64,000 nt of DNA from Obrimoposthia wandeli (Eukaryota): NCBI GenBank assembly GCA_977020255.1, contig CDROCS010001137.1, forward strand, positions 248,001 through 312,000, given 5' to 3'. The notes below the pieces were generated by a model, which saw only the letters and a list, made by a program, of their open reading frames with translations, ran no database searches and was not told the origin of the DNA. Below are positions 1 to 64,000 of this stretch, one piece after another (positions within the stretch are counted from its first letter, which is position 1; each line of letters begins with the position of its first letter). The translations under genes and the position numbers were made by a program.

Positions 1-720
1 ATGATATTCTTTTTTTTTCTCTTTAACTGCGTTTTGACATTTATACCTTATAACCATTTATTTTATTACATAATTAAATAATTAACACAATTCACAAACA
101 AGTCCCACAGTCACACATCACCGCAATCCACACAACTCACACAGTTTGCAAAACAAAGATAGGGTGTACTTGTTTTATTTACAAAGGATAATGGCGAAAT
201 TAAGCAGTGGCATCTTTCATATAAACCAGTCTTGTATGACAAAGAATGTTTGCAAAATTATTCTCAAAAATTAGAGGATATGGTAATTATAGTCAAAAAA
301 GTAATGGATAGCGTCTGGTTCGTGTTTTGCTAATAAATTTCATGTTAACTAAATTGGAGGAACGAGTTGGCACTAGAAGTTCATTTTGTTGTCAAGCCAA
401 TCCCTAAAGTTGAGTATGGCCTAGCAACTACTGCCATTAACAGTTGAGGGCCTGGCAGGGCATTGGCTTGTGTTAGCAAGCCAGCTTTAAAAAAGTCGAG
501 AGTTGCTTATTGTAATCTGAAGGACTTTTTTAATAGGTAATGATTATTGTTTTGTTAAAGGACTTATTTTTATAGAAAAAATTGAAGAAAAACGTATTTG
601 TATTCAAACAATATGAAGAAACAACGAGTACTAGTACCTGTACATCAGGAACAAATAAATATGTTAATGAAGAAATAAAACATAAATAGAGACGCCCAAA
701 ATCAACATAATAGAAAACCA

Positions 721-2200
721 ATGCCAAGGTTTTCCTTAAAACAAATACCTGAAAGAAAATATAATTTATCCAAGGGACTGCCTGTTACAAAAAGTGAAGA
801 ACTTCAGCTTGAAGCATGTTTTTGTTGTCGTGAAAAAGATCATTTCCGAAATCAATGTCCTCTAAATCCCAAATGTTTGATTTTCGGAAAGGAAAGTCAC
901 AATTTCAACAGCTACTATCTTTAAAAAAACACATAAAACTTCAATAGTACTTTGTATAGGAAAAGAAGTGGGAGAAAATAATGAATATTAAGAAGATTGT
1001 AATAATGACGATATGATAATACATCATGTTAATCCGGGAAACGTGAGCGATCCCATAGATCATATTTCGTCGGTGGGATCGAGCATATAGAACCAAAAGG
1101 AATGAGAAGATGTATATAAAATGATGGTTGTGAATGGAGTATAATGAAGATTAATGATGTAGATGTGGAGATGCTGTGGGACTCCGGAGCATCAGTTACT
1201 GTAATGAGTAAGGATTGTTGGAAGAAAGTAGGATGTCACTATGATAGAGAGTAATTTATATCTGAGTGGAGTTTTTCGAATAGTCATCAATAGCCTTTGG
1301 GTAGGTTTAATACTAAAGTGCTATGGAATGGAAAGGAAAAGGTTTTGGAAATAATTGTTGTACAAGAAATTAATCCAGATTTTATTGGTGGAATCGATAC
1401 AATGAAAACATTCAGGATAAAGCTGCAGGAAGTATGCAATTTGGACTCATCTTGCATGATGAAAACATTTTCCTCGAAAGAAAGAACATATAAAATATGT
1501 AATTCTTTAAAATGCGATAGACTCAATTCTAGGACATTATATTGAAGAATTTGGGGAAATATTTATGTGTTCTAGATTTGATGTTGGATATACCAAAATT
1601 GTCTCATAAGATTGAAACTATTGCCGATCCAATTTGTCAAAATCCTAGACTACAACCGATGCATATAGAAAACCAAGCTGATGAAATGATTGAAAATTTA
1701 CTCAATGTAAACCCAATTAGGCGCTGTGAAAGTCCTTGGAACTCGCCATTGGTAATTGTGAAGAAACCAGACAATACACTTCAAATGTGTGTTGACTACA
1801 GACATTTGAATGCTGTAACTAAGAAGTTTACATTTACCCATACCGGAAGCTCAACTTTTGTTCGATTGTCCAGATAATTCAAAAATATTTACGACATTAT
1901 ATATTGGACAAATTTATTACCTTTAAGATCTAGAGAATGAGTCTCAAACAAAACGGCTTTCAGTACAAAATTGAGACAATTTTGTTTCAATCAGTTGACA
2001 TTTGGGTTGGCTACAGCACCGGGAACATTCCAGAGTTTGATGCATAAAATATTGGATGGATTGCTGTTTAAAGGAACAATTGTATATCTGGATGATATAC
2101 TTATTTATAGTAACAACCAAGAAGAAAATTATAAATTATTAAGATAAGTATTCAAAAAAATTGCAGCTACAGGCCTCAAAATAAACCCTAATAAATTAAT
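721..2200 (+). mobile_element. Decayed Ty3/gypsy LTR retrotransposon gag-pol fragment (zinc knuckles, protease, RT)
   Basis: CFCCREKDHFRNQC knuckle (ORF 721); protease LWDSGASVTVMS near 1170-1210; RT SPWNSPLVIVKK..CVDYRHLN (ORF 1542); FGLATAPGTFQ and YLDD near 2000-2100; many stops and frameshifts. Confidence 0.9.
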
Positions 2201-2319
2201 AGTTCCTCATCATGTGGTAATAGAACTGCTGATCTTAAGTTTCGTGCAACGCCAGAAGCTATTTTTTAATAAAAATAATTTAAAATCTTTTTACATTTTC
2301 CCACCTTTAAAAAAATAAT

Positions 2320-2640
2320 TTTATTAAGTAGATACCTCATTTTTGAACCGTAACTTTTATGAATCATCCACAGTTTTCTTTTTTGATGAAGATGAATTTT
2401 GTTTAAAATATTTAGAAAATATAGTTGTCAAAGAAAGCGAAGATATCAAATCTGGTTATAAAATAATTTTCACATTTGGTCAAAACTACTTTAAAAATAA
2501 TACTATCGTCAAACAGTTTAATATTAATGAAGGAGGTGAAGCTTCAGACTCTACTAAAATTGATTGGTTCTCATGGAAGGATCCAACAACTAAACAACAA
2601 AATTAATAAGTTAATAAATCTCACTTCAAGTCGTATTTTT
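2320..2640 (+). pseudogene. SET: Fragment of SET/TAF-I (NAP-family histone chaperone) gene
   Basis: IPHF*TVTFMNHPQ, then (frameshift) EDEFCLKYLENIVVKESEDIKSGYKIIFTFGQNYFKNNTIVKQFNINEGGEASDSTKIDW, recognisably matching the SET NAP domain (IPNFW..F.NHPQ...EFEDIKSGYRI.F.F..N.YF.N..L.KEF). Confidence 0.8.
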
Positions 2641-2900
2641 TGATAGAGAGCAGTAAAGTCCGAGTGATAGAGTACGCGGATAGGTGTAGTAGGAGAGAGA
2701 TACCAGAAAAAGTAAAATACTCAGGGGAGTACTTGTTAGAATCGGACGGCAAGTACATAAAACCAGACGACGTGATACAAGGCGGTGCAAACATCAGAGT
2801 AATTCCGAAACTGAAAGGTGGGATGGATCAAGAGGAAAGGATAACCAGAATGGAAATATTATTAGCTGGATATGAGTGGATTAGTGGACAGAAGCTCGAG
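2640..2900 (+). CDS. Putative ubiquitin-like leader ending LKGG, fused to a downstream ORF remnant
   Basis: 61-aa segment ending DGKYIKPDDVIQGGANIRVIPKLKGG followed directly by MDQEER; resembles the ubiquitin C-terminus LVLRLRGG. Confidence 0.4.
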
Positions 2901-3109
2901 ATACGGCCGAAGACCAAGACAAATGTGTTGGGGTTTCTATTTGAAATTCTTCAATTAGATCCTCGTATGCAGGACCCCAACGTGAGTTCTGCAGCGATAG
3001 GGCTTACAGATGGATGTGGCCTATCTATTCGTGTCCTACTTAATTCTAGTCTCACTCTGAAGGTTTTGTGTCTTATTTTTTTGTGGTGTGTTCAAGGAGT
3101 TGTGTTCAC

Positions 3110-3590
3110 AGATTTGCTAGTAAGTCCATTAGCTCCATTACCCAGTCTGAGATTCGAAGAACCTTTGCGCACGTTCGGGAATGTAGAAGTTGAATATGCC
3201 AGGCCATTTATGAAGAAACAAGGAAGAGAAAATGTAAAGTTAAAATGTATCCATGCCTGTTTACCTGTCTAAAAACATGAACATTGCACTTAGAGTTAGC
3301 TCATGGTTTAGATGTTGATGCGTTCATAAGAGCATTTAAAAGATTTATTGATAGACGAGAACGACCTAGGACATATAATGGATAACGGAACCAATATTAT
3401 AGATGTAATAAATGAATTAAAATAGTTAAAGAATGATAGTTACAAAATACAGAAAATTTTAGCGATGAAGGATATACGATGGGTCTTCAATTCACCACAT
3501 ACACCAAATTTTGGAAGAGTTTTCGAAATCATAGTGAAAGCTGCAAAAATAGCAATATTTAAGATTTTGAAAGACGTGGTATTGATTGAT
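3110..3590 (+). mobile_element. BEL/Pao LTR retrotransposon integrase remnant
   Basis: LAPLPSLRFEEP..FGNV.V.YA.PF; LHLELAHGLDVDAFIRAFKRFIDRR; DNGTN; WVFNSPHTPNFGRVFE. Confidence 0.85.
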
Positions 3591-3689
3591 AACAAGGTTA
3601 GTATTGTATTATAAAATAGTATTACTTTAAGAATTATATGCTAGTATTATATAATATATCAATTTTATTATTTTATTTAAATAGATAAA

Positions 3690-5810
3690 CATGTTATTAT
3701 CAAAGTTTGATAAAATTCAAAGAAATGTTAAAGTTATACAATTAGAGGCACTTCTCAATCAACCATTAAATATTAGCAATAACAATTCAAAGATAATTAC
3801 CAAAGAAGACAATGAATTTTATCAATAATTTCCCCTCCTTCACCATGATGCCAATAAATATTTTTGAAACTAGAATTGAAAATAGATTCATTTTGTAACA
3901 ATTTACATACGAAATGTGTCTCCACTTCCACTGGGACCAACTATTTCAAATACGTCATAAATATTTAGATCCATTACATATACTCTTTCATTTTTAATAT
4001 TGTTTATATTATCATAGAAGTTTCCTCATTGAAATGTACAATGTTAGAGCTATTGTAGATGAAATACAAAAATTAATTTATGAATATTTGGTTATAATTT
4101 TATTTATTTGTGTACGATTTCTAAATTCTCGATTAACGTGTGATCTAACCAAATTTTAACAACATCTGATATTTATCAATTTAAAATATTTTAGTATATT
4201 ATGTACCTGATTATGTATATGAAGGAAATTATTTTCATAGTGAAAGTGATCCGAGTCTGGCCTTTAGATATGACCTTGATTATTTGATTGATTCACGTTT
4301 AGATGGAGAAATATGCAATATTTCAACAGGGCTTAATGGATACTATGTTGGTGGTGATGAAAACATACAACCTCTTTGGAATTTGGGTGAATCTAATATG
4401 GTGTTTTATATTTGTTGGGAATGGTATGTACGTACTCGCTGTATCGGGCTTGATATGATCATATAAATATTTGAATTTTTGTGAGAATATGTTTTTAAGA
4501 ATAATTAGTGTTTTGAGATTTTTGAGTTTTTAAAAATTCAATTAATATTAATTAGTAAATTTAAGTATAATTATTCAAAATGCCAACGATTGAGCGACAC
4601 GTTTTAAGAAACCGCAACGACTAGCCCTTTTGGCAGTTTCATGCTCTTCAGGCGGCCAAAGCGGTTTTATCTTCTATTTCACAATAAATATTTACCGCGA
4701 AGAAGAAGATAAGACAGTTTTCTTTAAAAATGTGGTGACTGAAGGTTTATTTTCCTGGAGGGAGTCGCCCAAGTTGCGCAATTCGGCTGAGATGCAGCGG
4801 TAAATCTCGACAGCAGTCTTTGTCGCCGTTATCTCCGGATCAACTGTTAAACTGATTAGCATAAAACCCATTCTCTTATTCATGTCTTTCATATACTTTC
4901 CCATCTATCCTCTCATACATCCTCTCATCCATCCTCTCATACATACTCTCATCCATCCTTTCATTTACACTTCCTCTCGCTCTCTGGATCATTTAGCAAT
5001 TTTTTGTGTATTGGTACCAGTGATATCTATCGCGTCTCAGCTGCTGAACCGGGAATTTCCAGCACAAAATCCCATCTACCCAAGTGCAGAACCAACCGCG
5101 ATAATTCCCGGCTGCACATGTGTGTGCAGAACTGGGAATTCTCTGTTTTGACTAGCGCCCATTCAGAGACCTATAAATAAACAGTGGATAAAAAATGATC
5201 TACAAAAATTTACTTTTGATTGAATTTCCATCCTTTTCTAAAAATAGATTTGCACAAATTGATTTTTTGAGCAACTTTGATTTTTGCCTCAAATTGCCTA
5301 TCAGACAAAAATATTATGAATTTTCTTACTTTTCTAATTACTGTGCCTGGAAATCCCAAGGTGGAAACATAAGATCTCTTACAGAAAACTATTTATTACA
5401 TTTCAACTCAATCAGAAGCGATAACGGAAAATCTAATCTTTACATTATACGAATAAAATATTATTGGATTCTTTACATTTTATTTTTAGATACAATATAT
5501 ATTTGTGTTGATTTAATAAATGTATTGAAATTAATTTTTGTCTTGTATTTTGTTTTTCTACTAAAATATATGTATGAACTATTTATATTTGTCATTCACC
5601 TACTTCTAACAGGAGTAAGAAATGTAGTTATTTATTCATACCAAATTATCATCTAAAATCTCTTCTACGACAAGTTGATACTATCTGGATTCCTGTGGTC
5701 TTCTATAATCACTTTGATATCTTTTGGAGGTCAGATGTGGAATTCATACACACATACACTTAATTTCACTTCATAAACAAATACACGATTTAAAGAACAC
5801 TGGTGTCCCA
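3690..5810. mobile_element. Diverged, internally deleted right-arm remnant of the Polinton family at 36731-54041
   Basis: 3890-4140 aligns to 51335-51600 (ATPase start, with IVGPSGSG); 4150-4520 aligns to 53255-53520; 5680-5810 aligns to the subterminal/TIR region 53685-53885; 4560-5500 is unrelated intervening DNA. Confidence 0.8.
4906..4958. repeat. 12-bp tandem repeat (CATCCTCTCAT[A/C]) x about 4.5
   Basis: Directly visible periodicity. Confidence 0.85.
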
Positions 5811-6254
5811 TTAGAGGAAAGTGAAAAGTTGGATTAAATCAAAAATATCCACTTACTGTTAATCCATTACAGTAGTATATGATTCAGAAATAAATGTTGC
5901 TACAAATTTTAAAAAAATTGAAGAAGAAGCTGTTTTTGTAGATAATGATTTAAAATCCTGTTGCAAAATATAAACGAAGTTCAATAATTCGTCTATACAA
6001 CCACCGAGTTTTGTCTAAAATAATAATTCTTTTAATACATACAGGTGTTTTGCCTTTCAAAACACCTTTACTTAAGTAATCAAATTCTTTATGAATGTTC
6101 AAAATTATCGTGATGTATTTTATTTAACAATTGTGAACAGCTGTCTTGCCCGATTTGAAATTTGAAAAAATTATACCGAATGAAGATGCTTATAATATAT
6201 CGGACGTTATATGTGAAATTTTCTTAAAAAGAGGACCAGTAAAATAATTTTTAT

Positions 6255-6812
6255 TTGACAATTCAAGAACTTTGCAAATTCTGGGGAGTGAGCCTACCTT
6301 TCAGGTGTGTGTATCGTCCTCAGATAAATGGGATAGTAGAGCGAAACCATAAAACAATCAAGAGAAAGGATGCGCAAACTAAAAGAAGCTCAATTGAAAT
6401 GGTATACATTTATAACACCACTCCAAAATTCAAGCAAGATAGTGCTACGGTTCCAGCTAGACTACAGTGGAAAAAAGAATGGATTGAGAAAAAGGTTTCT
6501 CCTCAAGATCATGATCAAGAGATTGAAGTCTCTTCGAGCAGCCCTGGTGACCAAGTCTACGTCAAGCCTACAGATGGAAGGTGCACAATAGGAACAGTGA
6601 CAGAGACAAATTCTTCGACCAACATAGATGTCGATAGCATCCTGCGTCATGTCTCCCATATTAGGCCGACTGCGACAGAGGTTATTGAAGAAACGAACAA
6701 GAATTGTAATCTTGTGGCCCCACGAGACGAGCAAGCAGTAGACGCAGACGGTCCAGCTCTAAGGTTCGGAGAAGTGAAGAGAATACCAGCGTACCTTTCA
6801 GACTACTTGTAA
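6255..6812 (+). mobile_element. Orphan Ty3/gypsy-type integrase C-terminal fragment
   Basis: FCKFWGV...YRPQINGIVERNHKTIKR catalytic E region, GDQVYVK, and a C-terminal IPAYLSDY tail. Confidence 0.85.
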
Positions 6813-7118
6813 TGATGTCATACAACTTCACGAGGGCCAGTGAATAATTTGTTTAAATATTCAGATTTGAGTAGTGGAGTTTGAAAAGTTGAATACAAGT
6901 GAATTCTTTTAGACATCTTTAATTTGTACTATGGAACAATAAAGTTTTGATTTTATATTAGTTTGTGAGTTTTGGAAGAATGTTTTTAGCAAATTGACAA
7001 GGAATTGTATTTTAGATTCTTAAGTTTTTATATTTGTCAATCCTAATTTTATTTGTAATATATTTTATTTTGTAATGTTTCTTCATATAGATATAAAAAT
7101 ACTTTTGTAAATATGAAC

Positions 7119-7217
7119 TGTTGTTTGAAGTCTTGTTTTAATATTCTATAATCCGTGAAACGGCAGAATTTAAATATATCTTTCTCCAAGCCATCTTGGA
7201 TTTGCGATTTGTCTACA
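7119..7217 (+). repeat. 5' LTR (99 bp)
   Basis: TGTTGTTTGAAG...GTCTACA; about 96% identical to 15971-16069. Confidence 0.9.
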
Positions 7218-7230
7218 AGCTATTTCGGCT

Positions 7231-7799
7231 ATGAAGGAATTGGAGAGCATCAGCATTTTCGATGGGACGTCGAATGTGGATGAGTGGATTAGTGAGATCA
7301 AAATGAAAACTGATCTGCTTGGACTGGAGAAAAAATTAAGTTCAATTATTCCGTTGAGAATGAAAAGTGAAGCCTTAATGATGTTTATGAATTTAGAAGA
7401 AGACAAAAAGAAGGACGCATAATCATTATGAAGCGATTATGAGATACCTATGGGATGGGTCAGCTCGAGGCGTTTAAACGATTCAGTCAAAGAAAGTGGC
7501 ACCTCGGAGAATCAATCGATCGGTTCGCGTCAGAATTGAAAAGTTTGGCATCAGAGATCGGTATGGGAGATAATATTGTGAAATTGGCGCTAGTCGATGG
7601 CCTGCCTTCAGACACTTCAGAAGCTCTGGAAATTTCGACGAAGTGTGGAAACTGTTCCTTAGAGCAAGTTATAGCTGAAGCCCGGGCTAGGATGATGAAA
7701 CAAATTGGAATTGAAGGTATCTTCCAAGTTGGAGCTGTTGCAGCTCATCATAGAAAAAGAATAATTAGTTCAGGAATCAAATGCTTCCGATGTAGAGAT
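7231..7799 (+). pseudogene. gag: gag (capsid-like region plus first half of CCHC knuckle)
   Basis: FDGTSNVDEW...; KCFRC is cut at 7799 and resumes GDEGHVSRN at 14608. Confidence 0.85.
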
Positions 7800-9329
7800 A
7801 GTAGGGAGATGTGATGACTTCGACTTAAGGCAATAGATCACCCCTTGCGAAAACTTAAAAAAATTTGGTGCAAATTTCAAAACTAAAATTTTAAGGTCAA
7901 TGTCAAAAGTAGGTCAAGGTCATTATGTGGGTCAAATTTCTCCCAAGTACACATTATATTTTAAGGTCAAGGTAATTTTAAGGTCATTACGTACTATAGT
8001 ACGTCTATTTTCAGCTAATGTTTGTTTAAATGCATCAATTTTGATTGGTGCGTATTCAAATTTCGGTTTATTTAGGGTGTTTCTTTGAAGTCGATTTCTG
8101 AAGGTCATTCTCAATTAAGGTTATAATTTTTAAATTTGCATATGATTTTAAAGTCAAGGTCATGACCTACTATTTAAAAAAAGTTCTTTTGTTTTAATAC
8201 ATCAATTTTGATGCGCGCAAATTCAAAATTCAAAACTTTTGCGCACAAAAACATATTTTCTGAGAAATTTTTTGTAAAACCTATTTAAAGAAATTTTAAC
8301 TACTTTTATTTGAGAGTAGAAAAAAGTTTTATAAATTGTTAAACTGACTTTTTTATTTTTTAAAACTTATTTTGTGTAATTGAATCTACTTTTATTTGTG
8401 AGTAGAAAACGTTTTTGTAATCTTAAGGTATTTATTACACATAACTTGCAAAAGTACATTTTTAAACCTATGAGTTAATTAAAACAAGTATTGAGAAATA
8501 AAGAGAGATTGTAAAGAATAATTTTTATTAAATATACCTTCATTATCTTACATTGTTATCATACACCATCATACGATCTTCATCATCTCTTTACAATATC
8601 ATAATTTTCATTACCCATATCCCTCATCATCTTCATTATCACAATCTTTCTTCTCATCAATTCAATCCTTCAGCTCCATGTTGTTTTCGTCATAATCCAG
8701 CATCTAATCTTCATTTCATCAATGCAATCCTTTATCGCAATCATCCATCTTGTCTTCATCTTAATCCGACATCTAAGCTGCATTATCACAATCCTCCATC
8801 TTCTTCAACATCCTCATCTAAAAATAATTATTTACAAAATAATTATTACAAACTTACCTGGAATCTAACATCAATTCATTAATTCATCTCACCATCTTCA
8901 TCTCATCAATGTAATCCCTCATCGCCATCACTCATCTTATCTTCATCCTTCATCTCATCAGAAATTATGTGTTATTTAGTGATTTTGTTATATGAGATTT
9001 GTGATATTCTAAGATGAAATTACCTAAATGTCTATCTTTATAAATATTTCTATCATAAAAATAGGATTCATGATTATAATCAATAATTTAGCTGTAACAC
9101 CCTCCGATATAATTCCACTTTTAAGTCACAGTAATTAATGGTAAAGATAATAAGAGTATTAGCGGTCAAGCTGTTTGGGTAATTTTTGAAATATCAGTTT
9201 CCCCATACTTGATAATTGATTTATAGTATATCTCTGAAATTGATCTAAGACCGTTGAAGTATCAGTTATATCTAAATATTCTGTCATTATTCGATAATTT
9301 ATATATAGATATAATATCTACTAAATAAG

Positions 9330-10822
9330 GAGTCTCTGAAATTGATGAGTTAGAAAGTATTACGAATTATAGGAAAATGGTTAAACTGGTGCTAAAGTGA
9401 ATTATTAATAGACTTATATCAATATATAAGAGAAAGTTATGATATTTAGCTGATTCTAGAAGAGACATTAATGATATGATCAGGAAATTTATGATATCTA
9501 ATCCGGTCCTAAAGTGATTTATTGATAGGCTTATATCGATATTTGAGGAAACGTTATGATATTTAGAAGCTTCTAGAGGATAAATTAATGATATATTCAG
9601 GAAATTAATGACATTTAGCTAGTTCCAAAGGATACATTAATGATATGTTCAGGACATTTATGATATCTAATTGCTCTCAAATGGTCTATTGATAAGTTTA
9701 TATCAATATATTTATGAAATTAATGATATTTAGATGATTCTAAAGGGAAATTCATAATATATTCGGGAAATGTATGATATCTTCGGGAAATCTATGTTAT
9801 CCAATCCGCCCCAAATCGTTTATTAATAGGATTATATCAATATTTGGGAAAAATCAATGATATTTAATTGGATCTAAGGGTAAAATTAATGACATGCTCA
9901 GGAAATTAATGATATATTCAAGAAATTAAAGATTTCCCTAGGAAATTCACATTATTTAGGTGCTTCTAGAGGAGAAATTTAGAGAACAGCATACATTGAT
10001 GGAGTGTGTATTTGATTCAGTTTAATAGTCTTATTGAAAATTTAACCCATATGATGATATCAGTGACTGTTCTCTAATCAATAACTTCCAACAATATGCG
10101 ATCAATATGATGGTGAAAGTTTGAATCTCTTAAATTGATTTATTGGATGTACCCGCAGATGAGTTTACAACAAGAATACCTTCGATGATATAACCTCTCA
10201 ATTTCTCATCCAAGTAAGATATTATCATAGGTTTGAGCGGGCTTTCCTATCCTTACAACTAAAAGACCGAAAGCTATTATGGAATTGATCCCGGTATGCT
10301 GCTTCAAGAAGGTATTTGCGGGTGAAGGACATTTATCGACCAACATTACTAACTCTGAGGGAGATTCTATTTTGACAAGGTCTCAATTTTCACCGGTTAC
10401 AGATTTTCCGGGTAACTAATCAATTAGATAGAGAAATAATTTGTGAGCTCTACACATTGGATGGAAGTAGATGAAAGTATCCCGAATGAATTACATGATA
10501 TACCTGAAAATCTTAGAAAATAATATTGGAAGAGTTTATTATGCAAAGAAGACTGCTTTGATCATTTTGCTTGCAAGAGACTATAAAAAAGAAATTAGTG
10601 ATACTTAGGTATTTCTAGAAGCATTAATGTTATATCTAGGAAATTTACGATATTCAGATGGAAGATATAAGAGAAAGTAATGATAATGTTCAAGGAAAGT
10701 TATGATATTTAGCTTGTTCCAGCAGTAGAATTAATGTAATAGCCAGGAAATTAACGATATTTAGATGGTTCAGGAAGAAACATTAATGATTTATTCAGGA
10801 AATCTATGATATTTAGATGCTT

Positions 10823-10868
<46 letters not shown>

Positions 10869-11460
10869 ATCAGCGCAAGCTAATGACTTGCACTTACTAG
10901 GGATTCCTCGTTCATGTGGAAAAATTGCAATCCACAATTCCTGATACGACAGTGTTTCAGCAGGTTACCCGGCCATTTCTAGCAAGGATAATCAATGGAT
11001 AATCCCATCTTCGGGAAATCAATGTCATTTAAGTGGTAAGATAAGAGAAACTAGTGATATTTAAGTGATTCTAAAAGAGAAATGTATGAAATCTTCGGGG
11101 AATCTATGGTATTTAAGTGCTTCTATAAGATAAATTATGATATCTTCAGCAAATCAACAATATTTAAATGATTATAGAAGAGAAATGATTGATATCTTCA
11201 GCAGATATATGATATTTAAGTGGTAAGAGAAGAGAGACTAATGATATGTTCAGGAAATTCATGATATTCTGATGGTTCTATAAGATAGTAATGATATCTC
11301 CGGGAAATCTATGATATTTAATTGGTTCTAAAAAAGAAATGTAGGATATCATCGGGAAATCAATGATATTTAAGTGCTTCTAGAGGAGGAATTAATGATA
11401 TGTTCATCCAATTTGATATATTTAGAAGGTTCTTGGGGAATCATATTGGAATTTTAACTC
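9330..11460. repeat. Degenerate ~55-60-bp tandem satellite
   Basis: Recurrent unit like TTCTAGAAGAGAAATTAATGATATGTTCAGGAAATTTATGATATTTAGATG, interrupted at ~9980-10560 and by the 18S piece. Confidence 0.8.
10821..10988 (-). rRNA. 18S rRNA fragment (near the 3' end), orphan
   Basis: Reverse complement contains GATTACGTCCCTGCCCTTTGTACACACCGCCCGTCGCTACTACCGATTGAA, universally conserved in eukaryotic SSU rRNA. Confidence 0.97.
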
Positions 11461-11569
11461 ATTATCCAAAGATTGCTACAGATGAAGGGTAGATTTCATA
11501 TATATAAGCCCGCATTAAGGGGAACTAAGGATTTTGATTATTATAAGGCATTTAAGATGATTAGAGGGT

Positions 11570-12095
11570 AATTTTGTGGATGTTAGGAAAGTCTTGTGGA
11601 ACTTAGGGTGATCTTGTTGTTGATCGAAAATTTCTGTGCTAGTTGAATGGTTTAAGAAGAGGAAAATAACATGGAAGTTAGGGTAATCTCGTTGTAGTTA
11701 GGGTAATATTGTAGTAGTTAGGGAATTCTCGTGGAAGTTGAGAGGTTTAAGAAGGAAAATAACGTGGAAGTTAGGATAATCCCATGGTAATTAGGGAAAT
11801 CTCGCGGAAGTTTAGAAGAAAAAATATAATAAGTATTAAACTTTAAGGAGAGAATAGCATAGAATCAATGAAATCAGAGCAATATCAAGCCTACCTCTTT
11901 CATCAAAGCAGACATAATGATGGATATTTTTAAATAACAGACATTATTTAGCTTTACTTATACATCAATTTTTATTGATTGAAATATTCTATGTTGCAGT
12001 TGTTTAAAATATTATACGTTGTAGTTGTTTAACTTTAAACATTTTGTTGTAAAAACTAAGATATTAATACTTTTGAGTTAGGGTTAGGGTTAGGG
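11570..12095 (+). repeat. Telomere-like repeats: dispersed GTTAGGG-containing units plus (TTAGGG)3
   Basis: (TTAGGG)3 at 12078-12095; gttagggtaatc / gttagggaattc / attagggaaatc units at ~11570-11800. Confidence 0.6.
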
Positions 12096-14607
12096 TGTAA
12101 AAAGAAAATATTTGAAGTTTTATAAGAATGAATCTAATAATCAATAAATCGCAATATATCTATGCATATCTTCTAACATGTCTTTCATGAATCTTCTTTC
12201 AAAACATTTATCCTTAACTTTCAGAGAAATCACCAAATACCATAAATTCATATATTACCATACATTTTGATTATTGAAAAACTGAAATTATCAATATTAT
12301 CAATATCTAATCTCACTATCATCAACCATCATAAAGTGGCTGATAATAGGAATAATGATTTTTCTAATATGTCATTGAGATTTAGAGTATAAAATGGGTA
12401 ACATAGTTAAATATGGAGAAGACTTAGATGTTTTGAAAGTTAAATTGAAAGTTAACAGATCCTATATACTTTAATAAAGAATCTTATACCCAAATTATCA
12501 ATAATACACATATTTCATCTATATTATAACACATGTTGTAAATCCTAATAAAACCTTAACAATAAAGTATGTAATTCATCATAAGTATTTTATTTATTCA
12601 TTTATTCTATTGATTATTGAATCTAGGAGTTGGGTTTAATATTTCTAAATATAGCTTAGTTACTCACCATTTTATTAAGATATTAAGATATTACTAACAT
12701 TTCATGAATCATTTAATTCAATAAAAATCAATATTCCCATCAATATACCCTTAACTTTCGGACCTCTTATTAACTATTAATAAATATAAAGGAGAAAATA
12801 CATACCTTTATTTGCTAATTCCATTTTTTTTTTGCTAAACATGAGTCCCTAATCCACTGACTCCGATCTTGTATATTCCATTGTAATCCAGTTGAGTAGA
12901 CATTGATCCATTTATATTTCGGAAAATGACATCATAATATTGAATTTTGGTTCTTGTAGGTGATAAATTGATTTTTGAGTATTTGATCGATTTTTTAATA
13001 ATATCAGTAATTTTCCCATCAATATATGAAATTGAAAGGCTTCTGAGAAAATGCATATCTATGAAAAGTACGGGGACGTTGCCATAAATCAGCTTGCATG
13101 TTTATTTAAACAAATCTTCGTTTATATAAAACTGAGACTCAGATTAACCAATAAGAATAGATGATACAATGTTACTAAAAATAGATTATTTTTATAGGGT
13201 TAAGAAGAGTGAAATTTCGTGGTGCTTAAGATGTTTAAGGAGAAGAGAATTGGGCTCAAAGTAAAGGGAAATTATCTGATGGTTAAGATGTTTAAGAAGA
13301 GAAAAATAGAGAAATTAACGATATTTACAGGAAATTACGATATTAAGGTGGTTAGAGCATAAATTCGTGAGATAATACATCAATATTAGGGTTAGGGTTG
13401 CATTGATGAAATAAAGATTATGCTGGATTATGAAGAAAACAACTTGGAGCTGAAGGATTGCATTGATGAGAAGAAGATTGTGATAATGAAGATGATGAGG
13501 GATATGGGTAATGAAGATTATGATATTGTAAAGATATGATGAAGATCGTATGATGGTGTATGATAACAATGTAAGATAATGAAGGTATATTTAATAAAAA
13601 TTATTCTTTACAACCTCTCTTTATCTCTTAATACTTGTTTTTATTTACTCATAGGTTTAAAAATGTACTTTTGCAAGTTATGTGTAATAAATACCTTAAG
13701 ATTACAAAAACGTTTTCTACTCACAAATAAAAATAGATTCAATTACACAAAATAAGTTTTAAAAAATAAAAAAGTCAGTTTAACAATTTATAAAACTTTT
13801 TTCTACTCTCAAATAAAAGTAGTTAAAATTTCTTTAAATAGGTTTTACAAAAAATTTCTCAAAAAATATGTTTTTGCGCGCAAAAGTTTTGAATTTTGAA
13901 TTTGCGCGTTTCAAAATTGATGTATTAAAACAAAAGTACTTTTTTTAAATATTAGGTCATGATAATGAAGATGATGAGGAATTTGGAGTAATGAAGATTA
14001 TGATATTGTAAAGAGATGACGAAGATCGTATGATGGTGTATGATAACAATGTAAGATAATGAAGGTATATTTAATAAAAATTATTCTTTACAATCTCTCT
14101 TTATCTCTCAATACTTGTTTTAATTAACTCATAGGTTTAAATTTTAAAATTTCTTTAAATAAGTTTTACAATAAATTTCTCAGAAAATATGTTTTTGCGC
14201 GCAAAAGTTTTGAATTTTGATTTGTGCGCATCAAAATTGATGTATTAAAACAAAAGTAATTTTTTTAAAATATTAGGTCATGACCTTGACTTTAAAATCA
14301 TATGCCATTTTAAAAATTATAACCTTAATTTAGAATGACCTTCAGAAATCGACTGAAAACACTTAAATAAACCGAAATTTGAATACGCGCCAATCAAAAT
14401 TGATGCATTTAAACAAATATTAGCAGAAAAAGGACGTACTATAGTACATAATGACCTTAAAATGATCTTGACCTTAAAATATCATGTGTACTCGGGAGAA
14501 ATCTGACCCACATAATGACCTTGACATTGACCTTAAAATTTTTGTTTTGAAATTTGCTAGGGTGGGGGACCTATTGCCTTGAGTCGAAGTCATCACATCT
14601 TCTTACT

Positions 14608-15960
14608 GGAGATGAAGGCCATGTTTCTAGAAACTGAAATGTGGAAGAAAAATGCAGATGCTACATCTTTAATATAGTTGGTCACTTAGCGCCATTATGT
14701 CCCTAATGAGAATCAAAAAACAACTAAAGGAGTCCGTATGCGCCAGGAGTTTGATACTGTTCAACGCGTCTTGATTTTGGACTCGATGTAGCTCCAAAGA
14801 TTATGTCAGCAATCGTAAGGAAGATTTTGTCAATGGATCAGACAGTGGAGAGTGGAACGGATTCTTACGTATATGATATAGCTGTTAATGATTCTTACGT
14901 AGATGATATAGTTGTTAATGATTCTTACGTATATGATATAGTTGTTAATGAAGGAGTAGTATCTATTGAAGAGGTTATACATATGTTATTAAAGTACGGT
15001 TTGGAATCGAAGCTGCCATAAAAGCTGAATTGTGGTAGAGTGCTGGGACTGCGAATTCATAAAAACAAAAATGTGATGGTATGGAAGCGCGAGAATATAC
15101 TGGCTAAAGTGAATGACAATTTAACGCGTAGGCAAATTTTTCTCATTGCGGTTAGATGATTGGACACTTTCCCAAAGCTGGATGGTTGAGACCGACGTGT
15201 AGTTATTTGAAAATATTGACAAACGGTACTAATTGGGAAGACAACGTCGAGAGTAACATCGTTGAAAAGCTAGAAGAAATTGAGGAACGTGTTTCGGAAA
15301 ACGATCCTGTGCGAGGAGTCTGGAGAGTGACTGATACGATTGAAAGAACAGTATGGTGTGATGCTAGCAGTCTTGCAATGGGAGTCGTAGTGGAAATTGA
15401 TGGTTCGATAGTTGAAGACTTCAGTTGGTTGCAGAAGGAAGATGACTCCTCTCATATCAATTTGGCAGAGTTAGAAGCAGTTGTCAAAGGACTTAATTGT
15501 GCGATCAAATGGAGGCTGTCGCGAATTCTTGTTTATACAGATTCGTCTACGGTCCATGGCTGAGTAAAGGAAATTACATCGGGAGACAAACGAGTAAAAA
15601 CGCATGGTCTTGGATCGGCACTAGCGCATATGTGAATGAATCTATTGAAAACCATAATAGAAGAATGCAGACTAACTGTTAATATCAGGCTAGTAAAGTC
15701 AACAGGAAACAAAGCTGATGAGCTTACCAGAGTGTCCCAAAAGTGGCTCAATCGTGCAAGCGTGGCATGCAGTAATGTAATCGGCAATGAAGCAGAAATA
15801 TTGGCAGTGCACAATCTGAATCATTTTGGTGTTGACAGAACAGCCAGAGACAATTTTGAATGAATGAGAAGAAGAAGTCGCTTCCGAGGGTGCCAGAGAA
15901 TGCCCACAAAGGGCCGTAAGGCGACTGGCCTATTTAGAAGACTATGTGTGATCTAGAGAT
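14608..15960 (+). pseudogene. pol: gag end and deleted pol (RT, RNase H, integrase stub)
   Basis: Second knuckle CYIFNIVGHLAPLC; RT core; RNase H motifs in ORF 15156; protease and most of the integrase are missing. Confidence 0.85.
14860..14949 (+). repeat. 30-bp x3 in-frame tandem repeat of the RT YxDD motif
   Basis: DSYVYDIAVN / DSYVDDIVVN / DSYVYDIVVN. Confidence 0.95.
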
Positions 15961-15970
15961 CATGGAGCAT

Positions 15971-16069
15971 TGTTGTTTGAAGTCATATTTTAATATTCTA
16001 TAATCGGTGAAACGGCAGAATTTAAATATATCTTTCTCCAAGCCATCTTGGATTTGTGATTTGTCTACA
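15971..16069 (+). repeat. 3' LTR (99 bp)
   Basis: See 5' LTR. Confidence 0.9.
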
Positions 16070-16899
16070 TAAATAATTTTAAAAATACATTAAAAAAATA
16101 TTTCAATTTTAAATACGGAAATCGAAAATCTCTCCATTAATACAGATTTAATTCATAATTTAATCTTATTTGTAGATGAACGAATATTTTTGTATATTAC
16201 GACTTGCAGTTAAACTTCACTCAGCACTTGTGCCCTGCCGCTACAGAAATCCAAGGCCAGACCGGCAAAACACATATACACAGAGACTGCCAATTATATT
16301 GTAAACTCCTGAACTCTTGTTTTCGTCGACAAATATTAACATTTTCATATTTGTTATTTCTTTCTTTTATGCCTCTCTTTCCCTCTCATAAGTAGAATGG
16401 ACAAACAGTAATATAACTAATGAATATTCAAAAATGTTTAAAGCGGTCCTCATCTACCGAATCAAAAAAAGCAATAACAAGACAAAACGAAACTACCCCT
16501 TTAATAAACAGTTTACTAAAAGAAGACTTATTTCTTGATAAGTACAAACTTGAATCAGTTTGAACTCTTTTGCACAAAGATAAGATTAAACGTTAAATTA
16601 TTAAGTTTAAAATAGTAACGTCTACATCATTGCATATTGAATGTATCACTTAATCAGAACATTGTAAATATATTATTTTAATTTTCTGATAATTTTGATG
16701 AATTTCTTGTGATTTAATATAAATATTTTGAGTGTCATTTGCTTGCCTATTCATATCTTCTGTTTTAGTTCTAGTTAACGTTTGTGTGTTTTAATATTAT
16801 ACCAGGGTTACCTAAAAGCTACATAAAATTACCTATCACACATGAATTTTTTAACTCAATATTTCTTTAATAGACATAATGATTTATATTATTTTGTTG

Positions 16900-17620
16900 A
16901 AATATGAATTGAACTTTTTGAACCATATTTTTTCTATTACAACTATTAGATTACATGGAAAAATTAAATTTAGATAAAGAAGGGTTAGCACCCATATCTT
17001 TAGGTGATTTTTAAAATAATTTTTTATGTCCATGTCGCGGCTATAATACTATTAATAAATGAAGCAACAACTGATATAACAGCTTCTTTGAAACCTCCAT
17101 TCGGTTTAAGAATAATGTTTCGTTTCCTTTTTTGACCTTTTACATTAGCAATATCTAGAAGAGTTTTTCTATACATTTTTTCAATTTTTCAATTCTTACT
17201 CGGCTCAAAACGATATTATAACTCAAATAACTTAACTACAACAAAAGATTGAAATACTTTAAGGATACTCATTCTCTTACAAGTAGAAGCTTTTATAAAA
17301 GATTTAAAATAAGGAATGCTTCTTTGTTCTTTCATAATTAAAAAATCATGTTAAATATTTTTATATATTTGAAGCCATTTAAGTTTTCTTTTACTTCGAA
17401 CTACAGATTTGATTAATTTCTTTTTTATTACTGATTCTTTTTCTCGATCTCTTAGGCTTTGCTTTTACTTTGGGTTAACTTCTTATAAAGAATTATCAAT
17501 AAAAAATTATAATTTTTCTCTGTTTGTTTATAAACAGTTACTCCCTTAGAATTAAAAAATATGTTAAAACATGTAAATCATCCAAGTAAATCTGCTTGAG
17601 TAAAGTCGATCAATACATCG
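16900..17620 (-). mobile_element. Polinton remnant (ATPase C-terminus, K-rich ORF, QxGG gene, integrase start) lacking the hAT MITE
   Basis: Collinear with 49330-49718 joined to 50553-50880 of the full element. Confidence 0.85.
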
Positions 17621-17754
17621 GAGGCGGGGAGGTGGTGGATTTGACCAGATACATACACCTACTTGTTAGTAATATCATCTAAAATTGCCAACAGTGTCAA
17701 GAAACAAAAGTAAAGGTGGGTTGCATTAAAGCTCTGCTTCAAAACATACGTGTT

Positions 17755-18130
17755 ACTTTGCCATTTAATATGATAGCAATTGATGTGACTGGACCTTTCA
17801 ACGTAACGAGATGTGTCAATAGATATATGTTAGTTATAATATATTACTTCACAAACAATTCTGTTTTGATTTCGATTTAGGATACTAACATTAAAACGTT
17901 ACTGGAAGCTATTTATTCAATGTGGGTTATAAAGTATAGAATACCAACATATATTCATTCAGATAATGTAATGTGCTTCAGAAGTAATCAAATGAAACAA
18001 TTTTGTATCGATTTAAACATCAAACAAAGTTTTGTATCAGCATATTATCCTCAATGTAATGACTAGTAGAAAGGTTGTTTAGGACGGTAACAGAGAGATA
18101 AGGATGCATTCTAAATGAAAAATGATCAAG
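17755..18130 (+). mobile_element. Ty3/gypsy integrase core remnant
   Basis: FNMIAIDVTGPF; IHSDN; SAYYPQCN..VERL.RT. Confidence 0.85.
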
Positions 18131-18149
18131 CAAATGGGTAAAATGGGAA

Positions 18150-18506
18150 AATCTGAGTAAGCAGTAATAAATCTCGTGTCGATCCGTACCGATATCCGCA
18201 TCAGGTCTCCTAGATGAGCAGCCTATAGTCTTAGAACAATGTAGATAAGGGAAGTCAGCAAATTAGATTCGTACCTTCGGAAAAGGAATTGGCTCTAGGG
18301 GTTTGGCATAATGGGCTTGTACAAGAAATCACTGGGTTTGAAATTGGGCTTTCTGGAGAAAGTTGGCTCTTTCAGGAGTTGGCGATTTCCGGACGGAACT
18401 CTTTCGAATCCGGTGATGGGCGGTGTTAGCTATGATGGTTGATCTTCGGACCAACTATCGTCATTATGCAACTCACAATCAACCTAGAACTGGCATGGTT
18501 TAGATT

Positions 18507-18537
<31 letters not shown>

Positions 18538-18638
18538 CGACGGCTGGTAACCCGCTTTGACGCAACGTGATTTCTTCCCAGTGCCATGAATGTCAAAGTG
18601 AAGAAATTCAATTAAGCGCTGGTAAACGGCGGGAGTAA
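18150..18638 (+). rRNA. 28S rRNA fragment ending just upstream of the R2 target site
   Basis: CCGTACCGATATCCGCATCAGGTCTCC...AACAATGTAGATAAGGGAAGTC; GACTGTCTAATTAAAACAAAGCATTGCGA...GTAAACGGCGGGAGTAA. Confidence 0.97.
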
Positions 18639-21600
18639 GTAAAGTAGAAGAGGCCCCTATCGGGCCTATGAAAAATGATTGTGTTCACATTAATAAATGT
18701 TTGATAATATAATATATAATATATCTTCATTCATAAGGAGGGCATCGAGTATTGGTCAGAATGAGAAGTTATGACTTCGACACGTTAATCCTGGGATGTC
18801 ACCACGACGAGGGCTTAGTACGCAAGAAAAGTTCTCGTGTCTGTTACGGTTGGGGTATAGAGTGCGATCGCTAGATAAAATTATAGGTGATATGTTGCTA
18901 CTATTTCTGATCCTAGGATCACAAAAAAGTGCAGAATACATAGTAGAAACTCTATTACCTGACAAAGCGAAGTCTGGGGAGAACTGGAAGAAAGGCGGGG
19001 TTAAACCCAATTTTCGTATCCCCAGTAGACCCTGGCGGTGGCTGGACAGAAGGCTGAGTCGCAGGCTGCTGCAATTGTTTTCTTGCTACTAGTCCAGATC
19101 TCAGATCTTGGAAAAGCGCAGATTATGTTGCAGCAGTCGATGAAAGATCATGGCTTGTCATAAACGCTCTCTTCAGGTTTACCCGGGAGATCTTGCTACT
19201 GAATCAGATCCTAGGATCTTGAGAAAGCGCCAGATACAATGCTGACACCGTCCTTGGACTCGTGGAATAATAATTATGACTTCAGGGACATTACCACCAC
19301 TGGTGAGAGCTGGATATTACATTCGTCTACTAACTAAAGTCCCAAGTCTACGCACGGTAGGTCCAAGGTGTTTGGATTCTGCAGTTTTGATGTGCCAGGC
19401 GGCTTCACATGGGCTTGTTAAATTAACTTCCAATGGATCGCACGGCAATGTGGTTGGAAGACGTCTGAGGTCTCTGGGTTCACCTCTCAGGGATAACGGT
19501 TTTTCTCAGGGGGGTCGGTGTCTACCGATTCCCTACCAGTCTATTAACATGCCAATACAAACTAATAATAGAAGAATTTCCATCGACTTTCATCCTTGCC
19601 GCGTCTGTGGGAAGCAAATGAAGGGAGTTCGTGGTGTGACTCACCATCTGAGGCTATGTCATCGGGAGGATTACAACAGCAGATGTGTGAAGAAGATAAG
19701 AGAAGCGGCGTGTCGGTGTGCAGCGAATGTAGTAAAGAGACCGAGGCGGGAAATGGATGATATCACAAGATTTGTGATGCTCGAAGCAGATATGACCAAG
19801 GAGCAGGTTCGAGTAGAACGGTAGATGGTGTGAGACGCAAAAGACTGACGGACTGCTGGAGAGCCGAATTGAGTAAGCTTAGAGGGTGGACTCTCATGAG
19901 ACAAACGTTGATAACAACCATCGCAGTGGCAGGTGATTCGCAAGAGGCCTCAAGGACAGACCCCAAATTACAACTTGATTGTGAGAAATGGAAACTGCAA
20001 GAGTGGATTATCTCCAATGCAGAGAGCCTGAAAGAAACGTTTGGGGGAGGGAGAAATCCGCACAACATTTGGGATGGCGTGGCTAAGGGTGCTACTGATG
20101 AGACTATTAAGAACTTGCTGGAGTCTCATTACCAGGAAATATCACGTAATGTGTCGAAAGCTAAGGGTAAAAATCCTAAGCAATCTCATGAGAGAAAGAG
20201 CACTTTTGTTGGAACAAAATCAGGGTCCAATCAGGTACGTTATCTAGACGACCTGTATAAAAACTCGACAACCCAAGTGGGTCAATGTCGTGCTCGAATG
20301 AATCGTGGTGTGAAACAGGGGGATCCCTTCTCCCCTGTGCTATTCAACAATGTTATCGACCTCGCACTGGAGGCCGCCTGGGACTCTGGAGAAGGACTCC
20401 ATATGGAGTCTGGAGCTAGACTATCAAGTGTAGCCTACGCAGACGGCATAATCGTCCTGGCCAGTAATAAAGAGAGTTTGCAGCGGTCTTTAGATATTAC
20501 TCTAAATGGACCAACCGTCAACCCGAAGAAATGCAAGTCACTCACAATTATTGGCGATAAGGGGTTGAAATTAACAGCGTTGGAGGAAACATCTTACAGC
20601 ACTACCGAATGTCCAATTGGCGCACTGAGTGTCAAGGAGACCTACAAAGATCTCGGGATTCAAAGGGGTAGTGAGGGAAAAGTGTCCACGATAGGCAGCG
20701 TACTTGATAAGGGCCTTCAGGAGATAACGACTTGTCCTATGAAGGTGCAGGAAAAGATGGCACTTCTCCGCGAGTCTCATACCCAGGCTACTACACCAAG
20801 GCAGTTTAATTAAGCACTCAAGGGGGTGTTACAAAGGCACGATAAAACGATCCGGCAAACTGTAAGGCAATGACTCAAACTACCGAAAGATACTCCGACT
20901 AGTTTCATCCACGGTCGAATCGACGACGGAGGACTTGGGGTCGATTGTCTCGACCTCAGCCTTTCAGTGTTACGAAGATCGAGGCTACTAAAACTAGCCA
21001 ATTCGGATGATGAGAGAATTTGGAAACTGAGTAACAGGAAACGTATCAGCAAAGAGCTTGGAACAATCCAGGTCGGGATGATGTTTAACGGTAAACTAGT
21101 AACGAAGATTAGCAAGGGTCTGGATCTGCTGAGGTATGAGCTATATGAAACTCTGGATGGAGCAGGTTTGAATGGTGCGGCAAATGTTAAAGCGGCCCAT
21201 CGGTGGGTGGATGACGGAACTCCTGTCCTGAATTTCTATCACTACATCAATTACGTGAAAATTAGAGGGAACTTGATGCCAACCAAAGCGAGACAGGGTC
21301 GTGGTCATCCCCGTACTAAAATTGAGTGTGACAAATGTTTAAATGGTATCCATAGTTTGTCACACATCTCACAGGAGTGCCCAAGGGTCAAGGGGGACGG
21401 GTTAAACGTCACGAGAACGTCGCTAAATATCTCACTGACAGAATACGTTCTCGAAATCCCCAGATGAAGGTGATAGTGGAACCCTCTTTTAAGACGGTAG
21501 ACGGAATTTGTAAACCGGACCTAGTCTTGCTCGAAAAGGGCAAAGGTGCTTGTGTCATCGACTTTCAGATTTGCAGCAATGCAAAGAATGTCGATATAGA

Positions 21601-21661
21601 TTCAGTGCACGAGCTAAATGTGAAAAGTATAACACCAAATGTATCAAAGAATAGGCCTTGA
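18639..21661 (+). mobile_element. Decayed R2-like non-LTR retrotransposon (C2H2 finger, RT, CCHC, restriction-like endonuclease)
   Basis: CRVCGKQMKGVRGVTHHLRLCH; RGVKQGDPFSPVLFN; AYADG; CDKC...LSHISQEC..RHENV; EP.F...KPDLVL...VIDFQI; sits directly after the 28S fragment; RT N-terminal part deleted and no downstream 28S. Confidence 0.92.
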
Positions 21662-22923
21662 CAATGCCTTTTTTCGCCGATAGTGATATGCTCAATTTAA
21701 TGTCCTAAAAAACTTTTGAATTCTTGAGATTTTGACGTAATAAATTTATAAAAGCTTTTTATATTTACAAATAAAAGTAGATAGCATTTTTAAATCACAT
21801 TTCAATTAATTGCAACGTTTTCTCAGTGTGGTCGTTAAATGTCTTCGTTTCGAATTCTAAAATTTTTATTTATTAAATTTTCAACGAAAGTAGATTTTTT
21901 TAAAAGCATCTTACTGTTGCGGTTCAGAAACCGACGAATTTAATAAAAATAATTGGCTATATTTATAGTATTGGACAAGGACATTATGCGACCCTAAAAA
22001 TTAAAAAAATAAGGGTAACTACCGAAAAATGAATTAATTCCATAATTCAAAATGGAAGAATCAATTAACCACAGGGGACCTATAACTCATCTATTAATAG
22101 TCACCAGTGGCACCACAACACACATGGATTTAGTAACAATCGGGCCTAAGTAGATTTTCTGAGTCACAGAAATTTCCAGAAGACATTCCGGATTAGACAA
22201 GACAAAATAGAAAAGGGGAAAGTAGAAATCATCAGATTTCAATTGTTTTCATCCATAAGCTATTTGATTAACCCTTTATATCCTAGATTAAATTTGTTCG
22301 GATCTTTATAATTTTTGCTGTGAATGGTTATGATACAGTATTGATAATAAAAACATTAAAACTTCCTTCGGGGCATATACTTTCCAAGATATAAGGTGTT
22401 GCCATGTGGCAACGCCAGGAGATAATGGGTTAATAAAATTCTCCATTTCATATACATAAAGAAATAACTTAAAAATCTAAAATTAAATATTTTATCAAAT
22501 ATCCCATAAATAGTCACGCGGCTTCTCGGTCACTATTATACTTTGTTGTCCGTAATTAGGGGTGTATGTGAGAAGTAGACGAGAACAGATGACAGTAAAT
22601 TTGTATTATAATAAAACTAAGTAACCAGTAATAAAGGCAGAAAAAGTAGAGCATATATTTATTGTTACAGGAATTCCTCGATTTATTTCATTCTCGAATT
22701 AGTCCTAATCCAAGTTTACCGAAAAACACACTGTTAACAATATGGTACATCAAATTCAATAGCAACACAGATTTTACAGCAGTAAAAGAAATTTTGCAGC
22801 ACCGGTAAAAAGTGGACAAATTGAGTGCTGACGATTTTTGATTAGTTGATGAGACTTCGATGGAACGCAGTAACTACTGGACAGAGGGATGGGGAGATAA
22901 GAAGAAAGAGAGCGGTACCTGTT

Positions 22924-25900
22924 TCAGAGAAGCAGCTGTTTCTTGTTGGCAGTTAAGGTGCTGACGATTTTCTCGCGCAGATGAAAGATACCGCGATCCT
23001 CCACATACTGTGTCTGGCCGAGTCCGTCCCAAAACCGATAGTGGTGACAGAGACCCTCCTCGGGACTCAGTATGGCTACAGCGTTGTTCACGCCGCCGGT
23101 GCTATGAAATGACCACACGTTGTGGACTCCCATCACATCGATCTTGAGGGGGTCCACAAGCAACTTGCTGCGCTGGTACGCCGGGTATATGGTCGCCTCA
23201 CGCCTGCACACGCAATCCCTGATTCATATCTGGACATTGGAGGACACTACAAAATTTAATGAAATTGAATGGATTCCAACTTTTTCTAAATAAAATAACC
23301 AGATTCGTATTTTAATTGTCTCGCTTATCAATTAAAATTGCTTCCTGTTTTCCATTATTCTTCCTAATACTTTTTGAATAGTAAAGTCTTCAACTAATTC
23401 TTGAATTTGTCAACATTGTCAAAGTTTTTTATAATCATTGGTTATTTTGTTGTGAAAACTCAGAGCAGAAATTTCAATTATTTCATCACTCTGTTTGTTA
23501 TTTGAGAATTTCTTAACCATTCTGCAGTCAGCAAAGTGAAAGAAGCAAAAATTTCAATTATTTCATCACTCTGTTTGTTATTTGAGAATTTCTTAACCAT
23601 TCTGCAGTCAGCGCAAATGATAAAAATAATATGCAAAGTTTGACATGCTAAACTTTTTACGTATCCTAGTTACGAAATTCTCAAATAACAGTGATGGAAA
23701 TTTTGAAATGTATGATCCTACTCTCTATTACAATCTACCAATGAATATTAAAAATATGAAAACTTCAAGAAGCAGCTGAAACTATTACGAATAATGGAAA
23801 ACTGCAACCGCCTTTGATAATGAATCATAGATTTATTAGATATTAGCACTATATTAATTGCATTATCGTTAAATTGAATAAGATTTGGTTATTTATAATT
23901 GTAAACATTCCATTAATTGCAAGATCAACAACAAAAATCTTAAACCTCTGCTTTTCGTGCACATTTCATACAGACTATAAAAAATTTAAATCATAAAACA
24001 GCTATTTGTAGTTTCTAATAATTGTATTCGCTTTTTAAAAAAATAGATGTAGAAAATTTGAATCTTTTTGTTTAATTCACAAATAACATTTTTAAATTTA
24101 CAAATATCAGTTATATTTTGATTAAAATGCATCCACTCTTATTTTTTTACATTACGTCTCCAATGGAACTCGAACAAAGAGTCTATCATGCTGCGATGAG
24201 TCCCGAACATGGACTTATTCTTCATTTTGCCATTCAGGCAAATACCTTTGATTGCTTGCGTGTGCGCTGATGTGTCTGGGTCTACGAAATTCACACTATG
24301 ATTTTCTGTCAGATTAATAAAATTTATACCATACTTCAAAGATGCAGAACCTTGACAACAATCCATTACAGCGCATATTTCGTCGACGTAAGAAGAATCG
24401 AATACTCGTCTGGTTGCATTTTTGTATTAACTCCAGCAACTTTATGTCAAGCCAAACAAATTGTCAAAAAATGAACTTAATAAAACAATTAAACTTTTAG
24501 ATTTATTATTTCATAGGATGAATTTATGGTAAATAGATATACATGATTTGGGGTGAATTGACCTAAATGATTGAAAAAATTCGATGCGACGGTACAATAA
24601 AAATAATGTAAAAACTCATAATACATCCAATTATACATTTGGGGTTGAAGATGAGAAATTAGGTGTTTATTTGTATACGAGAATTAGTTTAAATGACCTT
24701 TATTTTCATTTAAGATAAGCTACAACATAAATACATGAATTTTGTGATGTAATTTAAAAATCAACCCAGTATATTTTCGAAGAAATATGACAGATTACAA
24801 ACATAGGGAGTAAAAATACGTAATTTATCACAAATAAATAACAGAACAAATCATATTAAAATTAATTTAGATTCAAATGTATTGAAAGAGTGAGTGTCTG
24901 TATCAAATTATTTTGAAATCATATTTAGTAAAATCTTCAAAATGTTGAAAATGAAACTTTTTAGAACTTCTTCAGTGGAAGGATCAAAATTCTCCAATTC
25001 TAAATCGAGAAATTCATTAATCAGATCACGCAAACCATTCCAATCAAATCTGCATTTGGTAATGGTGCATTAGAATGATTTCCAGTATCGACAAATTGGA
25101 GCAATTTTTTGAAGATTCGTAATGCAATGTTTGAAAGATGATATGGTCACCTTTTTTGCACAGGTTACAATTCCTCAATGGTTACCATACTCCTCTACTT
25201 TTGTTGGTAACGGTAAGATCGTGGCCTTTATTTTCAAATAGATTACTATGACTCCGACAATTACTGATAGTTTTTGTCTTTACTACATTCATTACCACAA
25301 CAATACATTTTTATGAATGGGAAATGAAAAGATGTATTTAGTGACGATTTGACGAACAAAAAGGCATACTAAAATTGCATTAAAGTGGTAACGGAGTGGG
25401 ATTTTTGATTAAACAGATTAACAAGTACGTAATTAATCGTTATAACTGAAATAGCTTAAAATAATGACAGATATTCGAGGATGATGTATTAGAGATAGTT
25501 GGATTAACGAGAAAACGGTATTGATATTATTCATCAAAATCATTTCGCTATATTTAAACAGCATCTCACAGCCATTATCTAGGAGAACATTAACAGAGAG
25601 ACCATGTCATTTTTCTTTAATCAATTTATTATTATCATCTTCTGTTCCGCCAAGAGTATCTGATTTCGCTCCAAACACCAACACGTCGTTTAGATATGGT
25701 CACCAATGTTGGAGCTTGCGTGTTGCCTTATTTTGTCCATCGTTCCATTACTAGACTCTCGGCGGTAGCCTTTGGCGGTTTTCTGATTCTTTAGACATAG
25801 CAGAATACAATATGTATTCGCTCAGATATTTTGAATTTTCAAAAAGGTTGCAATATAATTTTTTACGACCTGCTTACAGTTGGTAAATTGCAGTGATACA

Positions 25901-28900
25901 AAATCAGAAATTATGAAAAGGTAAAAAAATAGAAAATTGTGCCAACGATCTGAGATTCGAAAATCCAATAACAAGTGCAATAAATTGTTACCGTTGTCTT
26001 TAATGTGTTTATTTTAAATTTATCACTAAGGCCATAGAAAATGTGATTTTTTGATTTAGTAATGAATGCGTAAATAAACCAAAGCAATAATTTAAAAAAT
26101 AATAAAAATACAAAACATACATCTATATACACGTAAAAATGTCTATTTAATTATCCTCTCGATTTTGAGTTACTTTCAGAACACGCTTCATCATAGATTT
26201 TATGGTGTTGTCTATAACATTTTGAAGAGTACTGTTCCATTCATGACGTATTATATGTTCTAAATTGTCCAGATTAGTTCCAAGATTTAGTAACCTCTTG
26301 ATCCGAAATTTTAACTAAGGCCAAATGTGTTCGATTGGATTTAGATCAGGCGATCTAGCAGGCCAGTTTTTTGTTCGAAGTCTCATTAATGCTTTGAACT
26401 GCCATATAAAGCCAAGACAATGAGGTAACTCCTAGCGAATATGATAATGGATATACGAAATCCTGCAAAACATATATGTACCAATCACTATTCATGTTGG
26501 ATCTGGACACATAAATTTCACTCCTACCAACTATCCAAATGGCTCCCCAGATGACAAGGCGTCCAGCACCACCTTGGATCATAGGTTCAATATTGATGTT
26601 GTCACTTCTTCAAACCCATAACCAAATACGACCATCTTGTTGCAATAAATAAACTGAGGCTCATAAGACCATACCACTCTTTTCCAATGAGGCTCACACC
26701 TTAAACAGTGTTGCATACACCATTTTGAACGTCCTATTGTTTTATAAAATAATACTTTATTATAATAATATTTTACTTTTTTGTGCAAATCATTCAAGAT
26801 AATCTTACGTCTTCTTTTACAACTTTTAAATCTACAAAGCTTAAGTCGTCTTCGAATTGCAGATACGGAAACATTAATACCAGTACATTGAACTATCTGA
26901 CCACTTGATATTAGATGATCATGTGTAGGACACCGTTCGATACGTCTATCATCTCTTGATGTTGTTTTCTTGGGTCTTCCCTAACCCTCTTTGCGACTTA
27001 ATCGAAAATCATCCCGTATCCAATCTTTAATTGTGAATCTATCTATTCCTGTTCTAGGGAGATTTCATAGGGACTATATTCCTCAACTAATGAAACCTTT
27101 ACTTTTTCTTTATTGTAGGCTTGTAGCTTTTCTAATTTCATTGATTTTTTAATAATTATAATTTGTTGGTATTTTTTTTACGCGTACAATCGTTCTAGTG
27201 ATAATTTAATTTCGCTATTTTTTAAAATTGGTTAGTAAAGGTAGAATTTAGAACATTTATTTGATTCAATACAATTTAACAACTACTATACAATTTTAAA
27301 TTTGTTGTAAATGCTCCTTGTATAGCAACTAATATGTTGACTAATTTCAAATAGCTTTCCATTTGGTTTCATTGTTGGCTTGTTCCAGAAATCCCATTGT
27401 TCTCTCCAACAAAATACTGTCACGTTGAAAGTCAACGTATATTCCTACCATTGTTTATGTTTCTCACATAGAGACAAATTCCAATGCAAATATATTGTCA
27501 CGCGATTTATTGTTTACCATACACAATTTACAGTATAACTATGTCAGCTTTCCTTATTCGTATTCGTTTATACTTGTTAGATTCATTTATAGTCATAACG
27601 AAACAGACCTTATGTTTCTTCCTACATTCTTAGCCTGGAATTGAGGATATCATGTGATATTTCAGTTATTAAGCATGGCATACATTCAGTACGTGTCACT
27701 TTTGCAAACATATTAGATTCATATGAAAAAATATATTGTAAACATATTTTGGGTATGGAATTTCAGCCTCAGTGCTGGCGTAAATGAAACTGTCTGTCAT
27801 TAATAGGGCAATTTTTCTTAATGACATGTCATAAAAAGTCATATTTTTTTTCTAATTTGTAGAGCAACTTTTTATAAATTCTTTATAAATTTATAAAAAA
27901 AAATATATTTTTTAATAATATGTATTTAGTAATTTAGATATAATTTTAATTATACCTAAGGCTATTATTTTTTTCAATATAACACATTTAGTTTAAGCAA
28001 TCTAAATCAGAGAAAGTACTGTTACATTGAAGAATCCCCATTTGAATTTAAAAGGAGTAAAGTGGGAGATCTTCATTGTAAGAAATGCCACACAGATGTA
28101 ACATGTGAGAAGCGTTTTATGGTAGACCGCACCGAGATGGCAAAAAACACCAGAAACAAGTAGCTGTCAATACACATATACTGGAAAATTTTATATCAAA
28201 GCCAGATTATTCAGTAAAGGTATTACGAGCCTTTCTATCTGTAAATATACGATTGGATAAACTGAACCCATTGAATCAGAATTTATTAACATCTTCTAAT
28301 CAAAGATGCCCTTCAATGTCAACTTGTCGAAGTAAACTTCATTACGTTGCCAAACAAATACTTGAAAATATAAAAGAAATTGTCTGTAGTCGAAATGTGT
28401 TTATTGTAAAAGACGAAACAGAAATTGAAGGTAAAAAATATGTTCATACATTAATAGGGACTCTTGAAGAGCCAATACAAACTTATTTGGTTAACTGTGA
28501 ATGCAATAATTCTTCTATAACTTCTAGTGTATATAGAAAAGAGGTTGCAGTCCAATGATATTGTTCCCATAATAAATGATATATCCCAGCATTATATTCC
28601 CAATTGCAATTTTGTCAAAGCATACCAAAAGCAGTTGAAAGAACGTTTTCCAAGTTAGGAAATGTCCTTGAATCAAATAGAAATTTTGATGAAAAAATAT
28701 TTCAGCCTATTTAGTGAGTATAACGGTATAAATTAGTTGTCATTAGATATGCTGACAGCAGCATTGCGCAACATCTAAAGATATGAGATTTTGCAATCAT
28801 GTTAAAATATTTTAAGTTTTTGTGTGTTTAATGAAAGACTTTTTTCTTTTATACACAAAACCTCACTTGCTGTTTTCTTCTCAAAATAATTCTTAACCGT

Positions 28901-31900
28901 TTTGAGCATGACTACAAACTCATCAATAGAAAAAGCTTGCTCATATTTTCACAGCAAATCAAGTGATCAAAGATTGAGGACTTCCTACAAACCTGACATT
29001 ATTTCTTAACTTTTTAGCTTTTAAAGGATTTTTGTTAAATTTTGTAGAACTTTCGCAGATAAGTTCAATTTTATCAGTAATTCCTCCATGTTTATCCATG
29101 AAAAATAATAAATCATAGTTTTACGTCCCATATTAAGGTAAGTATAGATCCGTGGGATATTTAACTAAATTAATGTTGAAAAATGTTAAAGTCTTTTGCA
29201 TAATTTTAATTGATGTCTGACAAACAGATATCCATTTTCAAGAAAACGTATATCTAATGTTTTGTTTCATTTAATTGCAAAGAAGCTGTAAAATATTGGA
29301 AACAAAAGTTTATCGAAACTGGCAGCTTAATTGTTGGAGGTCAGAGAGACCAAAATCGAATGAAGCCAGTGGTCGATTTCTATTCTCTCTACTCATGAAT
29401 TACTAGGAATCGAAGCTGTGACAGTCATTTTGATTCACCCTGTATCTGGAAAATATTTCTCACCGAACTTTCAACAGACTGGTGACATTAAGAGCCACGA
29501 TTGTTTTGTTCTTCTCCATTACTGGGTCACTGGGCCACTCCGTTTTGAAAAATATATTCCGGAAAAGCCAGCCAGCATAGTCAGAGTACTTGACATCGAG
29601 AAGTTCACGGAACATTTGTCGCCAGTTTGATTGTTTTCGGGGAATCAAGAATTCGTCGAGATCGGAGAAAGACACGTACTTATAGTGACCCATCGCACGG
29701 TAGAGGCAATCCTGCAGCATGGCCATTTGTCCGAAATACTTGATCTCCTCTTGGTATCCCGGTGGTATGGGCCACACATGCACCTGATAAGTGGGTTAAC
29801 CACAATGAATGAAACATTCATACTTAAACAAATCTGTATGAGTAGAAACATGTTGATAGACACAATGTCGTATAACTGGGATTTGTGATTTTTAGAAAAA
29901 ATTTCTTTACTGTCGAAATTTCCCAGCTTATCAATTACAGAAAAATTACTTATCAAATCGCTTACAGAATTTTTTAAACAAAACCGTTAGAATTATTGAA
30001 TGAAGCTCCATTGACTGCCGATCAGTGCCAAAATTGAAATCAAGATCCTACATATAATTAAACATGCATTCTCTCACAAAAGCCAATATATATATATATG
30101 ATCTTCTCGAGCCTGGTGCAGTGAATATGTATATACATCTTAGGAGCTACGATGATGACTGCAGATTGATCAAGAAATTCTCAAATAACAAACTGAATTG
30201 CAACAGTGTTGAAAGATTGAAGAAACAGATAAAGACTTTACTATTCAGTAATATATAAAACTAAACAATTTTGTTTCAATGAAAGCGTTTATATTCTATT
30301 CGAGCATTAATCGGCAGCCAATGTAATTCTTCAGCCATATTTTATAGATATTTTGTAAATAATATCCATTGCTTTGCTCGTAATTGTTTGTGGTCTGTTG
30401 AATTTTTAATAGTCTGTTAAAATATGGTATAAAAATAATAAGCAAACTCTGTTTTATCTTAAACAGTATAAACAACTGGAAACAACACCAATATTTGAAA
30501 ATTAATTCATTGATACTTGAAAAAACAAACAAAAGCCTTTCACCTAGATTCATATTCAGATAATGTCCCCACTGCCGCCTCTGAAATGTGTAATCAATGA
30601 TAGTTCATAATTTAAGAGTTTCTATTTCACTTAGAACATTATCAACGTAGGTAGTATGATTACTAATCATACTACCTACGTTGATAATGTTCTAAGTGAA
30701 ATAGAAACTCTTAAATTATGAACTACAAAGAAAGAAGACTTCCAACAAGCTGTTCTACATGATCCCTGATGTATCTCATTGACTTTGTATCTTTTCAAAA
30801 ATCTTATTTTAACCTATTTTAACAAATTCAATACGAATGTCGGTCAACTTTGGAAAGCAGATCCAACGATGCAGGAGACTATTAAATATATTGTAAAGCT
30901 TGATATAAAACTAACTTTAAAAAATCTAATTATAACGTCAACTTAGTCATATCATAAAACTCTTTCTATTAATTGTAGCCATTGTAACTTTGATTAGAGT
31001 TAATCCCAGCCATGATAAAATAATTTGTCGACTTACACCGTTTTCGCATGACGATATAGAAGTACTTCAAGGTTTTACAAAGACCTAACAACCTATTGAC
31101 GTATGATTCAATTAAAAACAGATCAATTGTTATAATTTAGCAGTGCTCAACAGCTCACCTTCATTGGTAAATGCCACTGGATCACAGTAACGTATCTAGC
31201 CTTGATGAGACGCTGCAGAATCTTCTCGACTTTGTAGCCGATTGAATAGTTGTAAAAGTAAACGTGATCGGCCCCCAACACCTGATTGATGGATATCATT
31301 TCCAGGAACTGATCAACTTTGTTGTAAGCTAAATTAAATGGCGTTACACAGACCGCAAAATTGGTCAGAATCTCTGCACGCGGAAATGTCTTAACTTTGA
31401 TGAGGTTGGTCAACTTGTCACACGGATCGTTAACTACAACAGATACGAATCTCGGTTGATCATCGTTTTGTAATGGACAGTAGATGAAACTACCTTTATA
31501 TAAAGTTCCCTGTTCTGGTATTAGTGAAACACTGCCCGTCATAACTCGGGAGTAGTTTAGATTTGCAAACCAAACTACACAATAAATAGTCGTTGGAATT
31601 GATTTCAGAGCACTGATTATAACGAGTTTCTTTGTGGACCTTGAATCATAAAAGGCACTAAATACGTATATATCATTTAAATTTCCTTTGTAAAGCACAG
31701 GTTGAAATGTCTGTCGTTTTTTAGAAAAGTTCACTTGAATTGAGTTAGTGCACTTTGTTGATATGAATTTCAAATTTTGAGTTTTCAAATTTTGATTCTC
31801 ACTAAACACCATTTCACTGTCAACAGACAAAACTACTTGTGGAATTCGAAGATATTTAATATAAACAAAAATACTAAAGAAAAAAAGGAAAAGACTTACA

Positions 31901-31923
31901 GCTACTCTAAAATAAAATCTCAT
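22924..31923 (-). CDS. Glycosyltransferase family 92 (GALT-1-like) type II membrane protein, 3 exons, 454 aa, intact
   Basis: Exons 31923-31159 (AAG|GTGAGC), 29783-29464 (CAG|GTG...CG|GTGAGA) and 23203-22924 (CAG|G), phases 0 and 2 consistent; N-terminal TM; motifs AVCV.P, EMISINQVLGADHVYFY, QDCLYR, SDLDEFLIP, RSKLLVDP..I..MGVH, LCHHYR. Confidence 0.93.
23465..23701. repeat. 68-bp direct duplication (period 80) plus partial inverted copy
   Basis: 23465-23532 and 23545-23612 are nearly identical; 23669-23701 is a partial reverse complement. Confidence 0.85.
24130..24440 (-). mobile_element. Merlin (IS1595-like) transposase C-terminal remnant
   Basis: NHSVNFVDPDTSAHTQAI...GTHRSMIDS.LFEFHWRR. 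Confidence 0.85.
26200..27130 (-). mobile_element. Tc1-like (DD34E) transposon remnant
   Basis: RKTTSRDDRRI (HTH region); WKRVVWS.E; GGAGRLVIWGAI; WPARSPDLNPIEHIW. Confidence 0.9.
27980..28740 (+). mobile_element. hAT (CGGBP-like) transposase remnant
   Basis: BED-like GDLHCKKCHTDVTCEKRFMV; AFLSVNI..DKLN; CPSMSTCR; VFIVKDETEIEG. Confidence 0.65.
30601..30725. repeat. Perfect 125-bp palindrome (62-bp arms, 1-nt centre) in GT92 intron 1
   Basis: 30601-30662 is the exact reverse complement of 30664-30725. Confidence 0.97.
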
Positions 31924-33003
31924 TATCTAAAATTTTATATATTTTTATAAATGATATATTCGAAAAATTAGATTAGGTTTATAATACAGGGGTTAATATT
32001 TTCTAGCATGGAAAATGACTAATGGGTTATTTACCAGTAATTGATACAGACAAACAAGTTTTTATTTCAAAATCACATGAATAAATAAGTAATTATTTAT
32101 ATTTTGCTATAAAATTTTAAAATAATATTAAAAAGTAAGAATTTTTAATTAGAAGTTTACTTTAATAATAAACAATTAGTAATAAAATATTAGATTATCT
32201 TTTATTTATTACTCTTTACAAAATAATAATATGAAAATCTGTTAATACTTTACACATTTATATAATTTTAAATAAAAATATATGACTTTTACCCAGTTTT
32301 AAAATCAGAATAATTTTGTTTAACCTTAAGAGCTGAGTTAGTTTTTTTGTTGTAAAATATGTCAAGGCCATGTGCCAAATTTAAGTATTATTATTTATTT
32401 AATGTGCGTAGTTGAATATTCGAACAAACAGATTGAATGAAATTATGTATGGTAACATTATTTATAGTCCAAAAAAATACAATTGTACAGTTGGTAGACA
32501 TCAAAATGGAGAAAAGGCTTGTTATATTCCATTCTGATCAGTCGTTGTGTCCTTAATGTTAGATTCACAGAAATGTAAAATACATAACCAAATCATCAGA
32601 TTTGAGTTTTGTGCATAACGGGGTTGTGTTTTAACCAACTTTGCATATATTTGCTAGGACTCTTGATTGATAGATACTTAATTAAGTACATACACTAAAT
32701 TGGTCATAAATAATAGAAACTTGCATTGATTGAAATATGTTTGTCTGATTTTTATGTAGAAAAGGAAAGAATTTTTTATTAGAAAGAAAGACTGCTGTAA
32801 ATTGATGTAATTATTTAATAATAAGTTCTAATTAAGAGATCAATTTAAAATTATATGTATGAAACTTTATTATTCATAAGTAAAAGTAGTTAAATATATT
32901 AATTATAAACATAAAATATGATAAAAAACTAATAATGTATTTTATAGTATATAAATCAAAAACTTTAATTGATTTTATTTGATGTTAAAATCTTCATAAT
33001 AAT

Positions 33004-33893
33004 AGAAACAATCTTACACATGAGGCCTACCGGAAAGTTTATGATACTGGATGTATTGAAAGCGTTGACCAAACTAGATTTATTTCAAGAGCCCATCAAC
33101 TGTATTCCCATAAATCAACCAAAATCGCTTTGAGTAGTAATGACGACAAGCGCTTTTGGGTAGAAAATAACGCTAGCCTGGCTTATGGAGACTTCCGAAT
33201 TTAAACAATTTTCATTTTTTGATTAGTTTTTTAAAATTTTAGATCCCTATGGCACCTTGACTCTAACTTTTTGTTATTTCGATACTTTTTTAGGTTGGGC
33301 CTTATCTTTGCTGACAGATCTCGTGATATTTGGCTGAATAAATGTATTAAAAAAATTTTACCTTTATATTTTAATTTTTTAGGGATTTAAAAAAATTATT
33401 ATTCAAAATAAAATATGTTTTTAAAAAATATTTATTATTATAACACATTAACTGTTTTGCAACGATAACCATAAAATACATAAATGTCCACATTTTCTCG
33501 TCGCTGGATCCTGGTATTGTATTTTGTTGTAAAATACTCTTCTTCGTCCTTTTTGTACAATCGAAACAATTTGGTTTGGATAATACGTAACAAGTGGATC
33601 AAATACATGTATTGTTCACTCTCTAACATAAATAGCTATCCAATGTTCTCCTGGTAAATTCAAAGTATGAGTATTGATAATGTAACCTACAAGTTGAAAA
33701 AATGGAATCATTTCAATAGGATAAACTCCATTGGATTTATCACCCAGGACCTTCTCTGCTGATTCTTGTACTTGTACAGAACAAAATAAAAATTAATAAA
33801 TATAAATTTTAAAATTGTCTTACTTCATTCTATGATATGACAGTTCTGTTTTTATTGATTTGTATTTCCGAATCAAATACTCCGTAAATAATA
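33004..33893. mobile_element. Second copy of Polinton pPolB 3' end, protease gene (with its intron) and MCP 3' end
   Basis: Collinear with ~44840-45740; protease ...PGEHWIAIY...CGHLC on the minus strand. Confidence 0.92.
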
Positions 33894-33919
33894 TCGTCTA
33901 AATTGTATTCAAATAAAGG

Positions 33920-35830
33920 TATAACAGACATGAGTCTATGTACATGTTTAAACTTAAAATGTAGCTCTTATATCGACTCCAAGTCGACATATACTACAAA
34001 AAGTGGAGAAACGGACCTTGAGAAATCAGTGGATTTGCATCATAATTATTTTGGAAAAGTGAATAATGTAGTTGTGTTGCTTTTGAAATTACAGTGTAAT
34101 ATGATTACTAAATGCAAGTTCAGTTCTGAAACCAAACAAACATTTTGCGCACCATGCGCCTAATTTTATATATATTGTATTTCAAATTCAGTTTAAATGG
34201 TTTTTATCATTACTCTCTAGTATTAGTAAATTAATCACATGATTAATGTTACTTGGCTTAGTACGATAAATAAGACTTAAATCAATTTTTTTAATACTTT
34301 TTTACTCGAATCTACTTTTTCAGACTTTATTGAAAATCAGTCATTGAAATTTTATTGTCGTTCTTGAATTTAGGTTTATTACCTAGTCATATTTGTTCAT
34401 CAGTATAGATAAGATCATCGAGAAACCGTTTATATTACCCCTGTCTACAGGATGGGGAAGCAAAATCTGAAGAAGAAAACGTTAAACATTCTAAATATAC
34501 ATAATACGCATAAAATATACAAACTGTGGCAAAATGACACATAAAACTGAACGCGCTCATCAGCATGCATATATTATTATGTGTCCACCCTTTTTGTTAA
34601 TCATAATCTGTACACGCTTTCTAAATTCCGTACAGCTTTTGAGAATAAAGACCTCCGAAAATTTACTCCACTCCTCTTGGATGACTTTATTGAGGGAGTC
34701 AATATTAGGGTGATACGTTTTATTAGTCACAATCTATATGTTGCCAACCACAGCGAAATTCAGTGGGTTCAGATTGGGATTGGAGGAGGATCAGTAGTCT
34801 GATTCACAAAAATCTACGAAGTTGGGCCCACAGACTGCTGAATTTTCTTAGTCGTAAGAGAGCGATCGTCATGGCGGTTTGCAACGGCATCCAATGTGAA
34901 TACTTTCTCGTCAGATAAGATCCTCATCGTCGACCCGTGGATCTTAACATATGCGAGCACTTTGTTGCACCGTTCCATTCTCCTTTCTTTCATACGCTCA
35001 GTGAGAAAGTGGCTAGGGTCCCAGTGTACGAATGGAGACCCAATACTTCATGCACAGTTCTTTTGATGGTGCTAGGATTTACTTCTAGTTATGCAGCTAT
35101 TTTATCATGGATGTAATTGCATCTTTCTCAATCCCAGCTTTTAAATTATTTACAAACGTCGAATTGCATTTTTGTTGCTGCTAAACCTACCAGACTTTCT
35201 GTGCACTATTACCCAAATTCAGAGCATACGCTGAATAAATCGTCTGAAATGCGACTTCAACTGTGTTGCAGATATTTATAGGATTAATTAATGTGTGGAG
35301 TAAATATTATTTGTCTTTTGTCTTTTGTCTTTCTGGGCACACATTAATCTAATATTTTACTAAAACAATTTAAAATAGTTACCTAAGATGTCAAAAAATA
35401 TTTTGAATGTATTGCAAATTTAAACAAATGCCTGGTTATTAAGGAATTAAAGTTTTAAATTTATTCCAGATTTTGATTGCTTATATCTTCGTAATGTAAA
35501 GCTGCCAAAACGGAATATACAAAACAATTCTCCTCATTTTTACAAGCATTAATAGTTGATCTTAAAAATAATGGTGTTTTTAAATACGATGTGCCACTAA
35601 TAGTCGATAGTTGAATAAATTTAAATAATATTTGCAATATTTTAAATACAGACCATTTGAAACTCGATTCGCTATATATTTTTATTTTATTATTTAGAAC
35701 AGCCGTTCTACTAGAAACAAAATTATGATCGAAAATATTAACCTTACAACTAATGTGCCATGACTTACAATTACCTCCATTGTCAATGAATACTGTTTCT
35801 ACACCATACTGAATTTTTCACTCCAAAAGC
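33920..35830 (-). pseudogene. pPolB: N-terminal half of pPolB from an older, divergent Polinton, split by a mariner
   Basis: KSWHISCKVNIFD; SGTSYLKTP...CFVYSVLAALH; KYKRFLDDL; INLLILE; WCAKCLFGFRTELAFSNH; FVVYVDLES, matching in order the motifs of the ORF at 41698. Confidence 0.8.
34560..35330 (-). mobile_element. Internally deleted mariner-type (DD37D/maT-like) transposon
   Basis: HFLTERMKERRMERC; LSDEKVFTLD; SPxLNPLxFAV; NIDSLNKVIQEEW; KGGHI. Confidence 0.8.
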
Positions 35831-37091
35831 TTAAAATCGTTCAACTAATTTAGATAGTTTTTCATTATTTATGTTTAAGTTTTGTATGGTTTTTCAATAG
35901 TAGGTTCTTCAATAGGCTCAACAATAATAAGGTCAATATTAGTCAAGTAAATAGACTCAAACGTAATAATAGGTCCATTTAAAATTGACTTGGAAAAGCT
36001 ATCACATAGACCCGGAAACTCATTATCATTGTCAACAATCAATGAATCAATGAAATTTAAAGTATTTGGGATTAATTCAGGTTTACAACTACCCAAATCG
36101 TTATTTATTTGTCTTTACAAACAGTCTTTTTACGAGTAAACATAGTTAAATGGGTTTTATTTCAATTATAAAAATCAGAATAAGTCAAAGATATGTAACT
36201 TATCTTAAAACGGACAAATGAAACGTGACTTATATCCATAATATTTCTCTGATATAGTTTGGCAAGAAGAATTTTATACACCACCATTTGTAGAATAAGA
36301 ATAGCTGCTACATAAACCATTACAACCTCTACCGCGGACATCAAAAGTCCGAGGAAAGACATGAATTACGGAACCATCTTCTAAAACATCGTCTATAATG
36401 CATTTAGATCAAAGACAATACCATTTTGGTTAAAGTAAAGGTTAGTTGACTTGAAAATGGTATGAATTTTCATAACCAAGTCCCTAATTTTGCGTTTAAA
36501 GCTTGTAATAAATTCCTCGCTATGACCTAATGGCGTCGTGTAAAACGGATTTTAAGTCATTGACCCGTTTTTATTTATGACGGAAAATTTTCCGTGTTTA
36601 CCATTTAATTTCAATTGTCTCAAGTCGATTGAATCAACATTTCGTTTGAATTATCTAAAATATTGCTTGAAGGGTCTATCATTTATATCACGGTTTTTAA
36701 TAGATCTGGCAGCTATCACAATTTTCTTAGAGTAGGTGGATGTGTCCGATCTAATCCACACCCCTCCCCCCACTGTCCTTTAAAACCGAGCATGTGTGTG
36801 GAGTGAAATTTCGTGCATGTGTGTGGATTGAAATTTTCTACCCACCCCAAAACTCATAAAAACTAATTTACCCCATATAACACCCTTTAAAATTGAAAAT
36901 CTCATAGGGCTCCCAAAAAAGTGAGGAAGGTCCTGAGAGGCCGTCTGGTGGCGAGCAATACATATGCAGAGTCGCGAAAAAATTTTCCTTGTAAGAATTT
37001 ATATTCATACATATATGTACAGGGTCGCAAATTTTTTTAAAAATCATCAACTACATAAATTGGAAATGATTTCAACATTTTCATTTTATTC

Positions 37092-37265
37092 GGATGAGTT
37101 ATCGTTGAGTCATAGGATGAGCCATCGATGACTCATAGAATGAATCATCAATACCTTAAATGATCTTTGACCTCATGATAACCTTAAATTACCTTGACCT
37201 AATGATGACCATAAATGACCTTGACCTAATGAGGTCATGACCTTAACTTGACCTTTAATGACCTC
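37092..37265 (+). promoter_or_regulatory. Subterminal motif cluster: 5 phased TGASTCA-like sites and about 8 TGACCT half-sites
   Basis: TGAGTTA 37095, TGAGTCA 37106, TGAGCCA 37118, TGACTCA 37129, TGAATCA 37141; TGACCTTGACC and AGGTCATGACCT at ~37165-37265; function inferred only. Confidence 0.45.
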
Positions 37266-37601
37266 TGGAAAAACATGTACGATCAAGAAAATATTAGTAT
37301 TTTAAATCCAAATATATACATGTATTCAAACATCAACAAAAATTAAGAAAATTCTATAAATTATTTAAATAATACGTTCTCATTGGACGTTGAACTTAAG
37401 CAACAAAAACTTAAGAAAATAATACTATTCGCATTCAAACGTAGTTAAAAAATTGATAAAAGCCTATGGATTTTTCAAATAAATTATTTGAATAACCCGC
37501 TTTCATTGGACGACAAAAGAGGGCTAGTCTGTTGTTTTTTGTATAAGGAGATCTCTTTTCATTATTTTTCATTTATCAAAATCAAGAATCAATAATCAAG
37601 A

Positions 37602-39462
37602 ATGCCTATTTTCAACAACGTTGACCTAGACGAAGAGATGGAGGTTCAACTATATGGGGATCTCTCTCCAGTACAAAAGCGAACGCCACCACAGCGAACG
37701 CCATACATTGACTTACTTAGTCAAGACTCGTCGGTGGTGAGCGAAGGAGACGAAGGAGAAGCAGCAGCAAGAGCGGAGCTGTTAAAAGAAGAAGCACCAT
37801 TGGCCAGCTCAACTCCAAGAGAAGAACCAATGAGCGTGAGATGTGGGGTACAGAGATCCCAATATATCGACCTGACTAGTCAGAATTCGATTGAGAATTG
37901 AGAAGACTGTACTCCCAGGCAGAACACAAAACCCACTCGTCCAGCAACTTCAGCAGTAGCAGCAAGGAGATCCAATATCTTCGAGAATTTTGAGGCGGCA
38001 ATCAAACGACCCTGGAAATTGATTCCACTGTCTGGGCCGGAGATAGTACTCGCACCAGACTCAGATGAGTAGCTATTCACCGATGACATTCCGTCGGATG
38101 GTGAAGAGGACTTGACTCCATTCATCGATGAATGAATACAGCCAAGTATCGGAGCCCCAGGAGTCAACGATTCAATGGTGGCAGAATTAGACGAGGACGA
38201 GTGGCGCCTATTCACCGATGATTGGGATGGTCTCACTCCCTCTGCAACACCAACTCCGATAGCCGACAATACGGTGCCTAATCCGTTCAGAAGGCCACAA
38301 TCTCCGATACGTCCTGTTAGGAGAATAAAGGCGACAAATGAGGTTAGTCTATTAATTTATTTAAAATGTTTTTTAATTTCATTTTTAGAAACTTCAATTG
38401 GATTTGGCACCGTCAGTGACCACAGCGGAGAGGCTGATTGAACTGCAGTACTTGGCGAGTCAATGTAGCCAGGATAATCCCAGGAGTGAGCACCGATACC
38501 TACCGACTCCGGATAAATTTGAGGTAAATTATTATAAATTAGTTAATAATTTTAATTATTCACATAGGAAGCCGAATTGGTAGAGAAAATTTTGGAGGAG
38601 GCAACTCTCAGACTACCCATCGATAGGAAACAAGCAGTGGTTAAGAAACCTCGACGCCATCGAATCAAAACCCACACGGTCCATCGGAAGAAGGCCAAGT
38701 TGGCGAAACAGGCTAACCTGCTCGTCATTGAGGTAAATTATTTATATATTTAAATTTCATTGATGTTTTTTGTTGCAGGAACCAATACAATTAACTGAGG
38801 AGAGATGGTGCAAAATTTCTTCTTTTTCGCAGGAACCCGTCCGGATAACTGAGGAGACTTGGGGAGAAATTACTTATTTTCCCAAGAAACGGGCGAAGCG
38901 AGCAGAGTTGAAGAAGACGAGGAGCTCGAGAAAATATAGCACCTCAATTGGCCATTATTCTGAGGCGGTGATTGGACAGCAGGAGATTCTCCCATCTCCA
39001 GTGGACGACGGTCTAATTCTATACGAGAGGATCCCAGTCTCACCGATCGAGATTAGTCTGCCATCAAGTCAACGACGCCTGCAGGAGACATCACCGGCTT
39101 CTCCTCGTCCAACAACCAGCCAGAACATAAAGAGGGCCTGGAATGAAGCTGGATTGGACGAATTCCTGGCGGAACTGGATACACCGGCAATGCTTCCAGA
39201 TTCGCGAAGGCAACAGGATGCCGTCTCACGCCAGCTTCAGCGTGAGAAGGAGGAGAAACAGAAGAAAGCTCCGCGGAAGAGAAAGGCTACTGCTTCTATG
39301 TCAGGGCCATCAACATTGGCTGCACCTCCCCCCAAAACGTTGCAACAACTATTGCCAAAACCTGTGGGAAGGACAATTGCTGCAAAACAACCGGTGAAGC
39401 CGAAAAATACCGGGCCGGCCAAAGAAGAAGGATCCAGTACCGCTTTCTCCAATAATACTTAG
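37602..39462 (+). pseudogene. Spliced Polinton accessory gene, ~574-aa disordered acidic/Pro-rich then basic protein
   Basis: Exons 37602-38342, 38389-38523, 38568-38732 and 38779-39462 joined by GT-AG introns of 46, 44 and 46 nt (all phase 0, GAG|GT); three in-frame stops at apparent Trp codons in exon 1. Confidence 0.75.
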
Positions 39463-39982
39463 TCGGAGGGATTTCGATGAGGATGATCCCAATGAAGACT
39501 TTGTAAAGATTTTTAAGAATATAATTTATAAAAATTAATTTCAAGTGTTTTCTTTTTAATATTTATTTAAATACCATCTTTAAGTTTATTAAAATATCAA
39601 GATGAAAAAAATAGTTAATTTATTCGACTGTTTTTGGATTAATAAGGAATCATTTAAATTTTTTTAGATTTAAATATAAATGCAATGATTAGTTCTAGAT
39701 TTATTAAACTTTCATTTGATACATAAAAATATATCATTTAATTGCCTGTGATTGGATTAAAAATATCTTAAATTTATATATATAGGTTCAAATGTAATTT
39801 AATTTCTAAATATTTAGGCATGTTTACATTTAATATAATTTATTTTAATATTCATAGGAGAATTGACAATATATACCAATCTTAACATGAAAGACTGAGT
39901 ACTTTGTTATTTTAATAAATTTTTGATTAATGATTTTTTTATTAGTTATAAACAAAGGGATTTGCTACAAATTTGGGTAATT

Positions 39983-40467
39983 ATGCAGGAATATATCATA
40001 GATTTTGAGGCTTACGTTAACAAAAATGATGATTATATTATAAAAGAATTATGTATTATGGATGTATGTGACGTTTTTTCATCCTTTGCATTTCATATTT
40101 CAAATATATATCCCGTTTAAAAGGTTAGATTATAAGAAAAAATTTACTAATTTATATCTAACTAAATATTTCCATTTATTAAAATGGAAAGAAGGACATA
40201 AGGCTTTTTGTGAAATATGTATTTTCAATACAATAAAATCTAATTTTGATATAGAAAATGGATTTTTTATGTTTTAGATGAAATGGATGGCAAAAGTATA
40301 AGACTTTAAAAAAATATTTTCCCAAATTGAGGTTGAATACTTTAAATATTTCATGTAATCATCTATTAAAAATTCCACGAAATATTTTCTGTCCATATCA
40401 TAGTCATGGTGACCATTGCGCATATAAAAAATGTTTAAGTCTATCTTATTATTTGACATGTAGATAA
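39983..40467 (+). pseudogene. DEDD-like nuclease-fold protein of Polinton (frameshifted)
   Basis: IIDFEAY...IIKELC; LHFIF...FHLLKW.EG; C-terminal CPYHSHGDHCAYK. Confidence 0.55.
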
Positions 40468-40704
40468 ACAATTCTTCTAATTGGAGAAATACATTATTTA
40501 AAAATTCGATTTTTCATAGAATTACAAATAAGCCTTTTAATTGGAGGAATAAAAATAATATTATCAACCAATAACAGATAAACAATCCTTCTCAGTGGAG
40601 GAATAAATTCAATTTTTTAATCCAATTGGAAAAGAGCATGTGTGCATAAATTTTAGTATATAAGCAAACACTTTCTTCATTTAAATCCCCGACAATTTGA
40701 AATA

Positions 40705-43700
40705 ATGCCTATGGTAAGAATCTATATTTATTATTTCCTTATTAATATTTATTATTTCAGATTACTTGTATCCTGTTTCCAGCCTATTGTGGTGCTTCGG
40801 CGTTATCACCTATAACCTATTGTGGTGTTTCACGGCCAACAACAAGAAGAGGGATATCGTCCAATTGGTGCGCGATTCGCAGGCCGCTCGAGCTCCACCT
40901 CCATTTACAGTGGCGGTCAGTCTACCAGTTTATGGTCCTGCCATTGGTCCTTCTCTCCCGGCTCCTGATTCTGCTACTGCCCCATCCACTCAAATGTCTA
41001 ACAATGAGTGGATGAACGACATCTCCGAGGAAGATTTTGAGGAGTTGGCACGAGCAACCCAATTCTCAAACAATGACTGGATGCGAAATATCACCCAGTC
41101 AGATTTCGAGATAGAGCAGCCTCAGTGGAGCGATAACTCATGGTTGGAGACCATCGAGGAATCCGATTTCGTCGAGTCAACGGTCGACAGCTGGATGGAT
41201 TCCATCAATGAAGAAGACTTCATTCCAGTTCAACTTGGATTGCCTTCATTAGGTATTTTTTATTATTATTTTTAAATTATATATTTTATTTTTTATTATA
41301 TATATTTTATTTTTATTTTTTATTCAGGAAATACCGTTATACAATCGTCCTCTGCTACAACAGATATGCCTCCATCATCGCGAGTGCCTACATCGATGTT
41401 AGCACGCCTAAGAGGTAATAATTTTTAAAAATATATTTATTTTTTAATATATTTATTTCAGCAGCACTAACCTCTACAACATCCGCTTCTTCATCGGCAA
41501 GGTCAGCTTCAAATGCAGCCTCTACAACTACCACTGTCTCACCAACATCGGCAGCACCTGCTACAGTAGCCCCTTCAACACCAGCTACGATTGCCTCAAC
41601 ATCGGCAGCATCACCAATAGCAGCACCTTCAACCTCAGCTGCGATTGTCTCAACTATTAATATAAATAGTTGTCTTCCCGTTCAATTAGGGGGAGATTTG
41701 TCAGCGACAAACGGAAGAAAGAGGCGAGGCCAATTTCTTAATAAGGTCCCACCCAAAAAACGTAGAGAAAACGGTGCTACTATAGAGTATCACCTAAATA
41801 ATAAATATGTTATAGTTAAGGTGCCATTAGGAAATGAAATTTTATTAAACGTAGGTGTAGATTCAAATATTGAAAATCTTTTAAAATCAGAAGTGACTAA
41901 ATTAGGACAGGCTAAGGTTCAATTTTGCGCAACAGTGCAGTTTAAAAATGTCAATGAGGAAACTAAAACTTGGGTAATTTCACATAAAGCAACTGTTTTC
42001 TATGATAATTTTGTAACTGAAATTGGAAGAAACCTGGATGAAAAAATTGCTAATTATAGCGAGTTAAGTAGTGGATGGACTCTAGTTAGAATTCACGATG
42101 TTAGCTTTGTTCTAACAAAGTTCACTGACATGATATATCTTTCGGGGAGTTCATACATTCCTTCACCTAGATCTCTTCAACTTTCACGTTCCATTGTTAA
42201 CGTACAAAACAGTGATAACCTTTGCTTTCTGTATAGCGTGTTGGCCATCCTCAAAAGGGGTGTAATTACTGAGCATAGAGAGCGTGTCAGTAAATATACC
42301 CATTTTTTAAATGAATTGCAGTATCATGGAATACATTTTCCTGTTAAATTAACTGCGATATCAAGATTTGAACATCTTAATAACTTGAGTATTAATGTAT
42401 TCAAATATAATACTGATATCCCAGTTAATGTAACAGATGAAGAAATATTTAAAAATCCTTTTGTAGATGTAATTGATAGGAGCAAAAATGAGGGGACTCA
42501 GGTCAACTTAATTTTGCTCGAACAGAATAATAAATTCCATTATGCTGCAATTCCCAGTTTAGATCGTCTTCTAAATTTAGATAATGGAGCCTTACCGGTT
42601 AGGATAAGGTGTAAGTGGTGTCATAGATGTTTGCATGGATTCCGATCCGAGCTCTCTTACAGCAAACATCTGACATTATGTTCACTGAATCCTGATGACA
42701 ATACGCTATATAGCATGCCTAAGGATAAGGATTTAAAATTCAGGGATTGGGCAAAATGCATACCCGTGGAATTCAGGGTGTATGCAGATTTTGAGTCAAT
42801 TTTAGCATTGCACGACCAGTATGAGAGTATTCACCTACCGGCTTCGGCAGGACTACTATTCTTAGGCCCCAATATTACCCAGTATCATAAATTTTCCGGT
42901 CCAAATTGTATTTTAGATTTTATTTTAAAATTAGAGGAATTAGGAACAACAATTGTCAAACCGTGGTATGATCTCAATGCTCATCAAGCAATGATCATGA
43001 CAGGCATAGACTGGGTTAATTTTAATTCTTGTAGATTATGTTATTTGTGTGGAACCCAGTCTAAGTTAGTCAGAGATCACGATCATGTTACGGGGCGATA
43101 CTTGGGAGCGGCGTGCAACCTCTGTAACCTTGGCCGTCGTTTCCCTAAAAAACCACGAATTCTCATCGTGTTTCATAACCTCAAAGGATATGATTTGCAT
43201 CATATACTTAAATACGCGTTGGGTACATTAAGCTCTTGGGAAATTTCATGTATACCTCAAACTTCAGAGAAATATTTATCTTTAACTGCATATACTGAAT
43301 TCTGCAGTTTAAGATTCATAGATTCTCTGCAGTTTTTGAGTGGTTCTTTAAAAAAGTTAACGGCATCTTTAAATGCATGGCCAATTACACAGTCAGTGTT
43401 CCAAGCTTCGGTTAACGATAAGGAGATTTTTCCGTATAAATTTCGAAAACATTTGCAGATTTAGAAAATACAACTGAAATCCCACCAATAACTGAATTTG
43501 AGGGTGTAAGTCTTCAAGACTATAATGAAGCCCGTACATTTTGGGCGAATAATTGTCGAAATCTTTTAGAATATATGCTTTATCATATGAAGTTAGACAT
43601 TTATCTTTTAGCTGATCTTTTTGAGTCCTTTCGTGTAAAATCTTTAGCAGAAGATGTGCTAGATCTCATGCATTTCTTTAGTTTACCTGGTCTTTTATGG

Positions 43701-45040
43701 GCAACAGCAATAAAAACTCTTAAAATTAATATCGAGTTACTGAAAGATCCCGCGATGTATCAAATGTATGATTATGGTATACGCGGTGGAATGAATTTTT
43801 TCAATAAACATCATGTTGTCAAAAATCAATCCACGGAGATTCTGTACATCGATATTAATAATTTGTATGGGTGGGCGCTTACTCAACCTCTACCTCATGC
43901 CAACTTTAAGTGGGTTTATGATGTTGATCAGTTGATACAGTTTCATCCGACGTCGGCTATTTGGTTGAGGTGGACATAAAAATCCCTCCCAATGTGCATG
44001 ATAAATTAGATGATCTTCCAGTAGCGCCTGTTCATCAATGCCCACCTAATTCAAAGGTTAAGAAATTATTGTTAACCCATGAAGACAAGTTGAATTATGT
44101 TGTGCATAGGCGGCTTCTTCAATTCTACTTAAAGTTGGGAGAGAAAGTTACTCGAATTCATCGTGCTACAAGCTTCAGTCAAAACTTTGTGTTTAAAGAC
44201 TATATTGAGAAGAATTCAAGAAAACGTAATTGGGCCACTAGCAAATTCGATCGAGATTTTTACAAGTTAAAAAGTAATAGTCTCTTTGGAAAAACTGTAG
44301 AGGACTTGCGGAAACGTATTTGCCTACGGTTTTGCAATGATGAGCGTAAACTAATAACATATACTAGCAAGTACAACTTCAAGCGTAGTTTTACAATTGC
44401 AGAAGACTTGGTAGCAGTGTTATTAGGAAAACAGAGTATTTGTCTCGATCGACTGAGTTATATAGGTCAAACGGTTTAAGACATTTCTAAACTCAGAATG
44501 TATGAGCTTCAATACATAGAATTGGAGAAATACCGACAAGAATTCAATTGTGAGATCAAAATCGCGGCAGGGGACACTGACTCTTTCTTTTTAGAATGTA
44601 AAAATGTTAGTTTAAATAATCAATTATTACCAGCAATGTTTAGGGACAACTTACTAGATACCCATAAATATCCTGCTAACCATCCTCTACACTCTATGAG
44701 TTTAAAGGACATTATCGGGAAATTTAAGGATGAAAGCGAGGGACAGGTTTTGTATGATGATTGTATTTTCCTACGCCCTAAATGCTACAGTTTACATGCA
44801 TCTAATAATACATGTTCAATGAGAGCAAAGGGTGTGGGAAGAAACAATCTTACACATGAGGCCTACTGGAAGGTTTATGATACTGGGTGTATTGAAAGCG
44901 TTGAGCAAACTAGATTTATTTCAAGAGCCCATCAACTGTATTCCCATAAATCAACCAAAATCAACTTGAGTATTAATGACGACAAGCACTTTTGGGTAGA
45001 AAAGAACGCTAGCCTGGCTTATGGACACTTCCGAATTTGA
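40705..45040 (+). pseudogene. pPolB: Protein-primed DNA polymerase B with spliced N-terminal extension (frameshifted)
   Basis: ExoI YADFES, endonuclease VII-like RDHDHVTG..CNLCN, ExoII FHNLKGYD, PolA YIDINNLYG, PolB KLKSNSLFGK, PolC AGDTDS; introns 40714-40760, 41253-41327 and 41415-41461, the last two splicing in frame into ORF 41698; frameshifts or stops at ~43464, ~43960 and 44479. Confidence 0.93.
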
Positions 45041-45303
45041 ACGGTTTTCATTTTTTGATTATTTTAGTTTAGTTTTTTTAAATTTTAGATCCCTATGGCA
45101 CCTTGACTCTAACTTTTTGTTATTTCAATACATTTTTTAAGATGGACCTTGTTTTTGTTGACAGATCTCATTGTGATGTTGTTTTTAATAAATGTATTAA
45201 ATAAAATTTGTCTTATGTCTTTTATTATTTTACCTTATATTTTTTAGGGATTTAAAAAAGTAATTCAAAATAAAACATTAAAAATATTTATTTTTATAAC
45301 ACA

Positions 45304-45678
45304 CTAATCTTTTTGCAACGATAACCATAAAATACATAAATGTCCACAGTTTCTCGTCGCAGGATCCTGATATTGTATCTTGTTGTAAAATACTCTTCTT
45401 CGTCCTTTTTGAATGGTTGAAACAAGTTTGTGTGGATAATACATTGCAAGTGGATCAAATACATGTATTGTCCACTCTCTAACATAAATAGCTATTCAAT
45501 GTTCTCCTGGTAAATTCGAAGTATGAGTATTGATAATGTAACCTCCAGATGGAAAAAATGGGATCATATAAATTGGATAAACTCCATTGAATTTATCACC
45601 CAGGACCTTCTCTGCTGATTCTTGTACTGAACTAAATAAAAATTAACAAATATAAATTTAAAAAATGTCTTACTTCAT
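45304..45678 (-). pseudogene. Adenain-like cysteine protease with a 5-nt first exon
   Basis: ATG AA | 42-nt intron 45673-45632 | ...INTHTSNLPGEH*IAIY...FDPL...YNKIQYQD...NCGHLC; catalytic His/Asp/Gln/Cys pattern; the stop is a Trp codon in the copy at 33640. Confidence 0.9.
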
Positions 45679-45679
45679 T

Positions 45680-46910
45680 CTATAATATGACAGTTCTGTT
45701 TTTATTGATTTGTATTTACGAATCAAACACTACGTAAATAAGTACCGTAGTAGGATGTGTTAAAGCTGCATTGAACTTAATTTCTATTCGTAAATTTTCA
45801 TCCTTTGGTAGTTGGCATTGGTTTATATCAAAGTCTGGTGCCAAAACAAATGTGAAGAATGGGCAGCTGCTTTTAAAGTCAGTGAAAGAAATACCATTGT
45901 TTATATTTTTATCTAGTTGGCCCAAATTCCGAATAATAGATTGCGTATAAGCCAAAGCATAAGCGTTACCTTCGAAATCTGTTTTATATGTTTCACGATA
46001 ATCAGTATTTCTTGAAAGTGTCACTGAACATACATTAAGATTGTCAAATTGAGTTGCATCTGTCGTATAATTTCCTAGAAACTTTGTAATTTATTTGAAA
46101 ATAAATTAAAATGAATTTCGGTAATCTTACATCACCAAAAATTTGATCCTTATTAAAAGCTTGTGTACCTGTACCTAAAGAATAGGATATAAGTTTAGTT
46201 TCTCTAATAGGATAACAAGCATTGTTTTTTTCCATTCCTATATTATGTGCCATTAAAACTGATTGCTCGGTTTTAACTCTTCGGACATATAATTTTGCAT
46301 CCAAAATATCAAGTCTAGATTTTAGAACGTCTGTGCTTATCAAAGAAAAATTCCATTTATTACGTTTCAAACGAAGATGTACATTAACACCGGGAATTAA
46401 ATATTTCGGTTGTTCAAAGAAATTCAATCTCAAAGACCCACACATTTCGTAAGCTTTAGAACCCGCAATCCATTTTTTGCGAGTTGCAACCGTTTTATCA
46501 TAACCAATGGTTGCCAAATTAGTATTTTGAGTATCAGTACTATAATTCAAAAGACTTTCAATCAAAGCTTTATGAGCATAGGAAGAATTTCCATCTTCAA
46601 TTTTGACATTATTAAGAGTAACAATGGCATCACTAAATAAAGAATTAAAGAGATAATTTACAGGTGTTACATCTGCATTTTCATCTAAATTAGTACCATC
46701 CCGATTTAATACTTTTATTTGAACATAAAGCAAAGTATCATTCAAATCTAAATACTCGCTATTGGAACCATTAATATAAAATTCTAAATCGGTTAAAGTG
46801 GTTCCTGAAACTGAGTTAACTAGAAATATTTCTTCAAAGGAAGCATTATCTACAACTACTTGTGGAAGCGGTTTATCAAAAAGACACATTTCAGTTTTGG
46901 CGCAACTCAT
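45680..46910 (-). pseudogene. Polinton major capsid protein (double jelly roll)
   Basis: LEFYI...YLDLNDTLLYVQIKV; PVNYLFNSLFSD; FFEQPKYLIPGV.V.LRLKR; LYVRRV; LRIEIKFN; frameshift near 46050 and a stop at 45716. Confidence 0.88.
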
Positions 46911-47284
46911 TTTGCAAATATTGTTCCTTCAACTTTCTTACGTTTGTTTATATTGATTTTTTGCTTCTTTTTACTTTTAAATCCACTACCGCCTTGGCTT
47001 TTATTTGATTTACGTTTTCTAATCAAATTAGCAACTTCAGGTAAAACATTATCAAGTTCATCAAGCCCATGCTTCTTAAAAGTTGGTATTAGTTTATTGT
47101 CCTTAGATGAAAGGTAATCCTTTCCTAATTTTGATATAAATCGCCCGAGTCTCTTTAAAAGAGGAAAGGCAAATCTGCTTAATGTTCTAAGCCAGCCAGA
47201 TCCATATTGTTTACCAACAAAATATGGTAATTCTCCACCTTGTTGGCTTTGACTATAAGCTTCAATTATTGGTGGATTCGCCAT
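46907..47284 (-). CDS. Small basic Polinton virion core or membrane-active protein candidate with QxGG motifs
   Basis: Intact 125-aa ORF; SQQGG|EL, KQYGSG|WLRTLSRFAFPLLKRLG amphipathic helix, K-rich tail with SQGG. Confidence 0.65.
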   Translation of the reverse strand: MANPPIIEAYSQSQQGGELPYFVGKQYGSGWLRTLSRFAFPLLKRLGRFISKLGKDYLSSKDNKLIPTFKKHGLDELDNVLPEVANLIRKRKSNKSQGGSGFKSKKKQKININKRKKVEGTIFAK

Positions 47285-48317
47285 TTTGTTTTCTTAAATG
47301 TATTGTTAAACTTGTCTTGGCCCCGTATGTGAAATCTATTAGTTGTCCGGAATCATCTCTAATATTTACTTCAATATTGTTTATAGAAAAGAGAGCAACT
47401 GGAAGATACATTGGTTGATCTATACGCATACCGACAACGTCCCCATCTTTAGTTTCATTTTGAGAAATCCATATTGTTCTCAAAAGTGGAACTCGTTGTC
47501 CTACAAGTGTTGATTCTATTAAATTAGTATAAATATATAAATTATTAACAACATTTAAAGGTTTTGCCTTATTTTTAGCTTTTATGGTTTTTATTGTATG
47601 GGTTTCAAAGGTATTTCTATTTTAACCAAGGTTTTTAGTGAGTTTATCATCAATGGAAACCCGTTTTATGCTGCTATTTACCGTAAACGTTAATTTATCA
47701 TTTAATGTTACACATTTATCCAAATATTCACTACATTCCTTCTGTATTAATTTACATAAATCCACTTCCCTTTCTATTTTATAATATTTTGAAAGCTTTT
47801 TCAGTTCCACTACAGTCTTTGGTCTCGTTTCAAGTAACAACACTTTTGCTACTCTACCAGGAACATTTCTAACCGATTTAGGTGAGACTATATCCCATTT
47901 ATTACGAGCTACTGTTTGTTCACTATAAAAACTGAATAGAAGAGCTTCTTTTTTAGATTCAAAGTTAATTTTAATAACTTGAAGATATTTTAATCGATTT
48001 TTAAATCTGACTTTGTTATTTTCAAATATTACTTTCACTTCTTTATCTATACAATTGTAATAGAATTGTCCTTTACTATCAAACCCGATCACAACTTCAG
48101 TTGTTTTTTCATGATCAACTTCTTTTGTAAACGTAATATGTGAGTTTTTTCTAATAGTAATTGGAGAATAATAAAAAGAAAATTATGTTAAAGCCGCTTC
48201 CCATTCTCCTTGGAGATTTATAGGATTTTTCCAATCGATAATAAAGCTACTTGCGTAATTATCTGGTTGAGTCTTCGGACATCCGTTACTAGGTAAAACC
48301 ATATACATAGATTTCAT
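47262..48317 (-). pseudogene. Polinton minor capsid (penton-like) protein
   Basis: N-terminal MVLPSNGCPKTQPDNYASSF...LQGEWEAAL; C-terminal LYIYTNLIE..LVG..VPLLR...YLPV...INNIEVNIRD..G.LIDF...LTIHLR; in-frame stops. Confidence 0.85.
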
Positions 48318-49397
48318 ATTATATTAGATGCTGATATCCAAGTTGGATATGAATAACCATGCCATTTAACATAGTATTGTTTATGTTTACCGGCACCCTT
48401 AGATTTTAATATTTTTTGAATACAGAAAACGCTAGGTTTATTTGATATTACTTGTAGTTCTTGCTCGTAAAATTTACCGCGAACGATATTATTGTCAGCA
48501 TCTTTAATAGTACACATTATTGGATTACTTTTTTGATCAATTTTACTTATACAAAATATTTCATCGCTCCAATTCTGATCAAAGTTTTTAATAAATGGAG
48601 TAGAGCTAATATTCGAAATTCGAACATATTCGATTTTCTTATATTTAGCTTTTTAATATTTTTTTTTATTCCTGTCCATCCAAATATCCATAGAGTTTTC
48701 ATTAGTAACATCAACAGGTCTCATTCCCTTGAGACCTCTATGTTCAGAGGGATTATATGCATGTATTATTTTAGGTAAAACTTGGATACATTTATTATTT
48801 CCTTCTTTTGTGAAATACCTTTTTATTCGATCTCTTAAAGTACGATTAAATCTTTCTACTACTGCTGCTTTGTACTGTGAAAACACAGATTAGTGATTTA
48901 TATTATTTTGTTTAAATAATGATTGAACTTGCTTATTATAAAATTATTTTCCTAAATCAGTTTTCACATTTTGTGGAATGTCCTCTTTTAATATTTCTTT
49001 AATGGCTTCAAGCATAGCTATTGAAGACTTTGCTTTAACTGGAATTACACGAGCAAACCTGCTAAATACATCAATACATGTTAAAATATATCGATATCCC
49101 TTATTAATGGAAGAATATGGGATCATCTCCAACAAATCCATTTGCCATAAATTATTAGGACCGCTGGTTTTATAAGCTCTAGTTGGAAACCTTCTTCTCA
49201 TCGGCTTGTTCAGACTGTAGGCTAACTGGTTGCTCAGCCATTTATGCGTTTTCTTGTAATTTTGTTTTGTTCTTTTTGCCAATTTTGAAACTCTGGTGTA
49301 GCCAATTGGATCTTTTGGATTGAAGCATATCTTCTCTATTACAACAATTTGAATAGAAAGAAAATTTAAATTTAGGTAAAGAAGGGTTAGCACCCAT
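48314..49397 (-). pseudogene. Polinton DDE integrase with chromodomain-like C-terminus
   Basis: LWQMDL, YILTCIDVFSRF, KTDLGK*FYN, KAAVVERFNRTL, YYVKWHGY; possible ATG G micro-exon plus 58-nt intron. Confidence 0.92.
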
Positions 49398-49425
49398 ATC
49401 TTTAGCTGATTTTATAAATAATTGT

Positions 49426-50597
49426 TTATGAATGTGTCGCAGCTATAATTATACTGATAATTGAAGCAACAACTGGAATAACAGCCTCTAGGAAACCACC
49501 ATTCTGTTTAAGAATAATATTTCGTTTCCTTTTTTTACTTTTTACATTAGCAATATCTAGAAGAATTTTTCTATATTTCTTTAATTCATTTTTCCGTTTT
49601 CCAACCTTTACTCGACCCAAAACTATATTATACAAAACTTCCAATAAATCAACTACAACAAAGGATGGAAATGTTTTAAGAATAATCATTCTCTTATGAG
49701 AAGAGGCTTTGACTAAAGCAGGGTTTCTCAACGGGGGCCCTGGGGCCCCCTGGGGGGCCACACAATTTGCCAGGGGGGCCACACGAGCCAAACAACAAAA
49801 AAAAAATTAACACCCCTGTTTTCACTGGGTTAAACACTTCGATGGCTGCACACGTGTGCCACAAATAAATGTTTGACATGGAATAAAAACAGAGTATAGA
49901 CTTCTAGATACATATGGACGCGACGCGTCAACTTATTGTGTGGGCGTACCAGCCCAATGAGGGCCGACGGTAAAACATCATAATATGCCTTAGCAAAAAT
50001 ATCATCGCGCTACAAAAGTTTGTGTGGCGGATGTGGCATGTGCATAATCATCATCCTGAGTAATCTATGGACTAAAATCAGTAATCGTGTTGTGTCTCAG
50101 CGTGTGAAGAGAAGAGTGTCACACTTCATGTGTACATGCCCAAAATACGCTGCCATTGTAAAATGCTACCTACCTAACTCACAAACGTGCACTTGTGTTT
50201 GTTTTGAATGAGTCAGTGGTTGATTTCTTTCTTCTTGTTTGTCATTCACCATATCTGAATGTACACACATAGGACCTTGTTTTTCTAATTGTCTTTTTGC
50301 TCACGTTACCCTTGTAAACAATTGCTCCAGATTTCACTACACTTGTTGGCAAACGCCAAGCGCAAGGGTCACACTAACATTTTGTAAATATAGTTTTCTC
50401 ATTGATTATCTTTTTGAATGTTTCCATGACAGAATAGTATAATTGAAAACTATACGTATACGATGTAATCTTTTTGTCCATAGTAGAGGGGGGCCACAGC
50501 AATTTGCTGCAAACTAAAGGAGGCCGTGGTGAAAAAAGGTTGAGAAACCCTGGACTAAAGCTTTAAAATAGGGTATGCTTCTTTGTATTTTCTTCAT
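49426..50597 (-). pseudogene. Basic QxGG protein (adenovirus protein X/VII-like candidate), disrupted by a MITE
   Basis: MKKIQRSIPYFKALV [MITE] KASSHKRMIILKTFP...KQNGG|FLEAVIPVVASIIS; homologs at 16990-17330 and 55879-56211. Confidence 0.75.
49719..50552. mobile_element. hAT (Buster/Charlie-type) non-autonomous element, 834 bp
   Basis: TIR CAGGGTTTCTCAAC...GTTGAGAAACCCTG; perfect 8-bp TSD GACTAAAG with central TA. Confidence 0.95.
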
Positions 50598-50773
50598 TTT
50601 AATAAAAAAGGTTCAATTTAAATATTGTTTATATTCGAAGCCATTTAAGTTTTTTTTTATTTCTAACTACAGATTTGAATAATTTTTTCACTTTTATTTT
50701 CTTAATGATTTTTTTTTATTCCTTAGGCTTTGCTTTACGTTTTACTATCAACTTTGTAAAAGGCATTGTAAAT

Positions 50774-51421
50774 TTATTTTTTATAATTGTTCTCTATTTG
50801 TTTATAAACAGTTACTCCCTTAGAATTAAATATGTCTGTTAAAACACGTAAATTATCTGGGCAAGCTTGTGTAAAGTCAATAAATATATACCCATGTGCT
50901 TGTTTAGCAGCATCATGGAATGAATCAACTAGAAAGTTATTATTTTGAGGAAATGCCTGTCTGGCCACAAAATCAACAACTGTTTGATCTCTAGAATTTT
51001 TAAATAAAACTAAGTAATGTACATTAAGATTTCTTGTTCAAAGATGACCTCCTTGGTGAAAAAGATTTTGAGTGATAAATATAACTGTTACTTCACGATG
51101 TCTTGCAATCTTTGTAAATAAATGATTAAAGTTTGATTCCTTGTTAGCTTCCTGATATAAATCATCAATTATTATTACATCTTCTTTTTTCGATCTTTCA
51201 CACCAATTTGCATCAAATCCTTCAATAAATTGTATTCCCTTCAACTTGCAAACTTCTGTTTTGGTTAATCCGCTTTCCCCTCCTCCACCATGATGACAAT
51301 AAATATTTTTGAAACTAGATTTGAAAAGAGATTCATTTTGCAACAATTTTCATACGAAATGTGTCTTTTCACTTCCACCGGGATCAACTATTTGAAATAC
51401 AGCATTATTATTTAGCTCCAT
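50774..51421 (-). pseudogene. A32/FtsK-like packaging ATPase
   Basis: Walker A decayed here to DPGGSEKT (GPSGSG in the copy at ~3930); Walker B IIIDD; RHREVTVIFITQNLF; GYIFIDF. Confidence 0.9.
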
Positions 51422-51458
51422 TGAATATACTCTTTCATTTTTAATATTGTTTATATTA

Positions 51459-51740
51459 TCATAGAAGTTTCCTTATTGAAATGTACAATGTTAGAGCTAT
51501 TGTAGATGAAATACAAAAATTAATTAATGAATATTTGGCTATAATTTTATTTATTTGTGTACGATTTCTAAATTCTCGAATAACGTATGAGCTAACCAAT
51601 ATTTCAATGTTATCTCTTGTTATATCATTATTTTTTAATTCTGATAAAATTTCTTTACCCATACTTTTTCCAGAAAATATTTCGTCGGCAAGACGATCCA
51701 CTTCATTGTCTCTATTTATAGTATTATTCATTTGAAACAA
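51459..51740 (-). CDS. Small Polinton ORF with C-terminal hydrophobic segment
   Basis: Intact 93-aa ORF; its 3' half is conserved in the copy at ~4000-4140. Confidence 0.55.
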   Translation of the reverse strand: MFQMNNTINRDNEVDRLADEIFSGKSMGKEILSELKNNDITRDNIEILVSSYVIREFRNRTQINKIIAKYSLINFCISSTIALTLYISIRKLL

Positions 51741-51759
51741 TAAGTTTAAACGGGTTTGT

Positions 51760-52324
51760 TTATAGAAAAGATAACAATATGTAATAAGATATATTTTCTA
51801 AAATCAAATCAACAATGTTTGGATAATCAAAATTTTTCAACCCCAATATCATAACTTTACCACTGGAAAATATATTTACACATAGCGGTTTAAACTTCAA
51901 ATAACTGAGAGCAGGAAATATTTCTGGTTCAAACATGCATTCTTCTTTCATTTTCTCTGCAGTTTTAAAATGATTTATCTGTTTCCCAAGATTAGCCGAA
52001 ATGGTGATTGATTGTATTGCAGTGATTCGAATTCCAAATGGTAAATTGAACCCAAGCATTGGTATTTTGCATCCCATAACACGACAATTTCCTAAAAGAA
52101 TTCAATATGAAAATTAAAAAAAACTAACCTGTAGGAAAAATAACAACTGTGAAATTGTCAAACTTTTCCACATATTGTCTCTGCTTCCATTCATTGAATG
52201 GTAAATACGAAACATCATCTTCTGTTCTTCTTTTATAATTTATATTTACGAGTTTCATTAGACTAAAATTGTATTCTATAAAATCTTCTTTATATATGTC
52301 TGAACCTGCTTTTTTATTGCACAT
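51760..52324 (-). CDS. TATA-binding protein (TBP)-like protein, 2 exons
   Basis: 37-nt intron 52128-52092 (ACA G|GTTAG...TTTTAG|GA) joins VVIFPTG-NCRVMGCK (repeat 1) to IQSITISANLG...FEPEIFPAL...VNIFSSGKVMILGLK (repeat 2). Confidence 0.8.
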
Positions 52325-52452
52325 TTCTTGTAATTATCTTCCAAACCTATTATAATTGGATGATATATTTCTTCCAATCAAATTTAGTCCAATCAAATTC
52401 AATGCTTTTGTTATATTAACCAATGAGATTCATGTTTTTTGTTAGAAATTAG

Positions 52453-52487
52453 TATAAAAGAATGCTCCATTGGAGGACAAATCACAG
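52453..52487 (+). promoter_or_regulatory. TATA box (TATAAAAG) with a downstream Inr-like TCACAGT, upstream of ORF 52491
   Basis: Canonical octamer at 52453-52460, about 30 nt before the putative initiator. Confidence 0.5.
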
Positions 52488-52490
52488 TAA

Positions 52491-52973
52491 ATGCATTCAT
52501 ATCAAAGACAAGTATCAACGATGGACGATAGTCAACGGGTATTAAGCGATGAGGAAGATATAGAAATGTTTGAAGAATCGGATAAGGATATGTATGAAGA
52601 AGTGAAACAATATTTCAAATACAAAGTCAGATTCTTGAAGAAGGCTCAACTGATTGCTTTTGTAAATCCTGTGACAATTGAAAGAAGAAAGTTCAGCTAC
52701 TATCTATCAAATATTCAAAAACCAGATTTTCAATATCTTAAACAGAAAGTTGAAAAGGCAGTTCCGAATTTTACTTTCAATAAGAACGAATTTTATATCC
52801 AAGGAACCGATGAAGCATTTCTAGATGATTATGGAAGATATGTTGATATTGATGCGTTTCCGAAAAACAAGCAATGGACTGTAACAATTCGACTTTATGG
52901 TTACAAGAAAGATGAAATGGGAACAAAGTTGCCTATGTGGAAAATTGAACGTGCTCATATTTCTATGTGTTAA
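52491..52973 (+). CDS. Polinton ORF, possible OB-fold ssDNA-binding protein
   Basis: Intact 160 aa; acidic N-terminus; C-terminal W.VTIRLYGY...PMWKI.RA. Confidence 0.55.
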   Translation: MHSYQRQVSTMDDSQRVLSDEEDIEMFEESDKDMYEEVKQYFKYKVRFLKKAQLIAFVNPVTIERRKFSYYLSNIQKPDFQYLKQKVEKAVPNFTFNKNEFYIQGTDEAFLDDYGRYVDIDAFPKNKQWTVTIRLYGYKKDEMGTKLPMWKIERAHISMC

Positions 52974-53108
52974 CTTTTGCGTGTAATAAATTGTAATCGG
53001 TTTTACTATGTTTCTTTTATTTAATAATCAGTTTTATTTTTTAAATATTTGTATCTTATATGTATTTTTTTATAAACATTGTTTTTTTAATCAGTTTCCT
53101 TATTTTAG

Positions 53109-53514
53109 AATGGATAAGAGATGTGTAGCAAATTTTTATTATCCAGAAAGATTTTCAAAGGGAAAACTATGTAATATATTAAAGAGGCATCAAATTATAC
53201 GAGTTATGAATCCTGTGAAAATATCAAAAGTGGAGAATAAATATCTCATCGAAATTTTAACAACATCTGATTTTGATCAATTAAAAAATATTTTGGGATT
53301 TTACATTCCTGATTATGTATATGAATGAAATTGATTCCAACTTGAAACTGATCCCAGTCTGGATTTTAAAGATGATCTAGGATATTTGATTGCTCTAATT
53401 CTAGATGAAGAACTATGGAATATCTCAATACGTCTCAATGGATATTTTGCTGATGACAGGAAAATGCAGCCTCTTTGGACTTTGAGTGAAGCCAATATGT
53501 TGTTTTATGTTTAA
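53109..53514 (+). pseudogene. Paralog of ORF 52491 (two in-frame stops)
   Basis: YVYE*N*FQLETDPSL reads YVYEGNYFHSESDPSL in the copy at ~4200; C-terminal WNISIRLNGY...PLWTL.EA. Confidence 0.6.
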
Positions 53515-54041
53515 TAAATGTTTTGAAAAATAATTTTGACTCGTATTTTGTTTTTTCTCCTCTAAATTATTTAGTGATCTAATTTTTCTCTCATAAATCT
53601 GAACTAAATATTTAACATGTAGTAATCTTTCTTAAAAATAGTAGTAATATATTATTTGAAATCTCGTCTGCAATAAGCCGCCGGGTCTAATATGGATTCC
53701 CGTGGTCTTCTCTAACCACTTTCAAGATAAAATTCAAAGTAAAATTTTAATTTTTTTGGGAGTGGGGGGGGGTACCCCCTCCCCATTCGTTACTTTTCAA
53801 TTTTTCAACAAAAAAAATTCTCCTACACACATACACAAAATTTCACTCCACACACATGCACGGTTTTAAAGGACAGTGGTAACCCCCCCTCCTATTCGTT
53901 GCTTCTTTTCAATTTTTTCCTACACACAAACACGAAATTTCACTCCACATACATGCACGAAATTTCACTCCACACACATGCACGGTTTTAAAGAACAGTT
54001 GGGGTGGAGGGTGTGGATTAGACCAGACACATCCACCTACT

Positions 54042-56230
54042 TATTAGCATTAAATTTTTCATGAGAAACCATATCGGTTAAATCATCAAACAAATATTAC
54101 ATAAAACATCATACTGAGTAAAGCTTGGTATGATGTTTGAGGAAGAAGACTAGTCAGACGAGTTAGAGAAATTATCAAATATGAATTAACGAATTCATTG
54201 ATGTTGAATCACTGAGTTTCTCACTTGCTTGCATCTTATTCAATACAAATTTAGGTAGTAGTTTATCATCAACTATCAGATCCTTGTAAAATCCAACAGG
54301 ACTGCTAGCTACAGTATGATACAAAAGATTGTACGGCTATATGGGTATACTGCATTCATTGTTTCAAATTCAAGTTACTAGTCGAGACGATATTATTCTA
54401 AGCAGAAGTACCGGTAAATGCCAGTTCTTAAAACTGCAATTAATCTACTAAAAATGTTTATTCAGTGCGAATTTTAAACAAATATGAAATTTATTTGCAG
54501 TCACAATATCATTAATTTAAATTAATTAGGAAGCTCTTACACTGTTGAATTGTCCGAATCACATTTAGAGACTGACGTACTGAGTTTCCTTCTTAAAACT
54601 TTTTTCGTCTTGTTTTTTTCGTTTCAGTCGATTGATGCTTCAATTTGTGTTGTGGTGATAATATCCCCTCTATTTATATGATTTTCCTTGAACAATAAAA
54701 CCATCCACTGTCTTCATTACTTTGACAAAAATAGTTACGACAATTATCGCTGATTCATTTCCGCTGATTCGATTGTTCTCCTACTTCCTCTTGCTACCTG
54801 TGTGTGGCTGCCCCAGATGATTCTGCAATTTGCACGACTCTGTGATGGTGCATATGTGTACCTCGCAATTTCTATTGTTTTTCAGGCTATTAACTTCAAT
54901 TTTAGAGCAAATTAACTCTACAATAATATTAATATATTTTATTGAATTTTTTACTGAATGTCTTTAAAATTTCATTGCCAGGACTATAAATATAGATAAT
55001 TTAATTCATTCTTTGAATTTAATTGTCCATTTATGAACATCGACAATATCACGTTCAATATCAGTAATGAAATGCATTAAAAGATTAGCACTATACAGTG
55101 TATTTTGATATTTTATTGTTGTAGTTTTTTTTAAAAAATACTTATCGTAAGCTTAGAAGTACTGACATAGTCACCGACGTTATATTTCAGTTTAGCAGTT
55201 ATCGTTTTTTGATTGTCCGTTTGTCATATATCCATTGCATTAGAATCGGTTATATCGGTTATATCTTAAACCATTTAAACCTCGATGGTGAGTCTTATAG
55301 TACAAATCAATTATAAGTGGTAAAGTTTTGAACCATTTCTTAATACCAATTGATATAAATGATTCTTTAAAAGGTATGTTAATGTCATATTGAATCGTTA
55401 TACCATGGTAGCCTTGTGTTGAGAAACAACATCTAATATTTTAAACAATAATGTTATGTTTTGTTGTAAAACTCTTAATCGTCATCAGTTTGAGAAAAAA
55501 CTGCATAGTGACAGAGATGAGAGACAGCGCGGCGGTTCACATATGACCACAACCATGGCAGTCCAATCTAGACTTTTTTGGGCGGTTCTGGAATTAATCA
55601 TCTTTAATTCCGTCTCGATCACAGATTGAAAAGGGGCACTCAACATGTGATCGACTCTCCCTCTATCTTCCTTATATTTGCCATTATTATATCTTGCTTT
55701 GCAGGGATCTTTACTGCGAAGTCAGAGATAATAAGCCTTCTTCTTAAAGAGGGCAAAACAGTTGAAAAACTGGTAGGGAATGAAAAAATTTTAAATGCCA
55801 TTATTTCCATTACATTTGAAAATCTATATTTGATAAGTTGTTAAACATTACTATATTAGTAAAAAGGTAGATTGTTTATCAACTAGATACAGCCACTTTA
55901 GCTAGTAGAGGACATAGAAATGTCATAACAATCGGAATAAGAACACCGATGAAACCACAGTTTTGCTTCAGTAAAACCGTAAGTTTACCACTTGCATATG
56001 TTACATTGACAATATCAAGTAGAACTTTACGACGTTTTCCAAGTCTCAACTTGAGATTTCCGATATTAACATTGCCTTTGACAATATTGAACAGAATTTC
56101 AACCATTCTATCAATTACAAAAAGAGGGAAAGATTTCAGAATACGTGATCTATGTGATAGTGGGGCTTTTGATAGAGTTTTAAAGTGTGGAAAAGCAGAT
56201 TTGGAAGGCATTTTAGACTACCTTTGCTAA
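54042..56230 (-). mobile_element. Right part of the older Polinton: QxGG gene, integrase remnant and interrupted ORF
   Basis: 55879-56211 is homologous to the 49426 gene (KQNCG|FIGVLIPIV); QTDD.*EFYNK, SQHKATMV*RFN and KYNVGDYV at ~55495-55150; a reading frame continues across the young Polinton insertion. Confidence 0.75.
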
Positions 56231-57480
56231 TCAGTCTCTCTTAAATTGCTTTCTCACGAGTATGTATATTAGTGTAAAGTGTTGATTCCTAAATATCAGC
56301 ACAACGCTCTCAACTCCCACCAATGTTCTCGAATCGAATCAGGTCCACCACACACGCAAAGTCTAAGTCTCGAGTCGAGAACAAGCTGGTGTTGTGCTTA
56401 TGTTTGAGAACCGACACTTAACTCGTGTATCCTATCAACTTTGCAACACTTGAAAATATCAACAACAAAAAGCTGGAGAAAAACCATTCATATTTTTACA
56501 AACTCAAGAAATATCTTTCGGAAAATACAGAATTTCGATTTATTCTTATGGACGAGGATTTCTAGGAGTATTCATAATATCAGCAGCTTTTCGGGTGCAC
56601 GATTAAAATAATCTATCGTTTCTCGGAAATAATATCAAAATAAAGATTCGTGAAACTGTTATAAATGAAATGAATAAAATAATTATGTCTACTGAGGAAG
56701 TCGAAGTACAATATGGATGTTAGTGCTGTAAAACAAAGCCGCATATCAATTTATTACGAGAAAGTTCAGCTAATGAAACATTCCAGACATCAGCTGAAAA
56801 ATAACTTGTAATGTAGAGAGGTGAATCTGCACATCGATAGCAACCCTCTCCCTTTTTGGAAGGATAGATGTAAATGTTTTCCCCGTCTTACCAGTTTTGC
56901 TTAAAGGAAACAGCCACGTCAATTGTTTATTAAACATCACAAAAGTTATATAGAAATAATTTGGTTTATAAATGTGTCTTGAACTTTGTACTTAGTTTAC
57001 CTAGAAATTGGTTCATTTCTGTAAAGGTGTCTCAAAGGTATAGCTCAACTGTTGCATAAATCTATTGAGTAATCAGTTTAAAATGTTTAACCGCTCCCAG
57101 CCCTTATAATTATTATTTGGTTCGTTTGATTTACTTTTTCACATTATCGACGAACTTTACATTACTTTGATTTCATAGAATTAAAATGAAACAAATGAAT
57201 TTTGCTTTGTAAATGAATTTGTTTAATAGTCCATATTTTGTTGTTCATTTTGTATTTAGATATTGTCTACTTTTATTTTCCCATTCTAAGCCTTATGATT
57301 AGCTCTTAGATATTTAAATAGCATAAAATGCCAAGAAGAAGTTCAGAAAATGTGTCGTACATAAGCCGAAACTTGATATCATAATTGCCACACACTCACT
57401 CAACAAGTAGGCTCTACATGTAAAAATATCGATTTAACCCAATTTCTTTGTAGTCATTGTTACTTTGTTCATTTTTATCA

Positions 57481-57999
57481 ATGCAACTATTTCATGGATT
57501 TACACCGTTTAAATTGATTTCTCTATGTTTCCTATCAATCGTTTGTCCAACTGTCATTCACAGCTGGGAGTACTGTCCTAAAGATCAATCAAGATGGTTC
57601 TGTCAAAATTACTGCTGTTCATTCGACGACGGAGAGGATGTTCGATGCTGCAATGACTGCAGTAAAAGCATCAACCCGAATAACAAATGCAGCCAAAATT
57701 CTGTGGCAAAATGGATCTCTGTCACCAGTGGTGTGGTGGGCTGTATTCTCGTCATTGTGGCCGTTGTTCTCTGTTGTAGATGCTTTACTGACCACAACAA
57801 GCACTCTTCTGACTTTGACCAAGAACCGCTACCAGTCTTATATCCCATACAGCCTCAATATGGTGCTGCAGTATACCATTTCCCAGCTCCTGCGTCAATA
57901 GCAACACCGACAAATGCATCTGCTCCAACTGAGGATTCCATCGCGTCTGCTCCTCCATACACTTCTCATCCAGATAATCCTCCACCTTACCGAAAATGA
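57481..57999 (+). CDS. Shisa/VOPP1/WBP1-like single-pass membrane protein, intronless
   Basis: Signal-like N-terminus, Cys-rich ectodomain (C..FC..YCC...RCC..C), TM ending CCRC, Pro-rich tail with APPY and PPPY motifs. Confidence 0.8.
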   Translation: MQLFHGFTPFKLISLCFLSIVCPTVIHSWEYCPKDQSRWFCQNYCCSFDDGEDVRCCNDCSKSINPNNKCSQNSVAKWISVTSGVVGCILVIVAVVLCCRCFTDHNKHSSDFDQEPLPVLYPIQPQYGAAVYHFPAPASIATPTNASAPTEDSIASAPPYTSHPDNPPPYRK

Positions 58000-58135
58000 T
58001 AACTGACTTCATCACTTTGACTTAACCGTTCTAATGCAACATTATATTTGATTTATAATGAATTTTTACAAAGTAATAACACTTATTTATATACATTTCA
58101 TTTTTTGTCAACATTTTTATAACTACAATTGATTA

Positions 58136-60290
58136 CACAGTGTAACAAAAAAATTCCCCAGAAAATAACTGTTATTTCCTATTTTGTTAAGTTGAAAAAC
58201 ATTTTAAAATCATATTATCGCTGCTCAAAATCTAGTTGGGGTCAGTCCATAAGGATTTATATATTTTATTTACCCTTGCAAAACTATATACAAACAAAAG
58301 AAAATTTGAACAAAATAACAACTGTAATTAGGCATAAACTAAAATTACTTTTCAATTAAAGCTACAAAAAATATAAAAGACAAAGTCAGAGAATGTATAA
58401 ATTTAAAATGTCTAAAAATGTTGGGTTTTTCTAGATCTTCTTTTGTAGGCCGGATCTTCAACTTCCCGCACAAGGCCCAAATATAATCACCCACCATACT
58501 CTCAGAGTTCTTCAAACTTATGTACGTCTTGGTGAAAAGGTTCACCTTGCTCTTCTGACATTGAACCCATATTATGCACAAAATGGTCTAAATGAGCCTG
58601 CAAGGTATGCATCTTTAAAGACATATGACATCCAATTGCCTGATAACTAGAGAAAATTATTTCAACTAAATCTTCAGAATTATCAGCCTTTCTATTTTTA
58701 AGAAAAATTTTCACCACATTTTTGAATGCACTCCAAGCGTATTTTTCAGCAGAACTCAACATTGTAATGAAATCCTCACCATTTATTAGTTTTCTCACTC
58801 GAGGTCCAACAAATATGCCAGCTTTTATTTTTGCTGCAGATAGATTTGGAAAAGGTTTTTGTAGATGAGCAAATGCTGCAGACTCACAATCAACCCAGTT
58901 TTATATGCAATGGGGCATCAGTGCCTTGTGCACACCCACTGTCCGTTGCTGTCTGAAAGGCCAATGGCGTTGGTCATACGGATTCTTTGGACGAATGTCC
59001 CATAAACAAAGATAACATGGATTCTTTGTATTACCCCCCTTGCAAACCCATCAGAAATGCAATCATTTTAAACTCCCCTAAGACTTGGAATTGATTCTCA
59101 TCATATTTGATAGCATCTAAGATTCTTTGAACATTTTCAAAATTTTCTTTTAGATCGGCTGAGTGTGTAACAGGAATAGAGGGACATTTATTTCCATTAT
59201 GCAATAAAACACATATGAGGCTTTTTGTTGAACCATCTATAAATAAACGCCATTCACTTGAATCTAATTGATATCCAGGTGTTAGGCTTAATTTAAATAT
59301 AAAAAAGAAAATATAAAAATTGTAATATAATTTTATTAAATACAAAAAATGACCAGAGTGCCAACAATTATGAGAGTTCTCAAAACAAAATTTGAATATT
59401 TTAAAAAACGTTTACATATTTAAGAATAAAAATAACAAAAATAAAAAGATAAAAATGTCGATAAAACCTGTTGAATTTTTTGTAGGAGGCCAGTCACGAT
59501 ATCCTGTAAAATTTTATTCTGTCTTTATATCCCCCTAATCTTCATGTAGAGCCCTGGTCTTCCTGCTGGGGCTTTTGAATTAATCTAAATGGGGTTTGAT
59601 CATTTAGATAATTTGCCCACTTAGGTTCCATCGGATAACCCGTTAGTAGGTGTGTTTGCCTGTTAGTATTGTAAAGTTTTATGTACTTTCTTATACTATA
59701 GTACTTTTTTATTCAAATGTGGTATTTTGATGAACCGTATTTTGGTATAAACTTTATTCAAAACTTAAGCAATTGTTATTTATTTGCTTAAAATTTTTTA
59801 AGGATAGTAATTTAAATATTTACTATTTTTAATGTTCTTTTAAATTTAACTCATTTTTTTCAAATAGGCCTTGGATGTAATTACAAAAACCTAATTTGTC
59901 TTTCATTGAAAGATATTTTCAAAATTGTTCATGTCGTTTTCGCTGTATGGTAACCATGCATGTCTTGTCAACAGTTTTCATTGTTGTAGGCGTGAAGTAA
60001 GTAACTCAGCATTTGATTTAGTTAACCCAAGATCACGAATTAAGTCATTCAACTCATTTTGATTAGGAAAATAAGGCATCCTTCATCATTGAAAAAATCT
60101 AAATCACTGGCATTACTTTCATTATAATTCATTACAAGAACTTTAACTATTGTCTGCGAATTAATTTACATGGCTAATACTTAGACAAAACTTTAGTATC
60201 ATGTTTCATAATTTTGTTGCGAGTTGTCATCATAGCTCCCATTCTCTTTTTTTGTTGGTACAATCTGAGTTTCTTTCTTGGTGTCTGTTT
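58136..60290 (-). mobile_element. Chapaev3-type (CMC) DNA transposon remnant
   Basis: ELNDLIRDLGLTK..AELL.SRL; WRLFIDGSTKSL..VLLHNGN..PSIPV.HS; LHIKLG; MSLKMH.L.AHLD; SEEQGE.FHQD; candidate end TTA|CACAGTGTAACAAAA at 58136. Confidence 0.8.
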
Positions 60291-60499
60291 TTTTTCTATA
60301 TTCCTAATTTTTTAGTAAATTTTGATATATATAGTTTGTAAATATATTAAAAATACTATAAAAGATTTAATACAACATTTTACACTTCACAATTACTTAA
60401 ATAGTATATTTTCACAATATATATTCTAATTTGTAATTGTTAAACTTTTTTTTAATATTATTAATTGTAAATTACTTCCAATCTCAATCAAATTCAGAT

Positions 60500-61000
60500 G
60501 AAGACAACGGAGCAAGAAACGTTTACACTAATAATCAACAAAGAAACAAAACATACGTTACTTTTTTTTGGCATTTGTACTGGAGAAAATAAACTGTTTG
60601 AATATCAATCAGAGCACTTTAGATGGCATTTATTGCATTCTATGGTTTCAACTAAGTATAAAATATTATCAGTTATGTTATATAATAAGTTATTATTTCG
60701 TGCAAGTTGGAAGAAATTTACACAAGGAACGAAATTCATCACAAATATCTAGATGATATTTATCTAGGTCGGTGCATGTCATTATTAAAGTCGAAACCGC
60801 TTGGCGATAATGAGAATGTGTTCAAAATTGATTGTCTAAAGTTTCTTGTTGAACTGTGTCAAAATTTGGAAAATATTTCCTCTAAATGACAATGGAGTTA
60901 TTGCCAGTCTTAATATTTTAGATCCGGATGTCGTGTACGATTTATTCTCAATCGTTCATTTGCCAATTTGTCATAACGTTTTCCATAAAATAATAAAATA
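60500..61000 (+). mobile_element. Possible hAT transposase C-terminal remnant
   Basis: IYLG...F...CLKFLVELCQ...LNILDP pattern; heavily decayed. Confidence 0.35.
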
Positions 61001-62559
61001 CGATCTAATTTAGAAAGGATTTAATGTTTAGTGAAAATAAATATATCCTTGTAATTTAAGACCTGGTTTTTACAATTTAAAATGAATAATTTTACAAAAA
61101 AGCATTTAGATTAAAATTGAACAAATGTAACACTTTATTGTATTAATATGCAAACGGTAAAAATATCGTGTTAAAATGTATTTAAAAGTTTTCTGGAATC
61201 CTTGTAAATTAATGTTTTTCATTTTTAGCAAATATATTTCATTTATATCATATTCTACTTATGAATACTAAATAAATATATTTTCCTGCATTGATAATTC
61301 AATTATACCATTATTGTGAAAATTAATATTGAATATAAGTAATTGAACAGAAAGTTGAACCTTCGGTATCAAAAATGATTATGACTCCTGAACGTGTGTA
61401 ACAAGGAATCTAGAGATCGTTGAAGAAATACAGTCCAAGAACATGAGAACTGAAATTTTATCAATGTTTTTGAACTCCAAAAAAGGAAAGCAGAATTTAA
61501 ATAAAGTACATCACATTAACTTTATTTATAATCCAGATCAAGGAAATATGAGGAGCAAACAAAAAAAAATAAATTAGAATCAAAATAGGGATAAATTAAA
61601 AATCAATTAACTCTTGGAATTAATTAACGTGACCTTGAGTATTTTCATAATAGTTTGTTGTAAATGAAATTAAAAGAGAAGTCGATTCCTAAATAACGAC
61701 AAATATAAATGGGAACGCGCACCCTTAGAATACAAACGTTACCTACCCTCACCATCAATTTAAGATAAGTATGTGTCTATATACCAATCTGCATGATATG
61801 ACTACATAGAGAACCAACCATACCTCCCTGAATCAATCATTTTCAATCGCTCGTTGGAAGTTAGATAGACTTTTTACGCATATACGTTTAAGAACTCACG
61901 AACTAGAAGCATCCAAAAGAAGTGTAACAACTATAGTTCCAACAAATGTTTTTACATCCCTAATTATTTTATTCCGAGTTCCAAGTCATAAATGTACCCG
62001 TGGCTGTTACAAGTGGTTTGTAATGTACCGAGACAGTCAATTAATTCCGGTTTGTTCTTGAAGTGACAATGTTTGAAACATAAAACTTAAGTAACCTTAG
62101 TAAACTGAACAAGTTTGTTAATCTATGATACTGCTACTGACATCTCCCAATCAACAAAGAACAATTTTGATTTATGGATATCTGTTATATCTATGGATTT
62201 TTAAGATGGTTTGAAACTAAGTAAAATTCCCCAAGACGAACCGAATGAGATAAGAAAACTATATTCATAGTAAACACATTAAGGTAATTAAATTCTCAAT
62301 AGCAATACACAGTAAGGTGTCTTCTTCTTCGTGTACGACTGATGAATCTCCAGGGAAAATTGTTTGTGTGACACTACTTTGTGGTTTCCCATGTTGTGAG
62401 AGCATTTTCTGAGTATCTCCAGGCAAATATTTTATTTTATGGTATTTAAATTTCTTTCAAAAAGTATTGATCACAAATTTAAATTTGGTAATTTATTTTT
62501 ATAATACATATATACACTTTTTAATCCTATCCAATTTGTCAGCAGTCAGGGCATCTACT

Positions 62560-64000
62560 CGATCACGTATTGTATCCACAGTTTCTTAAACTACACGTAG
62601 TTTAATGAAATTCCACTGTGCGCAAGTATGTTCTATCACTTTACTTGCAATTCGTATTTTAATTTTCTTCCTTTCTGCCGCTGAATATTTATGAGTTTGG
62701 AAAAGTTGGTTGTTGTCGGTATTCCAGAACCTGAGGGTCCCACTCTAACGACATAAAGTGCTATCATCTTGTCACTGTTATCTTTCCACGTAATTTCGAC
62801 TAGATTCTGAAATTTATCCATTGTCTTGATGTAACTATTATTTTAAATCATATTACTATTAAATGGAACTTTAATTTTCATATAGTGGATGTAGGTTCTA
62901 CTTTTTACCGTTATATTTGGTCTTTCTCGCTAAATATTGCCACTGTCGTCCTTTACTGTTGTAGTTTCCTTCGTCATTTAGAACAAGTTTACGTATGGCA
63001 TATACTTCTCGAACAACCATATCGTGCCTTTGTACTTTCCAATGATGTATTTTATGGTATCCTACTATAGCATAGGATACAGTCTCGGAAGATGGTTTGC
63101 TGTTAATTTTACACTCATATCGCCAACAGTTAACTTCACGGTAACTATATAGGGCTTTAACATACAAACGCTTTATTCGGGCTTTGTGTATAAAGTACCA
63201 TGTTTTATGAGGGAGTTTACCCTTTAGGATAAACCTCTTAATATCCCTATAAGATGTAGCATTTCCCTAAATGGCCGATCCCGGTTTATCGTTGATTCTT
63301 ATGTGCTCAGTTCTAACAATTGCAATCTGGTTGTTGAGATTGGTACTGATTTATTTGTAATCATTGCTCGTGAGTACGGTATTAACTTTACTTTTCTTAA
63401 TGCAGATTAATGCTTCATCATTTTCACCATCTTTAGCACTCTTAGAGATTATAATCTCGAGTTTCAACTCCTCTAGATTTTTTTGTGAGCTTTAGTATAA
63501 CTTGTCCACTCATTTCTGTCCGTTGCCTGAATAACATTTTCATTTACGACTTGGGCCAAACAACTTCAAAAGTCTCTGTATTTTGAAATTTGTTTACTTA
63601 TCAAGGAGATTAATTCAAATCTAAAGGTTTATTGTAACCCTCTACGGTCTGCATTCACCATTTTGAAGGCTTGGATTACAGCCTGTATATTATTCTCATT
63701 CGTGATACTGGCCGGCCATAGGTGTATTTTGTTATTCGATTAGTACATATATCATTGATGAATCTGTCATATGAGATGTTGTTTTGTCTGAAACGGAATA
63801 TAAAACTTGGAGTGTACAAAGCTTTTGGACGCCGAGATTTTCTGGTCAGGGTACAGTCTACTATTCATGATATTTTTCGTCATGTCAAGATTCACATCAA
63901 ATAGATCCTCACTTTTGTGTTTGATATCCGCATTCCTGTTCATACCAAAGTACCTGTAGGCACTTTCCGTCGTTTCGGCTGGTATAGGGTCTACGTCAAG
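62560..64000 (-). mobile_element. RLE-type (NeSL/R4-like) non-LTR retrotransposon 3' part, runs off the window
   Basis: PIPA...AYRYFG (RT thumb); WYFIHKARI...C...ETVS...RHDMVV (CCHC region); IKVPF...KFQNL...VRVGPSG (RLE). Confidence 0.75.

Follow-up and report, generated by a model that had tools for sequence, protein, structure and literature searches.

A gene-less 6.8-kb element with Polinton-type ends interrupts a retrotransposon gag region in Obrimoposthia wandeli

Within the window, i.e. the whole 64,000-nucleotide stretch of Obrimoposthia wandeli DNA analysed here, positions 7800–14607 are occupied by a mobile element of 6,808 bp that has inserted into the gag region of a retrotransposon. 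We propose that it is probably non-autonomous and owes its integration to a Polinton integrase acting in trans. Its termini read AGT (at 7800) and ACT (at 14607), and they are flanked by a 6-bp target site duplication (TSD), AGAGAT on the left (7794–7799, forward strand) and GGAGAT on the right (14608–14613, forward strand), with identity at 5/6 positions. A match of at least 5/6 is expected by chance in 0.6–0.7% of cases, and the other lengths between 4 and 8 bp agree less well (2/4, 1/5, 0/7 and 4/8 for 4, 5, 7 and 8 bp, respectively). The translated left flank ends with KCFRCRD and the right flank continues with GDEGHVSRN, followed by a stop; we take these peptides to be the two halves of a CCHC-type gag knuckle. 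Thus, both the termini with their 6-bp TSD and the split knuckle, as described in the initial annotation, are borne out. The interrupted host is the relic of an LTR-type retrotransposon (7119–16069, forward strand) with gag on the left, a DUF7047/RNase H region on the right, and 99-bp TG...CA direct repeats (7119–7217 and 15971–16069) that differ by 4 mismatches (4.0%). This retroelement is older than the insertion and still Pfam-positive (E 1.8e-12). Four sequencing runs, all from one sample of one study and none of them RNA, share 25–34% of the words of 7200–15200, which carries no evidential weight.

The element is bounded by terminal inverted repeats, as are Polintons/Mavericks. The left arm (7800–8731, forward strand) comprises 932 bp and can be divided into segments A-B-C-D-E, and the right arm (13394–14607, reverse strand) comprises 1,214 bp with the inward order A-B-D-B-C-D-E, owing to a second B (14144–14283) and a second D (13960–14141). 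Altogether, the arms diverge at 42 of 894 positions (4.7%). According to BLASTN their inner parts are 96% identical, and the outer parts are 86% identical with indels. The outermost segment has diverged more than the inner arms (23/325 versus 19/569, p 0.014) and shows seven indels in addition. This is odd for Polinton ends, which are expected to be homogenised, and speaks against a Polinton reading. A GAT-rich, internally repeated stretch (8540–8965, reverse strand), which would encode an acidic peptide, contains a 40-nt AT-rich, intron-like GT..AG piece (8818–8857) and is possibly the relic of a spliced accessory gene.

AGT-type ends in combination with 6-bp TSDs are a Maverick signature (PMC8097293), and the window harbours a 17.3-kb Polinton (36731–54041) as a candidate helper type. 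It has pPolB, an rve integrase, genes split over several ORFs, a 107-bp TIR and the TSD TCTTAG/TATTAG, which like that of the element is 6 bp long with a 5/6 match. When the ends were compared with this Polinton and its scraps in the window, the left terminal 14-mer (7800–7813, forward strand) matched the Polinton end at 12/14 positions (per-site chance 1.8e-6) and the right one (14594–14607, reverse strand) at 11/14, in agreement with the resemblance of the first bases noted initially. On both strands of the window there are only four matches of at least 12/14, and all four are element ends (7800, 36731, 54041 and 17663); at the lower threshold of at least 11/14 there are 14 matches, 8 of which lie outside known element ends. 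The AG...CT end motif is present as AGTAG/AGTAA at the two ends of the element, as it is in the local Polinton and in the Polinton scraps, and the exact vertebrate motif, (AGT)2 or (AG)3, is absent from the element ends and from the local Polinton alike. The left 14-mer is a probable integrase/origin site. Past ~14 bp the identity drops to 13/20 and then 15/30. Since it stops there, the actual helper may be other than the neighbouring Polinton; of the anticipated partner sharing the terminal ~20 bp, the ~14-bp match is what we find. The ages are alike, with 4.7% divergence between the arms, 5.7% (6/105) between the Polinton TIRs and 4.0% between the LTR-like repeats of the host (Fisher p 0.63 and 1.0). 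The end motif gave no match in viral contigs and none in metagenome contigs, and no relatives of the neighbouring Polinton's capsid and integrase were detected among the viral contigs. Further copies of the element were found neither in the rest of the window nor in the viral or metagenome contigs, so that a single copy is known.

Beyond the tips, the arms do not align with the Polinton, as initially stated. They are, however, not wholly unrelated to it, because both contain a cluster of AGGTCA hexamers, a nuclear-receptor-type motif. In the left arm, eight AGGTCA/TGACCT hexamers lie within 7894–8168 (forward strand), with the palindrome AGGTCATGACCT at 8157 among them; they are mirrored by seven in the right arm (~14275–14533), and eight occur in the Polinton (~37168–37264). 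Both arms and the left 570 bp of the Polinton have 14–16 AGGTCA per kb versus 0–0.3 elsewhere (Poisson P ~1e-11 to 1e-12), and a local alignment over 37 columns scores 37, compared with a maximum of 34 over 40 control regions. It is important to note that the Polinton cluster is present at a single end only, lies outside the TIR and for the most part has the opposite orientation. AGGTCA clusters are common in invertebrate repeats and hence maybe not specific to Polintons; a literature search for AGGTCA-type motifs in repeats returned nothing relevant.

The interior lacks a recognisable gene, which confirms the initial annotation on this point. None of 18 X-read frames from three non-satellite stretches, taken outside the satellite blocks and 11420–11800, matched Pfam at E≤1, and open-frame lengths are at chance level. 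The longest open frame, 88 codons (12838–13101, reverse strand), is within the range of shuffled sequences (p=0.057) and has no homologue among longer proteins; a minor-capsid relic was considered and rejected, as the frame does not align to the putative minor capsid ORF of the Polinton and reaches a best Atlas value of 0.77. A tblastn comparison of the element, except for 10801–10999, with the neighbouring Polinton gave no match, and the control, three out of three decayed Polinton scraps in the window, yielded 16–20 matches each. Consequently, pPolB and the retrovirus-like integrase required of an autonomous Polinton/Maverick are absent by tblastn and Pfam; capsid, ATPase and protease genes are without matches too, and the 6.8 kb fall short of the expected ~13–25 kb. 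Another candidate, a decayed gene at 9960–10601 (P0002), was discarded, having no Pfam or PHROG match and a stop density at chance. Its sole library match (E 1.7e-4) is to P0003, a 1,671-aa repeat protein, with a score that adds up weak stretches (27 bits for the best pairwise match), and a PDB match (E 7.9e-5) to a Vibrio protein of 247 aa was not recovered in larger searches and is taken as chance. Since the arms are just 4.7% diverged while the nearby decayed Polinton scraps are easily recognised, the element was probably gene-less already when it landed.

The 4.7-kb, non-palindromic interior contains a satellite of ~52-bp units on the forward strand, arranged in three blocks and a solo remnant (13308–13373). 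Block 1 (9380–9980) consists of 52-bp units with 63–65-bp variants and a 117-bp higher order. It is followed by a unique spacer (9980–10590), which is gene-free by search (18 stops in the 214 codons of the P0002 frame), by block 2 (10590–10815) and by block 3 (10985–11420) with seven units of 50–52 bp. Between the latter two lies a ~170-bp scrap of the 3' part of 18S rRNA (~10820–10990, reverse strand; Rfam RF01960 match at 10872–11051, 80 bits, E 1.3e-19) with preserved helix pairing, which, according to the sequence and the unit map, takes the place of the middle of one satellite unit. Downstream there are degenerate 20-bp repeats with GTTAGG(G/A) (11565–11800, forward strand), a (TTAGGG)3 tract (12078–12095, forward strand), which is the window's sole triple hexamer array, and a unique AT-rich stretch (12096–13300). 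A (TTAGGG)2 tract (13386–13397, forward strand) sits precisely on the inner boundary of the right arm. Situated at or near joints, the two short TTAGGG tracts look like repair filler. Because the mean identity of the satellite units is 73% (13 units, 78 pairs), much less than the 95% between the arms, the satellite predates the insertion considerably, as far as this comparison shows. The initial proposal that the element moves host repetitive DNA, including rRNA sequence, finds no support. Only one copy is known, and the satellite is absent from the remaining 57 kb of the window, so that its host origin is only putative. The rRNA portion amounts to a scrap inside a single satellite unit, and a stray piece of 28S rDNA 3.6 kb away has no such element around it.

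Taken together, the ends, the 6-bp TSD, the similar age of the Polinton in the window and the lack of coding relics support the initial idea of a non-autonomous parasite of Polinton machinery, except for the identity of the helper. The element entered the gag region by a staggered 6-bp cut, in line with the TSD length of the window's Polinton, at a time when it was probably gene-less already and contained a satellite of much greater age. In the proposed scenario, the retrovirus-like integrase of a Polinton of the same or a related family would act, in trans, at the outermost ~14 bp, and a protein-primed polymerase would copy the element from the same termini, with the ~0.9-kb arms folding the displaced strand into a panhandle. 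The model behind this copying and panhandle step is reportedly that of Kapitonov and Jurka from 2006. The extra B and D in the right arm would be compatible with a template switch between the arms, and the two TTAGGG tracts, like the 18S scrap, may represent break-repair filler from the element's history rather than functional cargo. Packaging into virions, which had also been considered, is unsupported; the 6.8 kb correspond to ~40% of the size of intact vertebrate Mavericks (16.9 ± 1.7 kb, read by the authors as a size constraint; PMC8097293).

The most serious alternative, which we nevertheless regard as improbable, is that a second-family Polinton landed intact and had its gene core deleted in place, the gap being filled by satellite, telomeric and 18S scraps, so that it never moved in its present form. 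Mavericks are mostly degraded fossils (96% in vertebrates; PMC8097293), three other Polinton scraps lie within the window, and the arm length falls inside the known TIR range of 46–1,447 bp. Moreover, the non-core ends of the neighbouring Polinton total ~6–7 kb, with two ORFs tested there lacking a family-level Pfam match, the left arm contains the intron-like acidic relic, and the TTAGGG tract exactly at one arm joint resembles repair-inserted telomeric repeats (PMC2246262). However, at 4.7% arm divergence, leftover accessory genes would be expected as long frames (160–232 aa in the neighbour), and none exceeds chance; no scrap of a core gene remains either, and the same-strand satellite units over 9380–13373, only 73% alike, suggest a long-evolved interior. 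To our knowledge, AG...CT ends and 6-bp TSDs occur together in no other superfamily. It is very unlikely that the element is foldback-like, a non-autonomous member of some transposase family with cut-and-paste transposition and 6-bp TSDs, and that its likeness to Polinton ends is coincidental: the arms are long, asymmetric and internally repeated, which is reported to be typical of foldback elements such as Galileo, and the end likeness stops after 14 bp, but within the window a 12/14 match selects Polinton-type ends only, and Ginger1/Ginger2 (TGT termini, 4–5-bp TSD, 40–270-bp TIR; PMC2836005) do not fit an element with AGT termini, a 6-bp TSD and arms of more than 900 bp. That the structure is an artefact of assembly or an inverted duplication at a single locus, for which only the single copy speaks, is barely credible, because 4.7% divergence, indels and an asymmetric duplication show that neither arm is a mirrored read of the other, the arms do not consist of flanking sequence, and the outer ends coincide with the 6-bp TSD, the Polinton-type termini and the two gag-knuckle halves.

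Returning to the preferred non-autonomous, Polinton-dependent element, gene-less elements with Polinton tips only could reveal which cis signals are minimally required for the integration and replication of Polintons. The present one points to the ~14 terminal bases and possibly the AGGTCA cluster. A bolder scenario, which we think doubtful at best, is that the element belongs to a dispersed family of Polinton satellites of the 'ends-only' type, which are not deletion-derived from the local helper, replicate as linear DNA by the helper's protein-primed polymerase, are patched in this linear phase by host break repair that leaves telomeric repeats at joints, and carry captured rRNA-gene pieces to new loci. 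In that case the AGGTCA clusters would represent another cis signal, shared by the helper and its satellite. If the interior were common to several copies, Polintons would support satellites akin to defective interfering ones that are able to move non-coding host DNA, and standard annotation would mislabel them as satellite or rDNA. A single gutted fossil would be an ordinary feature of a transposon graveyard.

Non-autonomous elements dependent on an autonomous Polinton in trans are represented by zebrafish Polinton-1N1/2N1 in Repbase, to which we liken the element by description alone. With Polintons/Mavericks, such as those of vertebrates (PMC8097293) and the 17,487-bp Anolis element (PMC3014272), it shares AG...CT termini, a 6-bp TSD and TIRs of hundreds of bp to more than 1 kb, but it measures 6.8 kb instead of ~17 kb and lacks pPolB, integrase, ATPase, protease and capsid genes; its arms cannot be aligned with those of the local Polinton past the tips and the short motif cluster. 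An 'N' name need not mean gene-less, as Nematostella Polinton-N1A_NV carries a capsid gene (PMC11296320). The TTAGGG tracts resemble interstitial telomeric sequences at repaired breaks in being short, exact and located at a sequence joint, whereas the latter were demonstrated in mammalian chromosomes against empty sites (PMC2246262) and those of the element are known from sequence alone. The polB-less cargo derivatives of butterflies (bioRxiv 10.1101/2025.02.07.637071) and the cargo Mavericks of nematodes (bioRxiv 10.1101/2022.07.12.499685) likewise place Polinton-type ends around foreign DNA, and some of them are polB-less yet reported to be mobile. Whereas viral or cargo genes, or entire transposable elements, are retained in these, the element described here has no gene and contains nothing but satellite, the piece of 18S and telomeric tracts. 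Non-autonomous Polinton derivatives are thus already known, and the element is an unusual ends-only variant of them.

The 6.8-kb gene-less element begins with AGT at position 7800 and ends with ACT at 14607. The hexamers flanking it, AGAGAT and GGAGAT, are identical at five of six positions; 6 bp is the best fit among lengths 4–8, and a 5/6 agreement is expected by chance in 0.6–0.7% of pairs. On translation, the left flank yields ...KCFRCRD and the right flank GDEGHVSRN followed by a stop; these we read as one CCHC-type knuckle cut in two. The element has landed in a relic of an LTR-type retrotransposon (the host retroelement), whose 99-bp TG...CA repeats lie at 7119 and 15971; a DUF7047/RNase H region is found right of the element. 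Flank hexamers and flank translations thus confirm the initial annotation, which had proposed AGT...ACT ends, an imperfect 6-bp TSD and a split gag knuckle. A 30-bp tandem repeat (14860–14951; 3.1 copies at 95%) lies within the pol region of the host retroelement.

The window has a GC content of 32.7% and is strewn with decayed mobile elements. Short AT-rich introns, Polintons and an R2-like element would fit an invertebrate animal as its source. It also harbors a Polinton of 17.3 kb (36731–54041; TIR 107 bp; TSD TCTTAG/TATTAG), the genes of which are split across several ORFs. By Pfam, three consecutive ORFs carry DNA_pol_B_2 and a further one carries rve. The polymerase ORF contains an Endonuclease VII-like stretch, a TBP-like ORF is found at 51763–52101 (PF00352, E 4e-10), and the left region holds a low-complexity gene, apparently spliced, with intron-like pieces of 44–46 nt. 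Three decayed scraps of related Polintons match it (3829–5857, 16918–17663 and 33004–33891), the first two having the same terminal motif at their retained right end. When the terminal 14 bases of the element are compared with the Polinton end, 12/14 agree on the left and 11/14 on the right. On both strands of the window, at least 12/14 is reached at four sites, i.e. the left end of the element, both Polinton ends and one scrap end; at least 11/14 is reached at 14 sites, six of them known ends. The proposed resemblance to an autonomous Polinton holds over 14 bases but not beyond (13/20, 15/30).

The arms had been described as otherwise unrelated to the Polinton. Whereas the sequence likeness indeed ends after 14 bases, two features are common to both. 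AGGTCA hexamers reach 15–16 per kb in the arms and 14 per kb in the left 570 bp of the Polinton, compared with 0–0.3 elsewhere, and the 12-bp palindrome AGGTCATGACCT occurs three times in the window, once per arm and once in the Polinton left region. Since the Polinton cluster occupies a single end and is mostly reversed in orientation, we regard it as supporting evidence, not decisive.

In line with the initial annotation, no recognizable gene was found in the interior. Six-frame translations of 8500–9400, 9940–10620 and 11800–13390 (stops read as X) gave Pfam matches in 0/18 cases, and in 5/5 ranges the longest open frames and stop counts were no different from shuffles (lowest p 0.057). By tblastn, the element had 0 matches to the Polinton, while all three decayed scraps, serving as positive controls, gave 16–20 matches each; no coding match of this type to the rest of the window was seen either. 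Two candidate relic frames were dropped, as wider searches gave no support. A GAT-rich repeat (8540–8965) contains a 40-nt GT..AG piece (12% GC against 36–37% in its flanks) that resembles the 44- and 46-nt intron-like pieces of the Polinton left region; judged by sequence, the repeat may be a faint relic of a spliced acidic accessory gene. Since the older host retroelement can still be recognized, any genes that the element carried at insertion should be recognizable as well. The main rival explanation, a Polinton of a different family that was gutted in place, appears unlikely. Termini, TSD, rejoined knuckle halves and host relic rule out the two outcomes that the initial annotation had named as refuting its reading, local inverted duplication and a mirrored assembly.

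The left arm (7800–8731) consists of segments A-B-C-D-E, lettered inward from the end, whereas the right arm (13394–14607) reads inward A-B-D-B-C-D-E. B and D each occur in three copies that differ by 2.8–5.0%, so the arm duplication is roughly of the same age as the insertion. Between the arms (A plus inner B-E), 42 of 894 columns are substituted (4.7%, CI 3.4–6.3), not significantly different from the host LTR-like repeats (4/99) or the Polinton TIR (6/105). Segment A, which carries 7 indels, diverges more than the inner arm (23/325 versus 19/569, p 0.014). An isolated AT-rich 55-bp stretch at 21743–21795, just beyond an R2-like element, is 80% like segment C (E 1e-6), which may be chance. 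A 19-mer in the R2-like 5′ region (18763–18781) equals element subterminal sequence with 2 mismatches; its flanks are unlike and the match is possibly fortuitous, the chance expectation at up to 3 mismatches being 0.02.

The interior had been read as host satellite, telomere-like and rDNA cargo. All three are present, but the host origin of the satellite is a guess, as it is absent from the rest of the window. Units of 52 bp make up the satellite, which is arranged in three blocks plus a solo remnant, all on a single strand; with a mean unit identity of 73% (n=13), the array was already old when the element landed. An 18S piece (Rfam, 80 bits) with retained helix pairing takes the place of one unit's middle. 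(TTAGGG)3 at 12078 is the sole triple hexamer array of the window, and (TTAGGG)2 at 13386, one among 17 double arrays, sits exactly at the right arm's inner boundary. In mammals, the insertion of short telomeric tracts during break repair has been described (PMC2246262). Because 20-bp repeats with GTTAGGG also occur in the interior, the tracts may instead have arisen by slippage from one hexamer.

About 470 bp of the 28S rRNA gene lie 3.6 kb downstream of the element, ahead of the R2-like non-LTR retrotransposon (18170–21650; N-terminal zinc finger, RVT_1, and, read by eye, C-terminal CCHC and endonuclease-like motifs), with no 28S downstream of the latter. The 28S stretch ends immediately short of the usual R2 insertion site, and the whole looks like an rDNA read-through copy that landed outside rDNA. 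Hence, other routes also bring rDNA scraps to the region. Further features of the window are short inverted repeats at 23375–23612 and 30153–30247 (41–45 bp, 82–90%, 6.5–6.8 kb apart), with an 80-bp tandem duplication on the left side and a Tc1/mariner-type transposase fragment (26582–26980) between them; a perfect palindrome at 30601–30725 (62-bp arms, 1-nt spacer); and an intact-looking minus-strand ORF (31150–31926) matching glycosyltransferase family 92 (E 2.4e-13), probably a host gene among TE debris. The stretch 2200–2610, which interrupts a Gypsy-like relic, looks by eye like a fragment of a gene for a nucleosome assembly protein (NAP).

Taken together, the element is probably a non-autonomous passenger of Polinton machinery. 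Its Polinton-type ends and 6-bp TSD suggest that a Polinton integrase acting in trans would have inserted it. Panhandle replication is a model for Polinton pPolB with long terminal arms, and pPolB probably copied the element through such a structure. The idea of a Polinton-dependent parasite is partly supported by the ends, the TSD and the lack of genes; its transport of rDNA and its packaging in virions are not supported. The element probably behaves like a non-autonomous Polinton derivative and does not qualify as an autonomous Polinton. Its end motif had no match among the viral or metagenome contigs searched.

Non-autonomous Polintons are an already recognized idea. Their apparent absence from the anole genome has been commented on (PMC3014272), Tlr1 has been regarded as one (PMC5499653), butterfly Polintons without polB carry TE cargo and are reportedly still mobile (bioRxiv 10.1101/2025.02.07.637071), and Mavericks with host genes occur in nematodes (bioRxiv 10.1101/2022.07.12.499685). 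A search outside Repbase Reports that covered mostly titles and abstract openings, and few subscription journals, returned no Polinton-ended element wholly devoid of genes and filled with rDNA or telomeric sequence. Intact vertebrate Mavericks measure 16.9 ± 1.7 kb, which has been put down to a possible size limit related to the capsid; vertebrate Mavericks end in AGT- or AG-type motifs, with TSDs of 6 bp and TIRs ranging over 46–1,447 bp (PMC8097293). With its AGT-type ends, 6-bp TSD and long TIRs the element resembles these Mavericks, and it differs from Ginger elements, whose ends are TGT and whose TSDs measure 4–5 bp (PMC2836005).

Follow-up and report, generated by a model that had tools for sequence, protein, structure and literature searches.

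A decayed Polinton in Obrimoposthia wandeli with probable host-spliced introns and a TBP gene predicted to act on a shared upstream motif

The gene expression of Polintons, including the possibility of a viral early/late cycle, is an open question in the field. A 64,000-nt window of the Obrimoposthia wandeli genome (contig CDROCS010001137.1, 248,001–312,000; positions below are those of the window) contains a Polinton/Maverick element that makes the question testable, with a TBP as factor, the motif YATAAACA as site, and fixed splice junctions. Neither tiny introns in the protease and TBP genes nor an own TBP with a shared motif belongs to the textbook Polinton. Our main reading, with a probability of roughly 0.6, is that the window holds a decayed copy of an abundant Polinton whose introns are likely spliced by the host, and which encodes a short TBP, predicted to act on YATAAACA and likely to serve as a switch for the late genes (capsid, packaging and integrase).

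A degraded copy of an abundant Polinton

The element spans 36731–54041, and its terminal inverted repeats and all Polinton core genes are recognisable (Table 1). The repeats match at 88% over 36731–36772/54000–54041 and at 93% over 36767–36836/53935–54004. A 6-bp target duplication (36725–36730 and 54042–54047, TCTTAG/TATTAG) is identical at 5/6 positions, and exact 6-bp pairs occur elsewhere (c027, c037, g086 and g089). The Polinton hallmarks are present: a protein-primed PolB (pPolB), which carries an endonuclease VII-like insert, an rve integrase, an A32-type packaging ATPase and an adenovirus-like protease. pPolB, the integrase with its chromodomain and TBP were identified by Pfam; the ATPase, the protease and the likely major capsid protein (MCP) were identified via intact relatives. 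Through these relatives, the ATPase matches PF04665 (E 1.3e-6; 74% to the ATPase of metagenome element L127) and the protease matches PF00770 (E 1.1e-7; 36% to an ORF of L130) and adenain structures (E 5e-5). Polintons typically have a double jelly-roll major and a single jelly-roll minor capsid protein; here the MCP was assigned by size, position and its large family, and its relatives show a weak match to the double jelly-roll PF21738 (E 0.039) and no PDB match by sequence. Pfam returned no match for the left accessory protein, which is acidic and then basic, for the ssDNA-binding (SSB) family, or for the MCP and protease pieces of the window.

Table 1. Features of the element, in window positions
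Feature	Position	Strand	Remarks
Left terminal inverted repeat	36731..36836	+	begins AGTAGG
Tandem arrays of TGA(G/C)TCA and TGACCT words	37093..37264		upstream of first gene
Left accessory gene, four exons	37602..39462	+	exons 37602-38342, 38389-38523, 38568-38732, 38779-39462
Intron A1, 46 nt, phase 0	38343..38388	+	GT and AG in 11/11 copies, 44-46 nt
Intron A2, 44 nt, phase 0	38524..38567	+	38 or 44 nt in copies
Intron A3, 46 nt, phase 0	38733..38778	+	GT 10/11, AG 9/11 copies, 41-49 nt
Conserved small gene	39983..40467	+	homologue of L130 161-aa ORF; in three frames here; YATAAACA 36 nt upstream
pPolB with spliced leader	40711..45040	+	PF03175 in three pieces; broken; leader: ATG exon, Cys/His-rich and acidic exon 40761-41252, exon 41328-41414
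Intron P1, 47 nt	40714..40760	+	immediately 3' of ATG; GT and AG in 6/6 copies
Intron P2, 75 nt, phase 1	41253..41327	+	other copies: GT 4/4, AG 3/4, 64-118 nt
Intron P3, 47 nt, phase 1	41415..41461	+	GT 8/9 copies; acceptor parsed 5/9
Adenain-type maturation protease	45304..45678	-	exon 1 = ATG + 2 nt; broken
Protease intron, 42 nt, phase 2	45632..45673	-	after ATG+2; GT and AG in 17/17 copies
Major capsid protein gene	45680..46910	-	~410 aa in relatives; frameshift and stop; YATAAACA 42 nt upstream
Conserved small basic gene preceding MCP	46907..47284	-	YATAAACA 101 nt upstream
Putative minor capsid protein gene	47286..48317	-	assigned by position and size alone
Retroviral-type integrase with chromodomain	48314..49397	-	PF00665 E 1.6e-7; without intron; YATAAACA 33 nt upstream
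Small gene, weak adenovirus pX match	49426..50597	-	MITE-interrupted; YATAAACA 36 nt upstream
MITE, 834 bp	49719..50552		14-bp inverted ends, 8-bp target duplication; later insertion
A32-type packaging ATPase	50774..51421	-	YATAAACA 34 nt upstream
Small ORF	51459..51731	-	YATAAACA 33 nt upstream
TBP-like gene, two exons	51760..52258	-	exons 52258-52129, 52091-51760; both frames open
TBP intron, 37 nt, phase 1	52092..52128	-	within Gly of IF..G motif
Predicted OB-fold SSB (T7 gp2.5/Enc34 type)	52521..52973	+	open frame
Paralogue of SSB gene	53110..53514	+	~29% identical; 1 stop
Right terminal inverted repeat	53935..54041	-	

The product of 52521–52973 is a predicted SSB, a function suggested by its modelled fold and its context. 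The model has a Z score of 7.7 (rmsd 3.2, 110 aligned residues; Foldseek probability 0.99, E 0.03), and its top four structure matches are gp2.5, Enc34, DUF2815 and CP312R (Z 6.7–7.7; the next match has 5.5). The predicted OB fold may relate this protein to the SSBs of T7 (gp2.5), Enc34 and ASFV (CP312R); identity is 9–12% and Z below 8. The acidic activator-like proteins of the earlier note stand only in part, the SSB-like protein being removed from their number; the acidic repeats at ~41000–41250 belong to the spliced pPolB leader.

The element had been described as a complete, virion-competent Polinton with every core virus gene. All core genes are indeed recognisable, though broken, and completeness does not hold for the window copy, in which pPolB, the integrase, the ATPase, the protease and both capsid genes contain stops or frameshifts. 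Relative to its relatives, the MCP gene has one frameshift and two stops (one perhaps the natural end), the integrase three in-frame stops, the putative minor capsid gene three stops, the ATPase two stops and an altered Walker A, and the protease one stop within the aligned frame. Two frameshifts and one stop divide pPolB into four open frames, a deletion causes a frameshift in its leader, and exon 1 of the left accessory gene has three premature stops. The MITE, which is hAT-like, is missing from copies spanning the site. A candidate MCP intron at ~46075–46130 was discarded, because the segment aligns with the relatives' coding sequence, and a frameshift accounts for the break. Intact Mavericks as defined in PMC8097293 have core ORFs that are both intact and intronless; those of the window copy are neither. 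The Polinton/Maverick family to which this degraded copy belongs is very abundant. As regards variants among copies, counts are small for TBP exon 1 (4 N, 3 S) and for the N-terminal part of pPolB (7 N, 0 S), and the shared-variant ratio of the ATPase is 0.89.

The element TBP and the YATAAACA motif

The TBP homologue inferred previously is present and belongs to a wide Polinton-linked family. Its product matches Pfam PF00352 over the cut-off (E 4e-10), and a metagenome relative, P0003 (52% identical to the window TBP), has a predicted fold of the TBP saddle type (pLDDT 87, Foldseek E 4e-8). The gene is not an isolated insertion: it has at least 150 near-identical copies and recurs in five Polinton families of the genome and in metagenome Polintons. 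A first metagenome scan gave no matches, and IMG/VR scans with TBP returned 0 loci in one case and 1 distant locus in another. Shared variants of exon 2 have a dN/dS of ~0.13 (4 N, 8 S), versus 0.71 for single-copy variants. The element TBP is genuine and, on small variant counts, under purifying selection.

Like cellular TBP (PF00352), the element protein has a predicted saddle fold, three of the four wedging Phe and the E-P-E stirrup; unlike it, the N-lobe helices are predicted to be lost. In yeast TBP numbering, the equivalents of F116, F190 and F207 are kept in 42/44, 44/44 and 44/44 relatives, and those of stirrup residues E186 and E188 in 43/44 and 42/44. The F99-equivalent is variable, and the first strand does not align to host TBP. 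The N159-equivalent is Ser and the L205-equivalent Asn in 44/44 relatives, and the V122- and T124-equivalents are altered across the whole family. Of four intercalating Phe and an Asn pair, the family thus keeps three Phe, with Ser for N159.

The TATA-like boxes and motif arrays listed in the earlier note are present. The array words are AP-1-like (TGA(G/C)TCA) and nuclear-receptor-half-site-like (TGACCT); nine half-sites lie in the first 900 nt against a background of 0.48, with a patchy distribution across copies. A canonical-looking TATA lies ~40 nt upstream of the TBP-like gene. In 9/9 elements tested, the sense-strand motif YATAAACA lies ahead of the genes for capsid proteins, ATPase and integrase. 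Each cassette has 7–12 sense and 0–1 antisense occurrences versus ~1 expected, with 0/200 resamples in 9/9 elements, and the enrichment is found again in 6/6 copies of family F. The distance to the start codon is 33–42 nt in 6/9 measured cases, the remaining three being 68, 101 and 227 nt. Four presumed early genes of the window copy (left gene, pPolB, TBP and SSB) lack the motif. The early/late split is not fixed, because in family B YATAAACA precedes the SSB gene too.

In the proposed model, host Pol II would read the left gene, pPolB, TBP and SSB in the nucleus from ordinary TATA/CCAAT promoters, and these early transcripts would be spliced by the host. The element TBP, with its retained Phe and acidic stirrup, its family-wide altered DNA face and its missing N-lobe helices, would then recruit TFIIB and Pol II to YATAAACA, which it would prefer over TATAAAAG, and transcription would start ~25–30 nt behind the motif. 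As is established for the Polinton family, pPolB and SSB would replicate the linear genome and the integrase would insert it with a 6-bp duplication, while capsid proteins, ATPase and protease could package it.

An unlikely alternative is that the introns are real but the factor on YATAAACA belongs to the host (its TBP or a forkhead protein), the element TBP having another role, for instance as a competitor of host TBP or as a protein on the terminal repeats during replication. YATAAACA looks like a TATA box, TATAAACA may be a site for host TBP, and ATAAACA likewise matches a forkhead site; moreover, the TBP gene adjoins the SSB gene at many loci, which would fit a replication module. The motif and TBP are also inseparable, because every complete cassette examined carries TBP: IMG/VR scans with MCP and ATPase for a TBP-less control gave no relatives, and a family fetched as the control had TBP. 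Against this alternative, the family-wide changes lie on the DNA-facing strands of a TBP that keeps its stirrup, and each gene has a single YATAAACA, confined to one strand and placed where a core promoter would be, unlike an enhancer site.

It is very improbable that the window copy is complete and virion-competent and broadly reprogrammes host transcription via TBP and activators. All core genes are recognisable, and open MCP frames, at least 101 of them, occur in another family of this genome, but the breakage of every core gene refutes this for the window copy, single-copy variants are near neutral (ratio 0.7–1.1 in most genes), and a protein proposed as an activator is instead a predicted SSB. 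No observation suggests host genes as targets of the Pol II reprogramming proposed earlier, and the transcriptional role would be better confined to late genes of the element itself.

Probable short introns at fixed sites

All eight proposed GT-AG introns (37–75 nt) are supported by comparison of copies and relatives (Table 1). In the TBP intron, GT is retained in 35/36 and AG in 33/36 copies, yet 27/36 lengths are not multiples of 3. An intron at the identical TBP site is found in families W, C, D and F of this genome and in L127; the protease site is shared by families W, B, C, D and F (the five TBP-typed Polinton families of this genome), one further element and the metagenome element L123. 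The interiors of same-site introns are unrelated between families at ~50–60% protein identity. Intronless, colinear relatives exist for both sites: family B, P0001–P0005 and 28/29 metagenome loci for TBP, and L130 for the protease. Intron lengths vary freely and exon lengths preserve the frame. The only host intron measured has a length of 47 nt, and the host TBP gene has no intron at the element TBP site. From these patterns, the GT-AG segments in the protease, TBP, pPolB-leader and left genes are likely introns spliced by the host spliceosome.

That they are AT-rich insertions or spacers, intron-like by chance in an AT-rich genome, is scarcely credible: a loose scan of the element does yield 47 candidates, but several patterns speak against it. 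Distant families have the segments at identical positions with interiors that are unrelated, intronless relatives are colinear, a protease without its first exon has no in-frame start, and GT/AG are retained despite length changes that are not multiples of 3. A possible ninth intron, in the integrase, was rejected; the stretch never begins with GT in the 15 other rows, is 57 nt long in 13 of them, and is coding DNA with stops that aligns in a single frame with intact integrase. Trees that did not include family F (MCP mostly unresolved; a quick TBP tree of 103 columns) did not polarise intron gain versus loss. Same-site introns across distant families would imply that the elements replicate via DNA yet depend on the nuclear spliceosome, and ORF-based annotation overlooks the protease start, the polymerase leader and one third of TBP.

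Comparison with known systems

The element resembles animal Polintons/Mavericks (eupolintoviruses, adintoviruses; PMC8097293, PMC8502044, bioRxiv 10.1101/2022.07.12.499685) in its terminal inverted repeats, 6-bp duplication, length class of 15–20 kb and genes (pPolB, rve integrase, A32-type ATPase, adenain protease and probable capsid genes), and in those elements, as here, the majority of copies are degraded. According to the same sources, Mavericks have intronless core genes, with introns confined to nematode cargo genes, whereas the window element has probable introns in a core gene (the protease, at a site common across lineages) and in the pPolB leader. Spliceosomal introns also occur inside dinoflagellate polinton-like viruses, as transposon-derived introner insertions mostly no older than other host introns (PMC12166617); unlike introners, the introns described here have no sequence in common, and distant element families keep them at fixed positions. 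A TBP-like gene has already been marked in one polinton-like genome: the MELD virus map in the non-animal data-set section of PMC8502044 carries the label 'TBP', which the Fig. 5 legend gives without analysis, motif or intron. In the literature, no description was found of an animal-type Polinton combining TBP, SSB and a shared upstream motif.

In a wider and more tentative reading, at slightly under even odds, a widespread Polinton lineage would run an adenovirus-like, host-spliced nuclear programme in which a minimal TBP, having shed the helices for host regulation, reads YATAAACA via its changed DNA face. This would be a one-protein late switch independent of herpesviruses, and the protease intron would tie particle maturation to splicing. 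The protein could also serve as a naturally occurring model for TATA recognition by a minimal TBP whose DNA face has shifted.

A close parallel is found in the TBP mimics of beta- and gamma-herpesviruses (EBV BcRF1, KSHV ORF24, CMV UL87), which act on TATT late promoters (PMC4893493). Both systems have a virus-encoded TBP fold and a variant TATA box before structural genes, to be read by host Pol II. The herpesvirus vPIC is a six-protein complex around a large TBP mimic; no counterpart of the remaining five was recognised in the element, whose unassigned genes gave no Pfam match. Unlike the mimics, the element TBP is a bare 153-aa TBP core with clear sequence homology to cellular TBP, and its binding is predicted. 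By analogy, the best reading of this gene and its motif is an element-encoded late-promoter factor that would work like the herpesvirus vTBP-TATT system.

Identity, decay and family of the element

The TIR-bounded element spans 17.3 kb and is flanked by TCTTAG and TATTAG, with exact 6-bp duplications at other copies. By Pfam, TBP matches above the cut-off (E 4e-10), alongside pPolB in three pieces, an endonuclease VII-like insert, an rve integrase and a chromodomain; A32 and pX match weakly. The earlier note had counted all core virus genes as present; this stands for pPolB and integrase by Pfam and for ATPase and protease through intact metagenome relatives, but for the capsid genes the call is based on their size and position, on a protein family with 282 members and on a double jelly-roll (DJR) match that is weak. 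The element is a Polinton by every testable hallmark, bar intactness and intronless core genes.

Coordinates of features in the window and in metagenome loci
Feature	Position	Strand
Polinton element	36731-54041	
Left accessory gene	37602-39462	+
pPolB with leader	40711-45040	+
pPolB leader exon	40761-41252	+
Protease gene	45304-45678	-
Protease intron	45673-45632	-
MITE	49719-50552	
TBP-like gene	51760-52258	-
TBP intron	52128-52092	-
Predicted SSB gene (acidic ORF)	52521-52973	+
Further Polinton fragments	33004-35832; 17036-17663; 3830-4412; 55879-56217	
TIR tip with ATPase and pX-like remnants	17663	
TIR-like tip, then 8 TGACCT/AGGTCA words	7800-8700	
Perfect 62-bp inverted repeat, 1-nt spacer	30601-30725	
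RING-finger gene (PF13920), between TBP and ATPase	L127:1710-2171	
Tandem minor-capsid-like genes	L123:6417-7681	
MCP stop codon overlapped by protease ATG	L130:5488-5498	

Comparison with intact relatives contradicts the proposal that this copy is complete and virion-competent. Its MCP has two stops, one of which may be the natural end, and one frameshift; integrase and the minor capsid gene have three stops each, the ATPase an altered Walker A and two stops, and the protease, in the frame that aligns, one stop. Three frames are needed to read the small gene at 39983, pPolB is spread over four open frames, its leader exon measures 492 nt where the two closest rows have 619 nt, and exon 1 of the left gene has three stops. 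The MITE (834 bp) is missing from copies spanning that site, and near the left end some copies carry a further exon, a further intron and a small ORF, all missing here. Judged from its sequence, the window copy is dead.

The family is large. Every one of the 150 places scored against TBP exon 2, taken from 32,487 first-look candidates (a figure that does not give copy number), is 96-100% identical, so that TBP is not an independent insertion absent from other copies. Of these places, 20 were examined, and most are deleted or nested. Variants confined to one copy are close to neutral: with no region excluded, dN/dS is 0.7-1.1 in nine of the 13 regions and 0.4-0.6 in the others. Variants common to at least three copies, in small counts, are mostly silent, with dN/dS of 0.13 in TBP exon 2, 0.08 in MCP, 0.10 in the polymerase C-part and 0.11 in left gene exon 1; this does not hold for the ATPase (0.89), nor for the pPolB N-part (7 N, 0 S) or a small ORF at 51459 (4 N, 0 S).

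The host assembly (1.35 Gb, AT-rich, taken here to be an animal's) has a canonical TBP and at least one intron of 47 nt. Polintons are extremely dense on many of its contigs, where one often sits inside another. At least five TBP-bearing families have a terminal AGTAG word in common, and in one family at least 101 MCP frames are open. The window fragments include a polymerase-protease piece ~90% identical to 44840-45741 and a diverged polymerase piece.

Introns in copies and relatives

A loose scan returned 47 AT-rich GT-AG candidates within the element, and intron-like shape alone is thus little proof. Of 36 copies, 35 retain the GT and 33 the AG of the TBP intron, which is 34-40 nt long; 27 of the lengths are not multiples of three. 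Four further TBP-bearing Polinton families occur in the genome (B, C, D and F; TBP identity 50-58%): C, D and F have an intron of unrelated sequence in the same glycine codon, and B has none there and reads straight across. The host TBP has no intron at this site. From the 40 metagenome TBP loci that the search gave, 29 close ones (L111-L139) were compared: one has an intron here and 28 read through. This ratio is biased toward intronless genes, since the junction lies within one of the two search patterns. In the set of the 150 best library representatives, twelve start at profile position 48, the Met just behind the site, a start that further spliced copies could explain. As to gain or loss of the intron, the trees interleave intron-bearing with intronless TBPs, in weakly supported groups.

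Exon 1 of the protease consists solely of ATG and two bases, and its intron (40-44 nt) has GT and AG in 17/17 copies. The same layout recurs in B, C, D, F, one further element and metagenome locus L123; the protease of locus L130 is colinear without an intron. The left gene has three phase-0 introns of variable length, with an exon 1 of 717-741 nt (a multiple of three in all six rows with a start, open in three) and an exon 2 that measures 135 nt in each of the ten rows, out of 13, that could be parsed. The pPolB leader runs from ATG through an intron to a Cys/His-rich and acidic exon, whose length is 3n+1 in four of five other donor-bearing rows, and then to an 87-nt exon with a phase-1 join to the polymerase frame. 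For these six introns, three in each gene, the comparison covers the window's own family. Taken together, the GT-AG segments are very probably real introns; the eight proposed are upheld by copy comparison, at the TBP and protease sites also across families. A possible ninth, in integrase, was rejected, as comparison with other copies and relatives identifies the stretch as coding.

The TBP-like protein and its putative promoter motif

The joined exons encode 153 aa, matched by five database proteins at 51-53%, and a profile search gave 48 clusters with E < 1e-30. The claimed TBP homology is borne out by the Pfam match and by a relative, P0003, predicted (pLDDT 87) to fold as a TBP saddle whose C-terminal half holds its only two helices; cellular TBP has four. 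The suggested survey of co-occurrence with Polinton capsid genes found both in L123, L127 and L130, which also carry ATPase and integrase; L117, L118, L121, L122 and L131 have TBP plus at least ATPase. In the host genome, the loci L051 (G000:C238) and L053-L057 comprise two canonical-type TBP genes back to back within 2 kb and more diverged TBP-family genes on three other contigs.

Residue numbers are those of yeast TBP. Among 44 relatives (125-200 aa, from the first 53 proteins; first strand unaligned), equivalents of F116, F190, F207, E186 and E188 are kept in 42, 44, 44, 43 and 42, and that of F99 is not kept. Family-wide changes are N159 to Ser (44/44), L205 to Asn (44/44), V122 to Arg (42/44) and T124 to Met (44/44). 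The element TBP is predicted still to bend DNA and meet TFIIB and to read a different sequence, and it may lack a surface that host regulators use.

The acidic ORF beside TBP, a neighbour in many loci, is predicted to be a gp2.5/Enc34-type ssDNA-binding protein (pLDDT 89), which makes it likely a replication gene. The suggestion of acidic activator-like proteins is probably wrong for this ORF. Other acidic repeats belong to the pPolB leader exon: a finger-like Cys/His-rich part precedes 2-4 of them, which contain Trp and Phe and vary in number, in frame, among copies.

The expected number of YATAAACAA matches in the window is 4.85 and the observed number 18 (0/100 shuffles), with ten of these inside the element. 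Nine cassettes, all TBP-bearing (window, two B, one C, two D, L123, L127 and L130), each contain 7-12 sense and 0-1 antisense copies of YATAAACA against 0.9-1.6 expected (0/200 each), and family F has it at matching places in 6/6 copies. In the window copy it lies 33-42 nt before six starts (a small ORF, ATPase, the pX-like gene, integrase, MCP and the gene at 39983); for the minor capsid, small basic and protease genes the distances are 68, 101 and 227 nt, and one site also precedes the SSB paralogue. Many sites fall within the coding frame of the upstream gene. The 46.7 kb of the window outside the element, which also holds other Polinton fragments, has 11 matches. The left gene, pPolB, TBP and SSB instead have ordinary TATA-like boxes and CCAAT words, in line with the TATA boxes noted earlier. 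The element TBP is a reasonably probable candidate reader of YATAAACA; the comparison covers TBP-bearing elements. The whole model, in which the host splices the introns and the element TBP is predicted to switch late genes via YATAAACA, receives a probability of roughly 0.6.

In families B and D (L071-L106), as in L130, the MCP stop codon is overlapped by the protease ATG; in C and F the two genes lie apart, with YATAAACA 34-36 nt before protease. Each gene of the L123 tandem pair ends with YATAAACA 99 nt before the next start.

The first 900 nt of the left arm hold 9-11 TGACCT/AGGTCA words, putative nuclear-receptor sites, in the window copy and four others, against a background of 0.48. Other copies of the family have 0-4 and family B 1-2, and ends of another family have 7-27. 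These word arrays are real but patchy.

Comparison with known Polintons

In our literature search, no paper described a promoter motif together with a TBP in an animal Polinton, or Polinton core genes with conserved spliceosomal introns; such annotation could exist in Repbase entries, figures and supplements. In the portion of PMC8502044 consulted, TBP is mentioned only in a figure legend.

Follow-up and report, generated by a model that had tools for sequence, protein, structure and literature searches.

Viral TATA-binding proteins (TBPs) and late promoter boxes are already known from herpesviruses and giant viruses. A recent study of KSHV ORF24 determined that the polar DNA face of this protein is needed for late genes (10.1101/2025.08.25.672222). 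In cellular TBP, the first lobe is bound by TFIIA, TAF1, Mot1, NC2 and Brf, and an acidic pair in the C-lobe contacts TFIIB (PMC7221094). The Arabidopsis residues Leu-163, Val-119, Val-29 and Leu-72 set the base choice at box positions 2, 4, 5 and 7, and a C at position 7 requires a Hoogsteen pair on cellular TBP (PMC13566119, PMC4402545). Cellular TBP still binds TATAAAC, less well (PMC13566119). The abbreviation "TBP" appears in the Fig. 5 legend of Starrett et al. 2021 for MELD viruses with an adintovirus-like PolB; beyond the legend, the available text of that paper holds no family description, structure, promoter or intron, and one supplementary file gave no matches (PMC8502044). The Starrett et al. 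legends were all that was found on a Polinton TBP family or on the TATAAAC box in the literature searched, in which subscription journals and Repbase reports are thinly covered.

In this report, a TBP-like gene carried by a decayed Polinton of Obrimoposthia wandeli will be described, together with its relatives, its predicted fold and the promoter boxes of the element. Polinton/Maverick elements are 15-25 kb long and have terminal inverted repeats starting with AG and a 6-bp target-site duplication. The window, which is the whole 64 kb stretch of DNA analysed here, contains the following element and genes.

36731..54041, no strand assigned: decayed Polinton/Maverick (adintovirus-like), 17.3 kb, with terminal inverted repeats starting AGTAG
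50774..51421, minus strand: packaging ATPase, broken, recognised by Pfam (weakly) and by likeness to intact relatives
48314..49411, minus strand: integrase with chromodomain, broken, recognised by Pfam and by likeness to intact relatives
45689..46910, minus strand: major capsid protein (MCP), broken, recognised by likeness to intact relatives
41422..45040, plus strand: protein-primed family B DNA polymerase (pPolB), broken, recognised by Pfam and by likeness to intact relatives
52491..52973, plus strand: divergent 160-aa ORF, which often adjoins the TBP gene in relatives

The 17.3 kb element has both the terminal inverted repeats and the 6-bp duplication of its class, the latter matching at 5 of 6 bases (one mismatch). 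It encodes a protein-primed polymerase, an integrase with a chromodomain, a packaging ATPase, capsid, PZ and core proteins and a protease, and the TBP-like gene lies near its right end. The pPolB, the retroviral-type integrase, the A32-like ATPase and the capsid genes are thus all recognised, and all are broken in the window copy; most genes of the element have stops or frameshifts when compared with intact relatives. The pPolB and integrase were identified by Pfam, the ATPase match in Pfam was weak, and all were also identified by likeness to intact relatives. A reading made earlier from the letters of the window alone (the sequence-only reading) had placed the gene in a Polinton, and the terminal repeats, the target-site duplication and the gene content agree with it. 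The Adeno-PX-like core gene is interrupted at 49719-50552 by an insert, which we take to be hAT-like, with short terminal repeats and a target-site duplication of 8 bp. At 7800-14607 there is a second element, which has long inverted repeats starting AGTAG and, internally, an array of ~52-nt repeats; it resembles a non-autonomous derivative of a Polinton. The relatives of the 160-aa ORF are found in either orientation with respect to the TBP gene and several seem to have a short intron near the start; the ORF gives a weak lead to NCLDV/Pox_I3-like ssDNA-binding proteins, with a recognition score below threshold.

The TBP-like gene and the canonical TATA boxes around it are arranged as follows.

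52129..52258, minus strand: exon 1, with the ATG at 52258 and the first-lobe strands up to the F116 equivalent
52092..52128, minus strand: predicted 37-nt GT-AG phase-1 intron, inside a Gly codon
51760..52091, minus strand: exon 2, encoding the final strand of lobe 1 and all of the second lobe (PF00352)
52289..52296, minus strand: canonical TATA box TATATAAA, 38 nt before the TBP start at 52258, kept in 24 of 25 copies
52453..52460, plus strand: canonical TATA box TATAAAAG, 38 nt upstream of the divergent ORF that starts at 52491

The spliced product would be 153 aa long with the start at 52258. The claim that the gene encodes a TBP homolog holds, as the second part of the protein carries FEPEIFPAL..VNIFSSGKVMILGLK and exon 2 matches the Pfam TBP family PF00352 at 4e-10 (39.9 bits, cut-off 22.9); among PDB chains, exon 2 matched only TBP at E<0.001. 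The start and the promoter differ from those proposed in the sequence-only reading. The ATG at 52324 is present in only 2/39 and 2/25 copies, and the TATA box of the gene itself lies downstream of it. The ATG at 52258 is the likely start because the N-terminus of the relatives, MxLVNINYK, aligns with it. Similarly, the box TATAAAAG that had been named as the TBP promoter faces the other way, on the plus strand towards the neighbouring ORF at 52491, and the TBP gene has its own TATATAAA.

At the sequence level, the GT..AG segment at 52128-52092 divides the frame that ends in VVIFPT/G from the frame that starts with NCRVMGCK, as had been noted. Removing these 37 nt restores the frame of the intron-free homologs, and full-length database relatives cross the junction without a gap (e.g. 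IFPTGNCRVMGCK in the relative P0002). A survey of 40 same-family loci, 39 of them distinct (L008 and L036 are one place) and 38 resolvable, found that the segment is 34-41 nt long, with GT..AG ends in 35 of the 38 resolved copies; among 25 copies picked by a neighbouring gene, GT is kept in all 25 and AG in 24. Other Polinton families of the same genome and the metagenome locus L061 have an intron of unrelated sequence at the same codon; the intron is absent in 24 of the 33 metagenome loci listed, with 8 unresolved. Since the length varies freely, the ends are fixed and the homologs are gap-free, the segment is very likely a real spliceosomal intron that would be spliced out. The 15 joints listed from four runs (contigs of unknown kind, one sample) do not include this intron, which counts neither for nor against splicing.

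Seven database relatives of the gene are 49-54% identical to it, and the intron-free P0002 is 53% identical over the exon 2 query. A profile search gave 243 representatives at E<=1e-10, including a few cellular TBPs, and PF00352 is matched by 137 of 138 aligned relatives. The TBP gene has at least one further gene of the window's element beside it in 36 of 51 metagenome loci, two of which (L044 and L055) are near-complete Polintons with open frames; L083 and L086 resemble ordinary cellular TBPs. In a quick tree with SH-aLRT values, in which the window was represented by exon 2 alone, the Polinton TBP family is separate from the cellular TBPs and the host TBP groups with plant TBP at 97. In IMG/VR, scans that used the TBP alignment, MCP and ATPase gave two distant ATPases and no other relatives, and GTDB contigs and phage records gave none. 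One of the two distant ATPase loci, L121, was examined as a control and was not useful. Many rows from P0099 to P0156 are distant members with a longer first lobe that apparently keeps helical segments. Other TBP-bearing Polintons have, near the TBP gene, a gene for an IAP-like BIR+RING protein or for a ubiquitin-conjugating enzyme (L117:806-1804, L190:1733-2629, L055:225-719). The host genome also has single-frame TBP paralogs on G000:C60 and C1092 (L094, L095), presumably TRF2-like, which are 34-36% identical to plant TBP and have altered DNA-facing residues.

The fold was predicted for P0002, and the structural evidence is that of this relative, not of the window protein itself. A first model built from 5 sequences was poor (pLDDT 47.7) and was dropped; the model built from a 138-sequence alignment has a pLDDT of 97.0 and a pTM of 0.88. 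It superimposes on yeast TBP 65-240 with Z 13.3 and an rmsd of 2.8 A over 152 residues, which bears out the saddle fold expected from the sequence-only reading. Against the PDB there were 44 matches at E<=0.001, TBP chains only among the matches listed, and the model also matches giant-virus TBP folds. The predicted saddle is without the first-lobe helices: H1 and H2, which go with the basic regulatory patch in canonical cellular TBP, are both missing, as no helix of 4 or more residues is present before residue 86. This loss and a rebuilt DNA-binding face are, in the model and the alignment, the main features beyond those noticed earlier.

The DNA-facing residues were compared across the 138 relatives, with yeast numbers assigned through an alignment to plant TBP and an offset. 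The intercalating Phe at the F116, F190 and F207 positions are kept in 99-100%, there is no Phe at F99, and the Glu pair equivalent to the TFIIB-contacting residues is kept in 89% and 98%. The three Phe and the E-P-E are present in the window protein, as had been reported for it. The other DNA-facing residues have changed: V122 is replaced by Arg in 99%, T124 by Met in 100%, L205 by Asn in 99% and V71 by Asn in 73%, and N159 and V161 are replaced by Ser/Thr, while cellular TBP rows keep the standard DNA-facing residues. The Arabidopsis residues named above, which govern base choice in the TATA box, match positions of this set (PMC13566119). Because the same invariant Arg, Met and Asn are found in the longer-lobed distant members, remodelling of the DNA face probably preceded the loss of the helices.

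The second class of promoter in the element is marked by TATAAAC, which lies 33-42 nt upstream of six starts in the window element.

51758..51764, minus strand: TATAAAC, 33 nt upstream of the ORF at 51731; overlaps the stop codon of TBP
51449..51455, minus strand: TATAAAC, 34 nt upstream of the start of the packaging ATPase at 51421
50627..50633, minus strand: TATAAAC, 36 nt upstream of the Adeno-PX-like core gene start
46946..46952, minus strand: TATAAAC, 42 nt upstream of the start of the major capsid gene at 46910
39947..39953, plus strand: TATAAAC, 36 nt upstream of the start, at 39983, of a conserved nuclease-like gene (~155 aa), which we assume from its motif to be "DEDD"
53071..53077, plus strand: TATAAAC, ~39 nt upstream of a small ORF at 53110

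It is the position that is the signal, as TATAAAC is not enriched over the whole 64 kb (28 found, 21.5 expected). Upstream regions were collected from the window, 19 stretches of the same genome and the loci L041-L077, and homologs were thinned to <70% identity. TATAAAC was present 15-75 nt before the start of the ATPase in 15/17, the core protein in 7/9, the major capsid protein in 10/13 and the nuclease-like gene in 9/12, and before PZ in 2/10, the minor capsid protein in 1/9, the protease in 1/2, the integrase in 0/4 and TBP in 0/28. At 25-55 nt, it precedes 40 of 51 ATPase, PX, MCP and nuclease-like starts and none of 28 TBP starts (Fisher 9e-13), a comparison in which the four gene classes were picked after inspection of the data and related elements are not independent. 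On the opposite strand the count was 0/51, and 1000 shuffles gave a mean of 0.5 and a maximum of 4. The canonical TATAWAWR has the reversed distribution, being found at 14 of 28 TBP starts and 4 of the 51 others, and both boxes peak 33-42 nt upstream of the ATG. The box before the MCP sits within the PZ coding sequence, so protein constraint may help to keep it.

On balance, we favour the reading that the gene encodes a late-promoter TBP that works with host Pol II and TFIIB, its binding being deduced from residues and boxes. Host TBP would read the ordinary TATA boxes, and the viral TBP would be made early. The viral TBP would then bind TATAAAC before the packaging and capsid genes, a box that host TBP would read poorly, and once bound it would use the retained Glu-Pro-Glu loop to recruit TFIIB and Pol II of the host; it is the conserved Glu pair that suggests the TFIIB contact. 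In TBP, the first lobe, which is rebuilt here, is turned towards the 3' half of the box, and it is in this half that the unusual C is located. The loss of the first-lobe helices would also free the viral TBP from host eviction and inhibition (control of the Mot1/TFIIA/TAF1 type), because the first-lobe surface that these regulators bind is missing. No match to a TFIIB-family gene was found in the Polintons; there were 12 matches genome-wide, and the six that were fetched read as host TFIIB/BRF exons. The host TFIIB exon scores 81-84 bits against the best PDB TFIIB chains and 42 bits against the yeast-type ones, which makes an animal the likely host; the host genome is A/T-rich and 1.35 Gb in size. 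Host BRF-like copies of the TFIIB family are located on G000:C1245, C1124, C1202 and C5487, one of which adjoins a Polinton polymerase fragment.

The alternative that survives best, which we nevertheless consider unlikely, is that TATAAAC is read by a factor of the host, be it cellular TBP acting on a weak box, a TRF2-like paralog or a forkhead protein, and that the viral TBP is a general unregulated booster of transcription of the element. ATAAACA is a forkhead core site that fits the box, and in 6 of 46 boxes C or G replaces the first T. The host has the presumed TRF2-like genes with altered DNA-facing residues, and cellular TBP tolerates C at position 7 (PMC13566119). Against a host reader, the box is strand-specific and lies at TATA distance, and the DNA-facing residues of the viral protein are invariant and non-standard. 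Two contrasts also weigh against it.

The first contrast comes from a second Polinton lineage of this genome, represented by a complete element (G000:C2184:63278-78328, L180-L182) that has 406-bp repeats and capsid, integrase, ATPase, core protein and polymerase genes. No TBP was found in it by profile search, and the box is missing as well: TATAAAC precedes 0/14 of its ORFs and 0/8 in a partial sister. This control is one lineage, and its A/T-rich leaders may suggest a wholly different transcription system. The leaders are very A/T-rich and end in A-runs before the ATG, with no TATA-type box. This element also has an open 1498-aa polymerase, the start of which recurs within the opposite terminal repeat, and an integrase ORF with a fused phospholipase A2-like domain.

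The second contrast is a clade in which the DNA-facing residues and the box change together. The loci L078-L082 form a separate TBP branch, with Gln at L114 and V122 and Thr at L205 (tabulated for L079, L080 and L082). TTAAGCT lies 38-51 nt before 1/4, 1/7, 3/12, 1/5 and 2/5 of their ORFs (L078 to L082 in order), and TATAAAC before none. The count of 3 in L080 was reached by 1 of 2000 shuffles. The clade consists of two sub-families on contigs without an ATPase, its MCP is without the box, and its TBP may be a separate capture.

A quite improbable alternative is that the protein acts as a decoy or competitor, dampening host transcription by tying up host TFIIB/Brf or by sitting on host TATA boxes. 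The Glu pair is kept while the regulatory lobe is stripped, and the host-manipulating genes (IAP, ubiquitin-conjugating enzyme) found beside TBP in other families fit such a role. It would leave the conserved rebuilt DNA face and the promoter split unexplained, and the intron and the Pol II-type boxes show the dependence of the element on host transcription. The sequence-only reading had proposed that the protein redirects or competes for Pol II pre-initiation complexes; redirecting gains specific support from the matching non-canonical box, and competing has no support of its own. Less probable still is a role in binding viral DNA outside transcription, such as bending the termini or marking replication or packaging sites. 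The possible ssDNA-binding gene that often adjoins the TBP gene and the occurrence of the TBP fold in replication initiators (weak matches, Z ~6) speak for it, and the kept E-P-E loop and the fixed distance of the box from start codons speak against it.

The copies of the gene in its own genome bear on the last alternative. TBP is carried by 18 of the 19 Polinton stretches fetched from this genome; 13 of the 19 were chosen through the ATPase or capsid, and 12 of these 13 carry it. In an unbiased set chosen by a neighbouring gene (30 copies fetched, 5 not covered, 25 scored), the TBP gene is broken in 16 copies and as intact as the window copy in 9. It is true that the gene is uninterrupted in an otherwise decayed element, as had been pointed out for the window copy. 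This open frame is without weight and unremarkable, since inserted copies decay and the private variants of the 25 copies are near neutral (omega ~0.76, p 0.13). The first 39 copies had given a singleton omega of 0.34, which was set aside, since choosing copies by protein identity biases the estimate. Constraint on shared variants is not significant in the TBP exons (p 0.08-0.25), whereas it is in the ATPase (p 0.001). Two amino-acid changes in exon 1 are private to the window copy and fall on family-conserved columns, and they may impair it. Inverted pairs of same-family Polintons, with their TBP genes ~17 kb apart, were observed at G000:C2173:104001-134000 and C6348:68001-98000. That the gene is a one-off host TBP pseudogene, or a domesticated copy with a host function at this locus, is largely refuted and hardly credible: its frame is open while the ATPase, integrase, capsid and polymerase are broken, but relatives occur in other Polintons, at least 150 matches at 96-100% identity are present in the genome with 9 of 25 unbiased copies equally intact, the private variants are near neutral, and the host TBP groups with plant TBP, its exon being 22-24% identical to P0002.

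The late-promoter reading bears on how Polintons, which encode no RNA polymerase, time their genes and on whether they have a true viral cycle. A dedicated TBP together with a box on the capsid and packaging genes points to a herpesvirus-like staged programme that would use one small protein. The Polinton TBP would also be a natural minimal TBP and one of altered specificity, among proteins that otherwise hardly change. Tentatively, a large group of Polintons might run an early-to-late switch with a single 150-residue regulator-proof TBP, host TFIIB and a private box, and the lineage-specific pairs of TBP and box (TATAAAC, TTAAGCT) might then be a natural altered-specificity code.

When compared with cellular TBPs (PF00352; eukaryotic TBP/TRF and archaeal), the Polinton protein shares the predicted two-lobed saddle, the Phe at 116, 190 and 207, the N69 position and the E-P-E of the C-lobe. 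It differs in its size of ~150 aa, in the first-lobe helices missing from the model, in the loss of F99, in the replaced V71, V122, T124, N159, V161, I194 and L205 positions, and in forming its own branch at 20-26% identity. The label of Starrett et al. 2021 indicates that a TBP-like gene was noticed in a Polinton-like genome, which may or may not be of the window's family (PMC8502044). Nucleocytoviruses also have a viral TBP without the N-lobe regulatory signature (PMC7221094; vaccinia VITF-3, PMC12917281). Most of them encode their own TFIIB and polymerase, and the first Glu is kept in ~40% (PMC7221094), whereas the Polinton TBPs keep the Glu pair in 89-98%, and a viral TFIIB was looked for here without success. 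KSHV ORF24 is similar in having a viral TBP fold, an Asn-rich polar DNA face that includes N-x-N in the first strand, and a non-canonical box on structural genes, TATTWAA there and TATAAAC here (10.1101/2025.08.25.672222). Among 21 accessory ORFs, no herpes-type partner activators or extra Pol II-binding families were found; of the features of a herpes-type late complex, the distinct TATA-like box on structural genes is thus present, and the extra Pol II-binding domains and partners are not. According to the same source (10.1101/2025.08.25.672222), ORF24 is long, has extra domains, is without the acidic TFIIB residues, binds Pol II itself and depends on five partner factors. Unlike ORF24, the Polinton TBP is, as predicted, a bare saddle that has kept the acidic pair.
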